A DNA stretch of 62,392 bases, the filler included, from Nitrospiraceae bacterium (GTDB lineage: Bacteria; Nitrospirota; Nitrospiria; Nitrospirales; UBA2166): assembly GCA_002726235.1 (NCBI GenBank). It is 7 parts of 7 records of this genome, joined end to end, with 100 filler letters (N's around TTAATTAATTAA, not from the genome) between each part and the next. Parts side by side here need not be neighbours in the genome. Positions count along the whole stretch, not along the records: positions 28,939 to 37,296 come from PBSN01000009.1; 6 more parts are not named here. One strand, 5' to 3'. This document shows, in pieces, positions 1-62,392 of this stretch; the first letter of the stretch is position 1; each line of letters begins with the position of its first letter. Both the position numbers and the translations under genes were made by a program. Under the pieces are notes generated by a model. The model was not told the DNA's origin. It did no database searches and saw only the letters and a program-made list of their open reading frames with translations.

Positions 1-1690
1 CTACGATAAGCACGACGACGCAGCCGCAATTAAAATTCTCGCCGCGTTTATTCGAACAACTTCGAATCTTGCAGAACTTGTTGACGCCTACTCCCTGCTA
101 AGCGATGCGTTCACTCGGCGTGGGGAATACCAAAGAGCCGTGATGCAACTTGAGCACCTGCTGTCTCTTCTTCCTCCAATTGACACTCTCGGCATACACA
201 CGACACTACAAGTTACAACGAAATGGCTACAACGGATTGCACGTCTGCACACACAGCAGGGCGATTTGGTGTCCGCCGTGGACACCATGCTGCGGGAACA
301 TGCCCTCGCAAAGGCGGAGGATCAGGAGAGGCTTGTCGCACAAATCGAGACGATGCTCCAGACGCAACTTACGCGTGATGACCTGCATGCGGTGGCTGAT
401 CGCTATCCCACCATGTTTCCCGGAGACGCCGCGCTCTCCCATCTCATCCAACGGTATGATCACGCAGGCAATAATGAGTTCTTTAGCATGGAGCAGTTGG
501 TCAATCGGCTGGTGGAACAGTTTCCGGAGCAAAAGTCCGCACAAGTCGCCGTGACGCGTCTCAACACTTTACGCGTCCAATTGCAAGCCCACCGCTATAT
601 CATTGGCGTGGCACTGCCGATGAGCGGGCCTTTGGCGCCGTATGCCAAAGACATTCTCACTGGCATCCGCCTCGCGATCAACCAACAGCAAATGACAGAC
701 TCCCTGGGCATCGTCACCATTGATGTTGCGCAACAGGATCGCACGCTCATCGACCAGGTCACCCAACTCCAAGCCGACTTCAATCCCATTGCGCTTCTTG
801 GGCCGTTGCTCAGCAAAAACCTCAACGCCCTCGCCGAGTGGGCGGAGTACTACGGGATCCCCGTGGTGTCACCCACCGCGACCCAGCCAGCCGTTGCACG
901 ACACGGGTCGTTTTTGTTCAGTACGGCAACAACCGGAACACTGCTTGGCAACGCGATTGCCCAATATGCAATGTTCGACCTTGGCATGACTCAATTTGCC
1001 ATTCTGGCTCCCGACGATCCCTATGGCGCTGAACTGTCCACGGTCTTTGCAACCGCCATCGCACAGATAGAAGGCATCGTTCTCGCAACCGTGTTCTACG
1101 ACCCAGGCGAAACGGATTTTAAGCCGTATATTCAAATCATCCGAGATAACGATTTGAAACATGACGGAATCCTTCTGCCCCCGCTTGAAGGAGAGGAAGG
1201 GGAAGAGGAAGACGAGTCCTATTTTCCCGGGTTGGATGCCATCTTCCTTCCCGATGGGCACAAGACCGTTGGACTCATCGCAGCACACCTGCACTATCAC
1301 GATATGAACGTGACGCTTCTCGGAGCCAACGGGTGGAACAATTCGGACCTGATTCGATACGGCGAGCAGGCGGTGGAAGGCGGGGTTTTTGTCGACACGT
1401 TCAACCTGCATAGCCCCAACACGGCCATGCAAGCGTTCGTGCGCGACTATCAGGCTTCATACCAGAGCGACCCGTCCGAATTTTCCGCCCTCGCCTATGA
1501 CACTACCCAGATGGTGCTGCACACCATTCACCAAGGCGCCATGACCGGACGTGCAGTCGGCGCCTCGCTGAGAGCCCTGCACCAATTTCCCAGCCTGTCG
1601 GGTCCCGCCACGATGACCCCAGCGGGCACTCTCAATCGGTCACTCGTCGTCATCACAGTCGATCAGGGAGCATTTGTACAACTTAATTAG
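1..1690 (+). CDS. TPR plus periplasmic-binding-protein type 1 domain protein (LpoA/LppC-like penicillin-binding protein activator or ABC substrate-binding protein), 5'-partial
   Basis: The frame is open from position 2 (YDKHDDAAAIKILAAF...), upstream of the called 140 start. C-terminal IGVALPMSG, LLGPLLS and FSALAYD motifs are typical of the LivJ/LpoA PBP1 fold. Confidence 0.7.
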   Translation, partial: YDKHDDAAAIKILAAFIRTTSNLAELVDAYSLLSDAFTRRGEYQRAVMQLEHLLSLLPPIDTLGIHTTLQVTTKWLQRIARLHTQQGDLVSAVDTMLREHALAKAEDQERLVAQIETMLQTQLTRDDLHAVADRYPTMFPGDAALSHLIQRYDHAGNNEFFSMEQLVNRLVEQFPEQKSAQVAVTRLNTLRVQLQAHRYIIGVALPMSGPLAPYAKDILTGIRLAINQQQMTDSLGIVTIDVAQQDRTLIDQVTQLQADFNPIALLGPLLSKNLNALAEWAEYYGIPVVSPTATQPAVARHGSFLFSTATTGTLLGNAIAQYAMFDLGMTQFAILAPDDPYGAELSTVFATAIAQIEGIVLATVFYDPGETDFKPYIQIIRDNDLKHDGILLPPLEGEEGEEEDESYFPGLDAIFLPDGHKTVGLIAAHLHYHDMNVTLLGANGWNNSDLIRYGEQAVEGGVFVDTFNLHSPNTAMQAFVRDYQASYQSDPSEFSALAYDTTQMVLHTIHQGAMTGRAVGASLRALHQFPSLSGPATMTPAGTLNRSLVVITVDQGAFVQLN

Positions 1691-1708
1691 CCAATAGGTT
1701 CATATCCC

Positions 1709-2427
1709 ATGGATTACCTCGAACACATTTTCCTGATGCTGTCCTATCAGCTTTTACCATTGTTATTTGCAATGGTCTTGCACGAATTTGCACATGGATG
1801 GGTCGCAAATTATTTGGGGGATCCTACCGCTCGACTTGCTGGCCGATTGACATTGAACCCGAAACCTCATATTGACCCAGTTGGGACTGTGCTCTTTCCC
1901 GCAATGTGTCTCATTCTCCAAAGTCCAATATTTTTCGGGTATGCGAAACCGGTACCTGTAAACTTTTTCAACCTTCACCATCCCAAACGCGACATGGTGT
2001 TGGTAGCAGCAGCCGGTCCTGCCATGAACCTTCTCCTTGCGATCATCAGTGGAATTCTCCTGCGCATCATTCTTACCATCGAACCTTCCGTCACTGGCAC
2101 AATGTCTCCCCTTCAACCATCAGAAACGTCACACAGTATGACTACAATGTTTCTGCTCCCACTTGTCTTCATGCTACTCTTCTCAATTAAAATCAACGTT
2201 CTGCTTATGCTATTTAATCTACTTCCTATTCCTCCGCTTGATGGTGGCCGAATTGCGGTCGGAATTCTGCCATACAAACAGGCACGTATGCTGAGTGGCC
2301 TCGAATCCTACGGGATGATGATTGTCATCATCCTTGTTGCATTTGACGGTCAATTACAGATCATGAGCACCTTCTTCTGGCCTCTCGTTGATCTAGCCAC
2401 TCTGACAATCCTCTCGGGCACACTCGG

Positions 2428-2431
<4 letters not shown>
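1709..2431 (+). CDS. Site-2 protease (peptidase M50)
   Basis: HEFAH zinc motif, AAAGP, NLLPIPPLDG, hydrophobic segments; sits upstream of trpS. Confidence 0.95.
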
Positions 2432-4435
<2,004 letters not shown>

Positions 4436-4482
4436 TCGGTCTTAATCACACGCGTAATACGCATTAAAAAGGGCCATGTCTG

Positions 4483-5691
4483 ATGAACATTAATAAGGTG
4501 TCAATTGAAGATATTGAAATCAGAGAAAAACGCGTATTCATCCGTGTTGATTTCAATGTTCCACTCGATACAAATGGTGGCCCCCTCATCATCGCCGACG
4601 ATACCCGCATTCGCTCCAGCCTTCCAACCATCAACTACGCTATAGACCAAGGAGCCAAAGTCATTCTCTGTTCGCATCACGGCCGACCTGCCGGGAAACC
4701 GGAACCCGAACACACCCTTGCTCCCATTGCAGCACGCTTGGGACGGCTACTGAAAAAAGATGTTCTGTTCGCGCGGGATTGTGTCGGGCAAGCTGTTGAG
4801 TCGCTCGCGGCCACAATGGCTCCCGGGGATGTCTTGCTGCTTGAAAACGTACGCTTTCACCCAGGAGAAGTGAACAACCACGAATCGTTTGCAAAAGCTT
4901 TGGCAGCACATGCCGATGTATACATCAACGATGCATTTGGAACGGCACATCGAGACCATGCGTCAACCACTGGGATTACCCGATTCGTCCAAACAACCGC
5001 CATGGGCTTCCTGCTTCGAAAGGAAATCCGCTATCTTGAAAGCGCCATCGTATCCCCTACCAGACCATTTGTCGCAATTCTTGGCGGAGCAAAAGTTTCC
5101 GGAAAAATCGGAGTCATTGACAATCTCGGAAAAACAGTTGACAAAGTCATTATCGGGGGAGGGATGGCCTTTACCTTCCTTAAAGCCCTCGGATTAGAGA
5201 TTGGAGCGTCAATGATCGAGGACGACATGGTGGATCGCGCACGAGAGATTCACCAACACGCCATTGAACGCGGGATCAAATTTTATCTTCCCGTCGATTG
5301 CGTGGTTGCTACACATCAAGACGCGGACGCCGAGACCAAGATCGTCCCGATACAAGAAATCCCAAACGACTGGATCGGGGTCGATATTGGACCAGCTTCA
5401 GCTCGGCTATTCGAAGAAGCGATTGAAAATGCGAAAACCATTTTGTGGAACGGCCCGATGGGCGTGTTTGAAATCGATGCATTTTCGCGAGGAACCTTCG
5501 CAGTAGCCCATGCCGTAGGCCATGCCTATGCGATGAGTATTGTGGGTGGTGGTGACACAGGTTTGGCCGTGCATCGGGCCCACGAATCGGAAAACATCTC
5601 CTTCGTCTCAACGGGAGGTGGTGCTGCCCTCCAATTTCTTGAAGGGCACAGCCTGCCCGGACTTGCTGTGCTACCCGACGTGTCCCCCTAA
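4483..5691 (+). CDS. pgk: Phosphoglycerate kinase
   Basis: RVDFNVP, LLENVRF, NDAFGTAHR, WNGPMGVFE, STGGGA. Confidence 0.99.
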   Translation: MNINKVSIEDIEIREKRVFIRVDFNVPLDTNGGPLIIADDTRIRSSLPTINYAIDQGAKVILCSHHGRPAGKPEPEHTLAPIAARLGRLLKKDVLFARDCVGQAVESLAATMAPGDVLLLENVRFHPGEVNNHESFAKALAAHADVYINDAFGTAHRDHASTTGITRFVQTTAMGFLLRKEIRYLESAIVSPTRPFVAILGGAKVSGKIGVIDNLGKTVDKVIIGGGMAFTFLKALGLEIGASMIEDDMVDRAREIHQHAIERGIKFYLPVDCVVATHQDADAETKIVPIQEIPNDWIGVDIGPASARLFEEAIENAKTILWNGPMGVFEIDAFSRGTFAVAHAVGHAYAMSIVGGGDTGLAVHRAHESENISFVSTGGGAALQFLEGHSLPGLAVLPDVSP

Positions 5692-5814
5692 CAAGATGAT
5701 AAAACAGCCCTCCAGTATCCTTCTCGCTCCACTCCAAAGTGCAACATACAGCAATACAATTTGTCGTTTCACTTGCGATGGCTTTGTTAAACAACATCTT
5801 TGAGCATCCTGCTT

Positions 5815-6573
5815 ATGCGACGACGCGTCCTCATAGGTAACTGGAAAATGCACAAAACCGCTGGGGAGGCTAGCAGATACATCAGAGATTTTTTGCCCCT
5901 CACCCAGAACATTGCCAGCATAGACATCATTCTTGCTCCACCATTCACTGCTCTTCATGTCGTAGCAGAATCGATCAAAGACACGGCGATTGGCCTCGCC
6001 GGCCAGAACATGCATTGGAACTCCCATGGAGCATTTACCGGTGAAGTCTCTCCAGCCATGTTGTGCGACAACGGATGCCAATCAGTGATCATTGGTCACT
6101 CAGAACGGCGACAGACGTTTCATGAAGATGACAACACGATTAATCGAAAGGTAAAGGCCGCAATCGCGCATCACCTCACCGCAATCATGTGTGTCGGAGA
6201 AACACGTGAAGAACGTGATACCGGAAAAACGTCAGACGTCCTCTCCCGTCAACTGGCAGCAGGATTGGCTGGAATAGGTACCATTGACGCCAAGCAACTT
6301 ATCATCGCTTATGAGCCCATCTGGGCGATCGGAAGTGGAACGCCCGCAACTCCCACACAAGCCAGCAAGGTACATATCAAGCTTCGGGAACACCTCGGAA
6401 CGCTCTTCACTACCTCAACAGCGGAATCCATTCAGATCATCTACGGAGGCAGCATCACCGCCGAGAATATTCAATCCCTGCTGGCCATGCCTCACGTCGA
6501 CGGCGGATTAGTTGGTGGGGCTTGTCTCGACCCTCATAACTTTGGTACCATTGTCAGTTCTGCAACTAATTGA
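5815..6573 (+). CDS. tpiA: Triosephosphate isomerase
   Basis: GNWKM, GHSERR, AYEPIWAIG, GGLVGGA; ATG at 5815 preferred over the TTG at 5800. Confidence 0.98.
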   Translation: MRRRVLIGNWKMHKTAGEASRYIRDFLPLTQNIASIDIILAPPFTALHVVAESIKDTAIGLAGQNMHWNSHGAFTGEVSPAMLCDNGCQSVIIGHSERRQTFHEDDNTINRKVKAAIAHHLTAIMCVGETREERDTGKTSDVLSRQLAAGLAGIGTIDAKQLIIAYEPIWAIGSGTPATPTQASKVHIKLREHLGTLFTTSTAESIQIIYGGSITAENIQSLLAMPHVDGGLVGGACLDPHNFGTIVSSATN

Positions 6574-6582
6574 AAATAACCC

Positions 6583-6972
6583 ATGTTGTACACATTCCTC
6601 ATCACCTTTCACGTTCTCATCTGCTTTATAATGATCGGAGTCGTGCTCCTGCAGTCTGGGAAAGGGGCGGAAATCGGCGCAGCCTTTGGCGGATCCAGCC
6701 AAACCGTATTCGGATCACGGGGTCCAGGCACATTCCTGAGCAAAGCCACGGCGTGGGCTGCCTCCATTTTCATGCTTACCTCACTCAGCTTAGCCATACT
6801 GAGCAAACAAGCGGTTACTGGCTCCTCCGTTTTGGACAATCTCGACGACGGCGTGACTTTGGAGCAAGTTGAAGATAGCCTNCCCATAGACCAGCAGATG
6901 ATCGACGAAACGCCCGCCGAAGAAGACGCGGACAGACCTGCTCCAGAAGATTCCCCTCCCGCAAATCCTTAG
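6583..6972 (+). CDS. secG: Preprotein translocase subunit SecG
   Basis: VLLQSGKGAEIGAAFGG motif, two TM segments, canonical tpiA-secG-tRNA order. Confidence 0.96.
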   Translation: MLYTFLITFHVLICFIMIGVVLLQSGKGAEIGAAFGGSSQTVFGSRGPGTFLSKATAWAASIFMLTSLSLAILSKQAVTGSSVLDNLDDGVTLEQVEDSXPIDQQMIDETPAEEDADRPAPEDSPPANP

Positions 6973-7062
6973 GACTCGCGCAAAAACAACTTCACAGCTC
7001 ATGACGGCAACACGTGCGCTTGCCTTGTCATCACCACCAAAAACACCTACGCTTAACTTNCT

Positions 7063-7139
7063 GCCCCCGTAGCTCAGTCGGATAGAGCAGTGGTTTCCTA
7101 AACCGCGTGTCGCAGGTTCGATTCCTGTCGGGGGCGCCA
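7063..7139 (+). tRNA. tRNA-Arg(CCT)
   Basis: GCCCCCGTAGCTCAGTCGGATAGAGC...TTCCTAA anticodon loop...GGTTCGATTCC...GGGGGCGCCA, 77 nt. Confidence 0.96.
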
Positions 7140-7153
7140 ATCTTCTCAATGAC

Positions 7154-7213
7154 TTACGAAACGCTCACCTTCTCCACATCGTCAGGAATTCCGGTTTTAG
7201 TCACGGTTGGATT
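7154..7213 (-). pseudogene. C-terminal relic of a tyrosine integrase
   Basis: Minus frame reads NPTVTKTGIPDDVEKVSVS*, collinear with the C-terminus PTEIKPGIEPVADREQVA* of the integrase at 26963-28093, with its stop at the same distance from the tRNA CCA. Confidence 0.65.
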
Positions 7214-7251
7214 CACATCACGAGTGATAGCGCAACTGGGGGCAGATCGCC

Positions 7252-8277
7252 TTATTTCACCGCTTGGTAGACAGCCGGGTTTTCCTTTCCAGTGACATTC
7301 AGAATACCCACTGCGCCCTTATCAATACGAAAGATGGAATGATCCACCAGAATGTAGCTTCCGGGAACGTCCACGGTGAATTCTGCGACGGAGGCGCCTG
7401 CCGCGGGAACGGTGGTGGTTTGAACACTTTCGAGCGGACTGGCCGTCAACGAACCCTCATGATATACACGGTCAAAAATCTCTCCGATAATATGCCACGA
7501 GGAGACAAGATTCGGACCAGCATTCCCGAAATACATCCGGATGCGATTGCCCACCTTTGCCTTGAGCGCGCCATCGCCTGTCAGTGATCCCACACTTCCA
7601 TTGAATACAACGTACGTCGGATGTTCCGCTGCTCCCTTTGCTTCATCAAAATGCTGAAGTCCCTTTGCTCCGAACTCCCCTGTCGTGTAGAACTCGCTTT
7701 GTAAAACATAGAACTCCTTATCGACAGGTGAAAGGCCACCTTCCGGTTCCACGAGAATCATGCCATACATGCCATTGGAAATATGCTCTGGAATGGGGGC
7801 CGTCGCACAATGGTAAATGTAGAGACCAGGGTTCAACGCCTTGAAACGCGCCACTTTTTCTTCTCCTGGCTCGGCTAACAGCGAAGTCGCGCCTCCTCCC
7901 GGACCAGTCACCGCATGTAGGTCGATGTTATGTGAGTTTTCACTGCCCTTGGCATTCTTGAGATGTAATTCGATCGTATCTCCGACACGAACACGAATCA
8001 TGGGCCCCGGAACCTGTCCATTAAACGTCCAGAACTCATACCGGGTGTCACCATGCTCGTCTTTGACAAGAACGCCCTCCTTCTCGACCGTCTCCAGGTC
8101 GACACGAACAAGCGCAGGCGAGGCACGATCGATCTGTGCCGGCACTGCCGGAGCAAACGTGAGATGGGCAGATTCGGTCGCCTCATTCGCGAGAAGACTT
8201 GGAGAGGATATGAATATTACGAGAGCACACACACTTACAATCGATAGGATTGTATATAATAATCTTCGTAGCATCAC
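7252..8277 (-). CDS. nirK: Copper-containing nitrite reductase (AniA-like) with signal peptide
   Basis: WTFNGQVPGP, HNIDLHAV, YHCATAPIPEHISNGMYG, SSWHIIGE and LVDH supply the type 1 and type 2 Cu ligands; GGAGG RBS upstream. Confidence 0.96.
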   Translation of the reverse strand: MMLRRLLYTILSIVSVCALVIFISSPSLLANEATESAHLTFAPAVPAQIDRASPALVRVDLETVEKEGVLVKDEHGDTRYEFWTFNGQVPGPMIRVRVGDTIELHLKNAKGSENSHNIDLHAVTGPGGGATSLLAEPGEEKVARFKALNPGLYIYHCATAPIPEHISNGMYGMILVEPEGGLSPVDKEFYVLQSEFYTTGEFGAKGLQHFDEAKGAAEHPTYVVFNGSVGSLTGDGALKAKVGNRIRMYFGNAGPNLVSSWHIIGEIFDRVYHEGSLTASPLESVQTTTVPAAGASVAEFTVDVPGSYILVDHSIFRIDKGAVGILNVTGKENPAVYQAVK

Positions 8278-8899
8278 CGTGACCTCCTAATCCGACATTT
8301 CCAAGATAACCCCATCGCGGGCCTCATTTGCTACTACAATACGCGAATCCACTCACAAAATCATCGATCGTTCTGCTCAGCCCACGAGTGATCCTCGCAC
8401 ATCTTCATGTTCCGATCCAGGATGGCCTTGAACCGGTCACGCGGCACCACGAGATCCGCCATCTGGAATGTGATGGATCGGGCATGCCTGACTGGCCTTA
8501 CCCCAATAGTTGGTCCAGCGCGAGACATAATTTCGCACCCTTCACCCCCACTCTCCCTGCACCACTACACAGGTCCCCTCCAACCCCTCCCAAAATTTCA
8601 AAAATAATTCACAAATGTGGAGCGCACCCTGGCCATAACCCCTCCAACTTGGATTGTGGAGTCGGGGTCACTTGGTGATGTGTAGAAGTTTGAAAGTGAA
8701 TGATGGAAAGAGGGAGAGGGAGCTAAATCACGTCACGGTTTGAGTCACGGTTGGACTCCAGAAATACCGGTTTTGGTCACGGTTAGAGGAAACTAGGCCT
8801 TGCCACTCTGTGCAACAGGAAACGACGAAACGCCTTGGTAGCATTTGGTTTCTGTGTGATGCTGTGGCACCATGTTGTCTGCTGTATCGAGAGAAGGTA

Positions 8900-8947
8900 G
8901 GTTTCCTAAACCGCGTGTCGCAGGTTCGATTCCTGTCGGGGGCACCA
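8900..8947 (+). repeat. attR: duplicated 3' half of tRNA-Arg(CCT)
   Basis: GGTTTCCTAAACCGCGTGTCGCAGGTTCGATTCCTGTCGGGGGCACCA with no D-arm or 5' acceptor strand. Confidence 0.92.
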
Positions 8948-9030
8948 TCTATTATCATTTCCATCGTGTCCCACCTAGCGTCAGTCAGTGCCTCAGCGTG
9001 CGTCACTGTGACCTAGGACGTGTGATTGGC

Positions 9031-9807
9031 TCATTCAGATTCGAGCTTGCGCAGCAGAGCCTGTGCATCTGGCTTATGCCTGTGGAGCCAGAGCCACGGC
9101 TCCTTTGGCTTCGTTGTACTGAGAATAAGTTTCGCCTGATTTGCTGCCAAGTCAGGCTTCCCAGATTCATAATGATAGTAGGCTAAAAGCAGGCGAAGCC
9201 GTGTAGATGTGGGATCAACATCAACAGCTTGTGTGAGATAACCCTCAGCTTGTTTCTTGTTTCCTTTCAATAATACCCGAAGAGGTGCTGGAACTTCGTT
9301 GAGCAACATTCCCATCATATTGAGTGATCGAGCATGTTTCGGCTCTAAGGCCAGTGCTTGCAAGAGATGTTGCTCCAACTCAAACGGCATTGTGGGTAAA
9401 ATTCTCCAAAAGGGCAGTTGCGTTGCCACAAGTCCTTTCGTCGCCGCAAACAGAAAATGCGCTTCGGCATTGGTTTCATCAAGTTCTAAAGCCAGACTTG
9501 CTGCAGCTTGACCACACCGATACCATTCGGCTTTTCCCTCTTCTAGCAAACCTCCCAGTTCCAGACAGGCCCACGCAAGTCGCCGATACGGCAATGCATA
9601 TTCGGGACGCAACTCTATTGCCATACGATACAACGAAATAGCCTGTTCAAGTGCATCGGGATAGGATGGGGTATCTCGGAGTATCTGCTCTGCACGGTCA
9701 ATCCACTCCTGTGCAGATTGACCAGCATAGGTTGTTGTACCAATCCCCACAAGCCACAACAACAGAACCACGATAACGCCACATTGGCGATACATCGTCC
9801 AACTCAT
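9031..9807 (-). CDS. Exported TPR-repeat protein
   Basis: Signal peptide followed by TPR-like repeats (AIELRPEYALPY, ALELDETNAEAHF, ALALEPKHARSL, AVDVDPT). Confidence 0.8.
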   Translation of the reverse strand: MSWTMYRQCGVIVVLLLWLVGIGTTTYAGQSAQEWIDRAEQILRDTPSYPDALEQAISLYRMAIELRPEYALPYRRLAWACLELGGLLEEGKAEWYRCGQAAASLALELDETNAEAHFLFAATKGLVATQLPFWRILPTMPFELEQHLLQALALEPKHARSLNMMGMLLNEVPAPLRVLLKGNKKQAEGYLTQAVDVDPTSTRLRLLLAYYHYESGKPDLAANQAKLILSTTKPKEPWLWLHRHKPDAQALLRKLESE

Positions 9808-10621
9808 AACGTAGCCAGCAGCCCAAAAAAGATTACACCCATCGCCCGCAATCGACCGAACAAAGAAGCGATAAGATCGTTATTGATATCGGCGTCCATA
9901 TAACCCCACAGGTATCAGTAAACGCGTGTGAAAGAGACAAATACAGAAAAAACCATTCCGATTGCGATTCCATATGCTAATTAATTCGCCGTGCAACGTT
10001 TCATACACGCCGATTTGTGCACTGGGGACCCATGTACGCATCTCCACAGATTGTGCTCCTCATAGAGAAAGAAAAAATCCACCTCACCGAAGCATGTCAC
10101 TCTCCTTTTTCTTCATAACAGGGCAGCTGTGGGGATCAAATCCTCACAGCTGCCCTATACGCCGCGCCTTGTCCCGAGACACAATTGAATCAAGCGCAGG
10201 GACGATTTATCATGACATGCGTGATAAATCGTCCGGCCCAATACCGCAATCACACTCAAACATAGTGGCGAGTCAAATTGAAGAAAATGAGCAAGGCATC
10301 ACCTCACTAGCATCAATAGTCCTTCACTATTGCCATAAGACGACGAAGAGTCGCATGCACTGATATCGCGTGGAATAGCTGTATCTGGCCTGCCGGACGA
10401 ATTTGGCAGGGCCGGAAAAGCCACCACCATCTCCTCACGGCGTGCATACGAGATTACACAATACAAGTGTTCCTTGACATCATTTGTGCTGCCTATGACA
10501 GCTCCTCTCACGGCTAACCAAGCAAACCACCTGTCGCATTGCACTTCAAAAGCATGCGCTCTATAAAATTATACAATTGTCAACTGCAAACTATCCGTTT
10601 GAATTCTTGTTAATTACTCGC

Positions 10622-10722
10622 TTGACAATTTCACTAGAAAATCATCATCATCTCGACCCTTATTAAATTATTGTTGATTTCAACTTGCAATTTCGCTAGA
10701 AAATAACCATCATCTTGGCTCT
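10622..10722 (+). promoter_or_regulatory. Tandemly duplicated sigma70-like promoter upstream of the HU gene
   Basis: TTGACAATTTCACTAGAAAATCATCATCATCTCG is repeated about 63 bp later as TTGCAATTTCGCTAGAAAATAACCATCATCTTG. Confidence 0.5.
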
Positions 10723-10776
10723 TGCTTAGAATCTAATTTAAAATCTAGTTCTACGCCACCACAGGAGGGTCCCAGT

Positions 10777-11058
10777 ATGGCCAAACCCATGAGTAAAGCT
10801 GCTATCATTTCCCATCTCGCCAAAGAAGCAAACATAAGCAAGAAGGCTATGTCTGCATTTCTCGAAAATCTCGCATCGCTTTCCTATAAGAGCGCAAAGA
10901 ACGGATTTACTATTCCTAACATCGGCAAGCTGGTGGTCGTGAACCGAAAAGCACGGACAGGGCGAAACCCTCAAACGGGTGAGGCTATCGAGATTCCCGC
11001 AAAGAGCGTGTTGAAGTTTCGCGTATCTAAAGTCTGTAAAGACGCCGTGTTAGGGTAA
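10777..11058 (+). CDS. hup: HU family DNA-binding protein
   Basis: IPNIGKL, RKARTGRNPQTGEAIEIPAK; AGGAGG RBS. Confidence 0.95.
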   Translation: MAKPMSKAAIISHLAKEANISKKAMSAFLENLASLSYKSAKNGFTIPNIGKLVVVNRKARTGRNPQTGEAIEIPAKSVLKFRVSKVCKDAVLG

Positions 11059-11839
11059 AAATCATAGTCGCAATTTGAGCAGACCGCGCAAGCTCCGCGG
11101 ATGATCGAGAGCTGTGGTGAACCGCGTCCTTACTTTCGCACTTATGCTTACCAGCAATGGTAAATTGACGGCCGTTCCTGCATGGGCGGGCAGAATATCA
11201 CCACATGAAAAGTCTAGCCCGCCAGAAAGCACAAACCTTTCTGAAATATATTTCCAGGCGACGTCAAGCAACCTTGATCTACCTTAACAGCTACTCTGCC
11301 CCCTCTCTCTTGCACCATTTCGTCGGGGGGCATTGAGACATTCTGCTGGAAACTTTTGATAAGTCTTTCGTCTTTTCAAAGGCTTCATGTTTAAGCTTTA
11401 AAACACCGCGATTAGGTTTTACTTCAATGCTGTAAGAATTTTGGCATCCCAGACCCCATGTTGTACATGCTCGTGACGAACCTTGATGTCAGTGATTTAA
11501 TTTTAGCTCCATGGCTTTCATACAACACCTCAATTAATTTTCAGAGTTCTGGCTTTGCGAGAACCTCTCCGATGATCCTATCACCAACAATTATCTAAAA
11601 TGACTGTTTGCTCCTACCTGAATTTTGGCACCACATATGAAATTGGTTGCTAAAAACCACTGTTTGAGTTCACCAACAGTTGCCAATTCCATCGACAAAT
11701 AGCTGACATTTATTGACTGCATCCAACAATGTTACCTTGAAAGCATATGCACTGATCAATCAGTTCAGAGTCTCGCAAGCTACTACTTTTTTCTTGCAGT
11801 ACATACCTGCTGTCTACTAAATACATGCACATCGTTTCA

Positions 11840-11854
11840 TGGCATAGCACTCGC
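11840..11854 (+). promoter_or_regulatory. Putative sigma54 (-24/-12) promoter for the GH15 gene
   Basis: TGGCATAGCACTCGC has GG and GC at consensus spacing, about 170 bp upstream of ATG 12027. Confidence 0.45.
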
Positions 11855-12026
11855 TCGTCTATAATTGACATTTCATCTATAATTCACATCCCATCGCAGT
11901 CAGCCAAGCGATGATATACGAGCAATTTTTCGACAAGCTTTTCCTGCTACGAGATGAACGTATGTATGTCACTACCAACGTCTTCTAGAGACGTAGCACA
12001 CGTGTGCAACAAGGAAGGATTAACGA

Positions 12027-13895
12027 ATGGGTTATAAACCAATCGGCGACTATGGCATTATCGGCGACCTTCATACGGTTGCTCTAGTTGGGACAGACGG
12101 GTCGATTGATTGGTGTTGCCTCCCTCACTTTGACTCCGCAAGCGTATTTGCCAGCATCCTAGACCATAAGGCAGGAGGGCATTTCAAAATCTCGCCGAAG
12201 CGTGATGGAAATCGACGTCAAATGTACCTGCCGGAAACCAATATCTTGCATACACGTTTTTTGCAAGATGAGGGTGGGGTAGGTGAACTAACCGATTTCA
12301 TGCCTGTCGAATCCGATGAACCTGGACAAAGCCCAAAACGTCATCAGATCATCCGTATGCTTTCGGTCGTCCGCGGTCGGGTAACGTTTGTGCTTGAATG
12401 CGCGCCCGCGTTTAATTACGCTCGCGACTCTCACTCAGTTGAGATAGAAGAGAATGGCGCGATCTTCCGATCTCCCAACCTGACGCTCGGACTCGTTAGC
12501 CCGGTTCCCCTTCAGGTACGAGATGGGATTGTGCATGCTGAGTTTACACTCTCCGCAGGTCGAAGTCTGACATTTTTCCTCGAGCACCTCGAACCAAACG
12601 AGAAGGGAGCATTGCTTTCTACACCTGAGTCCGCAGAAGAAGCGTTTCAGAAAACCGCAGCTTTTTGGCAGCAATGGCTCGCACAATGTCAATATTCAGG
12701 ACGCTGGAGAGAAGTTGTTCATCGATCCGCACTCACATTAAAACTTCTGACATACGCACGCACCGGCGCCATCGTCGCTGCTCCAACCATGAGCCTTCCA
12801 GAGTTTTTTGGAGGCCGTCGAAATTGGGACTACCGCTATACCTGGATTCGAGACGCGTCCTTCACCTTATACGGACTGCTTCGATTAGGCTTTTCCAATG
12901 AAGCTCGGCGTTTTATGGACTGGTTGGAATCGCGATGCCACGATCTCAACCCGGATGGATCCATACAGCTTATGTATGGCATTGATGGGCGACATGAACT
13001 CCCCGAAGAAGAACTCCTCCACCTCGACGGCTATCGAGGCTCTCGCCCGGTACGACTTGGGAATGCCGCCGCTGGACAACTTCAACTCGACATGTATGGG
13101 CCTCTGATGGATGCGATCTATCTCTACAATCAAGATAAAGATGGCTCGCCAATTTCCTATAGCCTCTGGATGAATTTGTGCAGATTGTTGGATTATGTTT
13201 CAGCAAATTGGCAACAGCCGGATGAAGGAATCTGGGAAGTACGAGGCGGACGGCACAATTTTGTATATTCACGGGTAATGTGCTGGGTGGCATTGGATAG
13301 AGGCATTCGCCTATCAGACAAACACGGATATCCCGCAGACCGCACCAAATGGATTGCGGAACGCGATCGGATCTACACGGAAGTGATGCAATGCGGGTGG
13401 AACAAAAAGGCCCAAGCCTTTGTTCAACATTATGAAGGGGCAGGCCTTGATGCCGCCAACCTCATAATGCCGCTAGTTTATTTCGTATCCCCCAATGATC
13501 CGCGCATGATTTCTACCATCAACCGTACCATGGAACAACTTGCTTCAGGCAGCCTTGTCTACCGATATCAGACATGGGATGCAGCGCCAGATGGATTACA
13601 AGGGGAAGAAGGCACGTTTAGCATGTGTACGTTTTGGCTCGTTGAAGCCTTAACAAAGGCAGGACGCCTCCATGAGGCACGACTCATTTTCGAAAAGATG
13701 TTGAGTTATTCAAACCACCTCAGATTGTTTGCAGAAGAAGTCTCTCATACCGGAGAGCAGTTGGGGAATTTCCCGCAAGCCTTAACCCACATGGCACTAA
13801 TCAGTGCAGCCTATAACCTCGACAAAGCCCTCAACAAGAAACAATGGAACGAGGCCCACACACGCTGGGCGAGCGCTAATCCCTATACCCGCTAG
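12027..13895 (+). CDS. Glycoside hydrolase family 15 (trehalase/glucoamylase-like)
   Basis: WDYRYTWIRD, GIWEVRG, EGTFSMCTFW, LGNFPQALTH. Confidence 0.95.
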   Translation: MGYKPIGDYGIIGDLHTVALVGTDGSIDWCCLPHFDSASVFASILDHKAGGHFKISPKRDGNRRQMYLPETNILHTRFLQDEGGVGELTDFMPVESDEPGQSPKRHQIIRMLSVVRGRVTFVLECAPAFNYARDSHSVEIEENGAIFRSPNLTLGLVSPVPLQVRDGIVHAEFTLSAGRSLTFFLEHLEPNEKGALLSTPESAEEAFQKTAAFWQQWLAQCQYSGRWREVVHRSALTLKLLTYARTGAIVAAPTMSLPEFFGGRRNWDYRYTWIRDASFTLYGLLRLGFSNEARRFMDWLESRCHDLNPDGSIQLMYGIDGRHELPEEELLHLDGYRGSRPVRLGNAAAGQLQLDMYGPLMDAIYLYNQDKDGSPISYSLWMNLCRLLDYVSANWQQPDEGIWEVRGGRHNFVYSRVMCWVALDRGIRLSDKHGYPADRTKWIAERDRIYTEVMQCGWNKKAQAFVQHYEGAGLDAANLIMPLVYFVSPNDPRMISTINRTMEQLASGSLVYRYQTWDAAPDGLQGEEGTFSMCTFWLVEALTKAGRLHEARLIFEKMLSYSNHLRLFAEEVSHTGEQLGNFPQALTHMALISAAYNLDKALNKKQWNEAHTRWASANPYTR

Positions 13896-14028
13896 CATAA
13901 TTCATCCAGGCTTAGCCAGCTACTAAAATGTTTTCCATTCTGTGGGCCATCATCTACTCGTCTACTCGTCACATCTAACCCTGTGCACGATTTTCGTAAC
14001 TCTTGTCGCTTGGCTATAATAGCAAGCT

Positions 14029-14745
14029 ATGATTCCACTCCACGATGACAACCCCACAACAATCAAGCCGATTGTCACCGTTTCCCTCATCATCGCATGC
14101 ATATCGGTCTTCCTCTATCAGCTATCGCTTCCAGGCTCAGAAGAACGAATATTCGTGTATCAATTTGGGGCAATTCCGGCCGTCATCTTCGGCGAGGATG
14201 CGATTTCATCCAAACACGTCATCATCCCAGCACCACTAAGCCTGATCAGTAGCATGTTTCTCCATGGCGGGTGGATGCATCTCATCGGAAATATGCTCTA
14301 TCTGTGGATTTTCGCGAACAACATCGAGGATGTAATGGGACATCGCCGCTTCATTGCGTTCTACACATTGTGTGGTGTCATTGCAGCACTCAGTCATATC
14401 CTCACTGCTCCTGCCTCCCCTATCCCAATGGTCGGAGCTAGCGGAGCAATCTCAGGTGTGCTAGGAGCGTATCTGCTCTTATATCCACGCGCATCAGTAC
14501 TCGTGCTCATTCCAATCTGGGTGTTTATCAAAATCATACGCGTTCCCGCAGCATTTGTACTAGGCTTGTGGTTTCTCATGCAACTCGTGAGTGGTAGCGC
14601 AAACCCGTCCGGTGAAGGCGGCGGCGTAGCATGGTTTGCTCATATCGGAGGATTCATCGCAGGTATGGTCTTGATTGGGTTTTTCAAACGCCCGCAGATT
14701 CGTTTTTTTAACCCCCCCAGGCGACATTCACGCGGATACGGCTGA
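14029..14745 (+). CDS. Rhomboid intramembrane serine protease
   Basis: MFLHGGWMHLIGNM, GASG catalytic Ser, AHIGG catalytic His. Confidence 0.95.
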   Translation: MIPLHDDNPTTIKPIVTVSLIIACISVFLYQLSLPGSEERIFVYQFGAIPAVIFGEDAISSKHVIIPAPLSLISSMFLHGGWMHLIGNMLYLWIFANNIEDVMGHRRFIAFYTLCGVIAALSHILTAPASPIPMVGASGAISGVLGAYLLLYPRASVLVLIPIWVFIKIIRVPAAFVLGLWFLMQLVSGSANPSGEGGGVAWFAHIGGFIAGMVLIGFFKRPQIRFFNPPRRHSRGYG

Positions 14746-14766
14746 TGGCAGGTCACGGTCCAGTGC

Positions 14767-14795
14767 TTGACAGCTCTTCGGCAGTATCCTACTCT
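14767..14795 (+). promoter_or_regulatory. sigma70 promoter of rplU-rpmA
   Basis: TTGACA-N17-TACTCT. Confidence 0.6.
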
Positions 14796-14834
14796 ATGTG
14801 ATTCTATTCATGAATCCTGATTTGGAGTAGCCCC

Positions 14835-15152
14835 ATGACGTATGCCATCGTTGAAGCAGGTGGAAAGCAATATCGAGTAGCTTCTGGTGATCTTCTTGAC
14901 GTCGACCGATTCGCTGGAGAAAAGGGGTCTACAGTCGAGTGGACCAATGTGCTACTCTATCGAAAAGAGGACGGTCCCGTCGTCGGGACTCCCGTCGTCC
15001 CAGATGTGAAAGTGACGGGCACAGTCGTTTACCAAGGTCGACGGCGATCCATCACTGTCTTTAAGAAGAAACGCCGCAAAAATTACATCCGGACCAAGGG
15101 ACACCGACAATACTTCACACGTGTCCGTATTGACGAGATTGTAGAAAATTAA
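14835..15152 (+). CDS. rplU: 50S ribosomal protein L21
   Basis: [11 protein letters not shown]...KGHRQ. Confidence 0.98.
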
Positions 15153-15171
15153 CGTAGCCAACGGGGACGAT

Positions 15172-15426
15172 ATGGCACATAAAAAAGGGCAAGGGGCATC
15201 ACGGAACGGAAGAGACAGCAACCCCAAATGGCTTGGCGTAAAACGCTATGCTGGAGAATCTGTGCTAGCCGGTAACATTCTTCTCCGACAGCGGGGAACT
15301 AGGATTTATCCTGGTGCCAATGTTGGCATGGGTCGTGATCACACCTTATTTGCGAAGCTTCCCGGCATCGTAAAATTTGAGTCCCACTCCGGTCGGCGTG
15401 CGGTCAGTGTTTATCCTGCCACTTAG
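15172..15426 (+). CDS. rpmA: 50S ribosomal protein L27
   Basis: [21 protein letters not shown]. Confidence 0.99.
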
Positions 15427-15522
15427 TTTCGTTTTATAAGTTATAAGGCCCTTCGTTCCGCCTCCCAGACTTGTCCGGTCGTGTTCCCTGAAGCATTACT
15501 TTGGGTAGCCACACCATCAGCC

Positions 15523-16554
15523 ATGTTCATTGACCAAGCAAAAATTTTTGCCAAAGCCGGGGAGGGAGGGAACGGCTGTTCCTCTTTCAGACGGGAAAAA
15601 TATGTCCCATTTGGTGGACCTGATGGGGGAGACGGAGGCAAAGGGGCAAGCATCATTGTTGAAGCGAGTCACCATTTAACCACCCTGATCGATTTTCGCT
15701 ACCGACAGCACTATACCGCCAAACGCGGTGGACACGGCGAAGGGAACAACAGACACGGCAAGAATGCTTCAGATGTCATCGTTCGAGTCCCGATTGGAAC
15801 GATCATCCGAGACATCGAAGAAGACGTTCAACTCGCGGACCTAACCGAAGAAGGCGCAACCGCAGTCGTTGCCCACGGCGGAAAAGGTGGAAGAGGCAAC
15901 GGCAAACTCGCCACCTCAACTAATCAATCGCCGACCCGCGCCACTCCGGGAACACCCGGTGAAGCCCGCTGGTTACACCTAGAGCTAAAACTTCTCGCTG
16001 ACATTGGATTAGTCGGATTTCCAAATGCCGGAAAATCATCATTGATCGCGGCGCTATCTGCCGCAAAACCCAAAATCGCCGATTATCCATTCACCACCCT
16101 CGCCCCACAACTCGGGATGGTATCATGGGGTGACGAACAACACTTCGTCCTTGCTGATATTCCAGGAATTATCAAAGGTGCACATGCGGGAAAAGGACTT
16201 GGAATCCAATTCCTCCGCCATATCGAACGGACAAACTTTCTCCTCCTTCTTATTGACATCGGAGAATTTGAGCCAGATGATGCTGTCGAAATGTTCAACG
16301 CCCTCAGAAACGAGCTGCGATTCTATGCGGAAGGCCATTTTCAGCTCGACCGCAAACCATTCGCAGTTGTCGGAACAAAGCTTGACCTACGAGGAGATGA
16401 TTCTCGGCTCAATCAGCTTCAATCGTTTTGTGTCAATCAACGCATCCCATTCTTCACCGTTTCGTCCGCAACCATGGAAGGATTAACCCCACTCATTCAA
16501 TATGTGGGCACCCAGCTCACAACGCTTCGAGAACAATGCGTCACGCAATCTTAA
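15523..16554 (+). CDS. obgE: GTPase ObgE/CgtA
   Basis: MFIDQAKI start, Gly-rich Obg fold, GFPNAGKSS, YPFTT, DIPG. Confidence 0.97.
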   Translation: MFIDQAKIFAKAGEGGNGCSSFRREKYVPFGGPDGGDGGKGASIIVEASHHLTTLIDFRYRQHYTAKRGGHGEGNNRHGKNASDVIVRVPIGTIIRDIEEDVQLADLTEEGATAVVAHGGKGGRGNGKLATSTNQSPTRATPGTPGEARWLHLELKLLADIGLVGFPNAGKSSLIAALSAAKPKIADYPFTTLAPQLGMVSWGDEQHFVLADIPGIIKGAHAGKGLGIQFLRHIERTNFLLLLIDIGEFEPDDAVEMFNALRNELRFYAEGHFQLDRKPFAVVGTKLDLRGDDSRLNQLQSFCVNQRIPFFTVSSATMEGLTPLIQYVGTQLTTLREQCVTQS

Positions 16555-17657
16555 ATGGCTGCAAGCGAATTGTGGTCAAGGTTGGGAGCCATGTGCTGGC
16601 TGTCCAAAAAACCGGGCTCAACGCCCAAGCACTCAAACGAATTGCAAAGAACGTCCTTGAGGCGAAGGAATTGGGATACGAAGTCGTCATGGTCTCCTCT
16701 GGAGCCATCGTATCCGGCATCCAGAAACTCGGCCTCGCACCACGATTAACCAGCCTGCCACTCAAACAGGCCGCCGCCGCAGTTGGTCAAGGAAACCTCA
16801 TCCGTGCGTATGACCATGCCTTCGGAGCCGCAGGACAACAGGTGGCCCAAATTCTCCTGACCAACGATGCCATGACGGATCGCAAGCGATTTCTAAATGC
16901 ACGCCACACCATTACTGCCTTGCTCAAACTAGGGGTAATCCCGATTGTGAACGAAAACGACACTGTCTCGGTCGATGAGATCAAATTCGGCGACAATGAT
17001 ACTCTAGCCGGAATGGTGGCGAATCTCATCGATGCCCAACTGCTCATCATTCTCTCGGATGTGGACGGGCTTTTTTCAGACGACCCTCGTCGTAATCCCA
17101 AGGCATTACTCATTCCAACTGTGCATAAAGTGACCGCTGAAATCGAAAAACTCGCGACAGGTGCAGCAAGTGTCGAAGGCACCGGTGGCATGGCCTCAAA
17201 AGTCGAAGCGGCAAAACGAATGTCAGTGTCCGGAATTCCAACCGTAATTATCAACGGAAAACATGCGGGATCAATGTCCGATGTATTGGCCGGCAAAGAG
17301 ATAGGAACCGTGTTTCTTCCGCAAAGAATCCATCGTGCAAACCGCAAACATTGGATCGCCTTTATCCGTCGAACAAAAGGGCAGCTTACTCTCGATGATG
17401 GCGCGACAAAAGCGGTGCTTCAAGGTGGTAAAAGCCTCCTTCCTGCAGGTGTGGCCGCTATCAACGGTGATTTTTCCCATGGAGATGCCGTCGGTTGCGT
17501 GGATAAGGAAGGGCACGAAATCGCCAGAGGCCTTGTGAATTATTCTTCAAGCGCTCTTGCGCAGGTTAAGGGTTTGAAAACTGGCGAAATAAAGCAGGTA
17601 TTAGGTTATAAAGATTACGATGAGGTGATTCATCGCGACAATATGGTGATTATGTAA
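16536..17657 (+). CDS. proB: Glutamate 5-kinase with PUA domain
   Basis: VVKVGS, VSSGA, NEND, FGDND, GTGGM; ATG at 16536 overlaps the obgE end. Confidence 0.97.
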   Translation: MRHAILNGCKRIVVKVGSHVLAVQKTGLNAQALKRIAKNVLEAKELGYEVVMVSSGAIVSGIQKLGLAPRLTSLPLKQAAAAVGQGNLIRAYDHAFGAAGQQVAQILLTNDAMTDRKRFLNARHTITALLKLGVIPIVNENDTVSVDEIKFGDNDTLAGMVANLIDAQLLIILSDVDGLFSDDPRRNPKALLIPTVHKVTAEIEKLATGAASVEGTGGMASKVEAAKRMSVSGIPTVIINGKHAGSMSDVLAGKEIGTVFLPQRIHRANRKHWIAFIRRTKGQLTLDDGATKAVLQGGKSLLPAGVAAINGDFSHGDAVGCVDKEGHEIARGLVNYSSSALAQVKGLKTGEIKQVLGYKDYDEVIHRDNMVIM

Positions 17658-17822
17658 TTGAGGCTGTTCCAATGGACAGTCAACCTTACAAAGCAAGGAA
17701 CTCGACCAAGCGTACTATTTATCGTATAGAGCAGATGGCGACACTAGGGAATCAGACTTGGCAAAGACACTCTGGTAATAGCTTTTGCGAAAGAGATGAA
17801 CGCAAAATATAGCGAGGAACAT

Positions 17823-19009
17823 ATGGAAATTCGACAGTGGGTAATTGAACGAACGCGTCAAGCAAAACACGCTTCCCGTCCTCTCTCTCTTCTTTCAACA
17901 GAAGTAAAAAATAAGGCATTGGAAGCCATGGCTAACGCAATCAAGGCTAACGAGGCCACAATTGTTGAGGCCAATCGCAAGGATCTCGACGCTGCCACAC
18001 AGCTAAGCAGGGCCATGGTGGACCGACTCACCCTCACACCAAAACGCATTGCCGACATGCAAACAGGCTTGCACGATGTTGCGGCACTTCCCGATCCAAT
18101 CGGAAGCAATGGCGGCATGTGGAAACGTCCTAACGGATTGAAAATTGGACGAGTTCGTGTGCCAATTGGAGTAATTGGAATCATTTATGAATCCAGACCG
18201 AACGTCACTGCCGATACCGTTGGACTGTGTCTGAAATCTGGAAACGCCGTCGTTCTGCGAGGCGGCTCGGAGGCAATTCACTCCAACACCGCCATCGCAA
18301 ACATACTCACCAAAGCTGCTCAAGATGTTGGAATTCCCGAAGGAGCAATTATCTTTCTCGAAAATCCCGATCGCCAAGCGGTGACCGAAATGCTGTCACT
18401 CACAGAATATATTGACTTGATTATCCCACGCGGCGGAGAAGGATTGATGCAAGCGGTAACCTCGCAGTCAAAAATCCCTGTGATCAAGCATGACAAGGGG
18501 GTCTGTCACATCTATGTCGATCGCGATGCCGATATACAGATGGCACAAGAGGTGTGTTTCAACGCCAAAGTCCAACGTCCGGGCACCTGCAACGCAATGG
18601 AAGCTCTCCTCGTTCATGAACACGTCGCACCAACATTTCTTCCCTCCATTGGGAAGAAGCTACACGAGGCTGGGATAAAAATCAGGGGCTGCCCTAAGAC
18701 AGTCTCCTTGATTCCAAACGCCACACGAGCAATCGACAACGACTGGGGCCGAGAATTTCTTGACCTTATTCTCGCTGTGAAAATCGTCGCCGATATGGAC
18801 GCTGCGATGGAACATATCGTGAACTACGGATCATCACATACGGAATCCATCATCACAAAGAACAAGGCAACAGCACAACGCTTCTTAAAAGAAGTCGATG
18901 CCAGCGCTGTCATGGTGAACGCATCAACGCGATTCAACGACGGATTTCAGTTTGGATTAGGCGCAGAAATGGGTATCAGCACGACACGCATTCACGCACG
19001 CGGGCCCAT
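17823..19009 (+). CDS. proA: Gamma-glutamyl phosphate reductase, 3'-truncated by contig end
   Basis: YESRPNVT, GTCNAME, NASTRFNDG, GISTTRIHARGP. Confidence 0.97.
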
Positions 19010-19109
19010 NNNNNNNNNNNNNNNNNNNNNNNNNNNNNNNNNNNNNNNNNNNNTTAATTAATTAANNNNNNNNNNNNNNNNNNNNNNNNNNNNNNNNNNN
19101 NNNNNNNNN
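19010..19109. other. Artificial contig linker (also 26652-26751, 28839-28938, 37297-37396, 44707-44806, 53861-53960)
   Basis: Six identical 100-bp N-TTAATTAATTAA-N spacers with stops in all frames; composition and gene content change abruptly across each. Confidence 0.99.
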
Positions 19110-22100
19110 TTAGAATTTTTGCCAAGGAGGCGGACAGCGACATGAGGAGTGAGATTGAAAACCGGTGGAAACTCAATGAAGGGCGACTAACCAATTTGCG
19201 ATTTTACACTGGAGAACAGCTAGCAAGATCATGGGCCAGGGGCGGACCCGAGAAAGACGAATACTTAACGGGAGTTCTGAAATGGTTGACCCCCATCCTT
19301 GGAGGGGGAGAGGATCCGATTCTAGGAAAGCGAGCAGATCCAAATCTGACACCCAACGAAATAAACGCCGTAGACGAAGAAAGACTGGCGAGGTATAAAG
19401 CGTTGAAAGAGGCGTTTGAAGGGACCGTGAGGATGGAGAGAACACATCTCGATATCGCCGACGAGATCCAGGCAAACCGCAAGACCAAGCGACTCAGGCG
19501 TCGGATGAGACCAGCGGTAATATCAGAGATCAACCAGGTTGTTGACGACCTTGCAAGGGCAGCTGTCCAACATAACATTGGCAAGCAAACAAGAGCAGTC
19601 GGAATCGACAAACTAGCGAAGGCGATCAGGGTCGCCATAAACAGGAGGTGCCTAACCTGCGCGGGTTTCCATGCAGGTGAGTGCCCCAATCTGCAAAGAC
19701 CACAGAATCAGGCGAAAGACCTGATGACAACAGGGATAACTTGCCCGATATGCCAGGGATCAGGCCACACCAGGAGAGACCACTTTAAATCAGCGGATCG
19801 ACAGGGGGAGGAAAGGGAAGGCGAGGAAGAAGAAGGGGAAGAGCAGGAAATCGGGGAGGGTGACGAAAGGGAAGACGAGGAGGAAGAACCGACTCAGGTA
19901 TGCCTGGTGGAGGCTCTCCGACTGCCCGATGACTATGCCAGGGGAGTTTCGAACGACACTCATTGTGTCACGAACATAGATCAGGCCGAGGCGGCAGTAA
20001 CAACCAAGAAGGTCCCAGGATCAGCGCAGAGTACTAAAACCCGGATTGACAAGTCCCCCGAGGGGATAAAAGCAACAAGTAACCCAACCCAAAAGCCTCC
20101 AATGGAGGTAAGCAGTGGATTCAAGCCTCCTACAGAGGTAAAACCGACCGACGACAAATTAAAGCCTCTTATAGAGGTAAACTCCAACAAGACGGGGGCC
20201 ATCCCGGTTCACCAAGTTACAATTGGGGACGGGAGCTGTAATAGAATTTTCGCAACTCTAGGACCTAAAAACTCCAGACCACTGAGTATCGGCATCGACT
20301 CTTGCGCGGGAATCAACTGCCTCAGCGAGGCTTACGCGAGGGAAAGAGGTTTAAGGATCGTTACGGGAAGAAGGAGAGCAATACTTGGTGTTGGAGCGAG
20401 AGTCAGAGAGTACTCCAACTACGCCACCGCAACAATCAAAGTGGGCGGCAGGGAGTCAGAACCAATAACCTTCTTACTTCTCGATACTCCCGGAGTATGC
20501 CTAATCTCGTTCTCCATCTCTATCGATGTGCTAGGTTCAACACCAGGAACCGACCCAGATACAGGTCTGCCTGGGAGGAAAACGGTGATCCTCAAACGCA
20601 TGGGCGGGCTCGAAGTCCCGATTCAGCAAAAGCATGAAAAACCGGTACAACACATTCAACTGGTAGAGGAGGAAAAGGGGAAGAGATTCCTTGTCGCAAA
20701 TGAGGACATAGAGTTTCCGGCAGGGGAAGTAGCAACGGTGAGAACGAGAATTACGGGGACAGACGGTAAGAGAGACGGTTGGGTAGCGAACATTGTCGAT
20801 ACCGCGTTCGCAGCAGTAGAGGGGCCTTACATACACCCTAGGTCAAGTGGGTTCCAATGCATGGTGATCGCGAGACCAACTGAGAAATGCGTGAGCATCT
20901 CCGAAGGGGATATCATCGCTGAAGTTCGCGACGTTGAAAGTCGTGATCTTGATGCCTTGGACGTTTGCATGGTATCTGACGACTACCGAACGAACCTAAA
21001 CAGCAAGGGGCATTTTGACCATTTTGTCAACGCTCATGCGACCGCCAAAGCACTAAAGGGAATGGAGACCCAAACCGAAGTTTCCGGTGTACTCGAAATT
21101 TTTTCGAAAACGTTCAGGAATATCGAGAAGAGGGAGTTCAGCGAAGGCGAAACAGAAATAAGCGGAGTATCTTACAAGAAAAAGGCGTTTAGGGCCCAGC
21201 AGAGTCTGGAAACACTTCGCCAAGCAATTGCCAAAGATCGGGAAATCAACGCAAAAATCTTCACTCGTACCGACGAGTCAGCTTATATTGATCAGAACGG
21301 AGCCGAGCATAAGGCAGCAGTGAGGGAGTTCTTCGAGAAGGGGTTTAAGAAAGCCCCAGCCCACCCGGAACTCACCAGCGAGGTGTTGGGACAAGCAGTT
21401 CAGATGGCCGTCAAACACAGCGCGAGGTGGTGGACGGAAGGGTGTAGACCTCCAACAATCAAAGGATTAGATATCGAATACCAGGTCGAGGAGCATTCTG
21501 AAGAGCTGCGTCAGCAGCCCTTCAGCGAGTCGGAGTACGACAAGCTGAGGACAGCTTATTACTTCGAGAAGGAGTCCGCTCTCCAGAAATGGAAAAAGAT
21601 CAAAACGCTCGATGAGAGAGCCAGTTTAATTGGCATCTCACCGGCCTTTTGCATCGACCAAGATGGGAAAGGCCCACTGGGGAGAGTTGTAGTCGATTAT
21701 CGTATTGTTAACAAATATACAAGATCCATTCCATATCCGTCACCTAACGCTGCCGCCGGGTTGTTTTTTGCTCAACAGCAAAAGTTTCTAACGACAGGGG
21801 ATTTGTGTTGGGGCTTCACCCAAATGTTGTTGGGGGAGAAGACTTCCCGACTTTTAGCAGCAACCACTGCCACAGGCATCTTTATGCCGCTCCGTTTACC
21901 GTTCGGTCCTAAAAACGGCCCCGCGTCTATGCAGGTGCTAACCGATCAACTGGCCCATGAAGCCCAGAGAGGGAGAGCGAAGAAGGATCGAGAACAGAGA
22001 AACCGCGAACAAAGGGATGGAGGAGACGAGACAGGGGACGGTAGTAAGAGGGAGGGACAAGATGAGGAGGACGATCCGGCCCTCAGAGCAGCCGCAGCAT

Positions 22101-25100
22101 CTATCGTATCATTCTTCGTTGACGATGGGACGATCGGGGGACAGACGCCCGGTGAGAATATCGACAACGTGGATGTCGTGTTGGATGCAATGGCACAATA
22201 TGGCGCTCAGTTTAAGCTTTCTAAAACGCAGCTTTTGACCACCTCAGTTATCTTGCTGGGATTCCTTATCAAAGATGGCAAACGTTACGTCCATCCTGGG
22301 AAAACCAAAACCACTAGGAACTGGACAGTCAGTGATATACCGGGGATTGTATCGTTCCTCGCGTTCGCGAACTTCCTGCGGGAATTCGTCCCGACATTAG
22401 CCGAGCGAGCAAAACCGCTGAGGGAGTTCATCAAAAACTATGAGTCGCTGAACACCTTTAAGGAAAACTGGGAAGCGGCGACCGAGGCCAGGGAGGCGTT
22501 TGAGAAGCTGAAGGATGAGATAGATACGGGGATGGGGTTGAGTATTCCAGATCCGGAAAGCGAATTCCACTTATTCGTCGACGCGTCCGCCAAAGCGTGG
22601 GGAGCAACTCTTGTCCAGTTTCCGGAAGGGCAGAAAGACCCAAGGGTCATCTCCAGCACATCAGGAACATGGAAGGCGTCCGAATTGGTCTACGATATTC
22701 GGGAGAAGGAGATGCTGAGCGCAGTCCGCGGGTTAGAAAATTTCTCTTCAATAATCGGTACTACACACACCTTTGTGTACACTGACCACAAAAACAATCT
22801 CTCGACATTTAAAGTCAAGAGGAGGAGTCACCAAAGACTCATAAGAGTTGCACTTGAGTTGCAACAATATAACGCGACCCTGTGCTTCCTAAAGGGCGGA
22901 CTGAACGTTCTTGGCGATGCGCCGAGTCGTTTATCAGTCAAAGCGGTAAAGGACGTTCGATTACCAGCGGTTTCGGTGACGCAGATGCTTCAAGCCTTTA
23001 TGAAGCCTGCCGAATGGTGGGAGTTAGTCGAGAAGAGTCCGAGCAAGTGGCTCATAGGACCGCGAGAACCCTCTCTCGGGGTCGAATTTACCGATACATT
23101 CGCCATGGAAAAAGAAGATTCAACACCTAAAGACTGTGAATCAGTTAATGCGGTCGGATTGGAGAGAGAGGAGGAGGAGTTGACGGTAGAAGATTGCATA
23201 ACCCTGAACGCGATTGATCTGGCAGTAGAGCTCTACGATTCTGAAAAAGATCCAAAGCTGCCTAAGAGCTGGAAGGAGATACCGACAGGAATCACCAGGG
23301 TGGAAGATAAAGCGGGGGATAACATCGTTGTGAGATACCAAACTAAGCACAAAAGAAAGGACGGAGCATCCCGCAAAGATGTCTGGTATAAACTCAGGGT
23401 CGGGAGAGATGGCGAGGCCTTAAAAAGAGCGCTTCACCACTTTAGACGCCATGACAAAGGCACAAAGAACACTCGAGAAATGTGCAACCTTCTCGAGAAA
23501 GCTGACCGGTTTGAAGAAAAGCACAAAACCCTGTATGGGAACGATAAAGAAGAAGACGAAGAGTCAGATGAAAGCGAAAATGAGGAAGACATCGAAGACG
23601 AATTACACATAGAGCCACCGGCAAGAGGACTCGAGCGAGTCAGACAGGAGGACCTAAACCCAGACCAAGAACAAATCAAACAGGACAATCCAGACAAGCC
23701 GGAAGAGAAGAGACAGCCAGCCACTGAGTCAAATGAAAAAGAGGCGGGAGAACCAGTAGAGGAGCATGGTAACAATGAGGGCGGGAAAGGAGACAAGAAA
23801 GCCAAAAGCTCAAATGTAAGATTCGGGCCTCAAGAAGTGAAAACCTACAAGGTAGACAAAATAAGACCAGGCGTATACTCAGGATCTCATTTGAAAAAGG
23901 GACCGAAGAGAAAAGAGGGAGAGCCGAACTGGCTCGCAAGGCTCAAAAAGGCAGAATCGCCCGATGAGGAAATTCCACCTGAGGATAATAGTGATAACAA
24001 TGAGGCACGGCGGAAAGCAAAGTGGGGGAAGAAAGAGTGGGATAGTGGGAAATGGAAGCCCGAGGTGAAAAAGAAAATACGGCAGATCAGAGAGGGAAAA
24101 TACTCGATGATACCCGGACGGTGGCAAGTGAGANAGAGGGATTACAANGTTACTTCACACGACGGGAGAACGNGGGAGTACACAGCGAGGNNAATGATCC
24201 GGGGGCCGGGTAAAGGAGAGGTGTGGTGGGCGAGGGGACTGGATAAATGGGNCCACCAANATTACTTTCNAACGGCGATCATTCAGGAGAGCAAAATACA
24301 GAACCACAANGATTTGCTTAAAGCAATATTATTGATTGAAAAAACCCTACGNGCGTCAAAGAANGTCCTCATCGTGGGGGAGCCGGATGGTATTTGTGCG
24401 ATAGTGAACCTGCTCTACTTAGGAGAAGTAGACCATTATCGAGATAAGGTCGAGTTCCCTGAAAAGGGATGGGTCTGCGAATTAGCCAATTGGATTGAGG
24501 AGTACGGGGAGAAGGTCTGGTCGGGCGAAGGGGATCAGCCGACCGAGCCTCGCTGGACCGAAGTGACAAAGGAAGATCGGTGGAGGGTGGAGGTCCGTAA
24601 GTCGGACGACCCGACTTCGATGGACAACTTCGGGTTCGAGAGGAAGGAGGAGGGGCCCAGGAAGAAACCAGAACCAAAGTTGCCTACAGGGATCGAAAGG
24701 GCGAGGTTGGCCCGTGTTATAAACAGGCTCGATGCGAAGATCACCAAACTGGGGTGGTTCCCAGGCGAGGGGGTGGTGATGCCGCATAAGCCTGAGGTAA
24801 TGGCGGTAGTATCCGAATATTTGGCGAAAGCGCGGATCGAGGCGACGTCGGTTTATCTGACCAAGAGCAAGTGCGAAATCACGGTCCCACCGGGGACGAT
24901 CACGGCAAAGACCCTACTACTAACGGATCGACTCCCAGTGTCTGTTGAATTCAAACAACCACTGAACCCTGCGGAGAAGATCGTAGTGGGGAGCGATGAA
25001 CCGACCCTGACGGTTTTCACGTTGCATCCGAACCAACTCTCTGACAATGAGTGGGATTGGATCACCAACGTCCTTCACCTGAGCAACCCAGTTCAACAAG

Positions 25101-26651
25101 AGGCGGCAAACGAAGTCCCTTTCGTTCTCGACGGGAGCCCCGAGCGACGAATGTTTCCTGGGATCCAGCTTCAAGTGGAGGAAGAAATTTGGCGTGACGA
25201 CTATATCGCACAAGTATATTGCTTGTTAAAAAGCGGAGGAACAGCCGAATATGGGTTGGAGTATTTGAGGGTGAAAACGTACAAACTCTGGTGGGAGAAA
25301 GGGAAGAGGCTAGCACCGATCGACTGGAAGATGGCGTTAAACAGGACGCGGGACTTTATAATCGAGAATGATCGATTGTATTACCTCGAGCGGACGGGGC
25401 ATGAAACCCTGAAGCGGCTTTATGTTAGCGAGGGGGAGGCGAAAGAGGAGGTTTTTCAAAAGGTGAAATTTTCACTAACCCGGAGGCAGGCAGTTTTGAT
25501 CGAGTCCCATCGCAGGACGAGCCACGGGGGAGCTGAAGTAATGGGTCAGGATATGGCGGGAGTGTGGTGGCCGCGAATCGCGCCGAATATCCGCGATCTC
25601 GTTAAGGTTTGCGTAGTTTGCGATTATCTAAAAACGAGGCGGAAGACTACAACCTCGAAGAAAACCCATTTTCGTTCGGGGGTTTTCTCCGAAATCACAA
25701 TTGATTCATGCGGGCCATATCGAATTAAAAAGGCAACTGGGGAAATTGAGAGCAAGTACATCGTTGTATTTCTGTGCGAGTTCAGCCAGTTTATCTGGTT
25801 GAGACTGACGGTGAAGAACGACGCGGTAACAATCGCGAGGGAATTAGTTTTTGGGGTGATCATGGGGCTCGTAGGGGGAGGAATAACAATCCGCACAGAC
25901 CGGGGGAGTGAATACAACAATACTTTACTAAACGCAGTCAACAACCTCCTCAACAACACCACCCATTTCTCCAATGCCTTTAACCCGTGCTCGTTGTCTC
26001 GTAACGAGCACTCGCATAAATACATACTAAGGTATTTGCGAACGGGTGCACCCTTAAACGAATCTATGGTTCGTTCCATAGAATTCGCTCACCGCACCAC
26101 CCCCAAACAGCAATTAGGGTGGAAGACCCCAATGGAGATCATAACCGGGAGAAATCCTTGTCTCGACTTCTTAACAAAGAGTGGAAAACGAACGGAGGAC
26201 TATGGGGAGAAAAACAATCGAATTCTTGATTTAGTATTAGAGTCGCTTGTGCAGACAAGAAAGGAGGTAGACGCTTTTAGGAGGGCAGAGAGCTTGAAGC
26301 GGAGGGAGTGCGATAACTGTGGATTGGGTCTAACAAAGCTTATCGTGGGGAGTTTGGTTCTATTGGACCGACCCCCAGATGGGCCAATGGTCCGTAAAAA
26401 ACGGGACCAAGAAAACACCTTTAAGGTGAAAAAGGAGAATGAAATCTACCGGATTCTGAGCACTACAGGATCCCAAATAACGATCGAGTCCCTTCATCGG
26501 TCGAATTCGATCCAAAAGGTCTCCCACAAGAGACTTACACCTATTGTGAATACACAATTTGTAGCTCACGCGGGGCTTCCCGTACCCGCACTACTAGTAC
26601 AGAGAGGGAGGGAGTTAGAGGGAATGGTCACCCATTTAGGGCCTGGCACGT
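19110..26651 (+). mobile_element. Ty3/Gypsy-type LTR retrotransposon gag-pol polyprotein (>2500 aa, both ends truncated, LTRs not captured)
   Basis: Zn knuckles (CLTCAGFHAGEC, CPICQGSGH), protease IGIDSCA, RT (VVDYRIVN, LPFGPKNGP, FVDD at 22115-22126), RNase H (FVDAS, EKEM, YTDH, GDAPSR), integrase (H-x4-H...CVVC, IDSCGP, TDRGSEY, RNE) in PR-RT-RH-IN order. Confidence 0.92.
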
Positions 26652-26806
26652 NNNNNNNNNNNNNNNNNNNNNNNNNNNNNNNNNNNNNNNNNNNNTTAAT
26701 TAATTAANNNNNNNNNNNNNNNNNNNNNNNNNNNNNNNNNNNNNNNNNNNNACTACATATGTTACATTAGATACATAGATGCCAACAGTACATTGAGAGG
26801 TGCGCA

Positions 26807-26959
26807 ATGAGGATGACACGAATTTTGATACAGGTACCAGTTTCTATGAAGCACAAATTAGATGCGTTGCGCGGCCAGGGCTACAGCGTAGCGGGGTATG
26901 TTCGGGCGGTGTTGGAGCGGGAGTTGAGCAAGACCACAACAGAATCGAAAGCGAGGTAG
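26807..26959 (+). CDS. Small ribbon-helix-helix (CopG-like) protein, not in the ORF track
   Basis: MRMTRILIQVPVSMKHKLDALRGQGYSVAGYVRAVLERELSKTTTESKAR (50 aa); GAGG RBS; beta-strand plus two helices pattern; stops 3 nt before the integrase ATG. Confidence 0.75.
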   Translation: MRMTRILIQVPVSMKHKLDALRGQGYSVAGYVRAVLERELSKTTTESKAR

Positions 26960-26962
26960 GGG

Positions 26963-28093
26963 ATGGCACGAGCAGGGCGTAAAGACCGGGGATTGGTACA
27001 ACGCAAAGACACAGCGGGTAAACCTGTGTGGTATGTCAGGTTATGGGACCAGGGCCGGGAACGCTGGTTTGGATCATTTGCCAATAAGACACAGGCACGA
27101 GAATTCTATGAAGCACGAAAGCTCGAACAGCGTGAGGGCAAACTTTTCCCCGAACAATTCCAGCGGCGTGGGCAAGTGACTTTAGAGCAAGTCATTGAAG
27201 ACTACATCGCCGCGAGTACCAAGAAGTCGGTTAGCGATGATAGGCGTTATGCGCGGTTGTGGTTGAAAGAGTTTCCAGGGAGCAAGATTCGAGAAGTCAC
27301 GCCGAGCAGTATCGAGAAAGTTCGTCAACGGCTACTTGACCGAGGGCTCGCCCCAAGCAGCACCAACCGTGCTTTGGCTTTCTTGCGGCACGTCTTGAAC
27401 CTTGCGGTACGGGATGGGTTGTTGGCCGTCAGCCCAATGATTCAAGTGAAGTTCCTCAAAGAGTCGCCTGGAAAGTTACGTTACCTCAGTCTGGGGGAGG
27501 AGGCGAAGGTCTGTGAGGCGATCGGTCCGATGTATGCACCGTGGGTTCGGTTTGCCATTCTGACGGGACTACGCCAGATGGAGCAGTTTAGTCTTCGGTG
27601 GGAACATGTGGATCTTGAACGTGGGGTGCTCACGCTTCCCCACACGAAATCAGGTGAGGTTCAATACATGCATATCAACCACGAAGCTCAAATCATCCTA
27701 CGAAGCCTTGACTCGTGGCAACGATCAGTATGGGTGTTTCCCTCAGACAATTCGAGAACACACATGCAGCCGTTGAACTTCTATCATCGACACTACATCC
27801 CGGCTGTGAAGAAAGCAGGGCTTAGCGGTGTGACATGGCATACCCTCAGACACACATTCGCATCAAGGTTGGCCATGAGTGGGGCTACCGAACAGGATAT
27901 AGCTGCATGTCTCAGACACAGCACGACTGCCTTAGTGAAGCGATATGCGCATTTGAGTCCATCTCACCTAAAAGGAGTTGTCGAGAAGGTGGCGCGATTT
28001 GAAGAAATCGAGGCTGGAAAAACTGAAAACTCAGTTCCAACCGAGATTAAACCGGGGATAGAGCCTGTGGCTGATCGGGAGCAGGTAGCGTAA
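26963..28093 (+). CDS. int: Tyrosine recombinase/phage integrase
   Basis: N-terminal arm-binding-like segment (WYVRLW...FGSF), TGLR, TKSG, HTLRHTFAS, RH, RYAHL; ends 14 bp from the tRNA 3' end. Confidence 0.95.
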   Translation: MARAGRKDRGLVQRKDTAGKPVWYVRLWDQGRERWFGSFANKTQAREFYEARKLEQREGKLFPEQFQRRGQVTLEQVIEDYIAASTKKSVSDDRRYARLWLKEFPGSKIREVTPSSIEKVRQRLLDRGLAPSSTNRALAFLRHVLNLAVRDGLLAVSPMIQVKFLKESPGKLRYLSLGEEAKVCEAIGPMYAPWVRFAILTGLRQMEQFSLRWEHVDLERGVLTLPHTKSGEVQYMHINHEAQIILRSLDSWQRSVWVFPSDNSRTHMQPLNFYHRHYIPAVKKAGLSGVTWHTLRHTFASRLAMSGATEQDIAACLRHSTTALVKRYAHLSPSHLKGVVEKVARFEEIEAGKTENSVPTEIKPGIEPVADREQVA

Positions 28094-28107
28094 GTGGTTG
28101 ATTTAAT

Positions 28108-28184
28108 TGGTGGGCCCACCAGGACTTGAACCTGGGACCAACTGATTATGAGTCAGCCGCTCTAACCAACTGAGCTATGGGCCC
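28108..28184 (-). tRNA. tRNA with CAT anticodon, most likely tRNA-Ile2 (lysidine)
   Basis: GGGCCCATAGCTCAGTTGGTTAGAGC GGCTGACTCATAATCAG...GGTTCAAGTCC...GGGCCCACCA; paired G1-C72, no initiator GGG/CCC anticodon stem; lies downstream of rpoD. Confidence 0.88.
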
Positions 28185-28325
28185 ACAAAAATTCCTTTAG
28201 CAGGGTTTCAGAAGATACAGTCAGGAGTGTTGCTCAGCGTATGTCGTTCGGATATGCTTTTTCTTCGACCAATCCAAGGCATGGCCAGAGGATATTTTTG
28301 ACCATCCTGAACATTCTTCCAAAAG

Positions 28326-28838
28326 CTACACGAAATTTTTAAGCCGTTCGCTACGGCTTGGATGGCGTAGTTTCCGCAGAGCTTTTGCTTCGATCTGGCG
28401 GATACGTTCCCTGGTGACTTCAAAGTTTTGTCCGACTTCTTCAAGTGTATGGTCTGTGCTTTCACCGATCCCGAAACGCTTACGCAGTACTTTTTCTTCC
28501 CGAGGGGTTAATGCATTTAGCGAGTTTCCGATTTGTTTTTGGAGGTCGTAGCGAACCGCGGCATCGAGGGGAGAGAGTGTTTTTTTGTCCTCGATGAAAT
28601 CTCCGAGATGGCTATCTTCTTCTTCGCCGATGGGTGTCTCTAGGGAAATGGGTTCTTTGGAAATTTTTAATATTTTCCGAACCTTTTCGATGGGAATATC
28701 CATTTTTTCTCCGATCTCCTCAGGGAGCGGTTCACGTCCAAGTTGCTGAACGAGTTGGCGTGACATGCGGGTCAGTTTATTGATAGTTTCAATCATATGG
28801 ACGGGAATTCGTATGGTTCGAGCCTGATCGGCAATGGC
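28326..28838 (-). CDS. rpoD: RNA polymerase sigma factor RpoD, regions 3-4 (5'-truncated)
   Basis: [60 protein letters not shown]. Confidence 0.97.
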
Positions 28839-28938
28839 NNNNNNNNNNNNNNNNNNNNNNNNNNNNNNNNNNNNNNNNNNNNTTAATTAATTAANNNNNN
28901 NNNNNNNNNNNNNNNNNNNNNNNNNNNNNNNNNNNNNN

Positions 28939-31172
28939 GACGAAGGCGGAGCAGCATCTGCAGAGAGTTTCGTGCTTTCAAGATCATCAGGAATATCAGT
29001 GAACAGAGCAGTTTCCTCAGGAGAGAGAGGCTTGCGGCCGTAGAGTTCACATTTCTTCATGTTGACCTTGATGAGGAGCTTCTTGAGTTCGCTTCGAATG
29101 AAGAGGAAGGCTTCGCGAAGCACACGAACATCTTTGTGAAGAAGAGTGATGTCGTCCATGTAGGCGTAAACTTTCAGATCCTTGAAGCGTGGATCACTCT
29201 TGAGTTTACGGAGCAGTGGTTGGAGAAGAGCGCAGAAGAACAAGGGAGAGGTGACTGAGCCCTGGCGGCAACCACGCTGACTTTGAACACATTGAATCTC
29301 ATCCTTGTGGCGGAGGTACAAGTTGGAGTAGTCACCGTATTCAAGGTCGAAGAGGTGGCGGAACGGACGAAGGACTTCTTCAGAAGCGATAACTTCAGCC
29401 ATTTTATGGCGGCAGGGAGTGTTGTAGGCGTTGGAGCAGTCGACAGTCAAGACGTAGTACTCTTGATTCATGACGAGATCACGGACGGAGTGGATGATCT
29501 TTTCAACACCACCTTTGACCATAATACCATACTGACCGACGGCAGTAAAGAAGGCACTGAGCTCTTTGGCATGACGATCGAGGAGAAGTCGTGAGGGAAT
29601 TTTCAAAAGAGCTTCGCCCATGGCGATGGGGCGGACAGTGGGACAGCGGTCTCCAGGTTTTGATGGCTTGGGTAAGGCAATCAAGTTGCATTCACGAAGA
29701 ATCGCGCGGACGATGTGATTCTCGGGGAAGTCGTTGTTGGCGATGGCGTTGACAAGGTCGGTGATGCGGCGTGCCATGATGGTGCCGTGATGAAGATCCG
29801 TGAGGAGAGGGTGGAGTAGTTCTTCAGTCCAGCCGCTGGGGCCTGGAGCGGTACCATCACGATGACTCTTGACATCGTTGAGAACTTCTTGGATTGTGAA
29901 TGGCGGTTCGATTCTCACCTTCTCTTGATCCAGTTTCCAAGCAGAAGGTGGTCCACGAGTACAAGTCGCAGGATTGCGATGGTCGGTGTCGGGAGGAGCA
30001 GGGGGATGGAGACTCTTCATCTGATCGAGGATGCCAATCATATTCGGATATCCAGATTGGTGCCGTTGTGGGGTGAAGAAGGGTGGAAGAGGATTCACAT
30101 CAGCAATAGCACCCAGTAAAGTTTTGGCGGCTTTACCAGGACGACCGAGAGAGTTGAAGCGAAGAGCGCGATGAACGACGCGTCTCTCAATTCGCGGAAT
30201 CTCGTTGAACGATTCCTTGACAGATTTCTGAACTCGCTTAAAAGGATTAACTGTGAATTCAATCTTCTTTTTGTTGGAGTTGTTTTCATCATCATCATGA
30301 TCGTTGTCATCATCATCTTTATCAGCGTCGTCTGCATCGACTTTCTTGGGTTGGACTGTGGCTTTAGAAAGCATCACGTTGCGGACTTTGATGAGATGAT
30401 TATCAAATCTTGGAGCTTGATTGACGCAGTTGCCTTGGATCATGGAAGACCAAAGCGAGACAGGATCATTTCCAAAACGTTGGAGTTGTTCGAGAGTTTT
30501 CGGATGGTGTTGTTGTTGTTGTCCATCAGTGCCGTATGCAGGAGGCGGAGGACGTGTTGATGATGAAATGTTCGTAGAAGAATCAGTTGCACTGTTATCG
30601 TTATTATTATTATTATTATTATTATCATCGTCATCATTTTGAGAATCGCTTTTCATCTTGTCATTTTTGTTGTTCTCAGAAGACGCAGTCGGAGAAGCAT
30701 CTGTGCGAAGTGCGTTAGCATCTTGAGAACGGTAGATGGCGTCGAGGAAGATAGCAGCGGCCTCTTGATTTTGATGAATCTTCTCATGGCAGTTTTGGGT
30801 GAACTCGATTTCACTTTTCACAGCAGCTTCGCGGGCGTTGGAGGCTTGGCCGAGCAAGTAACGAGGCGCGCCGAGGAGATGGATCAAAAATTCAGCATTC
30901 ACTAGCAAGTTGGCGGCATCGCGTTGGAGTTTGTTGTAGTGAGAGGCTGCGACGGACTGTTTGTAGTTGTGAACGTCAGTGATTGTTGTCAAGAGGATTT
31001 GCCAGGAGCGATGGAGATGAGTTGGCAAAGCACGGACTGTGCGGAGATTGGCGATAGCAGCGGCCATGAAATTTTGCTTGAGATCTGGATCAGCAATGCC
31101 CTGAATGGCGTTGTGGACATTGTAGAGGGCTTCCTCTGAGCCCGTGTCGAGGCATTCAACAAATTTCTTCAT
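28939..31172 (-). CDS. Non-LTR retrotransposon RT, CRE/SLACS-like, 3'-truncated
   Basis: APGPSGW, RPIAMGE, QYGI..KGG, VDCSNAYN, RGCRQGS, AYMDD (29151-29162), VNMKKC; no APE domain N-terminally. Confidence 0.85.
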
Positions 31173-31299
31173 CGCGTTGTTGTTGATGGTATCTTCAGTA
31201 AGGAGAAGATCTTCAGCAAGGAGAAGATCATCAAATTATTACTGTTTTGTTGTTTGTTTTGTAGTTGCATCCAAGTTATCAAATCATTCTAAATCATTA

Positions 31300-34200
31300 T
31301 TAACCTTTAACAGAGGAAGAAAGAAAACTAGAAAGTTCTTGTCGCGCCAACCGCCCGAGAGAACCTCTGTTATCGTAGTATTTTCTAACCTCAGTATCAG
31401 TGATGAAGGCGGAGTCGGCAGTGCGGCCACGAGAAGGCTTATCAGCCCAGTTGTCCTTAGTGTTGACGTAGGACACAGAGAAGGAGAAATCCTCTTCGAC
31501 GAGGAAATTGACGGATTCGATAATCGCAGCATTGAGAGAAGGAGAAGTCTTGCTCTTACCCTTTTGAGCAGCGGCGACAACACTAGTGTTATCGATGCGG
31601 ATGTCGACGTTTTTGTTCTTGAGAAGTCGTTCTTTGAAGTGAGTGAGAGCGAGCCAGAGGGCGCGGGCTTCGAGTTCAGCGATTGTTTCAGCAGAAGGAT
31701 TGTGGATTTCTTTATCCCACTTACCACCAATAATTGCAACCGAGCCATCAGAAGAGATGAAGTAGGCTCCCCAGCCGGAGACAGAAGCATCAGTGAAAAG
31801 AAGATCGTAGTATTTATTTTTATTATTGTTGACATTTTCACCAGACGCAGGCAAGGAGAGAGAGGATTTTGCAGATTTCAACCACTTGTTGAGCTGGTCG
31901 CAGACGGAGCGTGGAAGTTCAACCTTGGTGTCGAGCGGCGTACCACGGTTGAGTTTGGAAACTTGACGGTTGGCCCACTTCATGGCGTAGAAGTAGTTGC
32001 CAGGGACTATGCGGAGCACACTAGAGCAGAAGAAGAGGCGGGAGATATCTTTCTCGAGATCGGTGATGAGGATTTCAGAGCCGTAGGCGTAGGACTGCGG
32101 GAGTTTCGAGAGAGTCTTGGAGGCGACGGAGACCTTGTGGTTCTTGTGGTCGAAGTGAATACCGATGAAGTCGTATTCGTCAGCAGCAGTGACATCACCA
32201 CCCTTCCAGGTGACATTGCAGGCCTTTCCAACGAGACGGATGCGATCGAGGTCGAGTTGAACATCTTCACGATTACCAGCAGTGCGGAAGCCATCGATCC
32301 AGACGGAGGTGCGAGTAGCAGCGGAGGCGAGCTTGACAGTTTCACCATTAATAACAGCAGTAGGCTTGACGGCGGTCATCTTACCAGCGATCGTTTCGAC
32401 GATGAGTTGCATCAATTCAGCGGAAGTGCGGAGGCCCATCGGAAGGCGAGTGAGTTCGTACCAGTTCTTCTCAGCATCGCAGAAGCGGAGCATGCGGCGG
32501 AATTCCTTGGGGATGACGACTTGGAAGAAGGAGATCTTGCAATCACCAGTACCAGCAGTTTCACGACGAACATCATCGATGAAGAAACCAGGAGCACGGA
32601 GCTGAGACATTTGAGGTTGATACTTGGCGACATCTTCGAGGTAGTCGTTGACGCAGTGGGTCCAGAGGATGGAACGGAGGCGTTGCTTCTTATCGGAGTC
32701 GAGTTCGACGACGTTGAACATGGTGTTCTGACCAACGGTGTTGCAGACATCTTCGGCAGGCACAGGAGCGGCGATACCATCAGCAGCGAGTTGTCGAGCG
32801 TGTTGAGGAAGATAGCGGCTTTGCTTCTCGGCGACGTTGTTCAAACGAGCTTGCTTCTCGGCGGAGATTTCATTAGAGAGATGACTAAGAGCGTCGGCGA
32901 AGGTGTTCTTCCAGAGAGTTTCGAAACGGCGAAGATGAGTGTCGGACATGAAGGTCTTGAGGCGTTCGAGATCGATGACCATGTCCTTGACGTTGTGGGA
33001 GTGAAGACGGATTGTTCTGTTCTGTTCATCATTGGCGGTAGAAGAAGAGTGAGACTTGCGGGCGAAAGTGTGCTTGGTGCGGTACTGGACGTAATCGTAG
33101 AGGTCCAACCAGCGAGCGTTTTCAAGAGCAGCAGAAGGAGAAGGAGAAGCAGCATCTAAAGAAGGCGAGTTGCTTTTTGAGTTCCGAACATTCTTGCGAG
33201 AAGAACCTTGTTGTTGATGTAACGAATTGTCGACTCCGGGAAGTGAGGATTCTGCTTGTCCTGATGCTTGGCCATGATCGGAAGAACGCGGAAGTCGAGC
33301 AGATCCTGATCGATGAACTGAACGAGCTTGTCCAGCGTCGTTCGCTTGAAGGAGTGACAAGTCAGGTTGCGGAGGATTCGGTCCTTCTTCAGCCAAGCAA
33401 GCATTTGATTGGTCGACTTGGGACACAACAACTGATCCTTCTTTAATTTCGAGATCTGACTTTTGAGAAGACGGAGCAGATGAGGATGTTTTTCTTCCAC
33501 CAACACTGTGAAGTTCACCGGACGGAACGGCTTCACTCTTGACGTTTTGATTGCTGACCCCCAACAAATCACGATTTCGTTCCTCTGAAGACACTGATGA
33601 TGGATGATGAAGTTGGCCTTGACGAGTTTCACCAGATCGCCCCACCTGCTTGCTGTTTTGTACGCCAGGTAGATGCACGCTTGAAGACGAGGATTGTTTG
33701 TTGCTGAGTTGTGAAGAAGATGTTGAAGTTGGGTGTCTGTCATCACCGGAGCCTGTTTTGGAGATTGGCTTGCCATCATTACACGACGACTCTTGAGGAA
33801 GTACGAGAGATTGTACGAGTCTCCCATTTCCAGCTCCACCATCAGAGTTTTGAGATTCTTGGCGTAATCCAGTTGAGTTGACGCCATTAACGGTTCCAGC
33901 TTGTTGTTGCGAAGGACTCGACGGTCCAGGACGAAGTTGATTAGACGAAGGTCTGTTGGAAGATGGTGTTGCTGATCGTTTGTTTCGGTCATGTAGTTGA
34001 TTGCGTTGGAGAGGAGGCTTGCCTTCTTGGTCCACGTTTCCTTCACGAACATGTTTTGAACTTGTTGCTTGAGATTCAGAATCCATGGATCCTGGATGTT
34101 GCAGCGCTTGAGAGACGATAGGATCACTTGACGAGCTACCTGCGACGACGTGAGCTTGTTGCTGTTGTTGTTGTTGTTGTTCATTTCGTTCAGCGGATCG

Positions 34201-34821
34201 AAGGTAGTCGAGCCACGCGGCGGTGACGGCTTGGTTGTGGTGCTTGGCGAAGACACGACGTTGAGAGTGGAAGGCGCGCCACTCTTTGCTGTTGCGCTTG
34301 ATGCCCATCTGACGCGGCGTGAAGAATTTCTTGGTTTCAGGGTTTGTCTGGAAGTAACGATTCCAGTACTTCGGCTTGAAATCTTCAGCNTGGATGAGAA
34401 CTTGAGTTTCGATGAAGGAGAAGTCGTTGNATGACGAAGGNGGACCTTTGAGAAGTTTGAAGTTGTCGAGGGATTCCGGGATGTACTCTTGCGGAATGCG
34501 GGAGGCGAGGTCCGACGTTGAGGAGGAAGAAGATGTTGCAATTGCTCTTGAGGAGGCTTTGTTTTGTTTTGAACTTGAACTTGAAGAAGATGATTGTTGA
34601 CGACGTGACTCTGCGGCTTCAACCGNAGCTTGAATTTTGTTGTTGTTGCTGTTGGAGGCGGAGACGGCTTGCGGCGCAGAGTTAATTTGATTGGTGTTGT
34701 TGGTGACGNTGTTTCCTTGTTGTTGAGATGATGATGAAACGGATTCGGTTGTCGTACTTGAATTTTTATCGCGGGCTGCATCACTGACGACATTCAGTGA
34801 GCTCCCGCCGANGCGTTTCCC
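31300..34821 (-). CDS. VIPER/DIRS-order RT-RNase H, probably expressed as a -1 frameshift fusion with gag
   Basis: GDCKISFFQV, RLPMG, VWIDG, FIGIHFDH; RNase H LFTDASVSGWG, IAELEARA, IDNT, NWADKPSR. The frame is open back to 34854, beyond the called ATG at 34308. Confidence 0.85.
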   Translation of the reverse strand, partial: GKRXGGSSLNVVSDAARDKNSSTTTESVSSSSQQQGNXVTNNTNQINSAPQAVSASNSNNNKIQAXVEAAESRRQQSSSSSSSSKQNKASSRAIATSSSSSTSDLASRIPQEYIPESLDNFKLLKGXPSSXNDFSFIETQVLIXAEDFKPKYWNRYFQTNPETKKFFTPRQMGIKRNSKEWRAFHSQRRVFAKHHNQAVTAAWLDYLRSAERNEQQQQQQQQAHVVAGSSSSDPIVSQALQHPGSMDSESQATSSKHVREGNVDQEGKPPLQRNQLHDRNKRSATPSSNRPSSNQLRPGPSSPSQQQAGTVNGVNSTGLRQESQNSDGGAGNGRLVQSLVLPQESSCNDGKPISKTGSGDDRHPTSTSSSQLSNKQSSSSSVHLPGVQNSKQVGRSGETRQGQLHHPSSVSSEERNRDLLGVSNQNVKSEAVPSGELHSVGGRKTSSSAPSSQKSDLEIKEGSVVVSQVDQSNACLAEEGPNPPQPDLSLLQANDAGQARSVHRSGSARLPRSSDHGQASGQAESSLPGVDNSLHQQQGSSRKNVRNSKSNSPSLDAASPSPSAALENARWLDLYDYVQYRTKHTFARKSHSSSTANDEQNRTIRLHSHNVKDMVIDLERLKTFMSDTHLRRFETLWKNTFADALSHLSNEISAEKQARLNNVAEKQSRYLPQHARQLAADGIAAPVPAEDVCNTVGQNTMFNVVELDSDKKQRLRSILWTHCVNDYLEDVAKYQPQMSQLRAPGFFIDDVRRETAGTGDCKISFFQVVIPKEFRRMLRFCDAEKNWYELTRLPMGLRTSAELMQLIVETIAGKMTAVKPTAVINGETVKLASAATRTSVWIDGFRTAGNREDVQLDLDRIRLVGKACNVTWKGGDVTAADEYDFIGIHFDHKNHKVSVASKTLSKLPQSYAYGSEILITDLEKDISRLFFCSSVLRIVPGNYFYAMKWANRQVSKLNRGTPLDTKVELPRSVCDQLNKWLKSAKSSLSLPASGENVNNNKNKYYDLLFTDASVSGWGAYFISSDGSVAIIGGKWDKEIHNPSAETIAELEARALWLALTHFKERLLKNKNVDIRIDNTSVVAAAQKGKSKTSPSLNAAIIESVNFLVEEDFSFSVSYVNTKDNWADKPSRGRTADSAFITDTEVRKYYDNRGSLGRLARQELSSFLSSSVKG
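33156..34184 (-). CDS. Tyrosine recombinase of a YR retrotransposon, overlapping the RT ORF
   Basis: ASRWGD (R), IKT (K), HSFKR (HxxR), AKH, TIRY (Y). Probable start is ATG 34184; the frame is open to 34793. Confidence 0.88.
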   Translation of the reverse strand: MNNNNNNSNKLTSSQVARQVILSSLKRCNIQDPWILNLKQQVQNMFVKETWTKKASLLSNAINYMTETNDQQHHLPTDLRLINFVLDRRVLRNNKLEPLMASTQLDYAKNLKTLMVELEMGDSYNLSYFLKSRRVMMASQSPKQAPVMTDTQLQHLLHNSATNNPRLQACIYLAYKTASRWGDLVKLVKANFIIHHQCLQRNEIVICWGSAIKTSRVKPFRPVNFTVLVEEKHPHLLRLLKSQISKLKKDQLLCPKSTNQMLAWLKKDRILRNLTCHSFKRTTLDKLVQFIDQDLLDFRVLPIMAKHQDKQNPHFPESTIRYINNKVLLARMFGTQKATRLL

Positions 34822-36836
34822 GACGAAGTGTTGTTGTTGCCACCGGAAGAACGATTATTATTATTATTGTTGTAGTTGTTCTTGTTTCGATTATTATTGT
34901 TATTATTATTACCANCACCACCTTTCTTCTTGAAACCATTGAAACCACCCTTGCGTCGAGGAGCCATGGTGCTGTTTTGGGCNGCAGCGGAGTGGGGGGT
35001 GTGTTGATCAAGTTCGAAGACGTTTTTGAATCCATTGTAGTTGAATTCAGGATTTCTCCAACTATCAGCCTTGGCTTGAAGCAAAACGAGCGTCTTGTCG
35101 AATTGTTGCTCCATGAGCTTGAACATGAATTCAGCGTGCTCGCGGTCGTCACTCTCGTCGTTTTCGTCGAAGTTCTCGAAACTTGAAGCGAACATGATGG
35201 CGGTCGTAGCTGAGCTGAGGAAGTACTTCACCATTTCCTTGTTCTTGGAGCTTTCAGTCAAACCCCAGGATTGTTTGCCGAGTTCGAGAAGAGCCTTGGT
35301 GATTTCAACTTCTCGTTGCTGATTGCCGTTGACGTGGGTGAGGCAGTTGTTCGCACGTTCTGCGTACTCGCGGAGGGACGTGCAGCCGGAGAAGATACCG
35401 CCCATTGCGGAAGTAGTGGCGAAAGGACGGCGGTTGTTGTTGTTGACTTGAGCTGGAGAAGCGGTCGATGGAGATTGCTTGACAGCCTTGACAATANTAT
35501 CAGCGAAGGTTTCGAAGACTTTCGCCATCTCACCAACCTGAGCTCCTGTTGCGACGTTGCGGTCGTTGGCAACTTGGGCAGCATCATCATCACGGGGATT
35601 GGGAGAGCCTTGAGCGAAGGAGACAGCAGAAGCGCCGTTGCGCGTTGGAGCAACAGAAGGAGTGTGACCTTTAGCACGGATGTTGGGGTCAGAAGCGAGA
35701 GCCTTGGAAGAAGCTTGTTCGGTGATGAACTGGGTGTCGAAGATGACGTGGTAGTAGACGACGAGGCGGTTGGGGAAAGGAGCAAGGATCTGNGCAGGCT
35801 TCGGTCTCAATTTTCCCTCAGGGTCCTTTTCGACGAAGTGCTTGATGTTTTGGCCGATGGCGGTGACGTAATCCTTGAGCGCTTCCTGCCAGTTGGTGTC
35901 GAGCGCATCGGGTGCCAACCAACCGACGACAGGCTCCCCTTCTTCGTTGTAACGGGCGATGCCACGCCAGTGGTAGTTCTTGTCGGGTCCTTCAACTTCA
36001 GCGTAACGCCATTCAGCACGGACACAAACACCACCAGACTTGGGAACGTATTGCTTGAACTTCTCGGCGAGGAGACGGTGATCAATACCGTTTCTGTCAC
36101 GCAATTCACCAGAGCCACCGATGACTAGAACACTGTTATCTTGAAGACCGCCATCAGCGGAATCGGTTGAGGCAGCCATGTTGGAAGGAGGAGNTTGTTG
36201 TTGTTGTTGAGTTTGACTTGAACTTTGAGTAGGAGCAGGCGTAGGAGCAGGAGCAGGAGTAGGAGCAGCAGCAGGAGCTTGGGGCTGAGTCGTTGCGACA
36301 GCAGGAACAGGAGGAGGTTGAACTGGAGAAGCGGGTTCGGGNGAAGATTTGGCAGCGGCTTCGAAGCGAGCTAAATCTTCTTGTTGAGGAGGCTTGTTGC
36401 TGTTCTTGGAGATGGCTTCACGGAGAACGGCAAGATTGTATTCGGGAACTTCACAGCCTTCCGAAATAATACGACGAGGAGTATCGACGAGTTGTTGGAC
36501 TTCTTCAGATGAGGCAGAGGCAGCAGAGGAGCTGATGATGCTGACGTTACCAGAGATGTCGTGTTGAGCGAACTTTCCTTCAATTAATTCCAAACCAGTC
36601 GAGAGAGGATCTTCACTGGAAATGAGACGCTTGAGAAAGAGGATGAGCTTGTAGATTTCTTCACGCTGTTCTTCAGTGTAGGCGTGAGGGGTGTTGTCAA
36701 TGATAGATTCGAAATCAGGCAAGTACTTTCCAGATTCACGGAGATAACTTTCGACAGTCGTGACAGGTGCGTTGGAAGTGATGGAGAAGGTGGGGTAGAT
36801 GAAGATTGACTTGACGGCGTTCCAATCGAAGTCCAT
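34794..36836 (-). CDS. Gag-like ORF1 of a VIPER-like element
   Basis: 680-aa ORF upstream of YR and RT with a basic/Asn-rich C-tail; assigned by position only. Confidence 0.6.
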   Translation of the reverse strand: MDFDWNAVKSIFIYPTFSITSNAPVTTVESYLRESGKYLPDFESIIDNTPHAYTEEQREEIYKLILFLKRLISSEDPLSTGLELIEGKFAQHDISGNVSIISSSAASASSEEVQQLVDTPRRIISEGCEVPEYNLAVLREAISKNSNKPPQQEDLARFEAAAKSXPEPASPVQPPPVPAVATTQPQAPAAAPTPAPAPTPAPTQSSSQTQQQQQXPPSNMAASTDSADGGLQDNSVLVIGGSGELRDRNGIDHRLLAEKFKQYVPKSGGVCVRAEWRYAEVEGPDKNYHWRGIARYNEEGEPVVGWLAPDALDTNWQEALKDYVTAIGQNIKHFVEKDPEGKLRPKPXQILAPFPNRLVVYYHVIFDTQFITEQASSKALASDPNIRAKGHTPSVAPTRNGASAVSFAQGSPNPRDDDAAQVANDRNVATGAQVGEMAKVFETFADXIVKAVKQSPSTASPAQVNNNNRRPFATTSAMGGIFSGCTSLREYAERANNCLTHVNGNQQREVEITKALLELGKQSWGLTESSKNKEMVKYFLSSATTAIMFASSFENFDENDESDDREHAEFMFKLMEQQFDKTLVLLQAKADSWRNPEFNYNGFKNVFELDQHTPHSAXAQNSTMAPRRKGGFNGFKKKGGXGNNNNNNNRNKNNYNNNNNNRSSGGNNNTSSGNXSAGAH

Positions 36837-37396
36837 ATATTGTAACTTGAAGTTGAGTTTTAAACAGAGAATAAAACTCNAGAGACTTTTTTTTTTTTTT
36901 TTTNTGAATTAAAAAGTTNANTTGAAATATTGAAGTAACTGATGCGAGACCAGCACGACAANAAATCNCCGAACCCTGGATTTTTTTTTTTTTTTTTACN
37001 CGTCCTTTTNAAAATTCTTACCATTTGGCAACGACAGATTTTATTTTATTTGGTTTTTTTTTTTTTTTTTAACAAAGAAAAGAAAAAGGAAAAAAAAGAA
37101 AAAGAAAAGAGCACACACACATAATTAGAAAAGAAAAATATATTGGAAAAGGGAAGAGGTATATTTTTTAATCTTTTTTTTTTTTTTTTAACAAATCCAA
37201 TTCTCATCTCTCTACTATCCTCAATTCCTTATTTTCTTCGCATTCAACAATTTCCTGCGTTCTAGAACTTCGAGGATACATGATAAGAAATGATTTNNNN
37301 NNNNNNNNNNNNNNNNNNNNNNNNNNNNNNNNNNNNNNNNTTAATTAATTAANNNNNNNNNNNNNNNNNNNNNNNNNNNNNNNNNNNNNNNNNNNN

Positions 37397-40300
37397 GGTG
37401 TGCCTGTTCACAGCCCATGGTACTGCTCACCTGCATCAAAACACCCACATCCACCTCCCCTCCTGTGCCCGTCCAACAGCACACCACCACCCACATCCTC
37501 CAACTCACGCTCTCACAGGATGCACAGGGCGGACTGTGGAAACGCTGTGCATGCACCAGGTATGCCTGTTCACAGCCCATAGTACTCACAAGCTTTCACA
37601 CGACAATCCTCCGACGCAAAGAGGTGCGAAAAAACACCAACTCAGACCACGCCAGGTTGGACCTGGTTACAGCAGCGACGACAGCAGCGACGGTCCGCCC
37701 AAGCGTCGACCACGTAAACCCCCTAATAAGGTATCTCGACAACCCACAACCCCAGGTAATACCCACCAAGCCGACGCTCCCACTCCCATGGCAGCTCCAG
37801 ATAACGCGGGACAACTCCCCAGGAGACATAACCGTCCTTCCCCTATATCCCAATACATACATCCCCAGGCTACACTCCCACTCTCATTGTTGTGTTCCCT
37901 GGGGTCCGAGCTATGTAGTCTCGCCTACACTTCGCACTCACCGCAGAGAACCTACGAAACACTATCACCTTTGTCTCCACCTCTACATCCAAAACACTCC
38001 CCCTGTATCACCTTGAAGCTGCTGTTGTGTTCCATGCTACATGAGCCATTTAGTCGNGACTACACATGGTGCTCGACGCACAGAGAACCTACGCACAGCA
38101 TTCCCGGGGTCCACATGATACAAACACACAGCGCACAGAGCACCCCTCGGCACACCAGCAGGGCCCAGGGTATACCTCTGACGATAGCGGAGATGGCCCC
38201 GCACGGAGGCCCCCCTCCCATCGACGCCGACGTGTCCATGCCTCCCACCAGACCGCACCATCCCTNACCACCCTCTTCGACTTCTTCCCCCCCATACCCA
38301 CCCGTCAACAATCACACACCACCGAACAACATAATACCTGCGGTACAGACCACACTCACTCCGAAACATCGCACACTACTATAGTCGCTCCACCAGGTCA
38401 CCACCCATCCACAGTCTCCCACCCACCTCTCACAGTAACAGCCCATGCACGCGACAAAACCTCCCACAAAAATCACGGCTCAGCGACTCTGTCCTCAACT
38501 CACTGTATCACTCCCACACCCCAGCTCCTGAAACCGAACAGGTCTGGCACCACAGATACCTTCACTCCTCTGTCCACCACGACTGGCCCCACTTCCCCCA
38601 CGACTGCCAAAGNTAACCAGCTGGAGGCTAAGCCCCCACAACAGGACAGCACAGTCCCCTTCACCAATTTACTCACCAACACCTGGGCTGCCTACGACAA
38701 CACCGGCCAAATAGCAGCGTCCCTGCGAGAGGATCTCCTACACCAACTCCACACCACCATCATGACCTCTCCGGACCCAACAGCCTGGCCCACACTCTTC
38801 AATACTGTCAACGACAGTTCCAACTACATACACGTCACCTCGTTCAACTGCGATACGGATTACGCCGCCACCCCCGGACGTGGCTTCTGCTCGGTGGCAG
38901 CAGCTCATCAAATTCTGAGGTCAACNGCACCAGGAAAATACAACCCTGTGCACCTTTCCAGCGAGGAGGATACCACCGCATTATTGTCACTGGTGCAACG
39001 CTTGCTGGCCCTATGCCTCACTGCAGGCATCACTGCCACACGTATCCAAACACTGCGGCGTACACTCACCCGCATGAGGAATTCCCTCCGCTCCCCCAAC
39101 TCACAGGCCAGAGCCCTCCCCGCCAAACACTACATGGACACCGAAGACTTCCTACTCATGCTTAAACTACTACGACTCCGATTCCAGTTCTGGCAGGGAC
39201 ACCCGCTGTACCTTCAGCGTGGCTGGGTCCTCCTCAAGACGTCGACAGGAACGACTCGACACCCCCCTATACACCAGTCCACAACGTCGCGTATAGCGCA
39301 TCTCACTACTTTCTCCTCAGGATTACCGANGTCGACAGTAAGTGCACCAATGCTTCTCGTGCAGCTAGACTCTCCCTGTTGCAGCTTCTTCAGTCCGCCC
39401 AAACATCATCCCACCTCTTCACTTGTCCACATCCAGTATCACACACCANGACATCATACCAACCCCACGGCACAACCACTCCCTCCCATAACAACATGGA
39501 CACTCTACACACACCAGCGTATGCAGCTGCACAGGACNACAACACCAGCTGTATCGACATATACACCTCACCACCNCCCCCATGCACCACATCATCCCCT
39601 ACCCCTCTCTATATCACCGACGGTATGGTGACCTTGAGTATCACTCCGCGTGGACTAAGGGAAATCGAAGCCCAAACTCTACATCCCGATCAGCCTCAAC
39701 CGCCCCGCACAGCAATACAGAACGCTGGCAGAATATTCAGGCTTCATGTATCCGCGCAGAACATCCACACAGCACACGATATCCCAGCCAACGGATACTG
39801 TGCATACGGAACCCTCCATCGATTGCACATGCTCATGACCAGCAAACGACCTACAGCCACCTATTGGGAGCTCGACTTCCGGCGACCAGAGCACAGGACC
39901 TACGCAGGACAGTGGCTCAGCAACCTACTTCGAGACGTGCTCCTCCACCCTAGCTGTGACCAAACCACCATCGTCAAGCTACAACATGCTCTCACAGCCA
40001 TGACCAGCAGGCATCAACACACATACACCACCCCGGACGACATTCGTCACTGGTTATCTGTCCGCGAAATGCACTGGCTCGCCACATTCTTCACCCCCAC
40101 AACCACATGGGCCACTGATGGAGAATCAATCAGCATTGTTGGCATACCCAGCGACCCCCACGCGTACGGCCCTGCGTGGACGTCAGACGAACTCCGTGAA
40201 GCCATACTTCTGAATCTCCCTCACATAGTCCTGCACAACGCACACTTCTACATCATCAACCCTGCCGGCCTCGCCATCAACCTTGACAACGCTCTACTCA

Positions 40301-43300
40301 ACCTTGAACCACACATTCAAGTGCGTGAACCCAGCGTTCAGCGCGACGTCCCGCCCATTAATGCACGCCCACAACATCCCACCAGCCCCGTAGCCACACC
40401 CACATGCCCTCCTGCGCCTTCAGAGACCACAGTGGCCGACATCATACCATCACCAGACACCATAAACTCCTCCCCCCACAATTCTACATCTAGGCCACGG
40501 AAAACTCCCCGGACAAAAGGCAACCGGACCCCCACACTCCCCACCAGGACACAGCCCCCTCGTAAAGCCCGACACGCCCAGTCCTATGCAGACCTCCCTG
40601 ACACAGTCCCTACACATACATTATACTGTCCACACGTGCCCTTCCGCACCTTACTCCAAGCAGCGAATCCACCCCAACCGCTCACATGGGACCCTACACT
40701 CAAATATAAAGTCCTGATGGGCCTAGCAGACACCCTGCCCAAAGGAAATGCCTTATACGCCGGAGAGCAGATCCCGGCCCATGCCATCATTTCCGAGTGC
40801 ACTGGCCAAAGACTCTCTATCCTGGAAGCCCGGTCCACGGAGCGTTCCTCCGACTATCTCGTCCAAGACACACAAGGAACATTCGTAATAGACGCCAGGG
40901 ACAGGAAAAGCAAACGCATACTTTGCGCAGCCGGATACATCAACGACCCGCTACAGGCCAATGCCGCCAACGTAGAGTTCTACACAAAAACGGGACGGAT
41001 ATACATACGAGCATTACGCAAAATCAACCCCCACGAAGAACTCCTCGTCAACTACGGGTACCAGTATTGGGAAGACCAAAAGTGGTCGACAGAGAGATCC
41101 TCCTCCAAGCAAGAGCGGCGTATGCCGAAGATATTGCGCTCCGAGAGCAGGAATGGCACACCTTACTCTCCCAAAAGCAGTCGCCACCACGGCAGACCCT
41201 CACCCTCCCCGAACCTTCGCGCAGTCCATTAACACACGCCACACATTTCAAATTCTCAACGTGGAACGTCAATGGCAACCCTTCCAGCAACCCCGGAAAA
41301 ATAGAGGCCATACTCCACTACTTTCGCTCTCAAAGTCTAGATTGCCTTTACCTCCTCGACGTACGGCTCTCACAAAGACAAGCAGCCTACCTAGACGACT
41401 ATATACAGGACCAGATCCCAGGGGTTCTCGTATGCCGCTTTCTTAACACGAAACCGAAGCTCGGACCCACTGACCCACACATGGGGGGCGCCCTCGCGGT
41501 GATAAGTGAAACATGGAAAGGGCGCATCCGATATACCAATTCTGACTGTACGGGCCTCGGCCTCATATCTCGCATCGAATTTCACACTGGCAGACCAGAC
41601 ATCGACGACCGACTCACCATAATAGGAGCATACCTACCCCCTAAACCTGCGACTGCTGGCCCGTGCACACTGTGGACACATCACTACGAGCCTTTGGAAG
41701 AGCGACGCCCAAAAATGGTGCCTCACGACCGTATTCCATCCTCACGAACATCCTTACAAAATGGATTGTTAAAGCCAGGGCCAACGGCCACACAGTCCTT
41801 GTAGGCGGTGACTTCAATGCCTCTCTCGAGGGCCATGCTGGAAAGCGAGACCTACGTGGAATAGCAACATCCCTCCAACTTACAGCCCCTCTTATACAGA
41901 CCCTAAACACTGAGGACCCGTACTTCACCTTCTTCCGGAAAGACCGCGGAATCTCCAGAATAGACCACATTCTACATACACCTCTTCCCACATACATACA
42001 AATTTCTGGCAACGGGTGCTACACCTCGGACGCCCTCACGGCAGCAACTTTTGACCACAGACCGGTCTGGACCGACCTCTGCATCAGTGGAACAGGACCC
42101 CCCCTGCCGAAGGAGCAACACCTTCAGATCCCGCCAAGGCTTAACATCAATCCCGCCGATCAGGAAATGGTGGAGGAATACCAACAGCATCTCAGCACAC
42201 ATCATCAATCCCTCCCGGAGCCCTCGGAACACCCACACCCTGCCGACCGCGCCGCCACCAAACTAGCACTAATCCATCGCATCACCATCGACGCGGCTCA
42301 CGACACACGTAGCGCAGATAGAACGAAGAAAACACGCATTCACCACCTCTGCCAACGCAAACGTTCCCGCTTCAAAGACGGCTTTTCTGCGGAAATGAGA
42401 GTTATTCAAACAGCACTCCACTTAGTCATCTACCTAAAGAGAAAGTTTTTCAACAGAGCCGGCTATCTCCACCCTCATGTAGATGACACACGTCTCTACA
42501 GTCTTACACGAAGAGGCCTCCAGCGATGGGAGGTCACCATAGCCGCCCTGGACCACGCTTCAGAGGACCCATCCCACCCACCCACCACCATCATCAAGCC
42601 TGCCGTGGATCCACGCCAGATGCTGACATGGACTGTTGCGACCATCAATAGCACACACTTTGACACCCTACGGGATAACCTTACCCGAATGCTCCAAGGA
42701 AGAGCAAGAACAGAAATGCGGAAGCGTATGACCCACAGGACCCACACCATCCAAGCCCACCTGGAACTCCAACACATCGGAAAAGTCCTTCAGACAATAG
42801 GATTGAAGCGCAAACAGACGCCACCCCTCACCCGACTCACCCTAGAGGACGGAGCCACCCTAACCCTCCCCATAGACATACAGGACGAGCTGAACAAACA
42901 TTTCACAGCCCACCACTCCATCCCATCCGGACTTGACCCAGTCGCCCACAAGCTACATCATGACGACACCTGGTGGCACGAGCTCGCAGCTGGCGCCGAC
43001 ATGAACACACCCTTGCATCCACACTCCGCCATTCCCGATCACCACCAGCTCGGCCTACGAAACCTATGCAAAACAAAGGTTACCTCCGCCACAGCTAAAA
43101 AGATCCAAGACGCTCTACGACAGCAGATCACAATAAGCGAGTTCCACTCCACTCTGGACGGGATGGCCAAGGATAAAGCGCCCGGACCATCCATGGTCAC
43201 CACCAACATGATAAAGAAATGGACCCCTGAAATAAAGATTGAAGTTTTAGGCCTCCTCCAAACCCTCTGGACCCATCGCCATGTGCCACGCTGGTGGAGA

Positions 43301-44562
43301 GACAGAGTCATGACGCCACTTCTTAAAAAACCAGGACACACGTCTCTAAAGAACCTCCGACCGATAGGGCTCCTAGAGGTTTTGCGCAAACTAATGACCC
43401 GTATCATCACCCACCGGCTCCTCCACATATGGGAAGAAGATGAAGTCCTACACCCTGCGCAACACGGCTATCGATGGCGACACGGCACGGACACGGCCAT
43501 TCTACGAGTCCTCGCGGCCACGGAACTGGCCAAACTTACCGGGCATGTGAAACTCTGCACCTTCTGGGACTTTCAAAAGGCCTTCGACTCCATCGCACCC
43601 AATCTTCTCAAATTAGCATGGGCAAGACTTGGTGTCCCCGATGACACGATCAAATGGCTAAGCGACCTCGACGATGGGGGTCGCACCTTCATCTGGACCC
43701 CACACATGGCCGACAACATCGATCCCCGATCACTCGAAGAACTGCTTGGCTCAGATGGCTCCTTTATCCAGCACCCTGACATGGGATTCTCCGCGGAGAG
43801 AGGGGTCACACAAGGTGGAACTGAATCCACAGTTGCATGGATCGTCATCTTTGACATGATCCTATGCTGGTCTGACCTACATGATGATATAGCCAAGATG
43901 AGGCGTACGCAGATGACCTCTCCCAAATCACAACTTCCATTGAGGCCACTCAGCTCAAGGCCGACAAACTCTCATCCTTCTGCGCCTTCTCCGGAATGCA
44001 ACTAAACATCCCCAAAACTGAATGCATTGCCCTGGGAGCCCCATTTGCGGTGACGGCCATGTTAGAATCAAACCCACACATCATCATAAGAGACTGGAAC
44101 TGGTGCCCACACCCCATCCCCATCCGAACAACCACCAATTCCACCAAGTATCTCGGCGTACAACTTCCATTCTCAGTAAAGGACACCGACTCCCACAGCT
44201 GGTGCACCACCTACATAGCCACATCCACGGCAGTTCTACGATCCAAATGCGCGACACCTGACTGCAAGCTACTCGTCCTCAACACACAAATACTCCCGAC
44301 CCTACTATACAAGGCCACCAAAGCATCCTGGACATACGCTAAATACATCGCCATAGACAAACTACTCGCGCAGGCCGCTAGGAAAATACTCCGTCTCCCC
44401 CCTGGATATCCCACGGATCTTATCTACCTTCCCCCGAAATACAAAGGGCTTGGACTGCGCAAATTTTCAACCCACGCCCAGACTCAGAAATGGCATACTC
44501 TTCAACGAGCCCTCACACTCGGAGGACAGCCCAGAGTGCGACCTGGGCATAAAACCTGGTGA
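37397..44562 (+). mobile_element. APE-type non-LTR retrotransposon (LINE) with OTU-like and SET domains, several frameshifts
   Basis: APE (FSTWNVNG, GAYLPP, GGDFNA, SRIDHI, DHRPV), RT (KAPGPS, LRPIGL, QHGYR, DFQKAFDS, GVTQG, YADD at 43906-43917, YLGV, GLGL) split over the ORFs starting at 40797, 41663 and 43996; uniform C/A-rich strand bias. Confidence 0.88.
40741..41070 (+). CDS. SET domain (lysine methyltransferase-like) within the LINE coding region
   Basis: KGNALYAGEQI...ISECTG...FVIDA...AGYINDP...NVEF...IRALRKINPHEELLVNYGYQYW. Confidence 0.85.
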
Positions 44563-44806
44563 ACGGTCGAAACCTGGGAAAATTTTACAAATGATACTGC
44601 TAACTAAAATTAGACAGCGTTTTGTTTAAACTAGTGTAGTAGGTATTGCATTGATGCATTTTTAATGCATTTTGATTATATTTTAAAGTCATTAGAGTGG
44701 TTATAANNNNNNNNNNNNNNNNNNNNNNNNNNNNNNNNNNNNNNNNNNNNTTAATTAATTAANNNNNNNNNNNNNNNNNNNNNNNNNNNNNNNNNNNNNN
44801 NNNNNN

Positions 44807-46660
44807 TACACAGATGAAAATGGAATTGTTCGTAAACGCCGGGGAAGACTCCCTGGGCAGAGAGCAAAACCATGGTGGAAAAAGCCTGGTAGGAAAAAGG
44901 CCAAGGCTAACGCCTGTTCAGCCAACACCCTAGATGGCGAAGACGATGGAGATACAGATTTATTAGAACTGCTTCACGAAAAGCGTAGTCTTAAGTCACA
45001 GAATGAAAGTGCCTATCAATATAACATCCAGCTAACGTATGCAAAATGCATGCAAGCTCCTGACGCGGTAAAATGGGTAGAAGCTGATTCGGAAGAACAG
45101 CTGAAACTCGTTGCAAAAGGATGCTGGCGGGACGTTTGTGATGATGATGATTTTGACCCTTCTCGGGACGAAGTCATCCCCATCGTGACAATATACACTA
45201 GGAAGCGTGACGGTCGCTACAAATGTAGGGCTGTAGCACTGGGAAATCGTCAACGGGGCACAAGCAAGGCGGAAGTTTATTCACCAACGATAAGCCACGC
45301 TTGTAACCGTTACATTGCTACCCATGCTGCGGCGAACGGCCACCACCTTTTCCAATTTGACATCACCCTCGCGTTTATCAATTCGAAAATTGACGACGAG
45401 CGAGTGTTCTGTCGATTACCCAAGCATTGGGGGGGGGAAAAGGTACGCCTCATTAGAGCTTTGTACGGACTAAAGATCAGTCCGAGGAAATGGTTCGATA
45501 CCTATCGAGCTCTCCTGGAAAAGCAAAAATGGGAAATGTGCCCATCTGAACCGGGGTTGTTCAGAAAAGGGGACATGCTCCTAGGGGTGTATGTAGACGA
45601 CACTTTATTGTGTGGTCCGGACGCCGAGCGGTGTAAAGAGGAAATGGACAAAATTATGAAAGTTTTCTCTGGCACTGTGGTCGATCCGATCAAAATTCAC
45701 GATGATGGCACAGAAGAACGTGATTTGCTAGGAGCAACCTTGCTCTTTAACCGAGAAAAGCGTTTTATGAAGGTCCATATGGAAAATTCCATAAAGAAAG
45801 TGTTGAAGAGATTCAACATGGAAGGTTGCAAAAAGGTAGTTACGCCTTTTGCAGCATACACGGACCTCTCTGGCGGTGGCGAGAAAGAATTTCCGATGAG
45901 ACAGTTATGCGGATGTTTAAATTACATCGCAGTAATTTGTCGCCCTGACATTGCATTTGCTTGTCAGAGGGTTTCGGGATTCGCCGACAAACCGACAGGA
46001 AACGCGATAACGGCTGCGAAACGTATTCTAAAGTACCTTTCTGGCACTCTAGATTACGGAGTTTCGTATTCTGTTGATAATGAGACCGCTTTTCGTGAAA
46101 TTTACACCAAAGTGTTACAAGAAAACGACCCAGACCTCGAAGATTTCAAAGATCTACCACATAATGTTGCATTTTGCGATGCAGATTTTTGTGGGTGCCC
46201 GATCACATTGAAATCGACGTCTGGTAGTATTATGTACTACAGGGGGTGCCCGATTTTTTGGAAGTCGAAACGTCAGAGTATCCGTACTCACTCGACGTGC
46301 GAATCTGAGTACGTTAGTATGTATGATTCGATTCGGCTGATCCAAAGTCAGGGTTATCTCAGGTGGTTTCTTGACAACAAGTCCGAACTACCCTTAGTAT
46401 TCTCAGACAACCAGAGTGCGTTGGCACTTTCCAAAACATCGGTTGCAACGAAAAAGTCCAAGCACTATGCACTTCGCTACATGCTTGTTCGGGACTATTT
46501 CAAGAGTTTTGGATATGTACCGACGGACCTGAATTTGTCCGACCCTCTTACGAAGCCCTTGTCACGTCAGAAAAGCATACAGATGTTTAAACACGATGCT
46601 GGTACTCTTGACGTTGATTCTGCAAGGTGTTGCTTTGTGAACTTTCGAAACTTAGGTTAG
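44807..46660 (+). CDS. Copia pol 3' part (RT-RNase H), unit 1
   Basis: YKCRAVALG, QFDITLAF, ALYGLK, YVDD, CDADF, ESEY, SDNQSA, DPLTK; near-identical to 50382-52235. Confidence 0.95.
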   Translation, partial: YTDENGIVRKRRGRLPGQRAKPWWKKPGRKKAKANACSANTLDGEDDGDTDLLELLHEKRSLKSQNESAYQYNIQLTYAKCMQAPDAVKWVEADSEEQLKLVAKGCWRDVCDDDDFDPSRDEVIPIVTIYTRKRDGRYKCRAVALGNRQRGTSKAEVYSPTISHACNRYIATHAAANGHHLFQFDITLAFINSKIDDERVFCRLPKHWGGEKVRLIRALYGLKISPRKWFDTYRALLEKQKWEMCPSEPGLFRKGDMLLGVYVDDTLLCGPDAERCKEEMDKIMKVFSGTVVDPIKIHDDGTEERDLLGATLLFNREKRFMKVHMENSIKKVLKRFNMEGCKKVVTPFAAYTDLSGGGEKEFPMRQLCGCLNYIAVICRPDIAFACQRVSGFADKPTGNAITAAKRILKYLSGTLDYGVSYSVDNETAFREIYTKVLQENDPDLEDFKDLPHNVAFCDADFCGCPITLKSTSGSIMYYRGCPIFWKSKRQSIRTHSTCESEYVSMYDSIRLIQSQGYLRWFLDNKSELPLVFSDNQSALALSKTSVATKKSKHYALRYMLVRDYFKSFGYVPTDLNLSDPLTKPLSRQKSIQMFKHDAGTLDVDSARCCFVNFRNLG

Positions 46661-46684
46661 GTACATAAGTTTCGGGGGGGGGAA

Positions 46685-47192
46685 TGTTGGGTGTGTATAC
46701 GACAAAAGTGTATTTTGTGTGTACTAGTTCGATAAATCTGAATTCTCCATTGTAAATCTTTGAATGTCATGAATTCTCTATGGGTATCTTGGAAAGTGTG
46801 AAATGGTGTGGTTAGAACATGAGAATGTGCGAATGAATATTCGATGAATGTTTAAGCTCTGTGTTGTGTGAACTATGCAAATTCCGTGTGGTCATTGGTA
46901 AGAATGTCTTTCTGAATATCTAGAATGTGGGATTTCAATGCTGATATGAATGCTGAAATGTGAGATCATTTATGTGATAGAAATTCTAGGTAAACGTTCT
47001 ATCGGACGTGTCCTAGCAGTTTCTTGATATTTTTACGTAAATCAATTGACAAATTGATAGGATTACGTGAGTACTCTGTTACTCGCTAAAACGTACGTTG
47101 TATCTACAGATTGATATAAGTTCATTGGAAATACCAAGTGATTTCATTGAAGAAGTGATATTGGCTCTTTGTGAATGTGATTTGTGTCAACA
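46685..47192 (+). repeat. Copia LTR (508 bp) shared between tandem units
   Basis: TGTTG...CAACA termini, preceded by a G-run PPT (about 46674-46684). Confidence 0.9.
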
Positions 47193-47288
47193 TTCTCACG
47201 TAACCTTGAGTTGCCAAAATTTGATCTTCATTGCGATTTCTAAGTAATTTCAACCTAGAAATTTAGTTTCACCTCTCTACAACCAAAA

Positions 47289-48155
47289 ATGGCGAACGAT
47301 GCTGCCCCAAGCTCCAAGCATTTGCCCACGTTCACGGGAAAAACGTCGGGAATGACCATTGACGGCGTTAAGATGAACGGCGCCACGTACTCCGACTGGA
47401 GATACAAATTGCAAGGAAAAGCACGCTCCCAAGGGGAAAATATTTGGTTGTATATGACCTCCGACCCAGGCGCCCCGGAAAACCTCTCGGAAGAAGAGAA
47501 GAAGAAGTTCGATGGATTTCTCACCATTATTACCGATTCGCTCTCCGATGGCGCTTTACAGGTTGTTAAGCTGATCCGGGAGCAAAATCCCCAAAAGGTG
47601 TTGGCCGCCCTAGATGCTGCGTTCTTCAATCAGTCCGTCCTTTCCCGAGTGTCCGCGATCACCGATTTGATCAATGTTAAGCAGAAAGTCGGTGAATCCG
47701 TTGATGCCTTTGTTTCGGCGAAAAAGTCGATTTGTCGGGAACAGCTCGGATCCAAAATTTCCATCGAAGAGTTGATGATGGGGGCCGTCATTGCGGGATG
47801 TTTGGATGACTATGCGGATTTGGTGTCTACGGCGACTGCATCTAGTGATGCTGTTCAAGTCACCGAAGATGACCTCGATAACTTGTTGGACAAGTTACGG
47901 ACCAAGGAGAATCGCCTAAAGGATGCTCCGAGGAAAGAGGTGGAAATCCAAAACGCAAAGGCCTTGACGGCCGAGGCCATCCAAACCGCGATGTCAGCCG
48001 CCCTGAAGGAACACGGCGTAAAGAAGTCCAACAACAAGCCGAAGAAAACCCCGAAGAAGAAAACCCCGAAGAAGAACACTCCGAAGAAGAAAGGACCACG
48101 ATGCTACAAATGCCAAGAATATGGGCACATCCAGGCAAATTGCCCGAAGAAGTGA
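47289..48155 (+). CDS. Copia gag
   Basis: NGATYSDW, Q..GESV motif, CCHC knuckle CYKCQEYGHIQANC. Confidence 0.92.
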   Translation: MANDAAPSSKHLPTFTGKTSGMTIDGVKMNGATYSDWRYKLQGKARSQGENIWLYMTSDPGAPENLSEEEKKKFDGFLTIITDSLSDGALQVVKLIREQNPQKVLAALDAAFFNQSVLSRVSAITDLINVKQKVGESVDAFVSAKKSICREQLGSKISIEELMMGAVIAGCLDDYADLVSTATASSDAVQVTEDDLDNLLDKLRTKENRLKDAPRKEVEIQNAKALTAEAIQTAMSAALKEHGVKKSNNKPKKTPKKKTPKKNTPKKKGPRCYKCQEYGHIQANCPKK

Positions 48156-51100
48156 AAGGGGATTTTAGAAAAAAATGGGGTGAGAGATGAAACAAAGTCT
48201 CTTTTGAAAGAGGGAGACACTGAATTTTCGGGTCATGGAAACCATGATTTGAATTTTTCTCAAAATCGTAAAAATTTTGAGAGAAACTGTCTGAATTGTA
48301 ATGATGTTGACGGTATCTCTCAAGATTGTCTCGGTTTTGGGAGCAATTTTCAGAATTTTTTTCAGAATTTTGAAGATCTCGAGTGTACAGAGGTTCCTTG
48401 TGGGAATTGTTTCCTATCTGGCTCCTCTGTTCCATGTTGTTTCAAAGCATTTTCAGCGAAATTGGGTAATGAAATTATCAATTGTAGAAATTCAAATTCT
48501 AGATCCCTTATGGAAAATCAGTATGGTTATAGGGGAAAACGAAGCCTAAAGAGGCGAAAGATTGAAATTCAAGATGATTGTTGTTCGGGATTTAAAGAAG
48601 CGTTCTGCTCTTTAGGGCATATTTCAGAAATCAGCATAAAGGGCTTGAAAACATGCATAGGGAAATCGAATGATTCGCATAAAAAGTCACATATTTCTCA
48701 AGGGATAATCGATTCTGGGGCATCNCATCACATGACGGGAGATGAAAANCANATAGAGAGATTTCTTGATAAATGGATTGATTTGACTGGTGCTGGGGGT
48801 CCCTTGCGAGGGCCAGCTCGGTTTTGCGTGTTCAAATCGAATGATTTGGGACTAAAAACTGGTATATTTCATAANGATTTGAATGGTTTCTTGATTTCGG
48901 TTTTTCAATTGGTTTTGGATGGATTTGACGTTCATTTCTGTACGGATTCTAAGATTGTTCATCGTGAAAGTGGAAATGTGGTTAAATTTCTGTTCAAAGA
49001 TCGTCTACCTAGGGTAAAATGCGAATTTTATGATACGAGACTTCCTGATCTCAGTTTGGGTGCAGGTTTTGCAACCCAAGCGGCGCAAGGGAGGCGCACC
49101 AACCGAGAAAAGTACCTGGAGCATTGCCGAAATGCACATTTCTACTGTGGCGGAAAGGTAGAATGTGCTAGTTGTGACATGGCGAAAGACCATGGTGGTC
49201 TGTCTCACGCCAAAGAGCGTCCAACGTGGGCAAAGTCGACTCGTCGGCTAGAACAGGTGAACTTTGATTACAGTGGCCCCTGGCCACCCTCGGTGAATGG
49301 TAAACGTTGGCTCCTTGTTGCTGTCGATGATTTTGTCGACTGGGTGGAAGGAATTCCGGTGGAAAACCGGAATGATTGCGGTTCTGCACTAGAAAATTAT
49401 ATTTCTAGGATNGGGAAAATGGAACGTGTACGCTCCGATAATGCAAAGGAGTTTAAAGATCCCGGTAGCTCATGGGTGAAAACCTGCAAAAAGTGCAAGG
49501 TAGAAAACACCTACAGCGTGCAGTATGCACCTAGTACCAATGGGAAATGTGAAAGGTGCGTAAGGATGTTCGGAAACGCCATTAGGTCGAACATGGTGAA
49601 TGTCGATCCGCGGGTCTGGGAGTATTGTGCAGATTACGTCTCACACACTTGGAACAGGCTGAACCGCAAATCGGTAAAACATTCATCACCTTTCTACAGA
49701 ATCTACAATCGCGAACCTTCCCGAGCCTACTGGAAGAGGTTCGGTTGCCTGGCTTTTACTAAGCAGCATGTGATTCGGTCCGAAGCTGATATGACTTCTA
49801 AGTTAAAAAACCGTTACAAACCTGGAATTTTTCTAGGTTACAACAAAAATGGCACCTACAAGGTGGGCCATTTTAACAGGGATAATCGCACAGCCTCTGG
49901 CTGGCGGTGGGATATCACTGAGAATAAAACGGTAAAGTTTCGGGAAGAACACATCGTTAGTGACATAGAAAGCCTAAAGGAAGGAAAGGGTTGTTTTGTT
50001 CCTTTTGTTACGCCTGATTTGCTTCGTGATTCAATATTTGAGAACGACGATGTGGGTCTGTCGGGAAGTCGCGAGCCCGATGTAAGTGCCTCTTCGCCGA
50101 TTTGTCCAAATTTGAATTCGAACACGTCTGAAACGGCTGTAACATCTGGAAATAAGACCCTTTTGAGCGAGGAAAATGTAGATTTCGTTCCACCCGACGA
50201 CGAACGACGTAGCGATTGTGAAAAAGTTACGTCGGACGTTCGAGAAAATTCAGTTTTGGATGAAAATACTGCAGTCCCCGCCAAGGACGATGCAGATCCA
50301 GCTGAATCGCAGAACCAACCTCAGTCTCGTATTGACACCACCTGTGTAGGGGATGAGGAGCAAGCTCCTGATCCCAGGATCTACACAGATGAAAATGGAA
50401 TTGTTCGTAAACGCCGGGGAAGACTCCCTGGGCAGAGAGCAAAACCATGGTGGAAAAAGCCTGGTAGGAAAAAGGCCAAGGCTAACGCCTGTTCAGCCAA
50501 CACCCTAGATGGCGAAGACGATGGAGATACAGATTTATTAGAACTGCTTCACGAAAAGCGTAGTCTTAAGTCACAGAATGAAAGTGCCTATCAATATAAC
50601 ATCCAGCTAACGTATGCAAAATGCATGCAAGCTCCTGACGCGGTAAAATGGGTAGAAGCTGATTCGGAAGAACAGCTGAAACTCGTTGCAAAAGGATGCT
50701 GGCGGGACGTTTGTGATGATGATGATTTTGACCCTTCTCGGGACGAAGTCATCCCCATCGTGACAATATACACTAGGAAGCGTGACGGTCGCTACAAATG
50801 TAGGGCTGTAGCACTGGGAAATCGTCAACGGGGCACAAGCAAGGCGGAAGTTTATTCACCAACGATAAGCCACGCTTGTAACCGTTACATTGCTACCCAT
50901 GCTGCGGCGAACGGCCACCACCTTTTCCAATTTGACATCACCCTCGCGTTTATCAATTCGAAAATTGACGACGAGCGAGTGTTCTGTCGATTACCCAAGC
51001 ATTGGGGGGGGGAAAAGGTACGCCTCATTAGAGCTTTGTACGGACTAAAGATCAGTCCGAGGAAATGGTTCGATACCTATCGAGCTCTCCTGGAAAAGCA

Positions 51101-52235
51101 AAAATGGGAAATGTGCCCATCTGAACCGGGTTTGTTCAGAAAAGGGGACATGCTCCTAGGGGTGTATGTAGACGACACTTTATTGTGTGGTCCGGACGCC
51201 GAGCGGTGTAAAGAGGAAATGGACAAAATTATGAAAGTTTTCTCTGGCACTGTGGTCGATCCGATCAAAATTCACGATGATGGCACAGAAGAACGTGATT
51301 TGCTAGGAGCAACCTTGCTCTTTAACCGAGAAAAGCGTTTTATGAAGGTCCATATGGAAAATTCCATAAAGAAAGTGTTGAAGAGATTCAACATGGAAGG
51401 TTGCAAAAAGGTAGTTACACCTTTTGCAGCATACACGGACCTCTCTGGCGGTGGCGAGAAAGAATTTCCGATGAGACAGTTATGCGGATGTTTAAATTAC
51501 ATCGCAGTAATTTGTCGCCCTGACATTGCATTTGCTTGTCAGAGGGTTTCGGGATTCGCCGACAAACCGACAGGAAACGCGATAACGGCTGCGAAACGTA
51601 TTCTAAAGTACCTTTCTGGCACTCTAGATTACGGAGTTTCGTATTCTGTTGATAATGAGACCGCTTTTCGTGAAATTTACACCAAAGTGTTACAAGAAAA
51701 CGACCCAGACCTCGAAGATTTCAAAGATCTACCACATAATGTTGCATTTTGCGATGCGGATTTTTGTGGGTGCCCGATCACATTGAAATCGACGTCTGGT
51801 AGTATTATGTACTACAGGGGGTGCCCGATTTTTTGGAAGTCGAAACGTCAGAGTATCCGTACTCACTCGACGTGCGAATCTGAGTACGTTAGTATGTATG
51901 ATTCGATTCGGCTGATCCAAAGTCAGGGTTACCTCAGGTGGTTTCTTGACAACAAGTCCGAACTACCCTTAATATTCTCTGACAATCAGAGTGCGCTGGC
52001 ACTATCCAAAACGTCTGTTACAACGAAAAAGTCCAAGCACTATGCACTTCGCTACATGCTTGTTCGGGACTATTTCAAGAGTTTTGGATATGTACCGACG
52101 GACCTGAATTTGTCCGACCCTCTTACGAAGCCCTTGTCACGTCAGAAAAGCATACAGATGTTTAAACACGATGCTGGTACTCTTGACGTTGATTCTGCAA
52201 GGTGTTGCTTTGTGAACTTTCGAAACTTAGGTTAG
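48156..52235 (+). CDS. Copia pol (PR-IN-RT-RH), in frame behind the gag UGA
   Basis: IIDSGA protease; HCRNAH..CASC; FDYSGP / SDNAKEF / NGKCER integrase; YVDD RT; RNase H. Confidence 0.95.
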   Translation, partial: KGILEKNGVRDETKSLLKEGDTEFSGHGNHDLNFSQNRKNFERNCLNCNDVDGISQDCLGFGSNFQNFFQNFEDLECTEVPCGNCFLSGSSVPCCFKAFSAKLGNEIINCRNSNSRSLMENQYGYRGKRSLKRRKIEIQDDCCSGFKEAFCSLGHISEISIKGLKTCIGKSNDSHKKSHISQGIIDSGAXHHMTGDEXXIERFLDKWIDLTGAGGPLRGPARFCVFKSNDLGLKTGIFHXDLNGFLISVFQLVLDGFDVHFCTDSKIVHRESGNVVKFLFKDRLPRVKCEFYDTRLPDLSLGAGFATQAAQGRRTNREKYLEHCRNAHFYCGGKVECASCDMAKDHGGLSHAKERPTWAKSTRRLEQVNFDYSGPWPPSVNGKRWLLVAVDDFVDWVEGIPVENRNDCGSALENYISRXGKMERVRSDNAKEFKDPGSSWVKTCKKCKVENTYSVQYAPSTNGKCERCVRMFGNAIRSNMVNVDPRVWEYCADYVSHTWNRLNRKSVKHSSPFYRIYNREPSRAYWKRFGCLAFTKQHVIRSEADMTSKLKNRYKPGIFLGYNKNGTYKVGHFNRDNRTASGWRWDITENKTVKFREEHIVSDIESLKEGKGCFVPFVTPDLLRDSIFENDDVGLSGSREPDVSASSPICPNLNSNTSETAVTSGNKTLLSEENVDFVPPDDERRSDCEKVTSDVRENSVLDENTAVPAKDDADPAESQNQPQSRIDTTCVGDEEQAPDPRIYTDENGIVRKRRGRLPGQRAKPWWKKPGRKKAKANACSANTLDGEDDGDTDLLELLHEKRSLKSQNESAYQYNIQLTYAKCMQAPDAVKWVEADSEEQLKLVAKGCWRDVCDDDDFDPSRDEVIPIVTIYTRKRDGRYKCRAVALGNRQRGTSKAEVYSPTISHACNRYIATHAAANGHHLFQFDITLAFINSKIDDERVFCRLPKHWGGEKVRLIRALYGLKISPRKWFDTYRALLEKQKWEMCPSEPGLFRKGDMLLGVYVDDTLLCGPDAERCKEEMDKIMKVFSGTVVDPIKIHDDGTEERDLLGATLLFNREKRFMKVHMENSIKKVLKRFNMEGCKKVVTPFAAYTDLSGGGEKEFPMRQLCGCLNYIAVICRPDIAFACQRVSGFADKPTGNAITAAKRILKYLSGTLDYGVSYSVDNETAFREIYTKVLQENDPDLEDFKDLPHNVAFCDADFCGCPITLKSTSGSIMYYRGCPIFWKSKRQSIRTHSTCESEYVSMYDSIRLIQSQGYLRWFLDNKSELPLIFSDNQSALALSKTSVTTKKSKHYALRYMLVRDYFKSFGYVPTDLNLSDPLTKPLSRQKSIQMFKHDAGTLDVDSARCCFVNFRNLG

Positions 52236-52259
52236 GTACATAAGTTTCGGGGGGGGGAA

Positions 52260-52767
52260 TGTTGGGTGTGTATACGACAAAAGTGTATTTTGTGTGTACT
52301 AGTTCGATAAATCTGAATTCTCCATTGTAAATCTTTGAATGTCATGAATTCTCTATGGGTATCTTGGAAAGTGTGAAATGGTGTGGTTAGAACATGAGAA
52401 TGTGCGAATGAATATTCGATGAATGTTTAAGCTCTGTGTTGTGTGAACTATGCAAATTCCGTGTGGTCATTGGTAAGAATGTCTTTCTGAATATCTAGAA
52501 TGTGGGATTTCAATGCTGAAATGAATGCTGAAATGTGAGATCATTTATGTGATAGAAATTCTAGGTAAACGTTCTATCGGACGTGTCCTAGCAGTTTCTT
52601 GATATTTTTACGTAAATCAATTGACAAATTGATAGGATTACGTGAGTACTCTGTTACTCGCTAAAACGTACGTTGTATCTACAGATTGATATAAGTTCAT
52701 TGGAAATACCAAGTGATTTCATTGAAGAAGTGATATTGGCTCTTTGTGAATGTGATTTGTGTCAACA
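52260..52767 (+). repeat. Copia LTR, second copy
   Basis: Nearly identical to 46685-47192; period 5575 bp. Confidence 0.9.
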
Positions 52768-52863
52768 TTCTCACGTAACCTTGAGTTGCCAAAATTTGAT
52801 CTTCATTGCGATTTCTAAGTAATTTCAACCTAGAAATTTAGTTTCACCTCTCTACAACCAAAA

Positions 52864-53736
52864 ATGGCGAACGATGCTGCCCCAAGCTCCAAGCATTTGC
52901 CCACGTTCACGGGAAAAACGTCGGGAATGACCATTGACGGCGTTAAGATGAACGGCGCCACGTACTCCGACTGGAGATACAAATTGCAAGGAAAAGCACG
53001 CTCCCAAGGGGAAAATATTTGGTTGTATATGACCTCCGACCCAGGCGCCCCGGAAAACCTCTCGGAAGAAGAGAAGAAGAAGTTCGATGGATTTCTCACC
53101 ATTATTACCGATTCGCTCTCCGATGGCGCTTTACAGGTTGTTAAGCTGATCCGGGAGCAAAATCCCCAAAAGGTGTTGGCCGCCCTAGATGCTGCGTTCT
53201 TCAATCAGTCCGTCCTTTCCCGAGTGTCCGCGATCACCGATTTGATCAATGTTAAGCAGAAAGTCGGTGAATCCGTTGATGCCTTTGTTTCGGCGAAAAA
53301 GTCGATTTGTCGGGAACAGCTCGGATCCAAAATTTCCATCGAAGAGTTGATGATGGGGGCCGTCATTGCGGGATGTTTGGATGACTATGCGGATTTGGTG
53401 TCTACGGCGACTGCATCTAGTGATGCTGTTCAAGTCACCGAAGATGACCTCGATAACTTGTTGGACAAGTTACGGACCAAGGAGAATCGCCTAAAGGATG
53501 CTCCGAGGAAAGAGGTGGAAATCCAAAACGCAAAGGCCTTGACGGCCGAGGCCATCCAAACCGCGATGTCAGCCGCCCTGAAGGAACACGGCGTCAAGAA
53601 GTCCAACAACAAGCCGAAGAAAACCCCGAAGAAGAACACTCCGAAGAAGAAAGGACCACGATGCTACAACTGCAAAGAGTATGGGCACATGAAGGCAAAT
53701 TGCCCGAACAAGGGCAATTCTGGTCCGAAAAAGTGA
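52864..53736 (+). CDS. Copia gag of the next tandem unit
   Basis: Same protein as 47289-48155 except the C-terminus (CYNCKEYGHMKANC). Confidence 0.92.
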   Translation: MANDAAPSSKHLPTFTGKTSGMTIDGVKMNGATYSDWRYKLQGKARSQGENIWLYMTSDPGAPENLSEEEKKKFDGFLTIITDSLSDGALQVVKLIREQNPQKVLAALDAAFFNQSVLSRVSAITDLINVKQKVGESVDAFVSAKKSICREQLGSKISIEELMMGAVIAGCLDDYADLVSTATASSDAVQVTEDDLDNLLDKLRTKENRLKDAPRKEVEIQNAKALTAEAIQTAMSAALKEHGVKKSNNKPKKTPKKNTPKKKGPRCYNCKEYGHMKANCPNKGNSGPKK

Positions 53737-54245
53737 GGGGGGGTTTTTGAGGGGAAATATGATAAGAGAGAGGGGATTTTAGGGGAAAAAGGGGAAGGAA
53801 ATGGGGTGAGAGATGAAACAAAGTCTCTTTTGAAAGAGGGAGACACTGAATTTTCGGGTCNNNNNNNNNNNNNNNNNNNNNNNNNNNNNNNNNNNNNNNN
53901 NNNNTTAATTAATTAANNNNNNNNNNNNNNNNNNNNNNNNNNNNNNNNNNNNNNNNNNNNATAAAAGTCTGTTCTGATTGATTAGCGTTTTGACGGACGT
54001 GACTCGCCTCTACATAGGAAACCCATTTTAACCGGTATTTCCCATCGGGATGTCGCTGGAACCGTTCCAGATCTGGATTGCCCCATATTCTAACACCTGC
54101 GCCCCCCCCTGTGTCTAGCGCGTGGCGATTTCGGGCGTCAGTGATCGGATGTGAGACGGATGACGAAGTGAATAGCGGGGGTTGAAATTTGGGTTTTAGC
54201 GTTTGACTTTCCGTCCGCTGAGCACGCACTCCGTTACCAGTGGCA

Positions 54246-54827
54246 TCAATCGCCGGATGAAAAATGGCTCCGATCCTGCTTGATCGGCTGGACTCGTGTA
54301 CGGCGTTGGACCAGCGACCGCTGCTGATCACCCGGTGGTTGAGTTTGAACCGCCGGCGGTAATGTTTCGCCTTCCACACGATGATTGCCGGGGAGTTCTC
54401 GATTCGTCTCTTGGTTGTTGACATCATACGGGATCAGCGGAACCGGTTCATGCAAATGGGCCTGCCATGGATAGTCGAAGACATTGCGATAGTTATAAGG
54501 TCTCCGGTAGAACGATCCATGAAAGGCCGGATAGCGGTGCATGCTTCGTGAACTGCCCGGGTAGCACCCGTAATGCTGTAAATAACATGACTGCGGCATG
54601 GGACCGAATTTGACGTGCAGGGCGCCATGGAAGATACGGGCCCCATAAGGGAAAACGCCTCCGTAGCCTTGACCCAGTCGCAGGTGTTCGTCTGTCGTTT
54701 CCGTCCGCACGACGTCTCCCTCCACAGTGCCGTTTCCCTTGGGAATTCCAGTCCGATGGATGTCGATAGGATCTTTCACGTGATCGGCACTCGTAGCGAG
54801 CATCAAGGTCAGCAGGACAGCATACAT
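54246..54827 (-). CDS. Secreted hypothetical protein with a Tyr/His/Pro-rich motif (Planctomycete-like)
   Basis: AGGAG RBS before ATG 54827, signal peptide MYAVLLTLMLATSA, motif YPAFHGSFYRRPYNYRNVFDYPW. Confidence 0.6.
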   Translation of the reverse strand: MYAVLLTLMLATSADHVKDPIDIHRTGIPKGNGTVEGDVVRTETTDEHLRLGQGYGGVFPYGARIFHGALHVKFGPMPQSCYLQHYGCYPGSSRSMHRYPAFHGSFYRRPYNYRNVFDYPWQAHLHEPVPLIPYDVNNQETNRELPGNHRVEGETLPPAVQTQPPGDQQRSLVQRRTRVQPIKQDRSHFSSGD

Positions 54828-55269
54828 CCGTGTGGCTCCTATCGGCGTTGGACGAAGGTTAGTCTGCCCGGACGGAGGGGCGACACATGCCACGGGCAGA
54901 CATCGTACGGGTTGGACGGGTGAGTCGACTCGCGGTACTGGACTCGTTTAGGTGCATCGACCGGAACAACCTGAAGATTGAGTTTCTCCCACTCGACCTG
55001 CGGCATCGCTGTGACACGAAAAATCGAATTGATCGTCAAAGATTCACAGTCGCCGGTCCAGTGAACTGTTACAAACGACAAGTCTTGCAACATCATATGT
55101 AACCAGAACCCCAGTTTTAGATTTTCGTTGAGATAACAAATTTTGGCGCTTGTTGAACTACGCAGTCCGAGTAGTTTGAAATTTACAGGAAAGGTTTTCC
55201 GAATAGTTAACAAAATGTTCCGGGAAGCAACGAAATTCTTCAAGTGTGACAAGAGGACGAGGCAGACAG

Positions 55270-56820
55270 ATGAGCAAGCATGTCATTTTGTTGAGTCAGG
55301 ACAACGATCTGGTGTTTCATTTGCGAGAGCAGTTACGCAACGGACACGAAATGAACTGTTCCAACACGCTGGAAGACCTGGCCAGCCAGTTGGCCACGAC
55401 CAAGGCCCAGACGGTGCTGGTGCACCTGACTGCAGAGAGTTTGGGTGAACAGACACCCAGCAATTTCGTAGCGGATCTCAAGGCCCACACGGATAAGGCT
55501 TCCATCGTGGCACTGTTTGACCAGGACTGTCCAGATAGCTTACGCAGCCAGCTGGAGGGTACTGCCAACCATTGTTTTAAGATGCCGGCGCATTGGGATG
55601 AACTTCGAGCTGTTCTCGGTGGAGATTTGGATCCGGAAGAGGAGCTGGCGGGTCTATGGGTTGGTCTACCTCACAAGGAACTGCACGGACACTCTCGTTC
55701 GCTGGTTACCTTCACCGCTGAAATGTTTGAGATGATGGACGAGGTCAAGGTAGCGGCCAAACATGACGTAACGGTGTTACTGGTGGGTGAAACCGGCAGT
55801 GGTAAGACTCACTTGGCACGATTGGTACATGAACTTTCCAACCGCCGTGAAGAACGTCTATGTACCGTTGCCTGCGGGGCGTTGCCTCCGGATCTGATTG
55901 AAAGTGAACTTTTTGGATACGTCAAAGGTGCCTTTACGGGCGCCGGCAATGACAAAGAAGGCAAGTTCGCTGCTGCGGGTAGGGGAACGTTACTGCTTGA
56001 TGAAATTGATGTGCTCTCTTTGGACCAGCAGGCGAAGCTTTTACGCGTCATCGAAACAGGCGAGTACGAACCGGTTGGGAGTAACGACACGGTAATGTCT
56101 CAGGCCCGCTTGGTCGTCGCATCCAACTATAATCTGGAAGACTTGGTCCAGGCAGGTAACTTCCGTATCGATTTGTACTACCGGCTTAATGTTCTCAGGT
56201 TCTGTCTGTTGCCCTTGAGAGAACGACCTTGGGACATTGAGTATCTGGCGAGAAAATTCGCTTTGGAACATAGCCGAACGCACGACATTCCTCTGACCGA
56301 GATTGATTCTTCTTTTTTGGATGCCTTACGGCGTTATCCGTGGCCCGGCAATATCCGCGAAATGGAGAATGTCATCCAGCGAGCAGTTCTCTATAGCCAA
56401 CGGGGTGTCCTGACTCTGCGTGATTTGCCAGCTAGCTTTCGTTCTGACAACGGCAGCAAGACGTATGTGAACGCCGGGTTTCCCCAAGTGACTCCGCTTG
56501 TAGCAAGTCGTATCATGTTGAACGAATCGGAACGGCCAGCTTGCTCAGAGTTTGTCTCGGCAAGGGACGTTGCGGGCCAAGGCATAGCGGTTACGGGGAC
56601 CCCGGACACGGCCGTTTCTGGTAGAGCTTCGTCCAGCGACGAAGATGTTGACTTCAGCCAATCTAAAACACTGGAAGCTCGGGTTGATCTGATCGAACGC
56701 CGCATCATCGAAGATACTCTTCGACGCAACAACCACCGTCGAAAAGAGACATCGGCCGAACTGGGAATTAGTCGCGTTACACTCTACAACAAGATGAAAA
56801 AATTTGGTTTGATGGGGTGA
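55270..56820 (+). CDS. Sigma54-dependent transcriptional activator (bEBP, AAA+ with Fis HTH)
   Basis: GETGSGKT, ESELFG, GAFTGA, LLDEI, WPGNIRE, LGISRVTLYNK. Confidence 0.95.
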   Translation: MSKHVILLSQDNDLVFHLREQLRNGHEMNCSNTLEDLASQLATTKAQTVLVHLTAESLGEQTPSNFVADLKAHTDKASIVALFDQDCPDSLRSQLEGTANHCFKMPAHWDELRAVLGGDLDPEEELAGLWVGLPHKELHGHSRSLVTFTAEMFEMMDEVKVAAKHDVTVLLVGETGSGKTHLARLVHELSNRREERLCTVACGALPPDLIESELFGYVKGAFTGAGNDKEGKFAAAGRGTLLLDEIDVLSLDQQAKLLRVIETGEYEPVGSNDTVMSQARLVVASNYNLEDLVQAGNFRIDLYYRLNVLRFCLLPLRERPWDIEYLARKFALEHSRTHDIPLTEIDSSFLDALRRYPWPGNIREMENVIQRAVLYSQRGVLTLRDLPASFRSDNGSKTYVNAGFPQVTPLVASRIMLNESERPACSEFVSARDVAGQGIAVTGTPDTAVSGRASSSDEDVDFSQSKTLEARVDLIERRIIEDTLRRNNHRRKETSAELGISRVTLYNKMKKFGLMG

Positions 56821-57066
56821 TCTGCTTCCCTCACGAAGTGCAGCAACGCTTGACGGAACCAGGAAAACTGCTTTCATCGGATTTCCAGTCGGCCTTGGTA
56901 TGGGACTATTGTGGAGTCAGGTGCACGTGACCCTGACAGACGGGTCCTCTAAATCCGGAGAAGCGAAACTAGGAGGAACGCGGACAATTCGCTAGTATAA
57001 GGCAGGTGTTTCGATCTCCCTGAATTTCCTGCGGGACATGTTGAACGGCCTTCCGGGCTACGAATA

Positions 57067-58308
57067 ATGTTGTCGCGTGCGCTTCGAACGACGATTCCTC
57101 TTTTCATCCTGTTGGCGGGACTGGGCGTGTATCGTCTTGCGGCAGTAGGGAATCCAACGCCACCTTTAAAGATCTCGCGTGCCCATCCTCTAGTCATCGG
57201 TCCTCGCTTCAATTTACCGACCGTGGTGACCGACGAGCAATTGTTCCATGTCCTGGACCGTTTGAAACCTCTGCAGAATCCTGTCAATACCAATCGATTG
57301 CTGCACGCGTTACGGCTCTGGGGTCCGCATGCCCAATTTGATGACTCAGAAGTGATGTCAGGTCCGGCCATGCTGCGGTATTTTTTGGACGCTGCAGAAT
57401 TCGGCCGACTGGCGGGTGTCGATACGCCGCCTTTGTATGAGACTGATACAGAGAACGGAAGTGTCGTGGTCCGCGACTGGTCGCCACGCAGCCCCCACCG
57501 GGCAACGTCGAGTTATCATTTGAATGACATTCTCGCAACCTTCGCCGAGATCGGGACTCCTTTGGACACACCGTTGGTGACGGTGGATGGAACGACGGAC
57601 ATCAATAACCTGGCGCTGACGGCAATGCGTCGATTGCATCTGGAGCAGCATGAGTACGAATGGTCTGTGATCAGCTATGCACGTTATGTTTATCCGCAGT
57701 CGGGATGGAAAAACCAGTATGGAGAAAGGGTGCTAGTGGACGAGTTGGTCAGAGAATTGATCTTTGCACCTCTCCACTACGGTGCCTGCAATGGACTCCA
57801 CCGTTTGGAGGCGATGGTCGTGTTGTGCGCAGCGGATGAGCAAGTGCCACCAGCCCGGCGGACCCTCGCCGGTCGCAGTCGCCAGAAAATGCGTGACCAT
57901 ATGGAAGGGATCATTCGTTTACTGGGCGAGGCGCAGAGCGACCAGGGGTACTGGACCAGACAATGGCCCCGGGGCAAGTTGGCTCGAGAAGACAAGTCGG
58001 CTTCCTTGGCCGACAAGATTCTGGTAACGGGACATCAGCTGGAATGGTTGGCGCTGGTACCACCGGAACTGAAGCTGCCACGTAACATGGTCGTAGACGC
58101 TGGACAGTGGCTGGTACGTGCAGTGCAGGAGGTTGACAATAAAACGCTGTTGCAGAATTACGGACCTTTCTCACATGCGGGGCGGGCATTATGTCTCTGG
58201 CGTTCCAAAGATCCTTATCAGGCCTGGCGAGACGGAATTTCGATGGCCTCTGATTCAACTTTGCAGTCAGGACAGAGTCAACCCCCGTCGGACACACCCC
58301 GGAATTAA
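57067..58308 (+). CDS. Exported/membrane-anchored hypothetical protein, helical
   Basis: 413-aa ORF with an N-terminal hydrophobic segment and motifs LHALRLWG, ACNGLH, TGHQLEWL, SHAGRAL; function unknown. Confidence 0.6.
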   Translation: MLSRALRTTIPLFILLAGLGVYRLAAVGNPTPPLKISRAHPLVIGPRFNLPTVVTDEQLFHVLDRLKPLQNPVNTNRLLHALRLWGPHAQFDDSEVMSGPAMLRYFLDAAEFGRLAGVDTPPLYETDTENGSVVVRDWSPRSPHRATSSYHLNDILATFAEIGTPLDTPLVTVDGTTDINNLALTAMRRLHLEQHEYEWSVISYARYVYPQSGWKNQYGERVLVDELVRELIFAPLHYGACNGLHRLEAMVVLCAADEQVPPARRTLAGRSRQKMRDHMEGIIRLLGEAQSDQGYWTRQWPRGKLAREDKSASLADKILVTGHQLEWLALVPPELKLPRNMVVDAGQWLVRAVQEVDNKTLLQNYGPFSHAGRALCLWRSKDPYQAWRDGISMASDSTLQSGQSQPPSDTPRN

Positions 58309-58598
58309 ATCGGATAATGAACTTTTCGAGTCAACGTTGAAGTCTTCACCTTTTCTTTAAAACCTCTGCCAACTAGATTGCTGGAGCCGTCGTTGCAGCC
58401 AACAAGTAAGCACCGGATTTTGTTTCGTTTGAGGATCTGCCCGGAAGAACGAACGAGGAATATCGAATGCAGAAATGGGTTCAATCAGTCAGAAGAGTGT
58501 CAGAAAAAATGAAAATTGGCAAAGTAAATCGTCTGCTGGCAGGTCATCGCAATTCCGATGTTTGTTTTCCCGAATAAGAAAGCCCCTTTGGAATAGAA

Positions 58599-60206
58599 AT
58601 GGATTCGCCAGATACTGATCTTTCGGCTGACTTGCGGAATGCCGTTCAGCAAGATCCACCGCGGATTCCGCACCCGATTCCTTCTTCTCCTTATTTCCCT
58701 GAGACAACCGGGGCCGCTTTGGCGGCTGTGATCACGCTCTGCCTGGTGTTTTTATTGACGAGTCTGCACCGGCTGAATCACACTGATTTATGGGGACACC
58801 TCTGTTACGGCCGTTTGATCATGAGTCAAGGACTCCCATCAAGCGACCCTTTTTCGGCTGAAACAGCGCTTCCCGCAGCAGATTTTGTGAACGTTCCCTG
58901 GCTGGCTCAAATTGCGGGTTTTTTGACTTGGAAGTGGCTGGGATACGAAGGCCTTGTCCTTGGGCATGCCAGCTTAGCAGTGTTATCAAGTGGCTTGTTG
59001 ATGTGGGCCATTCGACTTCGAGGAGTAGAACTACGTTTTGCGATTCTGGGAACGGTGTTGAGTTACATGGTAGCGCTCCCCCAAGTAGGAACCATCCGTC
59101 CCCAGTTATTCGGGACCGTTGCCTTTCCCTTGGTGCTCGCAGCTATCTCGCTCGTTCCACACCGCCGACATCCGTGCCTGTGGTTGCCGTTGCTGTTTGT
59201 TGTCTGGGCGAATTTGCACGGTTCTTTCGCGCTCGGTTTGACCGCCCTTGGCATCTGTGCGCTAGGCGACAGCTGGGATGCCTGGCGCGAAAATGGTTGG
59301 GCAGCCGTCCTGGTAGACGAGAGAACGCGTCATCGATGGCTGCTGGCAGTTGCCTGCGGGGTAGCCGCCTGTGTGAATCCTCTGGGGCCGTTTCTGCTGT
59401 GGAAAGTTGCCTATTTTGGATTCAGTCCCGCCCTGGAAAACATCACTGAATGGCAGCCACTGGTAATCAAGAGCTTGGGAGGCGCCCTGTTTTTTCTGTC
59501 AGTGTTGTTGACGGCTTGGATCCTTCGTCGCTCTCAACGAAGACTCAACACCTATGAAGTGTTATTACTTTTCCTCTTTGCCCTGCTGACCCTGTTATCG
59601 ATGAGGATGTTGGCGTGGTGGGCTCTGATTTGGCCTTGGGTAGTGATGTGTCGAGTGCCTCATCGGTTGACAAGCACGCCCGTTCCAGATCAGAGCTATC
59701 CCATGGCCAGTCGCAACACAATGCGCACGCTGTTCGCATTGGTTTGTGTGTTTGTCACATTACTCTGGTCCCCTCCCAGTCAAGCCGTCATCTCGGGCCA
59801 GCAGCGCGGTATTGGGGCGATCACTGTGGATAATACCCCGCTTTACGTGGCAGATCGCATTGCTCAGCAAGGCGACAAAGGCAATCTAATTTGTCCCTTG
59901 GATTGGGCCGATTACATTCTCTGGAAAAGTGACACATCCCTACGGCCCCTGGTCTACTCCCATGTCCACCTGGTTTCGCAGCAAGTGTGGGACGATTATC
60001 TGCAGATTCTGAGTGGGGATCCCAATTGGCTTTCTTTAGTGGATCACTACCAATTGAACTATTTGTTATTAAGTCGCGAGCGAAACCAAATGTTGAGACG
60101 TTCGGTCGAGCGCCATCCACGCGCTGAAATTATCTATCAGGACCAGCGCAGCCTGTTGGTTCGCATGACCGCTGCGGCCCCCGTTGCCACTGCGCGGAAC
60201 AAGTGA
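58599..60206 (+). CDS. Polytopic membrane protein, GT-C (ArnT/PMT-like) glycosyltransferase-like
   Basis: Many TM segments; DLWGHL..G after TM1, RPQLF, WANLHGSF, ITEWQP; soluble C-terminal domain. Confidence 0.6.
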   Translation: MDSPDTDLSADLRNAVQQDPPRIPHPIPSSPYFPETTGAALAAVITLCLVFLLTSLHRLNHTDLWGHLCYGRLIMSQGLPSSDPFSAETALPAADFVNVPWLAQIAGFLTWKWLGYEGLVLGHASLAVLSSGLLMWAIRLRGVELRFAILGTVLSYMVALPQVGTIRPQLFGTVAFPLVLAAISLVPHRRHPCLWLPLLFVVWANLHGSFALGLTALGICALGDSWDAWRENGWAAVLVDERTRHRWLLAVACGVAACVNPLGPFLLWKVAYFGFSPALENITEWQPLVIKSLGGALFFLSVLLTAWILRRSQRRLNTYEVLLLFLFALLTLLSMRMLAWWALIWPWVVMCRVPHRLTSTPVPDQSYPMASRNTMRTLFALVCVFVTLLWSPPSQAVISGQQRGIGAITVDNTPLYVADRIAQQGDKGNLICPLDWADYILWKSDTSLRPLVYSHVHLVSQQVWDDYLQILSGDPNWLSLVDHYQLNYLLLSRERNQMLRRSVERHPRAEIIYQDQRSLLVRMTAAAPVATARNK

Positions 60207-60388
60207 TCTACGATCTGCCACGCCGTTGAAATCTTGCGAGACGCTCGAAATCTTCAGGATCAGGAGCCAATTCAACTTCAACGGACCCTTGGAGTGCTCA
60301 TGAAGTTAAACACTTTGTCAAAAATCAAATAAGCGTGTTCTGAAGAATGAACAAATTTTTTTTGAGTGCTCAATTCAGAGAAAAACAA

Positions 60389-60416
60389 TTGACAGGCCCT
60401 AAAGTCTTATTATCAT
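60389..60416 (+). promoter_or_regulatory. sigma70-like promoter upstream of the pilin gene
   Basis: TTGACA-N16-TATCAT. Confidence 0.45.
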
Positions 60417-60606
60417 TTGGGGATCCGAGTTATTGGTTTAGAAAGCCAAGGCCATTTGCGCAATTGGTATGGATTGCGCGAATTAAGGGAAGCGGTACAC
60501 CGTCTCTGTGGGCCAAGAGCCGCTCGTGCACGCGGCGGATGGTCCTAGTTAGTTGGACCGCGCGACCGGGGGTTAACACGTTCTTAACGTAGTAAAGGAG
60601 TTACCT

Positions 60607-60945
60607 GTGAAGAAGACGCTGAAGAGAATCTGGACGGAGGAAGAGGGTGTTCTCACTTTCGAGTGGGTTTTATTGGTAACGTTGCTCACGGTTGGTGTCG
60701 TGGGTGGAGTTGCTGCCGCGCGTGATGCAATCATTGACGAGTTGGGTGATGTTGCTCAGGCCATGTTGGCTCTGGACCAATCATACACCGTGTTGCATCC
60801 GCTAATCATTGAAGTGCATGACACTCTCGACCAGGGTGCGAGTAATTCGACTTTCGTTGATGCTGCGGCGTTTCAAGATTGCAACCGCAACGACAGTTTC
60901 AATGGTCAGGGAAATGAGTTATTGGATTACGACGCTCCTTCGTAG
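60607..60945 (+). CDS. Flp/type IVb pilin-like protein (Planctomycete type)
   Basis: Leader ...WTEEEG|VLTFEW (G-1, E+5), hydrophobic helix, ELGDVAQA..LDQSY; AAGGAG RBS. Confidence 0.8.
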   Translation: MKKTLKRIWTEEEGVLTFEWVLLVTLLTVGVVGGVAAARDAIIDELGDVAQAMLALDQSYTVLHPLIIEVHDTLDQGASNSTFVDAAAFQDCNRNDSFNGQGNELLDYDAPS

Positions 60946-61117
60946 TTATTAAATCATCGATCATACCTACTGATACTCGAGTTCACAGTTCTTCAGTGGA
61001 CCAACCCAGGGGGCGGGTTTGATACGGGTGATGTGGCCGTGACGTCCTCCCCTAAAATTGGTCCAGGAAAAGTGAGAGAATCCAGCCGGGCCGAAGGCCC
61101 GGAAAGGATTCTTTCAG

Positions 61118-61396
61118 ATGAAGCAAAAACGTCATTCTGTGGACCAGATTGTCTCGAAGCTGCGCAAGGCCGATGTGGAATTGGGAAAGGGGAAGAAGGT
61201 TCCGGAAGTCTGTAAGGAGCTTGAAGTCACCGAGCAGACTTACTACCGCTGGCGGCAGAAGTATGGCGGGATGCAGCCTGTGATGGTGAAGCAGTTGAAG
61301 TCTCTTGAGAAAGAGAACTCACGGTTGAAGAAGTTGGTGGCCGACCAGGCCCTCGACATGGAGATCCTCAAGGAAGCCGCGAAGGGAAACTGGTAA
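61118..61396 (+). CDS. IS3 transposase OrfA
   Basis: HTH ([15 protein letters not shown]) and leucine zipper [14 protein letters not shown]. Confidence 0.95.
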
Positions 61397-62283
61397 GCCC
61401 CGAACGTCGACGGCGCACGATTACTGAAGTGCGGCGATGTTTGGGGCCCAAGAAGGTATCGGAGCGTCGAGCGTGTCGCGTGCTCGATCAACCACGAGGG
61501 ACGCAGCGTTATCAGCCGCGTACGCCGTCGGATGAGCCACGGTTACTTCGAGAAATGCGGCAACTGGCCAGGCAGCGGCCCCGGTTCGGGGCCGACCGGA
61601 TCCATAAGCTATTGATCGCTCGTGAGTGGCAGGTGAACCCCAAGAGAGTCCACCGACTGTGGAAGCAAGAACAGATGCAAGTACCGAGGGAACAGCACCG
61701 AAAACGTCGCTTGCCTGGATGCAGTGCAAACGGCTGTATTCGCCATCGCGCCGAGCGGATCAACCACGTCTGGTCGTATGACTTTGTTGCTGATCGTACG
61801 GAGGACGGACGGCAAGTGAAGCTGCTGGTGGTCATCGATGAGTACACACGGGAGTGCCTGGCGATCGAGGTGGGCCGCTCGTTCACGTCTCGTGAGGTGA
61901 TCGACGTATTACAGTATCTGTTCGCCGTACGTGGCACGCCGGATCACATTCGCAGTGACAACGGCCCAGAGTTCGTTGCTCGCTCGGTCCGTCGCTGGCT
62001 CGATCAGGCAGGCGTCGGGCCGCTGTTCATCGCGAAAGGCAGCCCCTGGGAGAATGGCTACGTTGAGTCATTCAACGGGAAGTTACGTGACGAGCTGCTC
62101 AACCGAGAATTGTTCCTGAGTCTAGCGGAAGCTCGGTGGGTGATCGACCGCTGGCGGATCGACTACAACCACCATCGACTACATAGCGGATTAGACTACT
62201 GTACTCCTGCCGCGTTTGCGGCCGGCTGTGTTCCTCCGGATTTCGCTACGCTCAATCCTCCAGAACACAGCCTAGTTTCTTGA
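61384..62283 (+). CDS. IS3 transposase OrfB (DDE), joined by -1 frameshift
   Basis: G_GGA_AAC at 61384-61390 leads into [29 protein letters not shown]. Confidence 0.93.
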
Positions 62284-62392
62284 ACCCGATTCTCTCACTC
62301 GAACTGGTACAAAAGCTGGGGGGTTGACAGTTGCGCGAGTGATACTGCAGCGCCGGGTGCCAACCGCGTAGCTGAATTCGTGAAAATTCAGG

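Follow-up and report, generated by a model that had tools for sequence, protein, structure and literature searches.

A VIPER-like tyrosine recombinase retroelement joined to a non-LTR reverse transcriptase on a contig of a bacterial bin: probably a meeting of two independent mobile elements

The window, the whole 62,392-nt stretch of DNA that was analysed, comes from an assembly assigned to a Nitrospiraceae bacterium (GCA_002726235.1) and consists of several contigs linked by N44-TTAATTAATTAA-N44 spacers. The contig considered here, C9, is window 28939-37296, a complete 8358-bp contig of a 27-contig, 1.87-Mb assembly. Its genes follow one another on the minus strand in the order gag-like ORF (ORF1), tyrosine recombinase (YR, ORF2), reverse transcriptase/RNase H (RT/RH, ORF3), a 127-nt spacer and a non-LTR RT (ORF4) that runs off the contig end; the truncation of ORF4 at 28939 is a genuine contig end. 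The original prediction had described this arrangement from the sequence alone, and the genes were found at the positions it gave, as were a WIDG at the YxDD position of the first RT, an intact YMDD in the second, a spacer free of poly(A) and the Asn-rich low-complexity runs common to both halves.

ORF1 (34794..36836, minus strand) encodes 680 aa with Asn/Gln/Ser runs, contains 7 ambiguous bases and is gag-like by position only. It matched no Pfam family, and a search of the Atlas with a 170-aa piece of it returned nothing usable; its counterparts in the related loci L001 and L002 were 55-56% identical (tblastn). ORF2 (33156..34793, minus strand), a tyrosine recombinase of 545 aa, lies in the gag frame, from which it is separated by a single TGA followed immediately by an ATG. 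The residues R383, K416, H480, R484, H510 and Y525 were invariant among 15 sequences, and the predicted fold matched XerA and Cre recombinases, with TM scores on the target of 0.61-0.66 for Cre chains. PDB sequence searches with ORF2 gave nothing when it was used as a single sequence and an E-value of 0.4 at best with a YR profile. The dN/dS of the YR core against L001 and L002 was 0.05.

The heptamer GGGAAAC at 34815..34821 (minus strand) is a candidate -1 frameshift site: it is phased X XXY YYZ relative to the gag frame, precedes the gag TGA by 25 nt and has a weak candidate stem 3' of it. The same heptamer in the same phase was located 25-28 nt ahead of the TGA in five of six sequences (the window, L001, L003, L005 and L006; not L002), and in these five ORF3 is in the -1 frame relative to gag. 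Translation of gag would halt at the TGA, a -1 frameshift at GGGAAAC could produce a Gag-linker-RT/RH fusion that crosses the YR gene in another frame, and the YR product could come from readthrough of the TGA or from a start at the adjoining ATG. The idea that this in-frame TGA is read under a different genetic code was dropped, since ordinary stops otherwise close the ORFs and the TGA is conserved along with the frameshift site.

The ORF3 frame extends over 31300..34854 (minus strand; 1184 codons from stop to stop, with the ORF call at 34308..31300) and its stop is at 31300-31302. The first ~565 codons overprint the gag terminus and the entire ORF2 in a different frame, and the C-terminal part contains the RT and RNase H. 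A model of the C-terminal 639 aa (pLDDT 84) matched the RTs of CaMV, HIV-1, MoMLV, foamy virus and Ty3 with Foldseek E-values of about 1e-15 to 1e-13 (best 2.7e-15). A single-sequence PDB search with the ORF3 C-terminus returned nothing, and the window protein had no Pfam match, most relatives also scoring under threshold. The RNase H Asp was present in 148 of 151 aligned rows, and D477, E517, D543 and D593 were nearly invariant (at least 90%) among 21 sequences. The dN/dS against L001 and L002 was 0.106-0.119 for the part that encodes RT/RH only and about 1.1 in the overlap.

The WIDG of ORF3 (32290..32301, minus strand) is placed by the model in the turn between strands E303-307 and E310-315. 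The representatives library held 1325 relatives of ORF3, and motif C was read in 151 aligned rows, which are the window and the 150 best representatives: 58 had D-G, 66 D-N, 23 D-D and one D-S, while three were gapped. D-G or D-N therefore occupies the position in 124 of the 151 aligned RTs, the motif A Asp was retained in 146, and on the tree the position changed between D, G and N 10 times or more. WIDG is a conserved trait in a family under purifying selection and not a defect of the window copy. As it is family-wide, and the dN/dS of RT/RH is ~0.11, no helper polymerase is needed on that ground; the suggestion in the original prediction that the CRE-type RT perhaps supplies polymerase activity is not supported, and the WIDG RT is probably the YR element's own working polymerase. 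A literature search at listing level returned nothing on motif C of VIPER or on YR retroelements of diplonemids, which is not a claim that either is unpublished.

At the 5' end, the leader at 36926..37296 (minus strand) is a partial A1 arm of a split direct repeat, the contig starting within A1. Window 37190..36924 was 69% identical to L001 4446-4754, a segment that sits between the two B copies of L001, and the leader similarity stops at a 9-mer (window 36934..36926). The B1 arm (31217..31348, minus strand) starts inside the last ORF3 codons, and its 3' limit is set by the breakpoint only. In L001, the closest relative (85% nt identity), RT/RH is followed directly by B1-A2-B2, in which A2 is like the window 5' leader and the 99-nt B copies (4276-4374 and 4775-4873) are 100% identical and start at the base homologous to that of the window B1. 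The window holds only the partial A1 and B1, and ORF4 stands where A2-B2 would be.

The gene order gag-like, YR, RT/RH was shared by the window and all five loci that hold a YR ORF (L001, L002, L003, L005 and L006), a sixth locus, L004, holding RT/RH alone. The ORF identities and these relatives agree with the original prediction of a YR retroelement with VIPER-type gene order. Relatives sharing WIDG/WVDG end in B1-A2-B2 or in the canonical continuation, without a second RT. An ORF4-like RT downstream of RT/RH was found by tblastn and blastn in none of the three loci with at least 480 nt past the stop, in which the downstream DNA is shown by two close relatives (L001 and L002) and one distant one (L003) only. 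The exact 30-nt B-arm pattern gave no matches in genome contigs and metagenome contigs.

The remaining part of the contig (28939..31199, minus strand) belongs to a non-LTR (LINE-like) retrotransposon, of which it holds the 5' part; ORF4 (31172..28939, 744 codons) is cut just past the RT by the contig end. Its YMDD is at 29162..29151 on the minus strand, and the contig stops 30 codons past the last RT motif. ORF4 matched Pfam RVT_1 (2.7e-18) and, in the PDB, LINE-1 ORF2p (6.4e-9, the best by E-value) and R2 (1.7e-7). Its relatives P0168-P0172, which are 30-34% identical, start about 90-220 aa ahead of their RT and have after it a Cys/His motif and then conserved RH, E, PD, D and K positions (aligned by eye), which, going by the motif, we take to be the R2/CRE-type endonuclease; P0168 had no PDB sequence match. 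The group of ORF4 would then be one in which relatives have a restriction-like endonuclease. A search for longer, full-length ORF4 proteins returned a single protein, 30% identical. In L008, the 3.1 kb upstream of the RT match carried neither YR nor RT/RH and, as far as their sequences tell, the relatives of ORF4 are stand-alone elements. As a non-LTR RT with R2 as well as LINE-1 ORF2p among its PDB matches, ORF4 resembles the CRE/SLACS/CZAR, R2, NeSL and R4 elements; it differs from elements with a restriction-like endonuclease in that this copy stops before the endonuclease region and that its best PDB match by E-value is LINE-1 ORF2p, not R2. SLACS and CZAR sit in the spliced-leader gene (excerpts of PMC5814959), whereas the window copy of ORF4 abuts the YR element instead of a spliced-leader site.

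The two halves meet at 31193..31228 (minus strand), which consists of two tandem 18-nt units with one base different, within the 127-nt spacer between the ORF3 stop (31300-31302) and the ORF4 ATG (31172). The 17 nt at 31216..31200 are part of neither canonical sequence. In public runs, the evidence for which is Logan contigs and not reads, contigs in four of four runs (X1, X2, X7 and X16) fit the window rightwards from 31217 and leftwards enter one identical other sequence; in L002 (87%), the sequence past the base homologous to 31217 is homologous to the consensus of these loose ends. On the other side, two ORF4-side contigs of X1 depart from the window beyond 31197/31199, the other ORF4 flank being just 38-40 nt. 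The breakpoints were set by the loose ends at 31217 and 31197/31199 and by the L002 alignment; public-run contigs branch at 31348 as well as at 31217. The contig depth in X2 was higher over 31217-31348, although depth was not taken as copy number. In X16, an RNA library, contigs cover parts of YR, RT/RH and ORF4, which is no demonstration of transcription.

No contig among those shown in the public runs crosses the junction. In X2, X7 and X16 nothing was found over 31168-31216, but contigs drop rare variants and this is hence no evidence of absence; the summed depth of bin 31123-31304 equals that of the contigs ending at 31167 and those starting at 31217, so nothing is seen over 31168-31216, and in X1 the depth cannot decide whether these positions are covered. 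Neither the four ORFs nor the C9 DNA occurred a second time in the assembly, and 401 same-phylum genomes searched with window 30700-31700 gave the source assembly only, together with three chance matches of 30-41 nt. Viral contigs held no RT/RH relative and, against ORF4, only two matches (70 aa, 27% identity).

We consider C9 to be two independent mobile elements of one host that met in one copy, a TE-next-to-TE junction, with a probability of about 0.75. The first would be a nearly complete VIPER-like YR element, with A1 leader, gag-like ORF, YR, RT/RNase H and B1, broken at 31217, where its canonical form runs on into A2-B2; 17 extra bases would connect it to a separate non-LTR element, represented here by its 5' part. 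That relatives have no second RT and that both halves occur with other neighbours supports two separate elements. The joining most likely came about through insertion of one element into or beside the other, and the tandem duplication of 18 nt with one mismatch that spans the joint is consistent with a biological origin. With the 3' junction of ORF4 and the remainder of the YR element beyond the contig, insertion is the likeliest event and not a proven one, in whichever direction it went. The shared strand and reading frame, the Asn-rich runs and the ORF4 ATG just 27 nt from the breakpoint count against two separate elements, as a composite would look alike. VIPER is reported to lie often among other retroelements (passages of PMC5814959), and chimeric copies arising from insertions into existing copies have been described for TATE (in part of PMC6681497).

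The joint could be a real nesting or, less likely, a chimera. An artefact, in which an assembler or amplification chimera fused two abundant repeats of the same eukaryote, is unlikely, although C9 has several traits that would be expected of one: it is short, consists of repeats and shares a bacterial bin with three other eukaryotic retroelement contigs, both of its ends fall inside repeats, its ambiguous bases (7 within ORF1) suggest that several copies were perhaps collapsed, no displayed public-run contig crosses the joint and the exact-pattern scans give no second copy. However, as the bases 31216..31200 are in neither canonical path, real molecules must have carried them, and a near-perfect 18-nt tandem duplication is unlike the product of a k-mer mis-join. 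The original prediction had offered a composite two-RT element. On that reading the YR element would have the non-LTR RT as its fourth gene and would draw from it the polymerase activity lost by the WIDG RT. The single strand, the short spacer without poly(A), the intact YMDD and the non-canonical motif C of the first RT speak for it, but relatives with the same motif finish in split direct repeats or canonically with no second RT (junction recurrence 0 of 3), their D-G and D-N RTs are under purifying selection and each half turns up beside other sequence in public runs, which together make the composite extremely improbable. Its other proposal, targeted nesting, has no support, as no recurrence of the junction came to light; in all four runs the YR element continues differently at 31217.

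The enzymes of R2 and LINE-1 are known to jump from one template to another end to end, with extra bases at the joint. A chimeric retrocopy could have arisen if, during target-primed reverse transcription, the non-LTR RT copied its own RNA up to the 5' end and then switched to a YR transcript that ended at B, entering it at the 3' end, so that both were inserted as one piece. The position of the joint, with the branch point that closes the B arm on one side and a point 27 nt ahead of the ORF4 ATG on the other, and its short repeated filler are what such a jump would leave. Nothing indicates YR transcripts ending at 31217, however; in four of four runs the rightward-fitting contig enters the canonical continuation homologous to the post-B sequence of L002, and X1 shows other ORF4 copies that extend further upstream. 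We regard this route as very unlikely, and return to the meeting of two transposons as the best reading of the two RT genes that stand in tandem on this short contig from a metagenome.

Among known systems, the YR element is most readily compared with VIPER and TATE, VIPER-like YR retrotransposons that PMC6681497, in the passages available, describes from kinetoplastids only. It shares with them the three ORFs (gag-like, YR and RT/RH) with extensively overlapping YR and RT/RH and a gag-like ORF without a recognisable domain (PMC6681497, in part); their split repeats A1 ... B1-A2-B2 are matched in full by the relative L001 and, as partial A1 and B1, by the C9 element. It differs in coming from a marine metagenome, and the likeness is one of architecture, not of a tree; the GGGAAAC/TGA-ATG gag-pol-YR junction and the W-x-D-[G/N] motif C find no mention in those passages of PMC6681497. 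The element would add a further member to an already known VIPER-like architecture. DIRS-1 of Dictyostelium is likewise a YR retroelement with overlapping ORFs.

In Ngaro elements RT/RH lies ahead of YR, whereas in the C9 element YR lies ahead of RT/RH. Both genes are present in each, and the A1, B1-A2-B2 pattern of split direct repeats, complete in L001, is also that of Ngaro and PAT-like elements (excerpts of PMC6681497). DIRS-like elements differ in that their terminal repeats are inverted and that they have an internal complementary region (same excerpts); repeats of this kind were not seen here, in a search that covered direct repeats.

C9 is stray eukaryotic repeat DNA binned with a bacterial genome; with three further eukaryotic retroelement contigs besides C9, the bin carries at least four. 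The euglenozoan host proposed in the original prediction stands at the level of a lead, through the nearest Atlas clusters, which list Euglenozoa. The YR element, which comes from marine samples, is a well-preserved relative of the VIPER-like group, about which little is known, and it appears to be active. A bolder proposal, which we hold to be doubtful, is that it represents a large, globally spread lineage of VIPER architecture outside the known kinetoplastid hosts, whose RT gave up the second YxDD Asp while it stayed under purifying selection and would be either a non-canonical polymerase or a protein with a new role and a polymerase borrowed in trans. Its expression would depend on the conserved -1 frameshift at GGGAAAC, which leads into a pol frame lying across the entire recombinase gene. 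For transposon biology the gain is modest: the element offers a clear candidate for a frameshift site and a motif C that departs from YxDD throughout the family, a departure open to biochemical test. The feature-based Atlas neighbours also include a hepadnavirus P protein cluster, in agreement with the RH tree in the available part of PMC6681497.

On contig C9 (window 28939..37296; 8358 bp, the whole contig lying inside the window), the layout described in the original prediction was present in full. All four ORFs are on the minus strand: ORF1 (36836..34794, 680 aa), ORF2 (34793..33156, 545 aa), ORF3 (frame open from 34854, with its ATG at 34308 and its stop at 31300), which carries WIDG at 32301..32290, and ORF4 (from 31172 to 28939, where the contig ends), which carries YMDD at 29162..29151. 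The 127-nt spacer between ORF3 and ORF4 lacks poly(A). ORF4 is a genuine non-LTR reverse transcriptase (RT): it matches Pfam RVT_1 at 2.7e-18, and LINE-1 ORF2p and R2 are its best matches among solved structures. Sequence searches of Pfam and PDB gave nothing for ORF2 and ORF3, whose identities are settled by family alignments and folds. In an alignment of 15 ORF2 family sequences, R383, K416, H480, R484, H510 and Y525 are invariant, and the predicted structure matches the XerA and Cre recombinases, which makes ORF2 a tyrosine recombinase (YR). The C-terminal 639 aa of ORF3 were modelled with a mean pLDDT of 84 and match the CaMV, HIV-1, MoMLV, foamy-virus and Ty3 reverse transcriptases (E 1e-15 to 1e-13), and the acidic residues of its RNase H (RH) are conserved in the family. 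The gag label of ORF1 is purely positional.

To examine the junction between the two elements, the N-free part of C9 (28939-34389) was compared with Logan contigs, rather than reads, from four public sequencing runs of four studies. In all four runs, a contig agrees with the window rightwards of 31217 and continues leftwards in one common other sequence. The close relative L002, one of only three relatives with DNA downstream of RT/RH, also proceeds after the base homologous to 31217 into sequence clearly homologous to this continuation, which is the normal course of the YR element towards A2, an arm of its split direct repeat. A second branch point, at 31348, corresponds to the A2-to-B2 joint of the relative L001. 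From the other side, two contigs of run X1 match ORF4 up to 31197/31199 and then diverge into other sequence. The branching at both places means that each half also occurs beside other sequences. Near-identical versions of the stretch are present in many marine metagenomes, with 20 of the 24 runs listed, from 15 studies, carrying all or part of it.

We consider it likely (probability roughly 0.75) that C9 is a copy in which two independent retrotransposons from a single host have become joined. A single composite element with two RTs, as originally suggested, is very improbable, as the YR element continues differently at 31217 in every run compared and ORF4 is found diverging in X1. A junction made by an assembly or amplification chimera is a more serious alternative, though still an unlikely one. 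No window-like crossing of the joint was demonstrated in the Logan contigs of the four runs. The joint consists of two breakpoints and 17 bases (31216..31200) absent from both paths, and these bases with their flanks make up a tandem pair of 18-nt units with a single mismatch. This resembles the product of biological joining, or of a small later duplication, more than a k-mer mis-join.

If two independent elements were joined, the YR element would break off at 31217, the point from which its canonical form proceeds to A2, and would there adjoin the 5' part of the non-LTR element. The non-LTR element may have inserted into the YR element, or the YR element may lie inside an older non-LTR copy and have lost A2-B2. 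Template jumping is a route to chimeric retrocopies, and C9 may, less probably, be such a copy.

It had also been suggested that ORF4 perhaps supplies polymerase activity, the other RT having WIDG in place of YxDD. Motif C was compared across 151 aligned rows, made up of the window protein and the best 150 out of 1325 relatives from the representatives library. Its last two residues are D-N in 66 rows, D-G in 58, D-D in 23, D-S in one and gapped in three; the first residue is W, Y or F, giving W/Y/F-x-D-G, -D-N or -D-D, and the commonest tetrads are WIDN (44), WIDG (23), WVDG (19) and WVDN (15). Of the 151 rows, 146 retain the motif A aspartate and 148 the first RNase H aspartate. WIDG is thus no lesion of the window copy, and with a dN/dS (window against L001/L002) near 0.1 the ORF3 RT belongs to a working protein family with predicted polymerase activity. 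With the motif family-wide and dN/dS this low, the case for a second polymerase appears to lose its basis. A FastTree phylogeny of 148 rows, built with the motif columns removed, shows at least 10 switches among D, G and N at the end of motif C; the second 'aspartate' position is both unusual and labile in an RT family under purifying selection.

Scanning metagenome contigs recovered six related loci, of which L001 and L002 are close (85-87% nucleotide identity) and L003, L004, L005 and L006 are distant (36-41% amino acid identity in the best segments). Gag and YR share a frame, with a single TGA between them, in five sequences (the window, L001, L003, L005 and L006), and in four of these an ATG directly follows the TGA. 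In all five the ORF3 frame is -1 of gag and opens 40-346 nt upstream of the TGA. The heptamer rule for -1 frameshifting is X XXY YYZ, and GGGAAAC occurs in this phase 25-28 nt upstream of the TGA in 5/6 sequences examined. The exception is L002, which looks like a damaged copy because its gag and YR frames differ and the GGGAAAC site is absent. This junction (window 34794-34854, minus strand; L001 734-797; L003 2430-2475; L005 1405-1440; L006 2122-2157) and its GGGAAAC are retained across relatives at only about 40% protein identity. There may be a conserved stem downstream of GGGAAAC, although the candidate is weak (12 pairs, 6 with compensatory changes, -7.4 kcal/mol).

In the window, L001, L002, L003, L005 and L006, no stop interrupts the pol frame from the final part of gag through all 1.6 kb of the YR gene (33156-34854, minus strand). 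We infer from these sequences that expression follows a gag/-1 frameshift/pol scheme, with pol overprinting the entire YR gene. The selection pattern fits this: dN/dS is 0.05 in the core of YR and 0.11 in the part of ORF3 that is RT/RH only. Where ORF3 overlaps YR, the dN/dS of its frame is about 1.1, and this stretch therefore looks like an overprinted linker, kept open but unconstrained as protein.

L001 carries two 99-nt copies, 100% identical, B1 (4276-4374) and B2 (4775-4873), which begin within the final ORF3 codons; the segment between them matches the window 5' leader (37190..36924). Such an A1 ... B1-A2-B2 arrangement of split direct repeats is described in PMC6681497 for VIPER, TATE, Ngaro and PAT-like elements, alongside gag-YR-RT/RH ORFs with extensive overlap. 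The YR element is accordingly VIPER-like by its architecture, in ORF order, overlaps and repeats, and this part of the original assignment holds at that level. For the euglenozoan host also proposed, Euglenozoa are among the few taxa recorded in the nearest Atlas clusters. A hepadnavirus P protein cluster is another Atlas neighbour, echoing the RH tree of PMC6681497; both neighbours are leads only. As VIPER-like elements are reported in PMC6681497 from kinetoplastids, this marine, well-conserved, multi-sample element is a new member that could extend the host range.

ORF4 has few relatives in the databases searched, with P0167 at 74% identity and the others at no more than 36%, the shared region being confined to the RT and the ~90 residues that precede it. 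Its first ~330 residues, with Asn and Asp runs, are lineage-specific; a variant contig in two runs has two 3-nt insertions in this N-terminal region, as would be expected of coding sequence. In the full-length relatives P0168-P0172, the RT is followed by a Cys/His motif and then by conserved RH, E, PD, D and K positions, which we take to be a restriction-like endonuclease of R2/CRE type. The window copy stops short of this putative endonuclease region, so 'CRE/SLACS-like' is a reasonable guess rather than a result. The remainder of ORF4 exists in public data, as a 3079-nt contig of run X2 covers 28942-29825 and extends ~2.2 kb past the end of C9.

The 62-kb window comprises several molecules, being a chain of contigs and contig starts of the assembly G000 (27 contigs, 1.87 Mb): the start of C2, C5, the start of C8, C9, C10, C11 and C23. 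The joints are N44-TTAATTAATTAA-N44 spacers (19010-19109, 26652-26751, 28839-28938, 37297-37396, 44707-44806 and 53861-53960), and features should therefore not be read across them. G000 is mostly bacterial, with a marker-gene completeness of 90.65% and contamination of 0.49%. Three further short contigs are eukaryotic retroelements: C5 (19110-26651), Ty3/Gypsy-like, with a 2503-aa polyprotein (RVT_1, RT_RNaseH and a sub-threshold Integrase_H2C2 match); C10 (37397-44706), with an AP-endonuclease-type non-LTR ORF adjoining a SET-domain ORF; and C11 (44807-53860), Copia-like, with a separate CCHC zinc-knuckle ORF and two RVT_2 ORFs, one with sub-threshold rve (integrase-core) and SH3_retrovirus matches. 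Since a search of G000 found no second copy of C9 at DNA or protein level, and given these three contigs, the best reading of C9 is repeat DNA from a eukaryote that lived alongside the bacterium and was binned with it. The bin thus holds eukaryotic repeat DNA that a marker-gene contamination of 0.49% leaves hidden. All 20 single ambiguous bases of C9 fall in the gag and leader part (34390-37010) and none in the YR core, RT/RH or ORF4, which suggests that several slightly differing copies were collapsed there. The adjoining start of C8 carries two bacterial ORFs named from translation only, neither of them related to the eukaryotic YR: a phage-type tyrosine integrase (26963..28093, plus strand) and a sigma-70 C-terminal fragment truncated by the spacer (28326..28796, minus strand).

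Follow-up and report, generated by a model that had tools for sequence, protein, structure and literature searches.

A LINE fragment encoding part of a giant SET-APE-RT polyprotein, with a proposed chromatin-directed role for its SET domain

The contig and the extent of the element

The stretch of DNA analysed here (the window; 62,392 nucleotides) consists of seven contigs joined by spacers, of which positions 37397-44706 form a single 7.3-kb contig. The segment 37397-44533 is an internal piece of an APE-type non-LTR (LINE) retrotransposon whose host is a marine microbial eukaryote. The Pfam matches to SET, Exo_endo_phos and RVT_1 all lie on the plus strand of this contig, and its features are as follows:

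37397..38650, plus strand: N-terminal region, the 5' part of the giant open reading frame (ORF), cut by the contig start (motif and composition)
38654..39318, plus strand: Cys..His module equivalent to module 2 of the relative P0157 (tblastn)
39706..40330, plus strand: Cys..His module 3 (identity to P0157)
40331..40740, plus strand: Pro/Thr/basic-rich linker from module 3 to SET, poorly conserved (identity to P0157)
40741..41070, plus strand: SET domain (Pfam, model fold, motifs)
41091..41092, plus strand: extra AG within AGAGAG, frame 1 to 0 (absent from other assemblies)
41247..42070, plus strand: APE domain (Pfam Exo_endo_phos, match to P0002, motifs)
41676..41677, plus strand: extra AC within ACAC, frame 0 to 2 (absent from other assemblies)
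42071..43324, plus strand: APE-RT linker region (identity to P0157)
43325..44166, plus strand: reverse transcriptase (RT) domain (Pfam RVT_1, YADD)
43887..43888, plus strand: extra AT within ATAT, frame 2 to 1 (absent from other assemblies)
44167..44533, plus strand: post-RT region, in which homology to relatives ends (alignments to P0157 and P0007)
44539..44706, no strand: unrelated AT-rich tail (GC content, no bridging contig)

The initial annotation had placed the element at 38860-44562, and both ends had to be moved. Homology to P0157, a relative of 3175 aa, runs from 38654, and motifs held in common reach back to 37665, so the element starts well upstream of 38860. The most 5' region (37397-38650) has the same C/A-rich composition as the remainder of the element and is of low quality, containing three (38057, 38266 and 38613) of the eight single Ns in the contig; the others are at 38926, 39330, 39449, 39538 and 39576. 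The motif 'GYSSDDSSDGP / GYTSDDSGDGP' occurs there twice (37665-37697 in frame 0 and 38168-38200 in frame 2), and a motif of this type is also found twice in the N-terminal region of P0157. Upstream of 38654 tblastn gave no match to P0157, and the likeness there is one of motif only.

At the 3' end, P0157 aligns up to 44526 (aa 2527 of 3175) and P0007 up to 44532 (aa 1401 of 2017). As both alignments stop near 44533, about 600 C-terminal residues are missing from the window. GC content is 0.33 in 44539-44706 compared with 0.52-0.59 in the element, no contig from the four runs compared bridges 44533/44539, and the ends at 44533 continue with other letters in all four. Depth also drops at this junction (24 to 15, 16 to 5 and 1345 to 41). 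The junction between the element and the AT-rich tail is either a misjoin or private to this assembly: the contiguity of 44534-44562, and likewise on to 44706, is unsupported in the four runs. A Pfam search of the C-terminal part (P0158) returned no family. The C-terminal part of P0157 contains an RNase-H-like 'TDGS' stretch and a Cys/His cluster.

The C/A-rich bias reported as common to the three enzymatic domains is real by both GC skew (SET -0.16, APE -0.23, RT -0.20) and AT skew (SET +0.30, APE +0.15, RT +0.15). A blastn search with the contig found no second copy of the element among the seven contigs of the window. The only repeats within the contig are three short families of two copies each and a single 24-nt tandem, with no promoter-like monomers among them. 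An RT element on contig 4 was considered as a relative and set aside as a different element, its match being only to P0070 at E 4.6e-5.

One reading frame in independent assemblies and diverged relatives

As deposited, 39166-44562 contains 35 stops. Contigs from three independent public runs (X1, X2 and X11) were compared with the window from 39577 on, and in all covering contigs two letters are absent at each of 41091, 41676 and 43887. Removing these extra letters gives an open frame of 1796 codons, and the corrected sequence has one stop, the terminal one, in 1797 codons. The path from SET to RT is bridged by single contigs in X1 (record 3, 40315-44510) and X2 (record 26, 39760-44335). The ENA proteins P0164, P0165, P0167 and P0168, which come from other assemblies, all read through 43887 in one ORF, and P0165 also reads through 41676; their aligned segments are 93.6-100% identical to the window, and 99-100% identical save for the last segment of P0167. 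The frameshifts are private to this assembly and, since all three that were tested are absent from independent data, the deposited copy is not to be read as dead. The initial annotation had counted about 60 codons and a single frameshift between SET and APE; the spacing was accurate (59 codons), whereas there are three frameshifts from SET to the end and at least one more upstream. The latter falls between 39235 and 39301, the run comparison covering only the sequence downstream of 39577.

The APE domain begins at 41247 (FKFSTWNV). Exo_endo_phos was matched on its C-terminal half (E 2.5e-6), its N-terminal half matches the APE of P0002, and the motifs GGDFNAS (41804), RIDHILH (41957) and FDHRPVW (42050) are present. 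The linker that follows matches the same region of P0002, P0003, P0005 and P0007. RVT_1 was matched over 43325-43864 and 43903-44166 (E 1.3e-11; tail piece E 0.0013), with YADD at 43906-43917, and the unbroken P0165 matches the whole profile (2-205, E 9.6e-20). The nearest solved RT is that of human L1 ORF2p (E 1.2e-6). APE lies N-terminal of RT in one ORF in P0157, P0169 and P0165, and in the window too once the three private dinucleotides are removed. A sub-threshold zf-RVT match was seen in the relative P0132.

The same arrangement recurs in diverged proteins. From aa 620 to 2527, P0157 (37-49% identical) aligns colinearly with the window across the three Cys..His modules and on through SET, APE and RT, with SET at 1254-1358, APE at 1419-1656 and RT at 2113-2405; in P0169 (2163 aa) these domains lie at 44-164, 248-495 and 945-1220. 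The SET region of P0002 is matched by 27 of 162 proteins, and 16 of the 27 also match APE and/or RT. These 16 fall into 12 clusters at 50% identity, with P0097/P0187 and P0169 making two further clusters, so that SET occurs with APE and/or RT in one ORF in at least 14 clusters of relatives. SET lies upstream of APE in 11 clusters and downstream of RT, beside OTU and Ulp1, in three. The claim of a LINE with SET directly upstream of APE and RT is thereby upheld by bridging contigs, unbroken ORFs and diverged relatives, SET-APE-RT being a single ORF both in other copies and in those relatives. The natural form is one giant polyprotein comprising N-terminal Cys..His modules, SET, APE, RT and a C-terminal part.

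SET is not a constant feature of the wider RT clade: APE was found without a SET match in 43 of the 162 proteins, several of them long N-terminally (P0039, P0055, P0114 and P0148). In the RT tree the four rows with SET upstream require four changes, not fewer than shuffled labels do, most rows being N-terminally truncated.

Identity to P0157 was compared along the protein. It is 43% in module 3, 45% in SET, 51% in APE and 51% in RT, as against 24% in the linker from module 3 to SET (33 of 138 columns identical, with 36 gaps), 18% in the linker on the other side of SET and 37% in the APE-RT linker. At the level of sequence identity, SET is about as conserved as APE and RT, and its flanking linkers far less so. 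SET belongs to the element as a built-in part that selection has maintained.

The element was traced through public data. P0155 (1408 aa), a relative in a marine eukaryote transcriptome collection, spans the N-terminal modules, SET and the beginning of APE, and a polyA metatranscriptome run (X19) has contigs that match 42780-44533 with 0-1 differences. These RNA-derived sequences point to expression, though not necessarily to transcription of the whole ORF. No relatives of P0002 were found in viral contigs and none of P0165 in prokaryote genome contigs; P0157 found one distant locus in metagenome contigs (L001, 23% identity). Pfam recovered no integrase family in P0157.

The SET domain and the N-terminal modules

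The SET domain, described in the initial annotation as well formed at 40741-41070, was matched by PF00856 at 40744-41058 (E 9.4e-10; score 39.3 bits, threshold 22.4). The match corresponds to aa 527-631 of ORF 39166..41232 and covers the entire profile (1-105). The motifs noticed earlier are in place: KGNALYAG (40741-40764), ISECTG (40789-40806), GYINDP (40933-40950) and LLVNYGYQYW (41041-41070). A conserved C-terminal flank (W..L..A..Y) follows, extending past the frameshift as far as about 41150. An AlphaFold model of 40660-41100, built with 14 aligned sequences, had a pLDDT of 82.6, and its best Foldseek matches were all SET or PR domains (SETD8, MLL1/3, NSD1, PRDM5, G9a and SET7/9; E 2e-7 to 3e-6). 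The predicted structure thus confirms that this segment adopts a SET fold.

The family-invariant positions G49, Y66, N95, N104, Y132, Y136 and W137 are all present in the window, and at positions 31 and 47 the Gly and Tyr of the family are replaced by Ala and Cys. All 14 aligned sequences keep the AdoMet-contacting Asn and the C-terminal Tyr: the Asn of '(Y/R)(I/A)ND' aligns to 'ANHS' of SETD7, and the Tyr of 'YG' to its 'AYGYD'. Asp takes the place of the canonical 'NH' His in the whole family. The window's own family further has Cys for the near-invariant Tyr of 'EYxG' and Ala for the second Gly of GxG; no run compared shows a different letter at the Cys codon. The LINE SET profile matches SETD7 (E 3.5e-11; the best match in the PDB), KMT2C (1.2e-10), PBCV-1 SET (5.2e-7) and Legionella LegAS4 (1.2e-6).

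Upstream of SET, P0157 aa 620-792 aligns with 38654-39235 (tblastn; 25% identity, E 2.9e-12), and this module contains the motifs GRGFCSVAA (38876-38902, frame 2) and SHYFLL (39301-39318, frame 1). A Pfam search of 38681-39241 gave no family, only a chance-level CENP-H match (E 0.16). Module 3, which is 43% identical to P0157 aa 911-1120, contains NGYCAYGT (39790-39813) and NAHFYIINP (40237-40263) and is possibly an OTU-like or papain-like cysteine protease, for which the scores are weak. Its Cys motif was matched to the Pfam-recognised OTU of P0015 by tblastn at E 0.19. Aligning the modules with three LINE-borne OTU domains by hhalign gave E 0.028 and a probability of 1.8%. In a protein atlas, module 3 was placed at rank 5 (score 0.88) with a cluster that is 19% OTU-bearing, all scores being below 0.9. 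The Pfam OTU profile was not matched in the module region, nor was any family at E <=1 over 39616-40740. The AlphaFold model of module 3 (pLDDT 42.4) was too poor for a structure search; its secondary-structure order fits a papain-like fold.

The atlas gave no usable match for P0002 residues 1-480. Word-based searches found no relatives of window ORF residues 130-520 (lengths 378-1204) or of P0155 residues 250-1140 (lengths 774-2464), but proteins related in the N-terminal modules do exist (P0155, P0157, P0108 and P0170). 2A-like 'NPGP' skipping sites in the linkers were considered and rejected, the one match in the fetched proteins being at an unrelated position of P0077.

Proposed mechanism, alternatives and known systems

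Target-primed reverse transcription by APE and RT is established for LINEs, and the polyprotein, made from the element RNA, would carry it out through its own APE and RT. The initial annotation had read SET as a chromatin writer that could either mark the sites of insertion or counteract silencing. This is a reasonable inference from the retained cofactor and catalytic positions, the domain-level conservation and the profile likeness to histone lysine methyltransferases. SET, which sits directly beside the nuclease, would be an AdoMet-dependent lysine methyltransferase whose targets are nucleosomes in or around the integration site or else the chromatin of the element itself, a proposal to which we give not quite an even chance. 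In this way new copies may be kept from silencing or host repair factors recruited to the integration intermediate. The Cys..His modules (possibly OTU-like), together with the Pfam-recognised OTU and Ulp1 domains of relatives, could remove ubiquitin or SUMO marks or allow the polyprotein to process itself. Taken as a whole, a LINE fragment encoding a giant SET-APE-RT polyprotein with a chromatin-directed mechanism is a probable explanation of the locus. It is possible, though we think it rather unlikely, that the element belongs to an old and widespread marine-protist LINE lineage carrying an in-protein kit of SET, OTU and Ulp1 that writes and erases histone or repair-factor marks at integration nucleosomes and whose place has shifted between the two ends of the polyprotein in the course of evolution.

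An active SET could instead have a non-histone substrate, either the element's own polyprotein or a host restriction, repair or RNA-binding factor. SETD7, which gave the best PDB profile match, methylates many non-histone proteins, the title of one matched structure entry names a TAF10 peptide complex, and by eye the family alignment is without the Cys-rich pre-SET and post-SET clusters of dedicated histone enzymes. However, KMT2C/D, EZH2, SETD8 and NSD1 score nearly equally, so that profile likeness picks no substrate class, and the neighbouring DNA nuclease favours a chromatin target. A non-histone substrate consequently seems improbable.

It is less probable still that SET is non-catalytic, serving as a histone-tail- or protein-binding module that would tether the integration machinery to particular chromatin, much as chromodomains target Ty3/Gypsy elements. 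The family-wide ND for NH and, in the window's family, Cys for the channel Tyr and GxA for GxG would fit such a role, as would the match of a PR-domain profile to the window SET (PRDM2_PR, E 2.3e-6), some PR domains having little or no activity. Against this, the AdoMet-contacting Asn and C-terminal Tyr kept in 14 of 14 sequences would be needless in a pure binding module, and PRDM9, which is among the weak single-sequence matches (E 0.87), is active despite a non-His residue at the NH position.

Near-identical sequence in 18 runs of about 14 studies is what a conserved host gene would show, and neither termini nor target-site duplications were seen in a contig that is cut at its 5' end and unsupported at its 3' junction. 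A LINE-derived, SETMAR-like domesticated gene that is no longer mobile is nevertheless very unlikely. The same enzymatic core gave 1383 representative matches at E <=0.001 in many diverged families, the P0024 cluster has several near-identical full-length copies on different contigs (7 of its 11 members are 3918-3923 aa), and the APE and RT motifs are intact. In addition, of the 19 aligned pieces of X1, 10 show a likeness of only 90-95%, consistent with paralogous copies. An assembly chimera, or a one-off insertion beside a host SET gene, might be suspected from so poor a contig (eight single Ns, three spurious dinucleotides, an unsupported 3' end), but is refuted, barring one error common to all, by independent contigs bridging SET to RT, the ENA proteins, P0157, the same order in one ORF in at least 11 diverged clusters and the strand composition common to all domains, which leaves it a negligible chance.

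Conflict between transposons and host chromatin is usually framed in terms of silencing marks that the host deposits on the element, and a few elements are known to respond with reader domains or enzymes that modify DNA (chromodomains, MBD, DNMT, TET). A histone-methyltransferase-type domain fused to the nuclease and polymerase of a LINE would place a chromatin writer at the integration site, with deubiquitinase and SUMO-protease domains added in relatives, and retrotransposon control of the epigenetic state or repair of new copies would become directly testable. Were the mark-editing kit real, the element would be the first known case of a retrotransposon setting histone methylation in cis where it inserts. 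Material is at hand: intact ORFs of 2100-3900 aa are available in public assemblies, the sequence is found in many marine samples, and a related element is present in a marine microbial eukaryote transcriptome.

L1 ORF2p is an APE-RT protein with a Cys-rich C-terminus. Like L1-type LINEs, the present element has APE N-terminal of RT in one protein (with GDFN, IDH, DHRP and YADD), a strong compositional skew of the coding strand and, by eye in the full-length P0157 and P0007, a C-terminal Cys/His cluster. Unlike them, the full-length relative has about 1400 residues before APE (Cys..His modules, then SET), no separate ORF1 was seen, and the whole ORF is about 3200 aa. The vSET of PBCV-1 and LegAS4 of Legionella, whose PDB titles name an H3-Lys27 methyltransferase and a complex with a histone H3 peptide, respectively, are likewise short SET domains without Cys-rich flanks that parasites use on host chromatin; they are, however, free-standing viral and bacterial proteins, and the likeness is no closer than to cellular enzymes.

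DNMT domains are carried by dinoflagellate and charophyte retrotransposons, and chromodomains by Ty3/Gypsy. Other epigenetic domains in retrotransposons, including MBD in arthropod Copia, are described in the available parts of three sources (PMC5890265, PMC6673714, 10.1101/2021.11.30.470311). Such elements, like this one, acquired a domain that writes or reads marks on chromatin or DNA, but the domain captured is a different one. SETMAR is a single domesticated host gene that goes back to the insertion of a transposon beside a SET gene. It joins SET and mariner transposase in one protein in primates, according to the portions available of two reports (10.1101/2021.11.30.470311; PMC9062482). 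The fusion described here, in contrast, belongs to many mobile families.

The available text of one survey places SET among the domains of 823 gene models in which chromatin and transposon domains occur together (10.1101/2021.11.30.470311). No LINE with SET was described in the literature searched, although Fig. 5d/e and Supplementary Table 6 of that survey may list such fusions. No earlier description of the SET-APE-RT arrangement in LINEs was found; SET is already known in DNA transposons. As far as the consulted passages describe them, these include the HarbingerS and MuDR families of Phytophthora (PMC12730594, citing Repbase Reports 2014) and proto-Helentron-Pi of Phytophthora infestans, with a SET ORF of about 153 aa (PMC4067079). 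Compared by description only, they too are mobile elements carrying a SET lysine methyltransferase, but they are class II and, at least in proto-Helentron, SET is a separate ORF. Here, unlike in those DNA transposons, an in-frame fusion joins SET to a retrotransposon's nuclease and polymerase.

SET, APE and RT within one element

The SET-LINE lies on the plus strand of the fifth contig, where the three profiles named in the initial annotation (SET, Exo_endo_phos and RVT_1) were all matched by Pfam search:

40744-41058, plus strand: SET domain (E 9.4e-10; 39.3 bits, cut-off 22.4; whole profile matched)
from 41247, plus strand: APE endonuclease (Exo_endo_phos, E 2.5e-6)
43906, plus strand: YADD motif of the RT (RVT_1, E 1.3e-11, with a tail at E 0.0013)

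The same annotation had described a well-formed SET domain about 60 codons upstream of the APE, within sequence of a common C/A-rich bias, and these points were borne out. The SET motifs were found exactly at 40741-41070, the APE starts 59 codons later, and a skew of C over G and A over T is common to SET, APE and RT, ending abruptly at 44539. A structure model of 40660-41100, built from 14 aligned family sequences, had a pLDDT of 82.6, and its best Foldseek matches in the PDB were without exception SET or PR domains (SETD8, MLL1/3, NSD1, PRDM5, G9a and SET7/9). Near window 41340 (LLDVRL), the APE has an Asp that is found throughout the group ('QD(V/T)R' or 'LDVR', read by eye), at the position where L1-type endonucleases have the metal-binding Glu ('QE'); the remaining APE motifs of the group are canonical.

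A single frameshift had been reported between SET and APE. The one at 41091 is indeed present in the deposited contig, but further frame changes occur at ~39235-39301, 41676 and 43887. Sequence of 38600-44540 is present in 18 public runs from ~14 studies, at 88-95% of sampled 31-mers; these runs are marine, seawater and hydrocarbon metagenomes together with four coded organisms. When contigs of four public runs were aligned to window 39577-44706, two letters were missing at each of 41091, 41676 and 43887 in all covering contigs of the independent runs X1, X2 and X11. All three checkable sites are doubled dinucleotides (AG in AGAGAG at 41091, AC in ACAC at 41676 and AT in ATAT at 43887). With the extra letters removed, the frame stays open for 1796 codons between 39166 and a stop at 44560, whereas the sequence as deposited has 35 stops in the same frame. 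Site 43887 is also crossed in one frame by all four of the near-identical proteins from other assemblies (P0164, P0165, P0167 and P0168; 93.6-100% identity to the window over aligned segments), and P0165, which matches the whole RVT_1 profile (E 9.6e-20), crosses 41676 as well. Because the extra letters are missing from the X1, X2 and X11 contigs and, at 41676 and 43887, from these ENA gene calls, the frameshifts at 41091, 41676 and 43887 are either assembly errors or private to this assembly, both readings being compatible with the data since one of the runs may be the window's own source. Two database proteins that are identical to the window's broken frames, P0001 (780 aa) and P0163 (188 aa), are accordingly fragments of a single ORF.

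The SET belongs to the LINE, on three independent lines of evidence: independent data, diverged relatives and the conservation pattern. Single contigs span SET to RT in two runs (X1 record 3, 40315-44510; X2 record 26, 39760-44335). The continuous SET-APE-RT frame that the initial annotation proposed to test for in further copies is found in diverged relatives: P0002 (957 aa, 45% identical) carries SET, APE and the RT start within one ORF; its cluster mate P0157 (3175 aa, 11.3-kb contig) has SET at 1254-1358, APE at 1419-1656 and RT at 2113-2405, and aligns colinearly with the window between aa 620 (window 38654) and aa 2527 (window 44526); and all three domains are also present in P0169 (2163 aa, 36% identical). 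Read through, the window is 45% identical to P0157 in SET, 51% in APE, 51% in RT and 43% in module 3, a module upstream of SET; the linkers flanking SET reach only 24% and 18%, and the one between APE and RT 37%. As the identity of SET is near that of APE and RT and that of the flanking linkers far lower, SET is kept like the core enzymes. The SET-APE-RT arrangement is genuine, exists unbroken in nature, and is both conserved and diverse.

Extent of the element, its record and its host

The element had been placed from 38860 onwards. This start does not hold, as motifs shared with P0157 lie upstream of it, back to 37665:

37665-37697 and 38168-38200: 'YSSDxSGDGP' motif, shared with P0157 (near aa 73 and 548)
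38876 (GRGFCSVAA) and 39301 (SHYFLL), plus strand: Cys..His module 2, shared with P0157
39790 (NGYCAYGT) and 40237 (NAHFYIINP), plus strand: Cys..His module 3, shared with P0157

Two Cys..His modules (numbered after P0157) are thus common to both elements upstream of SET, each with a Cys motif followed ~150-170 residues further by a His motif. With these modules and the 'YSSDxSGDGP' motif shared, the element fills the fifth contig (37397-44706, 7310 bases, with eight single Ns between 38057 and 39576) from its first base. 'YSSDxSGDGP' is a repeated acidic/Ser motif with basic residues after it and the Cys..His modules downstream, and may act as linker, processing site or localisation signal. 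In several relatives, a related '(N/S)Y(N/S)(D/E)D' stretch precedes SET by a few dozen residues.

Homology to P0157 and to the relative P0007 ends at ~44530, where ~600 residues are still missing. The junction at 44533/44539 is bridged by no contig of the four runs, the loose ends there continue with different letters in all four, and depth and composition both shift. The final 168 bases thus represent either a misjoin or a junction private to this assembly, and the stop at 44560 does not belong to the element.

It is suspected, with slightly better than even confidence, that the Cys..His modules may be OTU-like cysteine proteases. Their motifs resemble OTU motifs, true OTU domains adjoin SET in the relatives P0015 and P0097, and a further Cys..His module lies directly upstream of SET in another cluster (P0108, P0170). 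The best alignment of a module with the Pfam-recognised OTU of P0015, though weak, fell exactly on the catalytic Cys (E 0.19; hhalign E 0.028), and a protein atlas returned for module 3, at rank 5 with a score of 0.88, a cluster with OTU in 19% of members. The pLDDT of 42 of a structural model of a module counts against the OTU reading, and the Pfam OTU profile had no match in the modules.

The 62,392-base window is no continuous piece of chromosome: its seven contigs are divided by six copies of TTAATTAATTAA with 44 Ns on either side of each, and what lies beyond a spacer therefore gives no genomic context:

19054, 26696, 28883, 37341, 44751 and 53905: spacers (N44-TTAATTAATTAA-N44)
1-19009: contig 1, bacterial in look, densely packed housekeeping genes
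19112-26650, plus strand: Ty3/Gypsy-like pol, an uninterrupted 2513-aa ORF filling the whole contig (RVT_1, RT_RNaseH)
28939-37296, minus strand: further RT-bearing element (RVT_1 within 28940-31235)
44807-53860, plus strand: Copia-type sequences
44811-46660, plus strand: pol-like ORF of the Copia-type contig (judged by eye)
48156-52235, plus strand: 1359-aa ORF of the Copia-type contig (rve, SH3_retrovirus, RVT_2)
53961-62392: contig 7, bacterial in look, sigma-54-dependent activator

With bacterial-looking contigs 1 and 7 and retroelements in the four contigs other than 1, 5 and 7, the record mixes prokaryotic and eukaryotic DNA. The genes of contig 1 include a class I W/Y tRNA synthetase, GAPDH, PGK, glucoamylase, Obg and glutamate 5-kinase, and the Ty3/Gypsy-like contig has a strong A- and G-rich strand skew. 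The element at 28939-37296 shows no more than a remote relationship to the SET-LINE group (E 4.6e-5 against P0070), and no Pfam family was found in its upstream ORFs of 1184 and 704 aa.

A cluster mate of P0157 that extends from the N-terminal modules across SET into the very start of APE (P0155, 1408 aa) comes from a marine eukaryote transcriptome collection, contigs of a polyA metatranscriptome (X19) cover 42780-44533, and nothing related was found in the prokaryote genome contigs and viral contigs searched. The host is therefore a marine microbial eukaryote.

Relatives of the SET-LINE and the RT tree

The related elements encode APE and RT in single ORFs of great length, with additional domains that differ from one to another. 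P0002 was searched against 1.84 billion representatives (E up to 0.001), with the best 150 of 1383 matches listed. The SET region was matched by 27 of 162 collected proteins: 16 also had APE and/or RT, and 11 were short SET-only pieces. The 16 form 12 clusters at 50% identity. SET is upstream of APE in ten (P0002, P0007, P0008, P0011, P0013, P0014, P0036, P0072, P0087 and P0152), where the SET of P0007, P0011, P0036, P0087 and P0152 is a phmmer match without a Pfam match and that of P0014 falls 0.2 bits below the Pfam cut-off; it is downstream of RT in two (P0015 and P0024). Beyond these clusters, P0097/P0187 are a third downstream-SET case and P0169 an eleventh upstream-SET case. The domain orders of several relatives are as follows:

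P0015 (3532 aa): RNase H, APE, RT, then OTU, SET, Ulp1
P0024 (3923 aa): RNase H, APE, RT, then SET, OTU, Ulp1
P0097/P0187 (3225/3277 aa): RT, OTU, SET
P0084 and P0136: RT, with only Ulp1 behind it

In these giant LINE ORFs, RNase H precedes APE.

The RT phylogeny suggested in the initial annotation (68 rows, most truncated) did group the window with a SET-bearing relative, P0157, with support of 100. The pair lies in a four-row group with P0010 and P0003 (support 95), and also inside a 13-row group with P0007 (support 97); P0169, which has SET, is a cluster mate of P0010. The SET-upstream rows of this tree, however, do not form one clade: four rows need four changes, no better than shuffled labels. 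An APE match without a SET match was found in 43 of the 162 proteins, several of which have long N-terminal regions. Together with the scatter of the SET-upstream rows, this disfavours one simple origin of SET. Either SET is old in the group and was then repeatedly lost or moved, or it was exchanged between elements. The SETs of both positions have the signature '(Y/R)(I/A)ND' plus 'Y(G/S)xxYW' in common, which points to a common source.

Possible role of the SET domain and known systems

The function described here is inferred only. In the preferred mechanism, held tentatively and at a little less than even confidence, the APE would nick target DNA during target-primed reverse transcription, and the adjacent putative SET methyltransferase would methylate nucleosome lysines at the nick, in its vicinity or on the newly made copy, either opposing silencing or drawing in repair factors.

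A profile of the 14 family SETs matched SETD7 (E 3.5e-11) and KMT2C (1.2e-10), also PRDM12, KMT2A/D and EZH2, and, among parasite enzymes, vSET of PBCV-1 (5.2e-7) and LegAS4 (1.2e-6). No SET subfamily stands out, and the substrate therefore cannot be deduced from similarity; action on a non-histone substrate is considered unlikely. In 14 of 14 sequences, the Asn aligned to the cofactor-binding 'NH' of SETD7 and the Tyr aligned to its 'AYGYD' are invariant; the His of 'NH' is replaced by Asp throughout the family. The window's own family has Cys for the Tyr of 'EYxG' and Ala for the second Gly of GxG, and no other letters occurred at the window's Cys codon in the runs aligned. PDB titles among the fold matches (SET8 Y245F, Y334F, 'lysine multiple methylation') show that Tyr positions in SET8 bear on the number of methyl groups added. 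The 'EYxG' Tyr is taken to be one of these positions, and on that reading the Cys would be a possible change of product, not a loss of function. That the SET serves instead as a non-catalytic tether seems improbable.

In the P0024 cluster, seven of 11 members reach the full length of 3918-3923 aa and lie on different contigs, which fits recent activity; it is very improbable that the SET-LINE is a domesticated gene. A chimera or one-off insertion, which the initial annotation had allowed for, can be virtually dismissed, SET to RT being bridged by independent contigs and the same order recurring in diverged relatives.

SETMAR is a domesticated fusion with SET. The initial annotation did not recognise SET as a standard LINE domain, and searches of full-text papers turned up no account of a SET-bearing LINE. 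SET genes are described in HarbingerS and MuDR of Phytophthora, which are DNA transposons, per Repbase Reports (PMC12730594), and SET in a proto-Helentron (PMC4067079). A survey preprint counts SET methyltransferases among 823 gene models joining chromatin and transposon domains and gives no detail in its text; its figure panels and Supplementary Table 6 may include LINE fusions (10.1101/2021.11.30.470311). A review that covers accessory domains of retrotransposon polyproteins mentions neither SET nor OTU in the text consulted (PMC6338049). Retrotransposons with DNMT, MBD or chromodomains are known (PMC5890265, PMC6673714). Set beside these systems, the SET-LINE is a LINE with a new, chromatin-type accessory domain.
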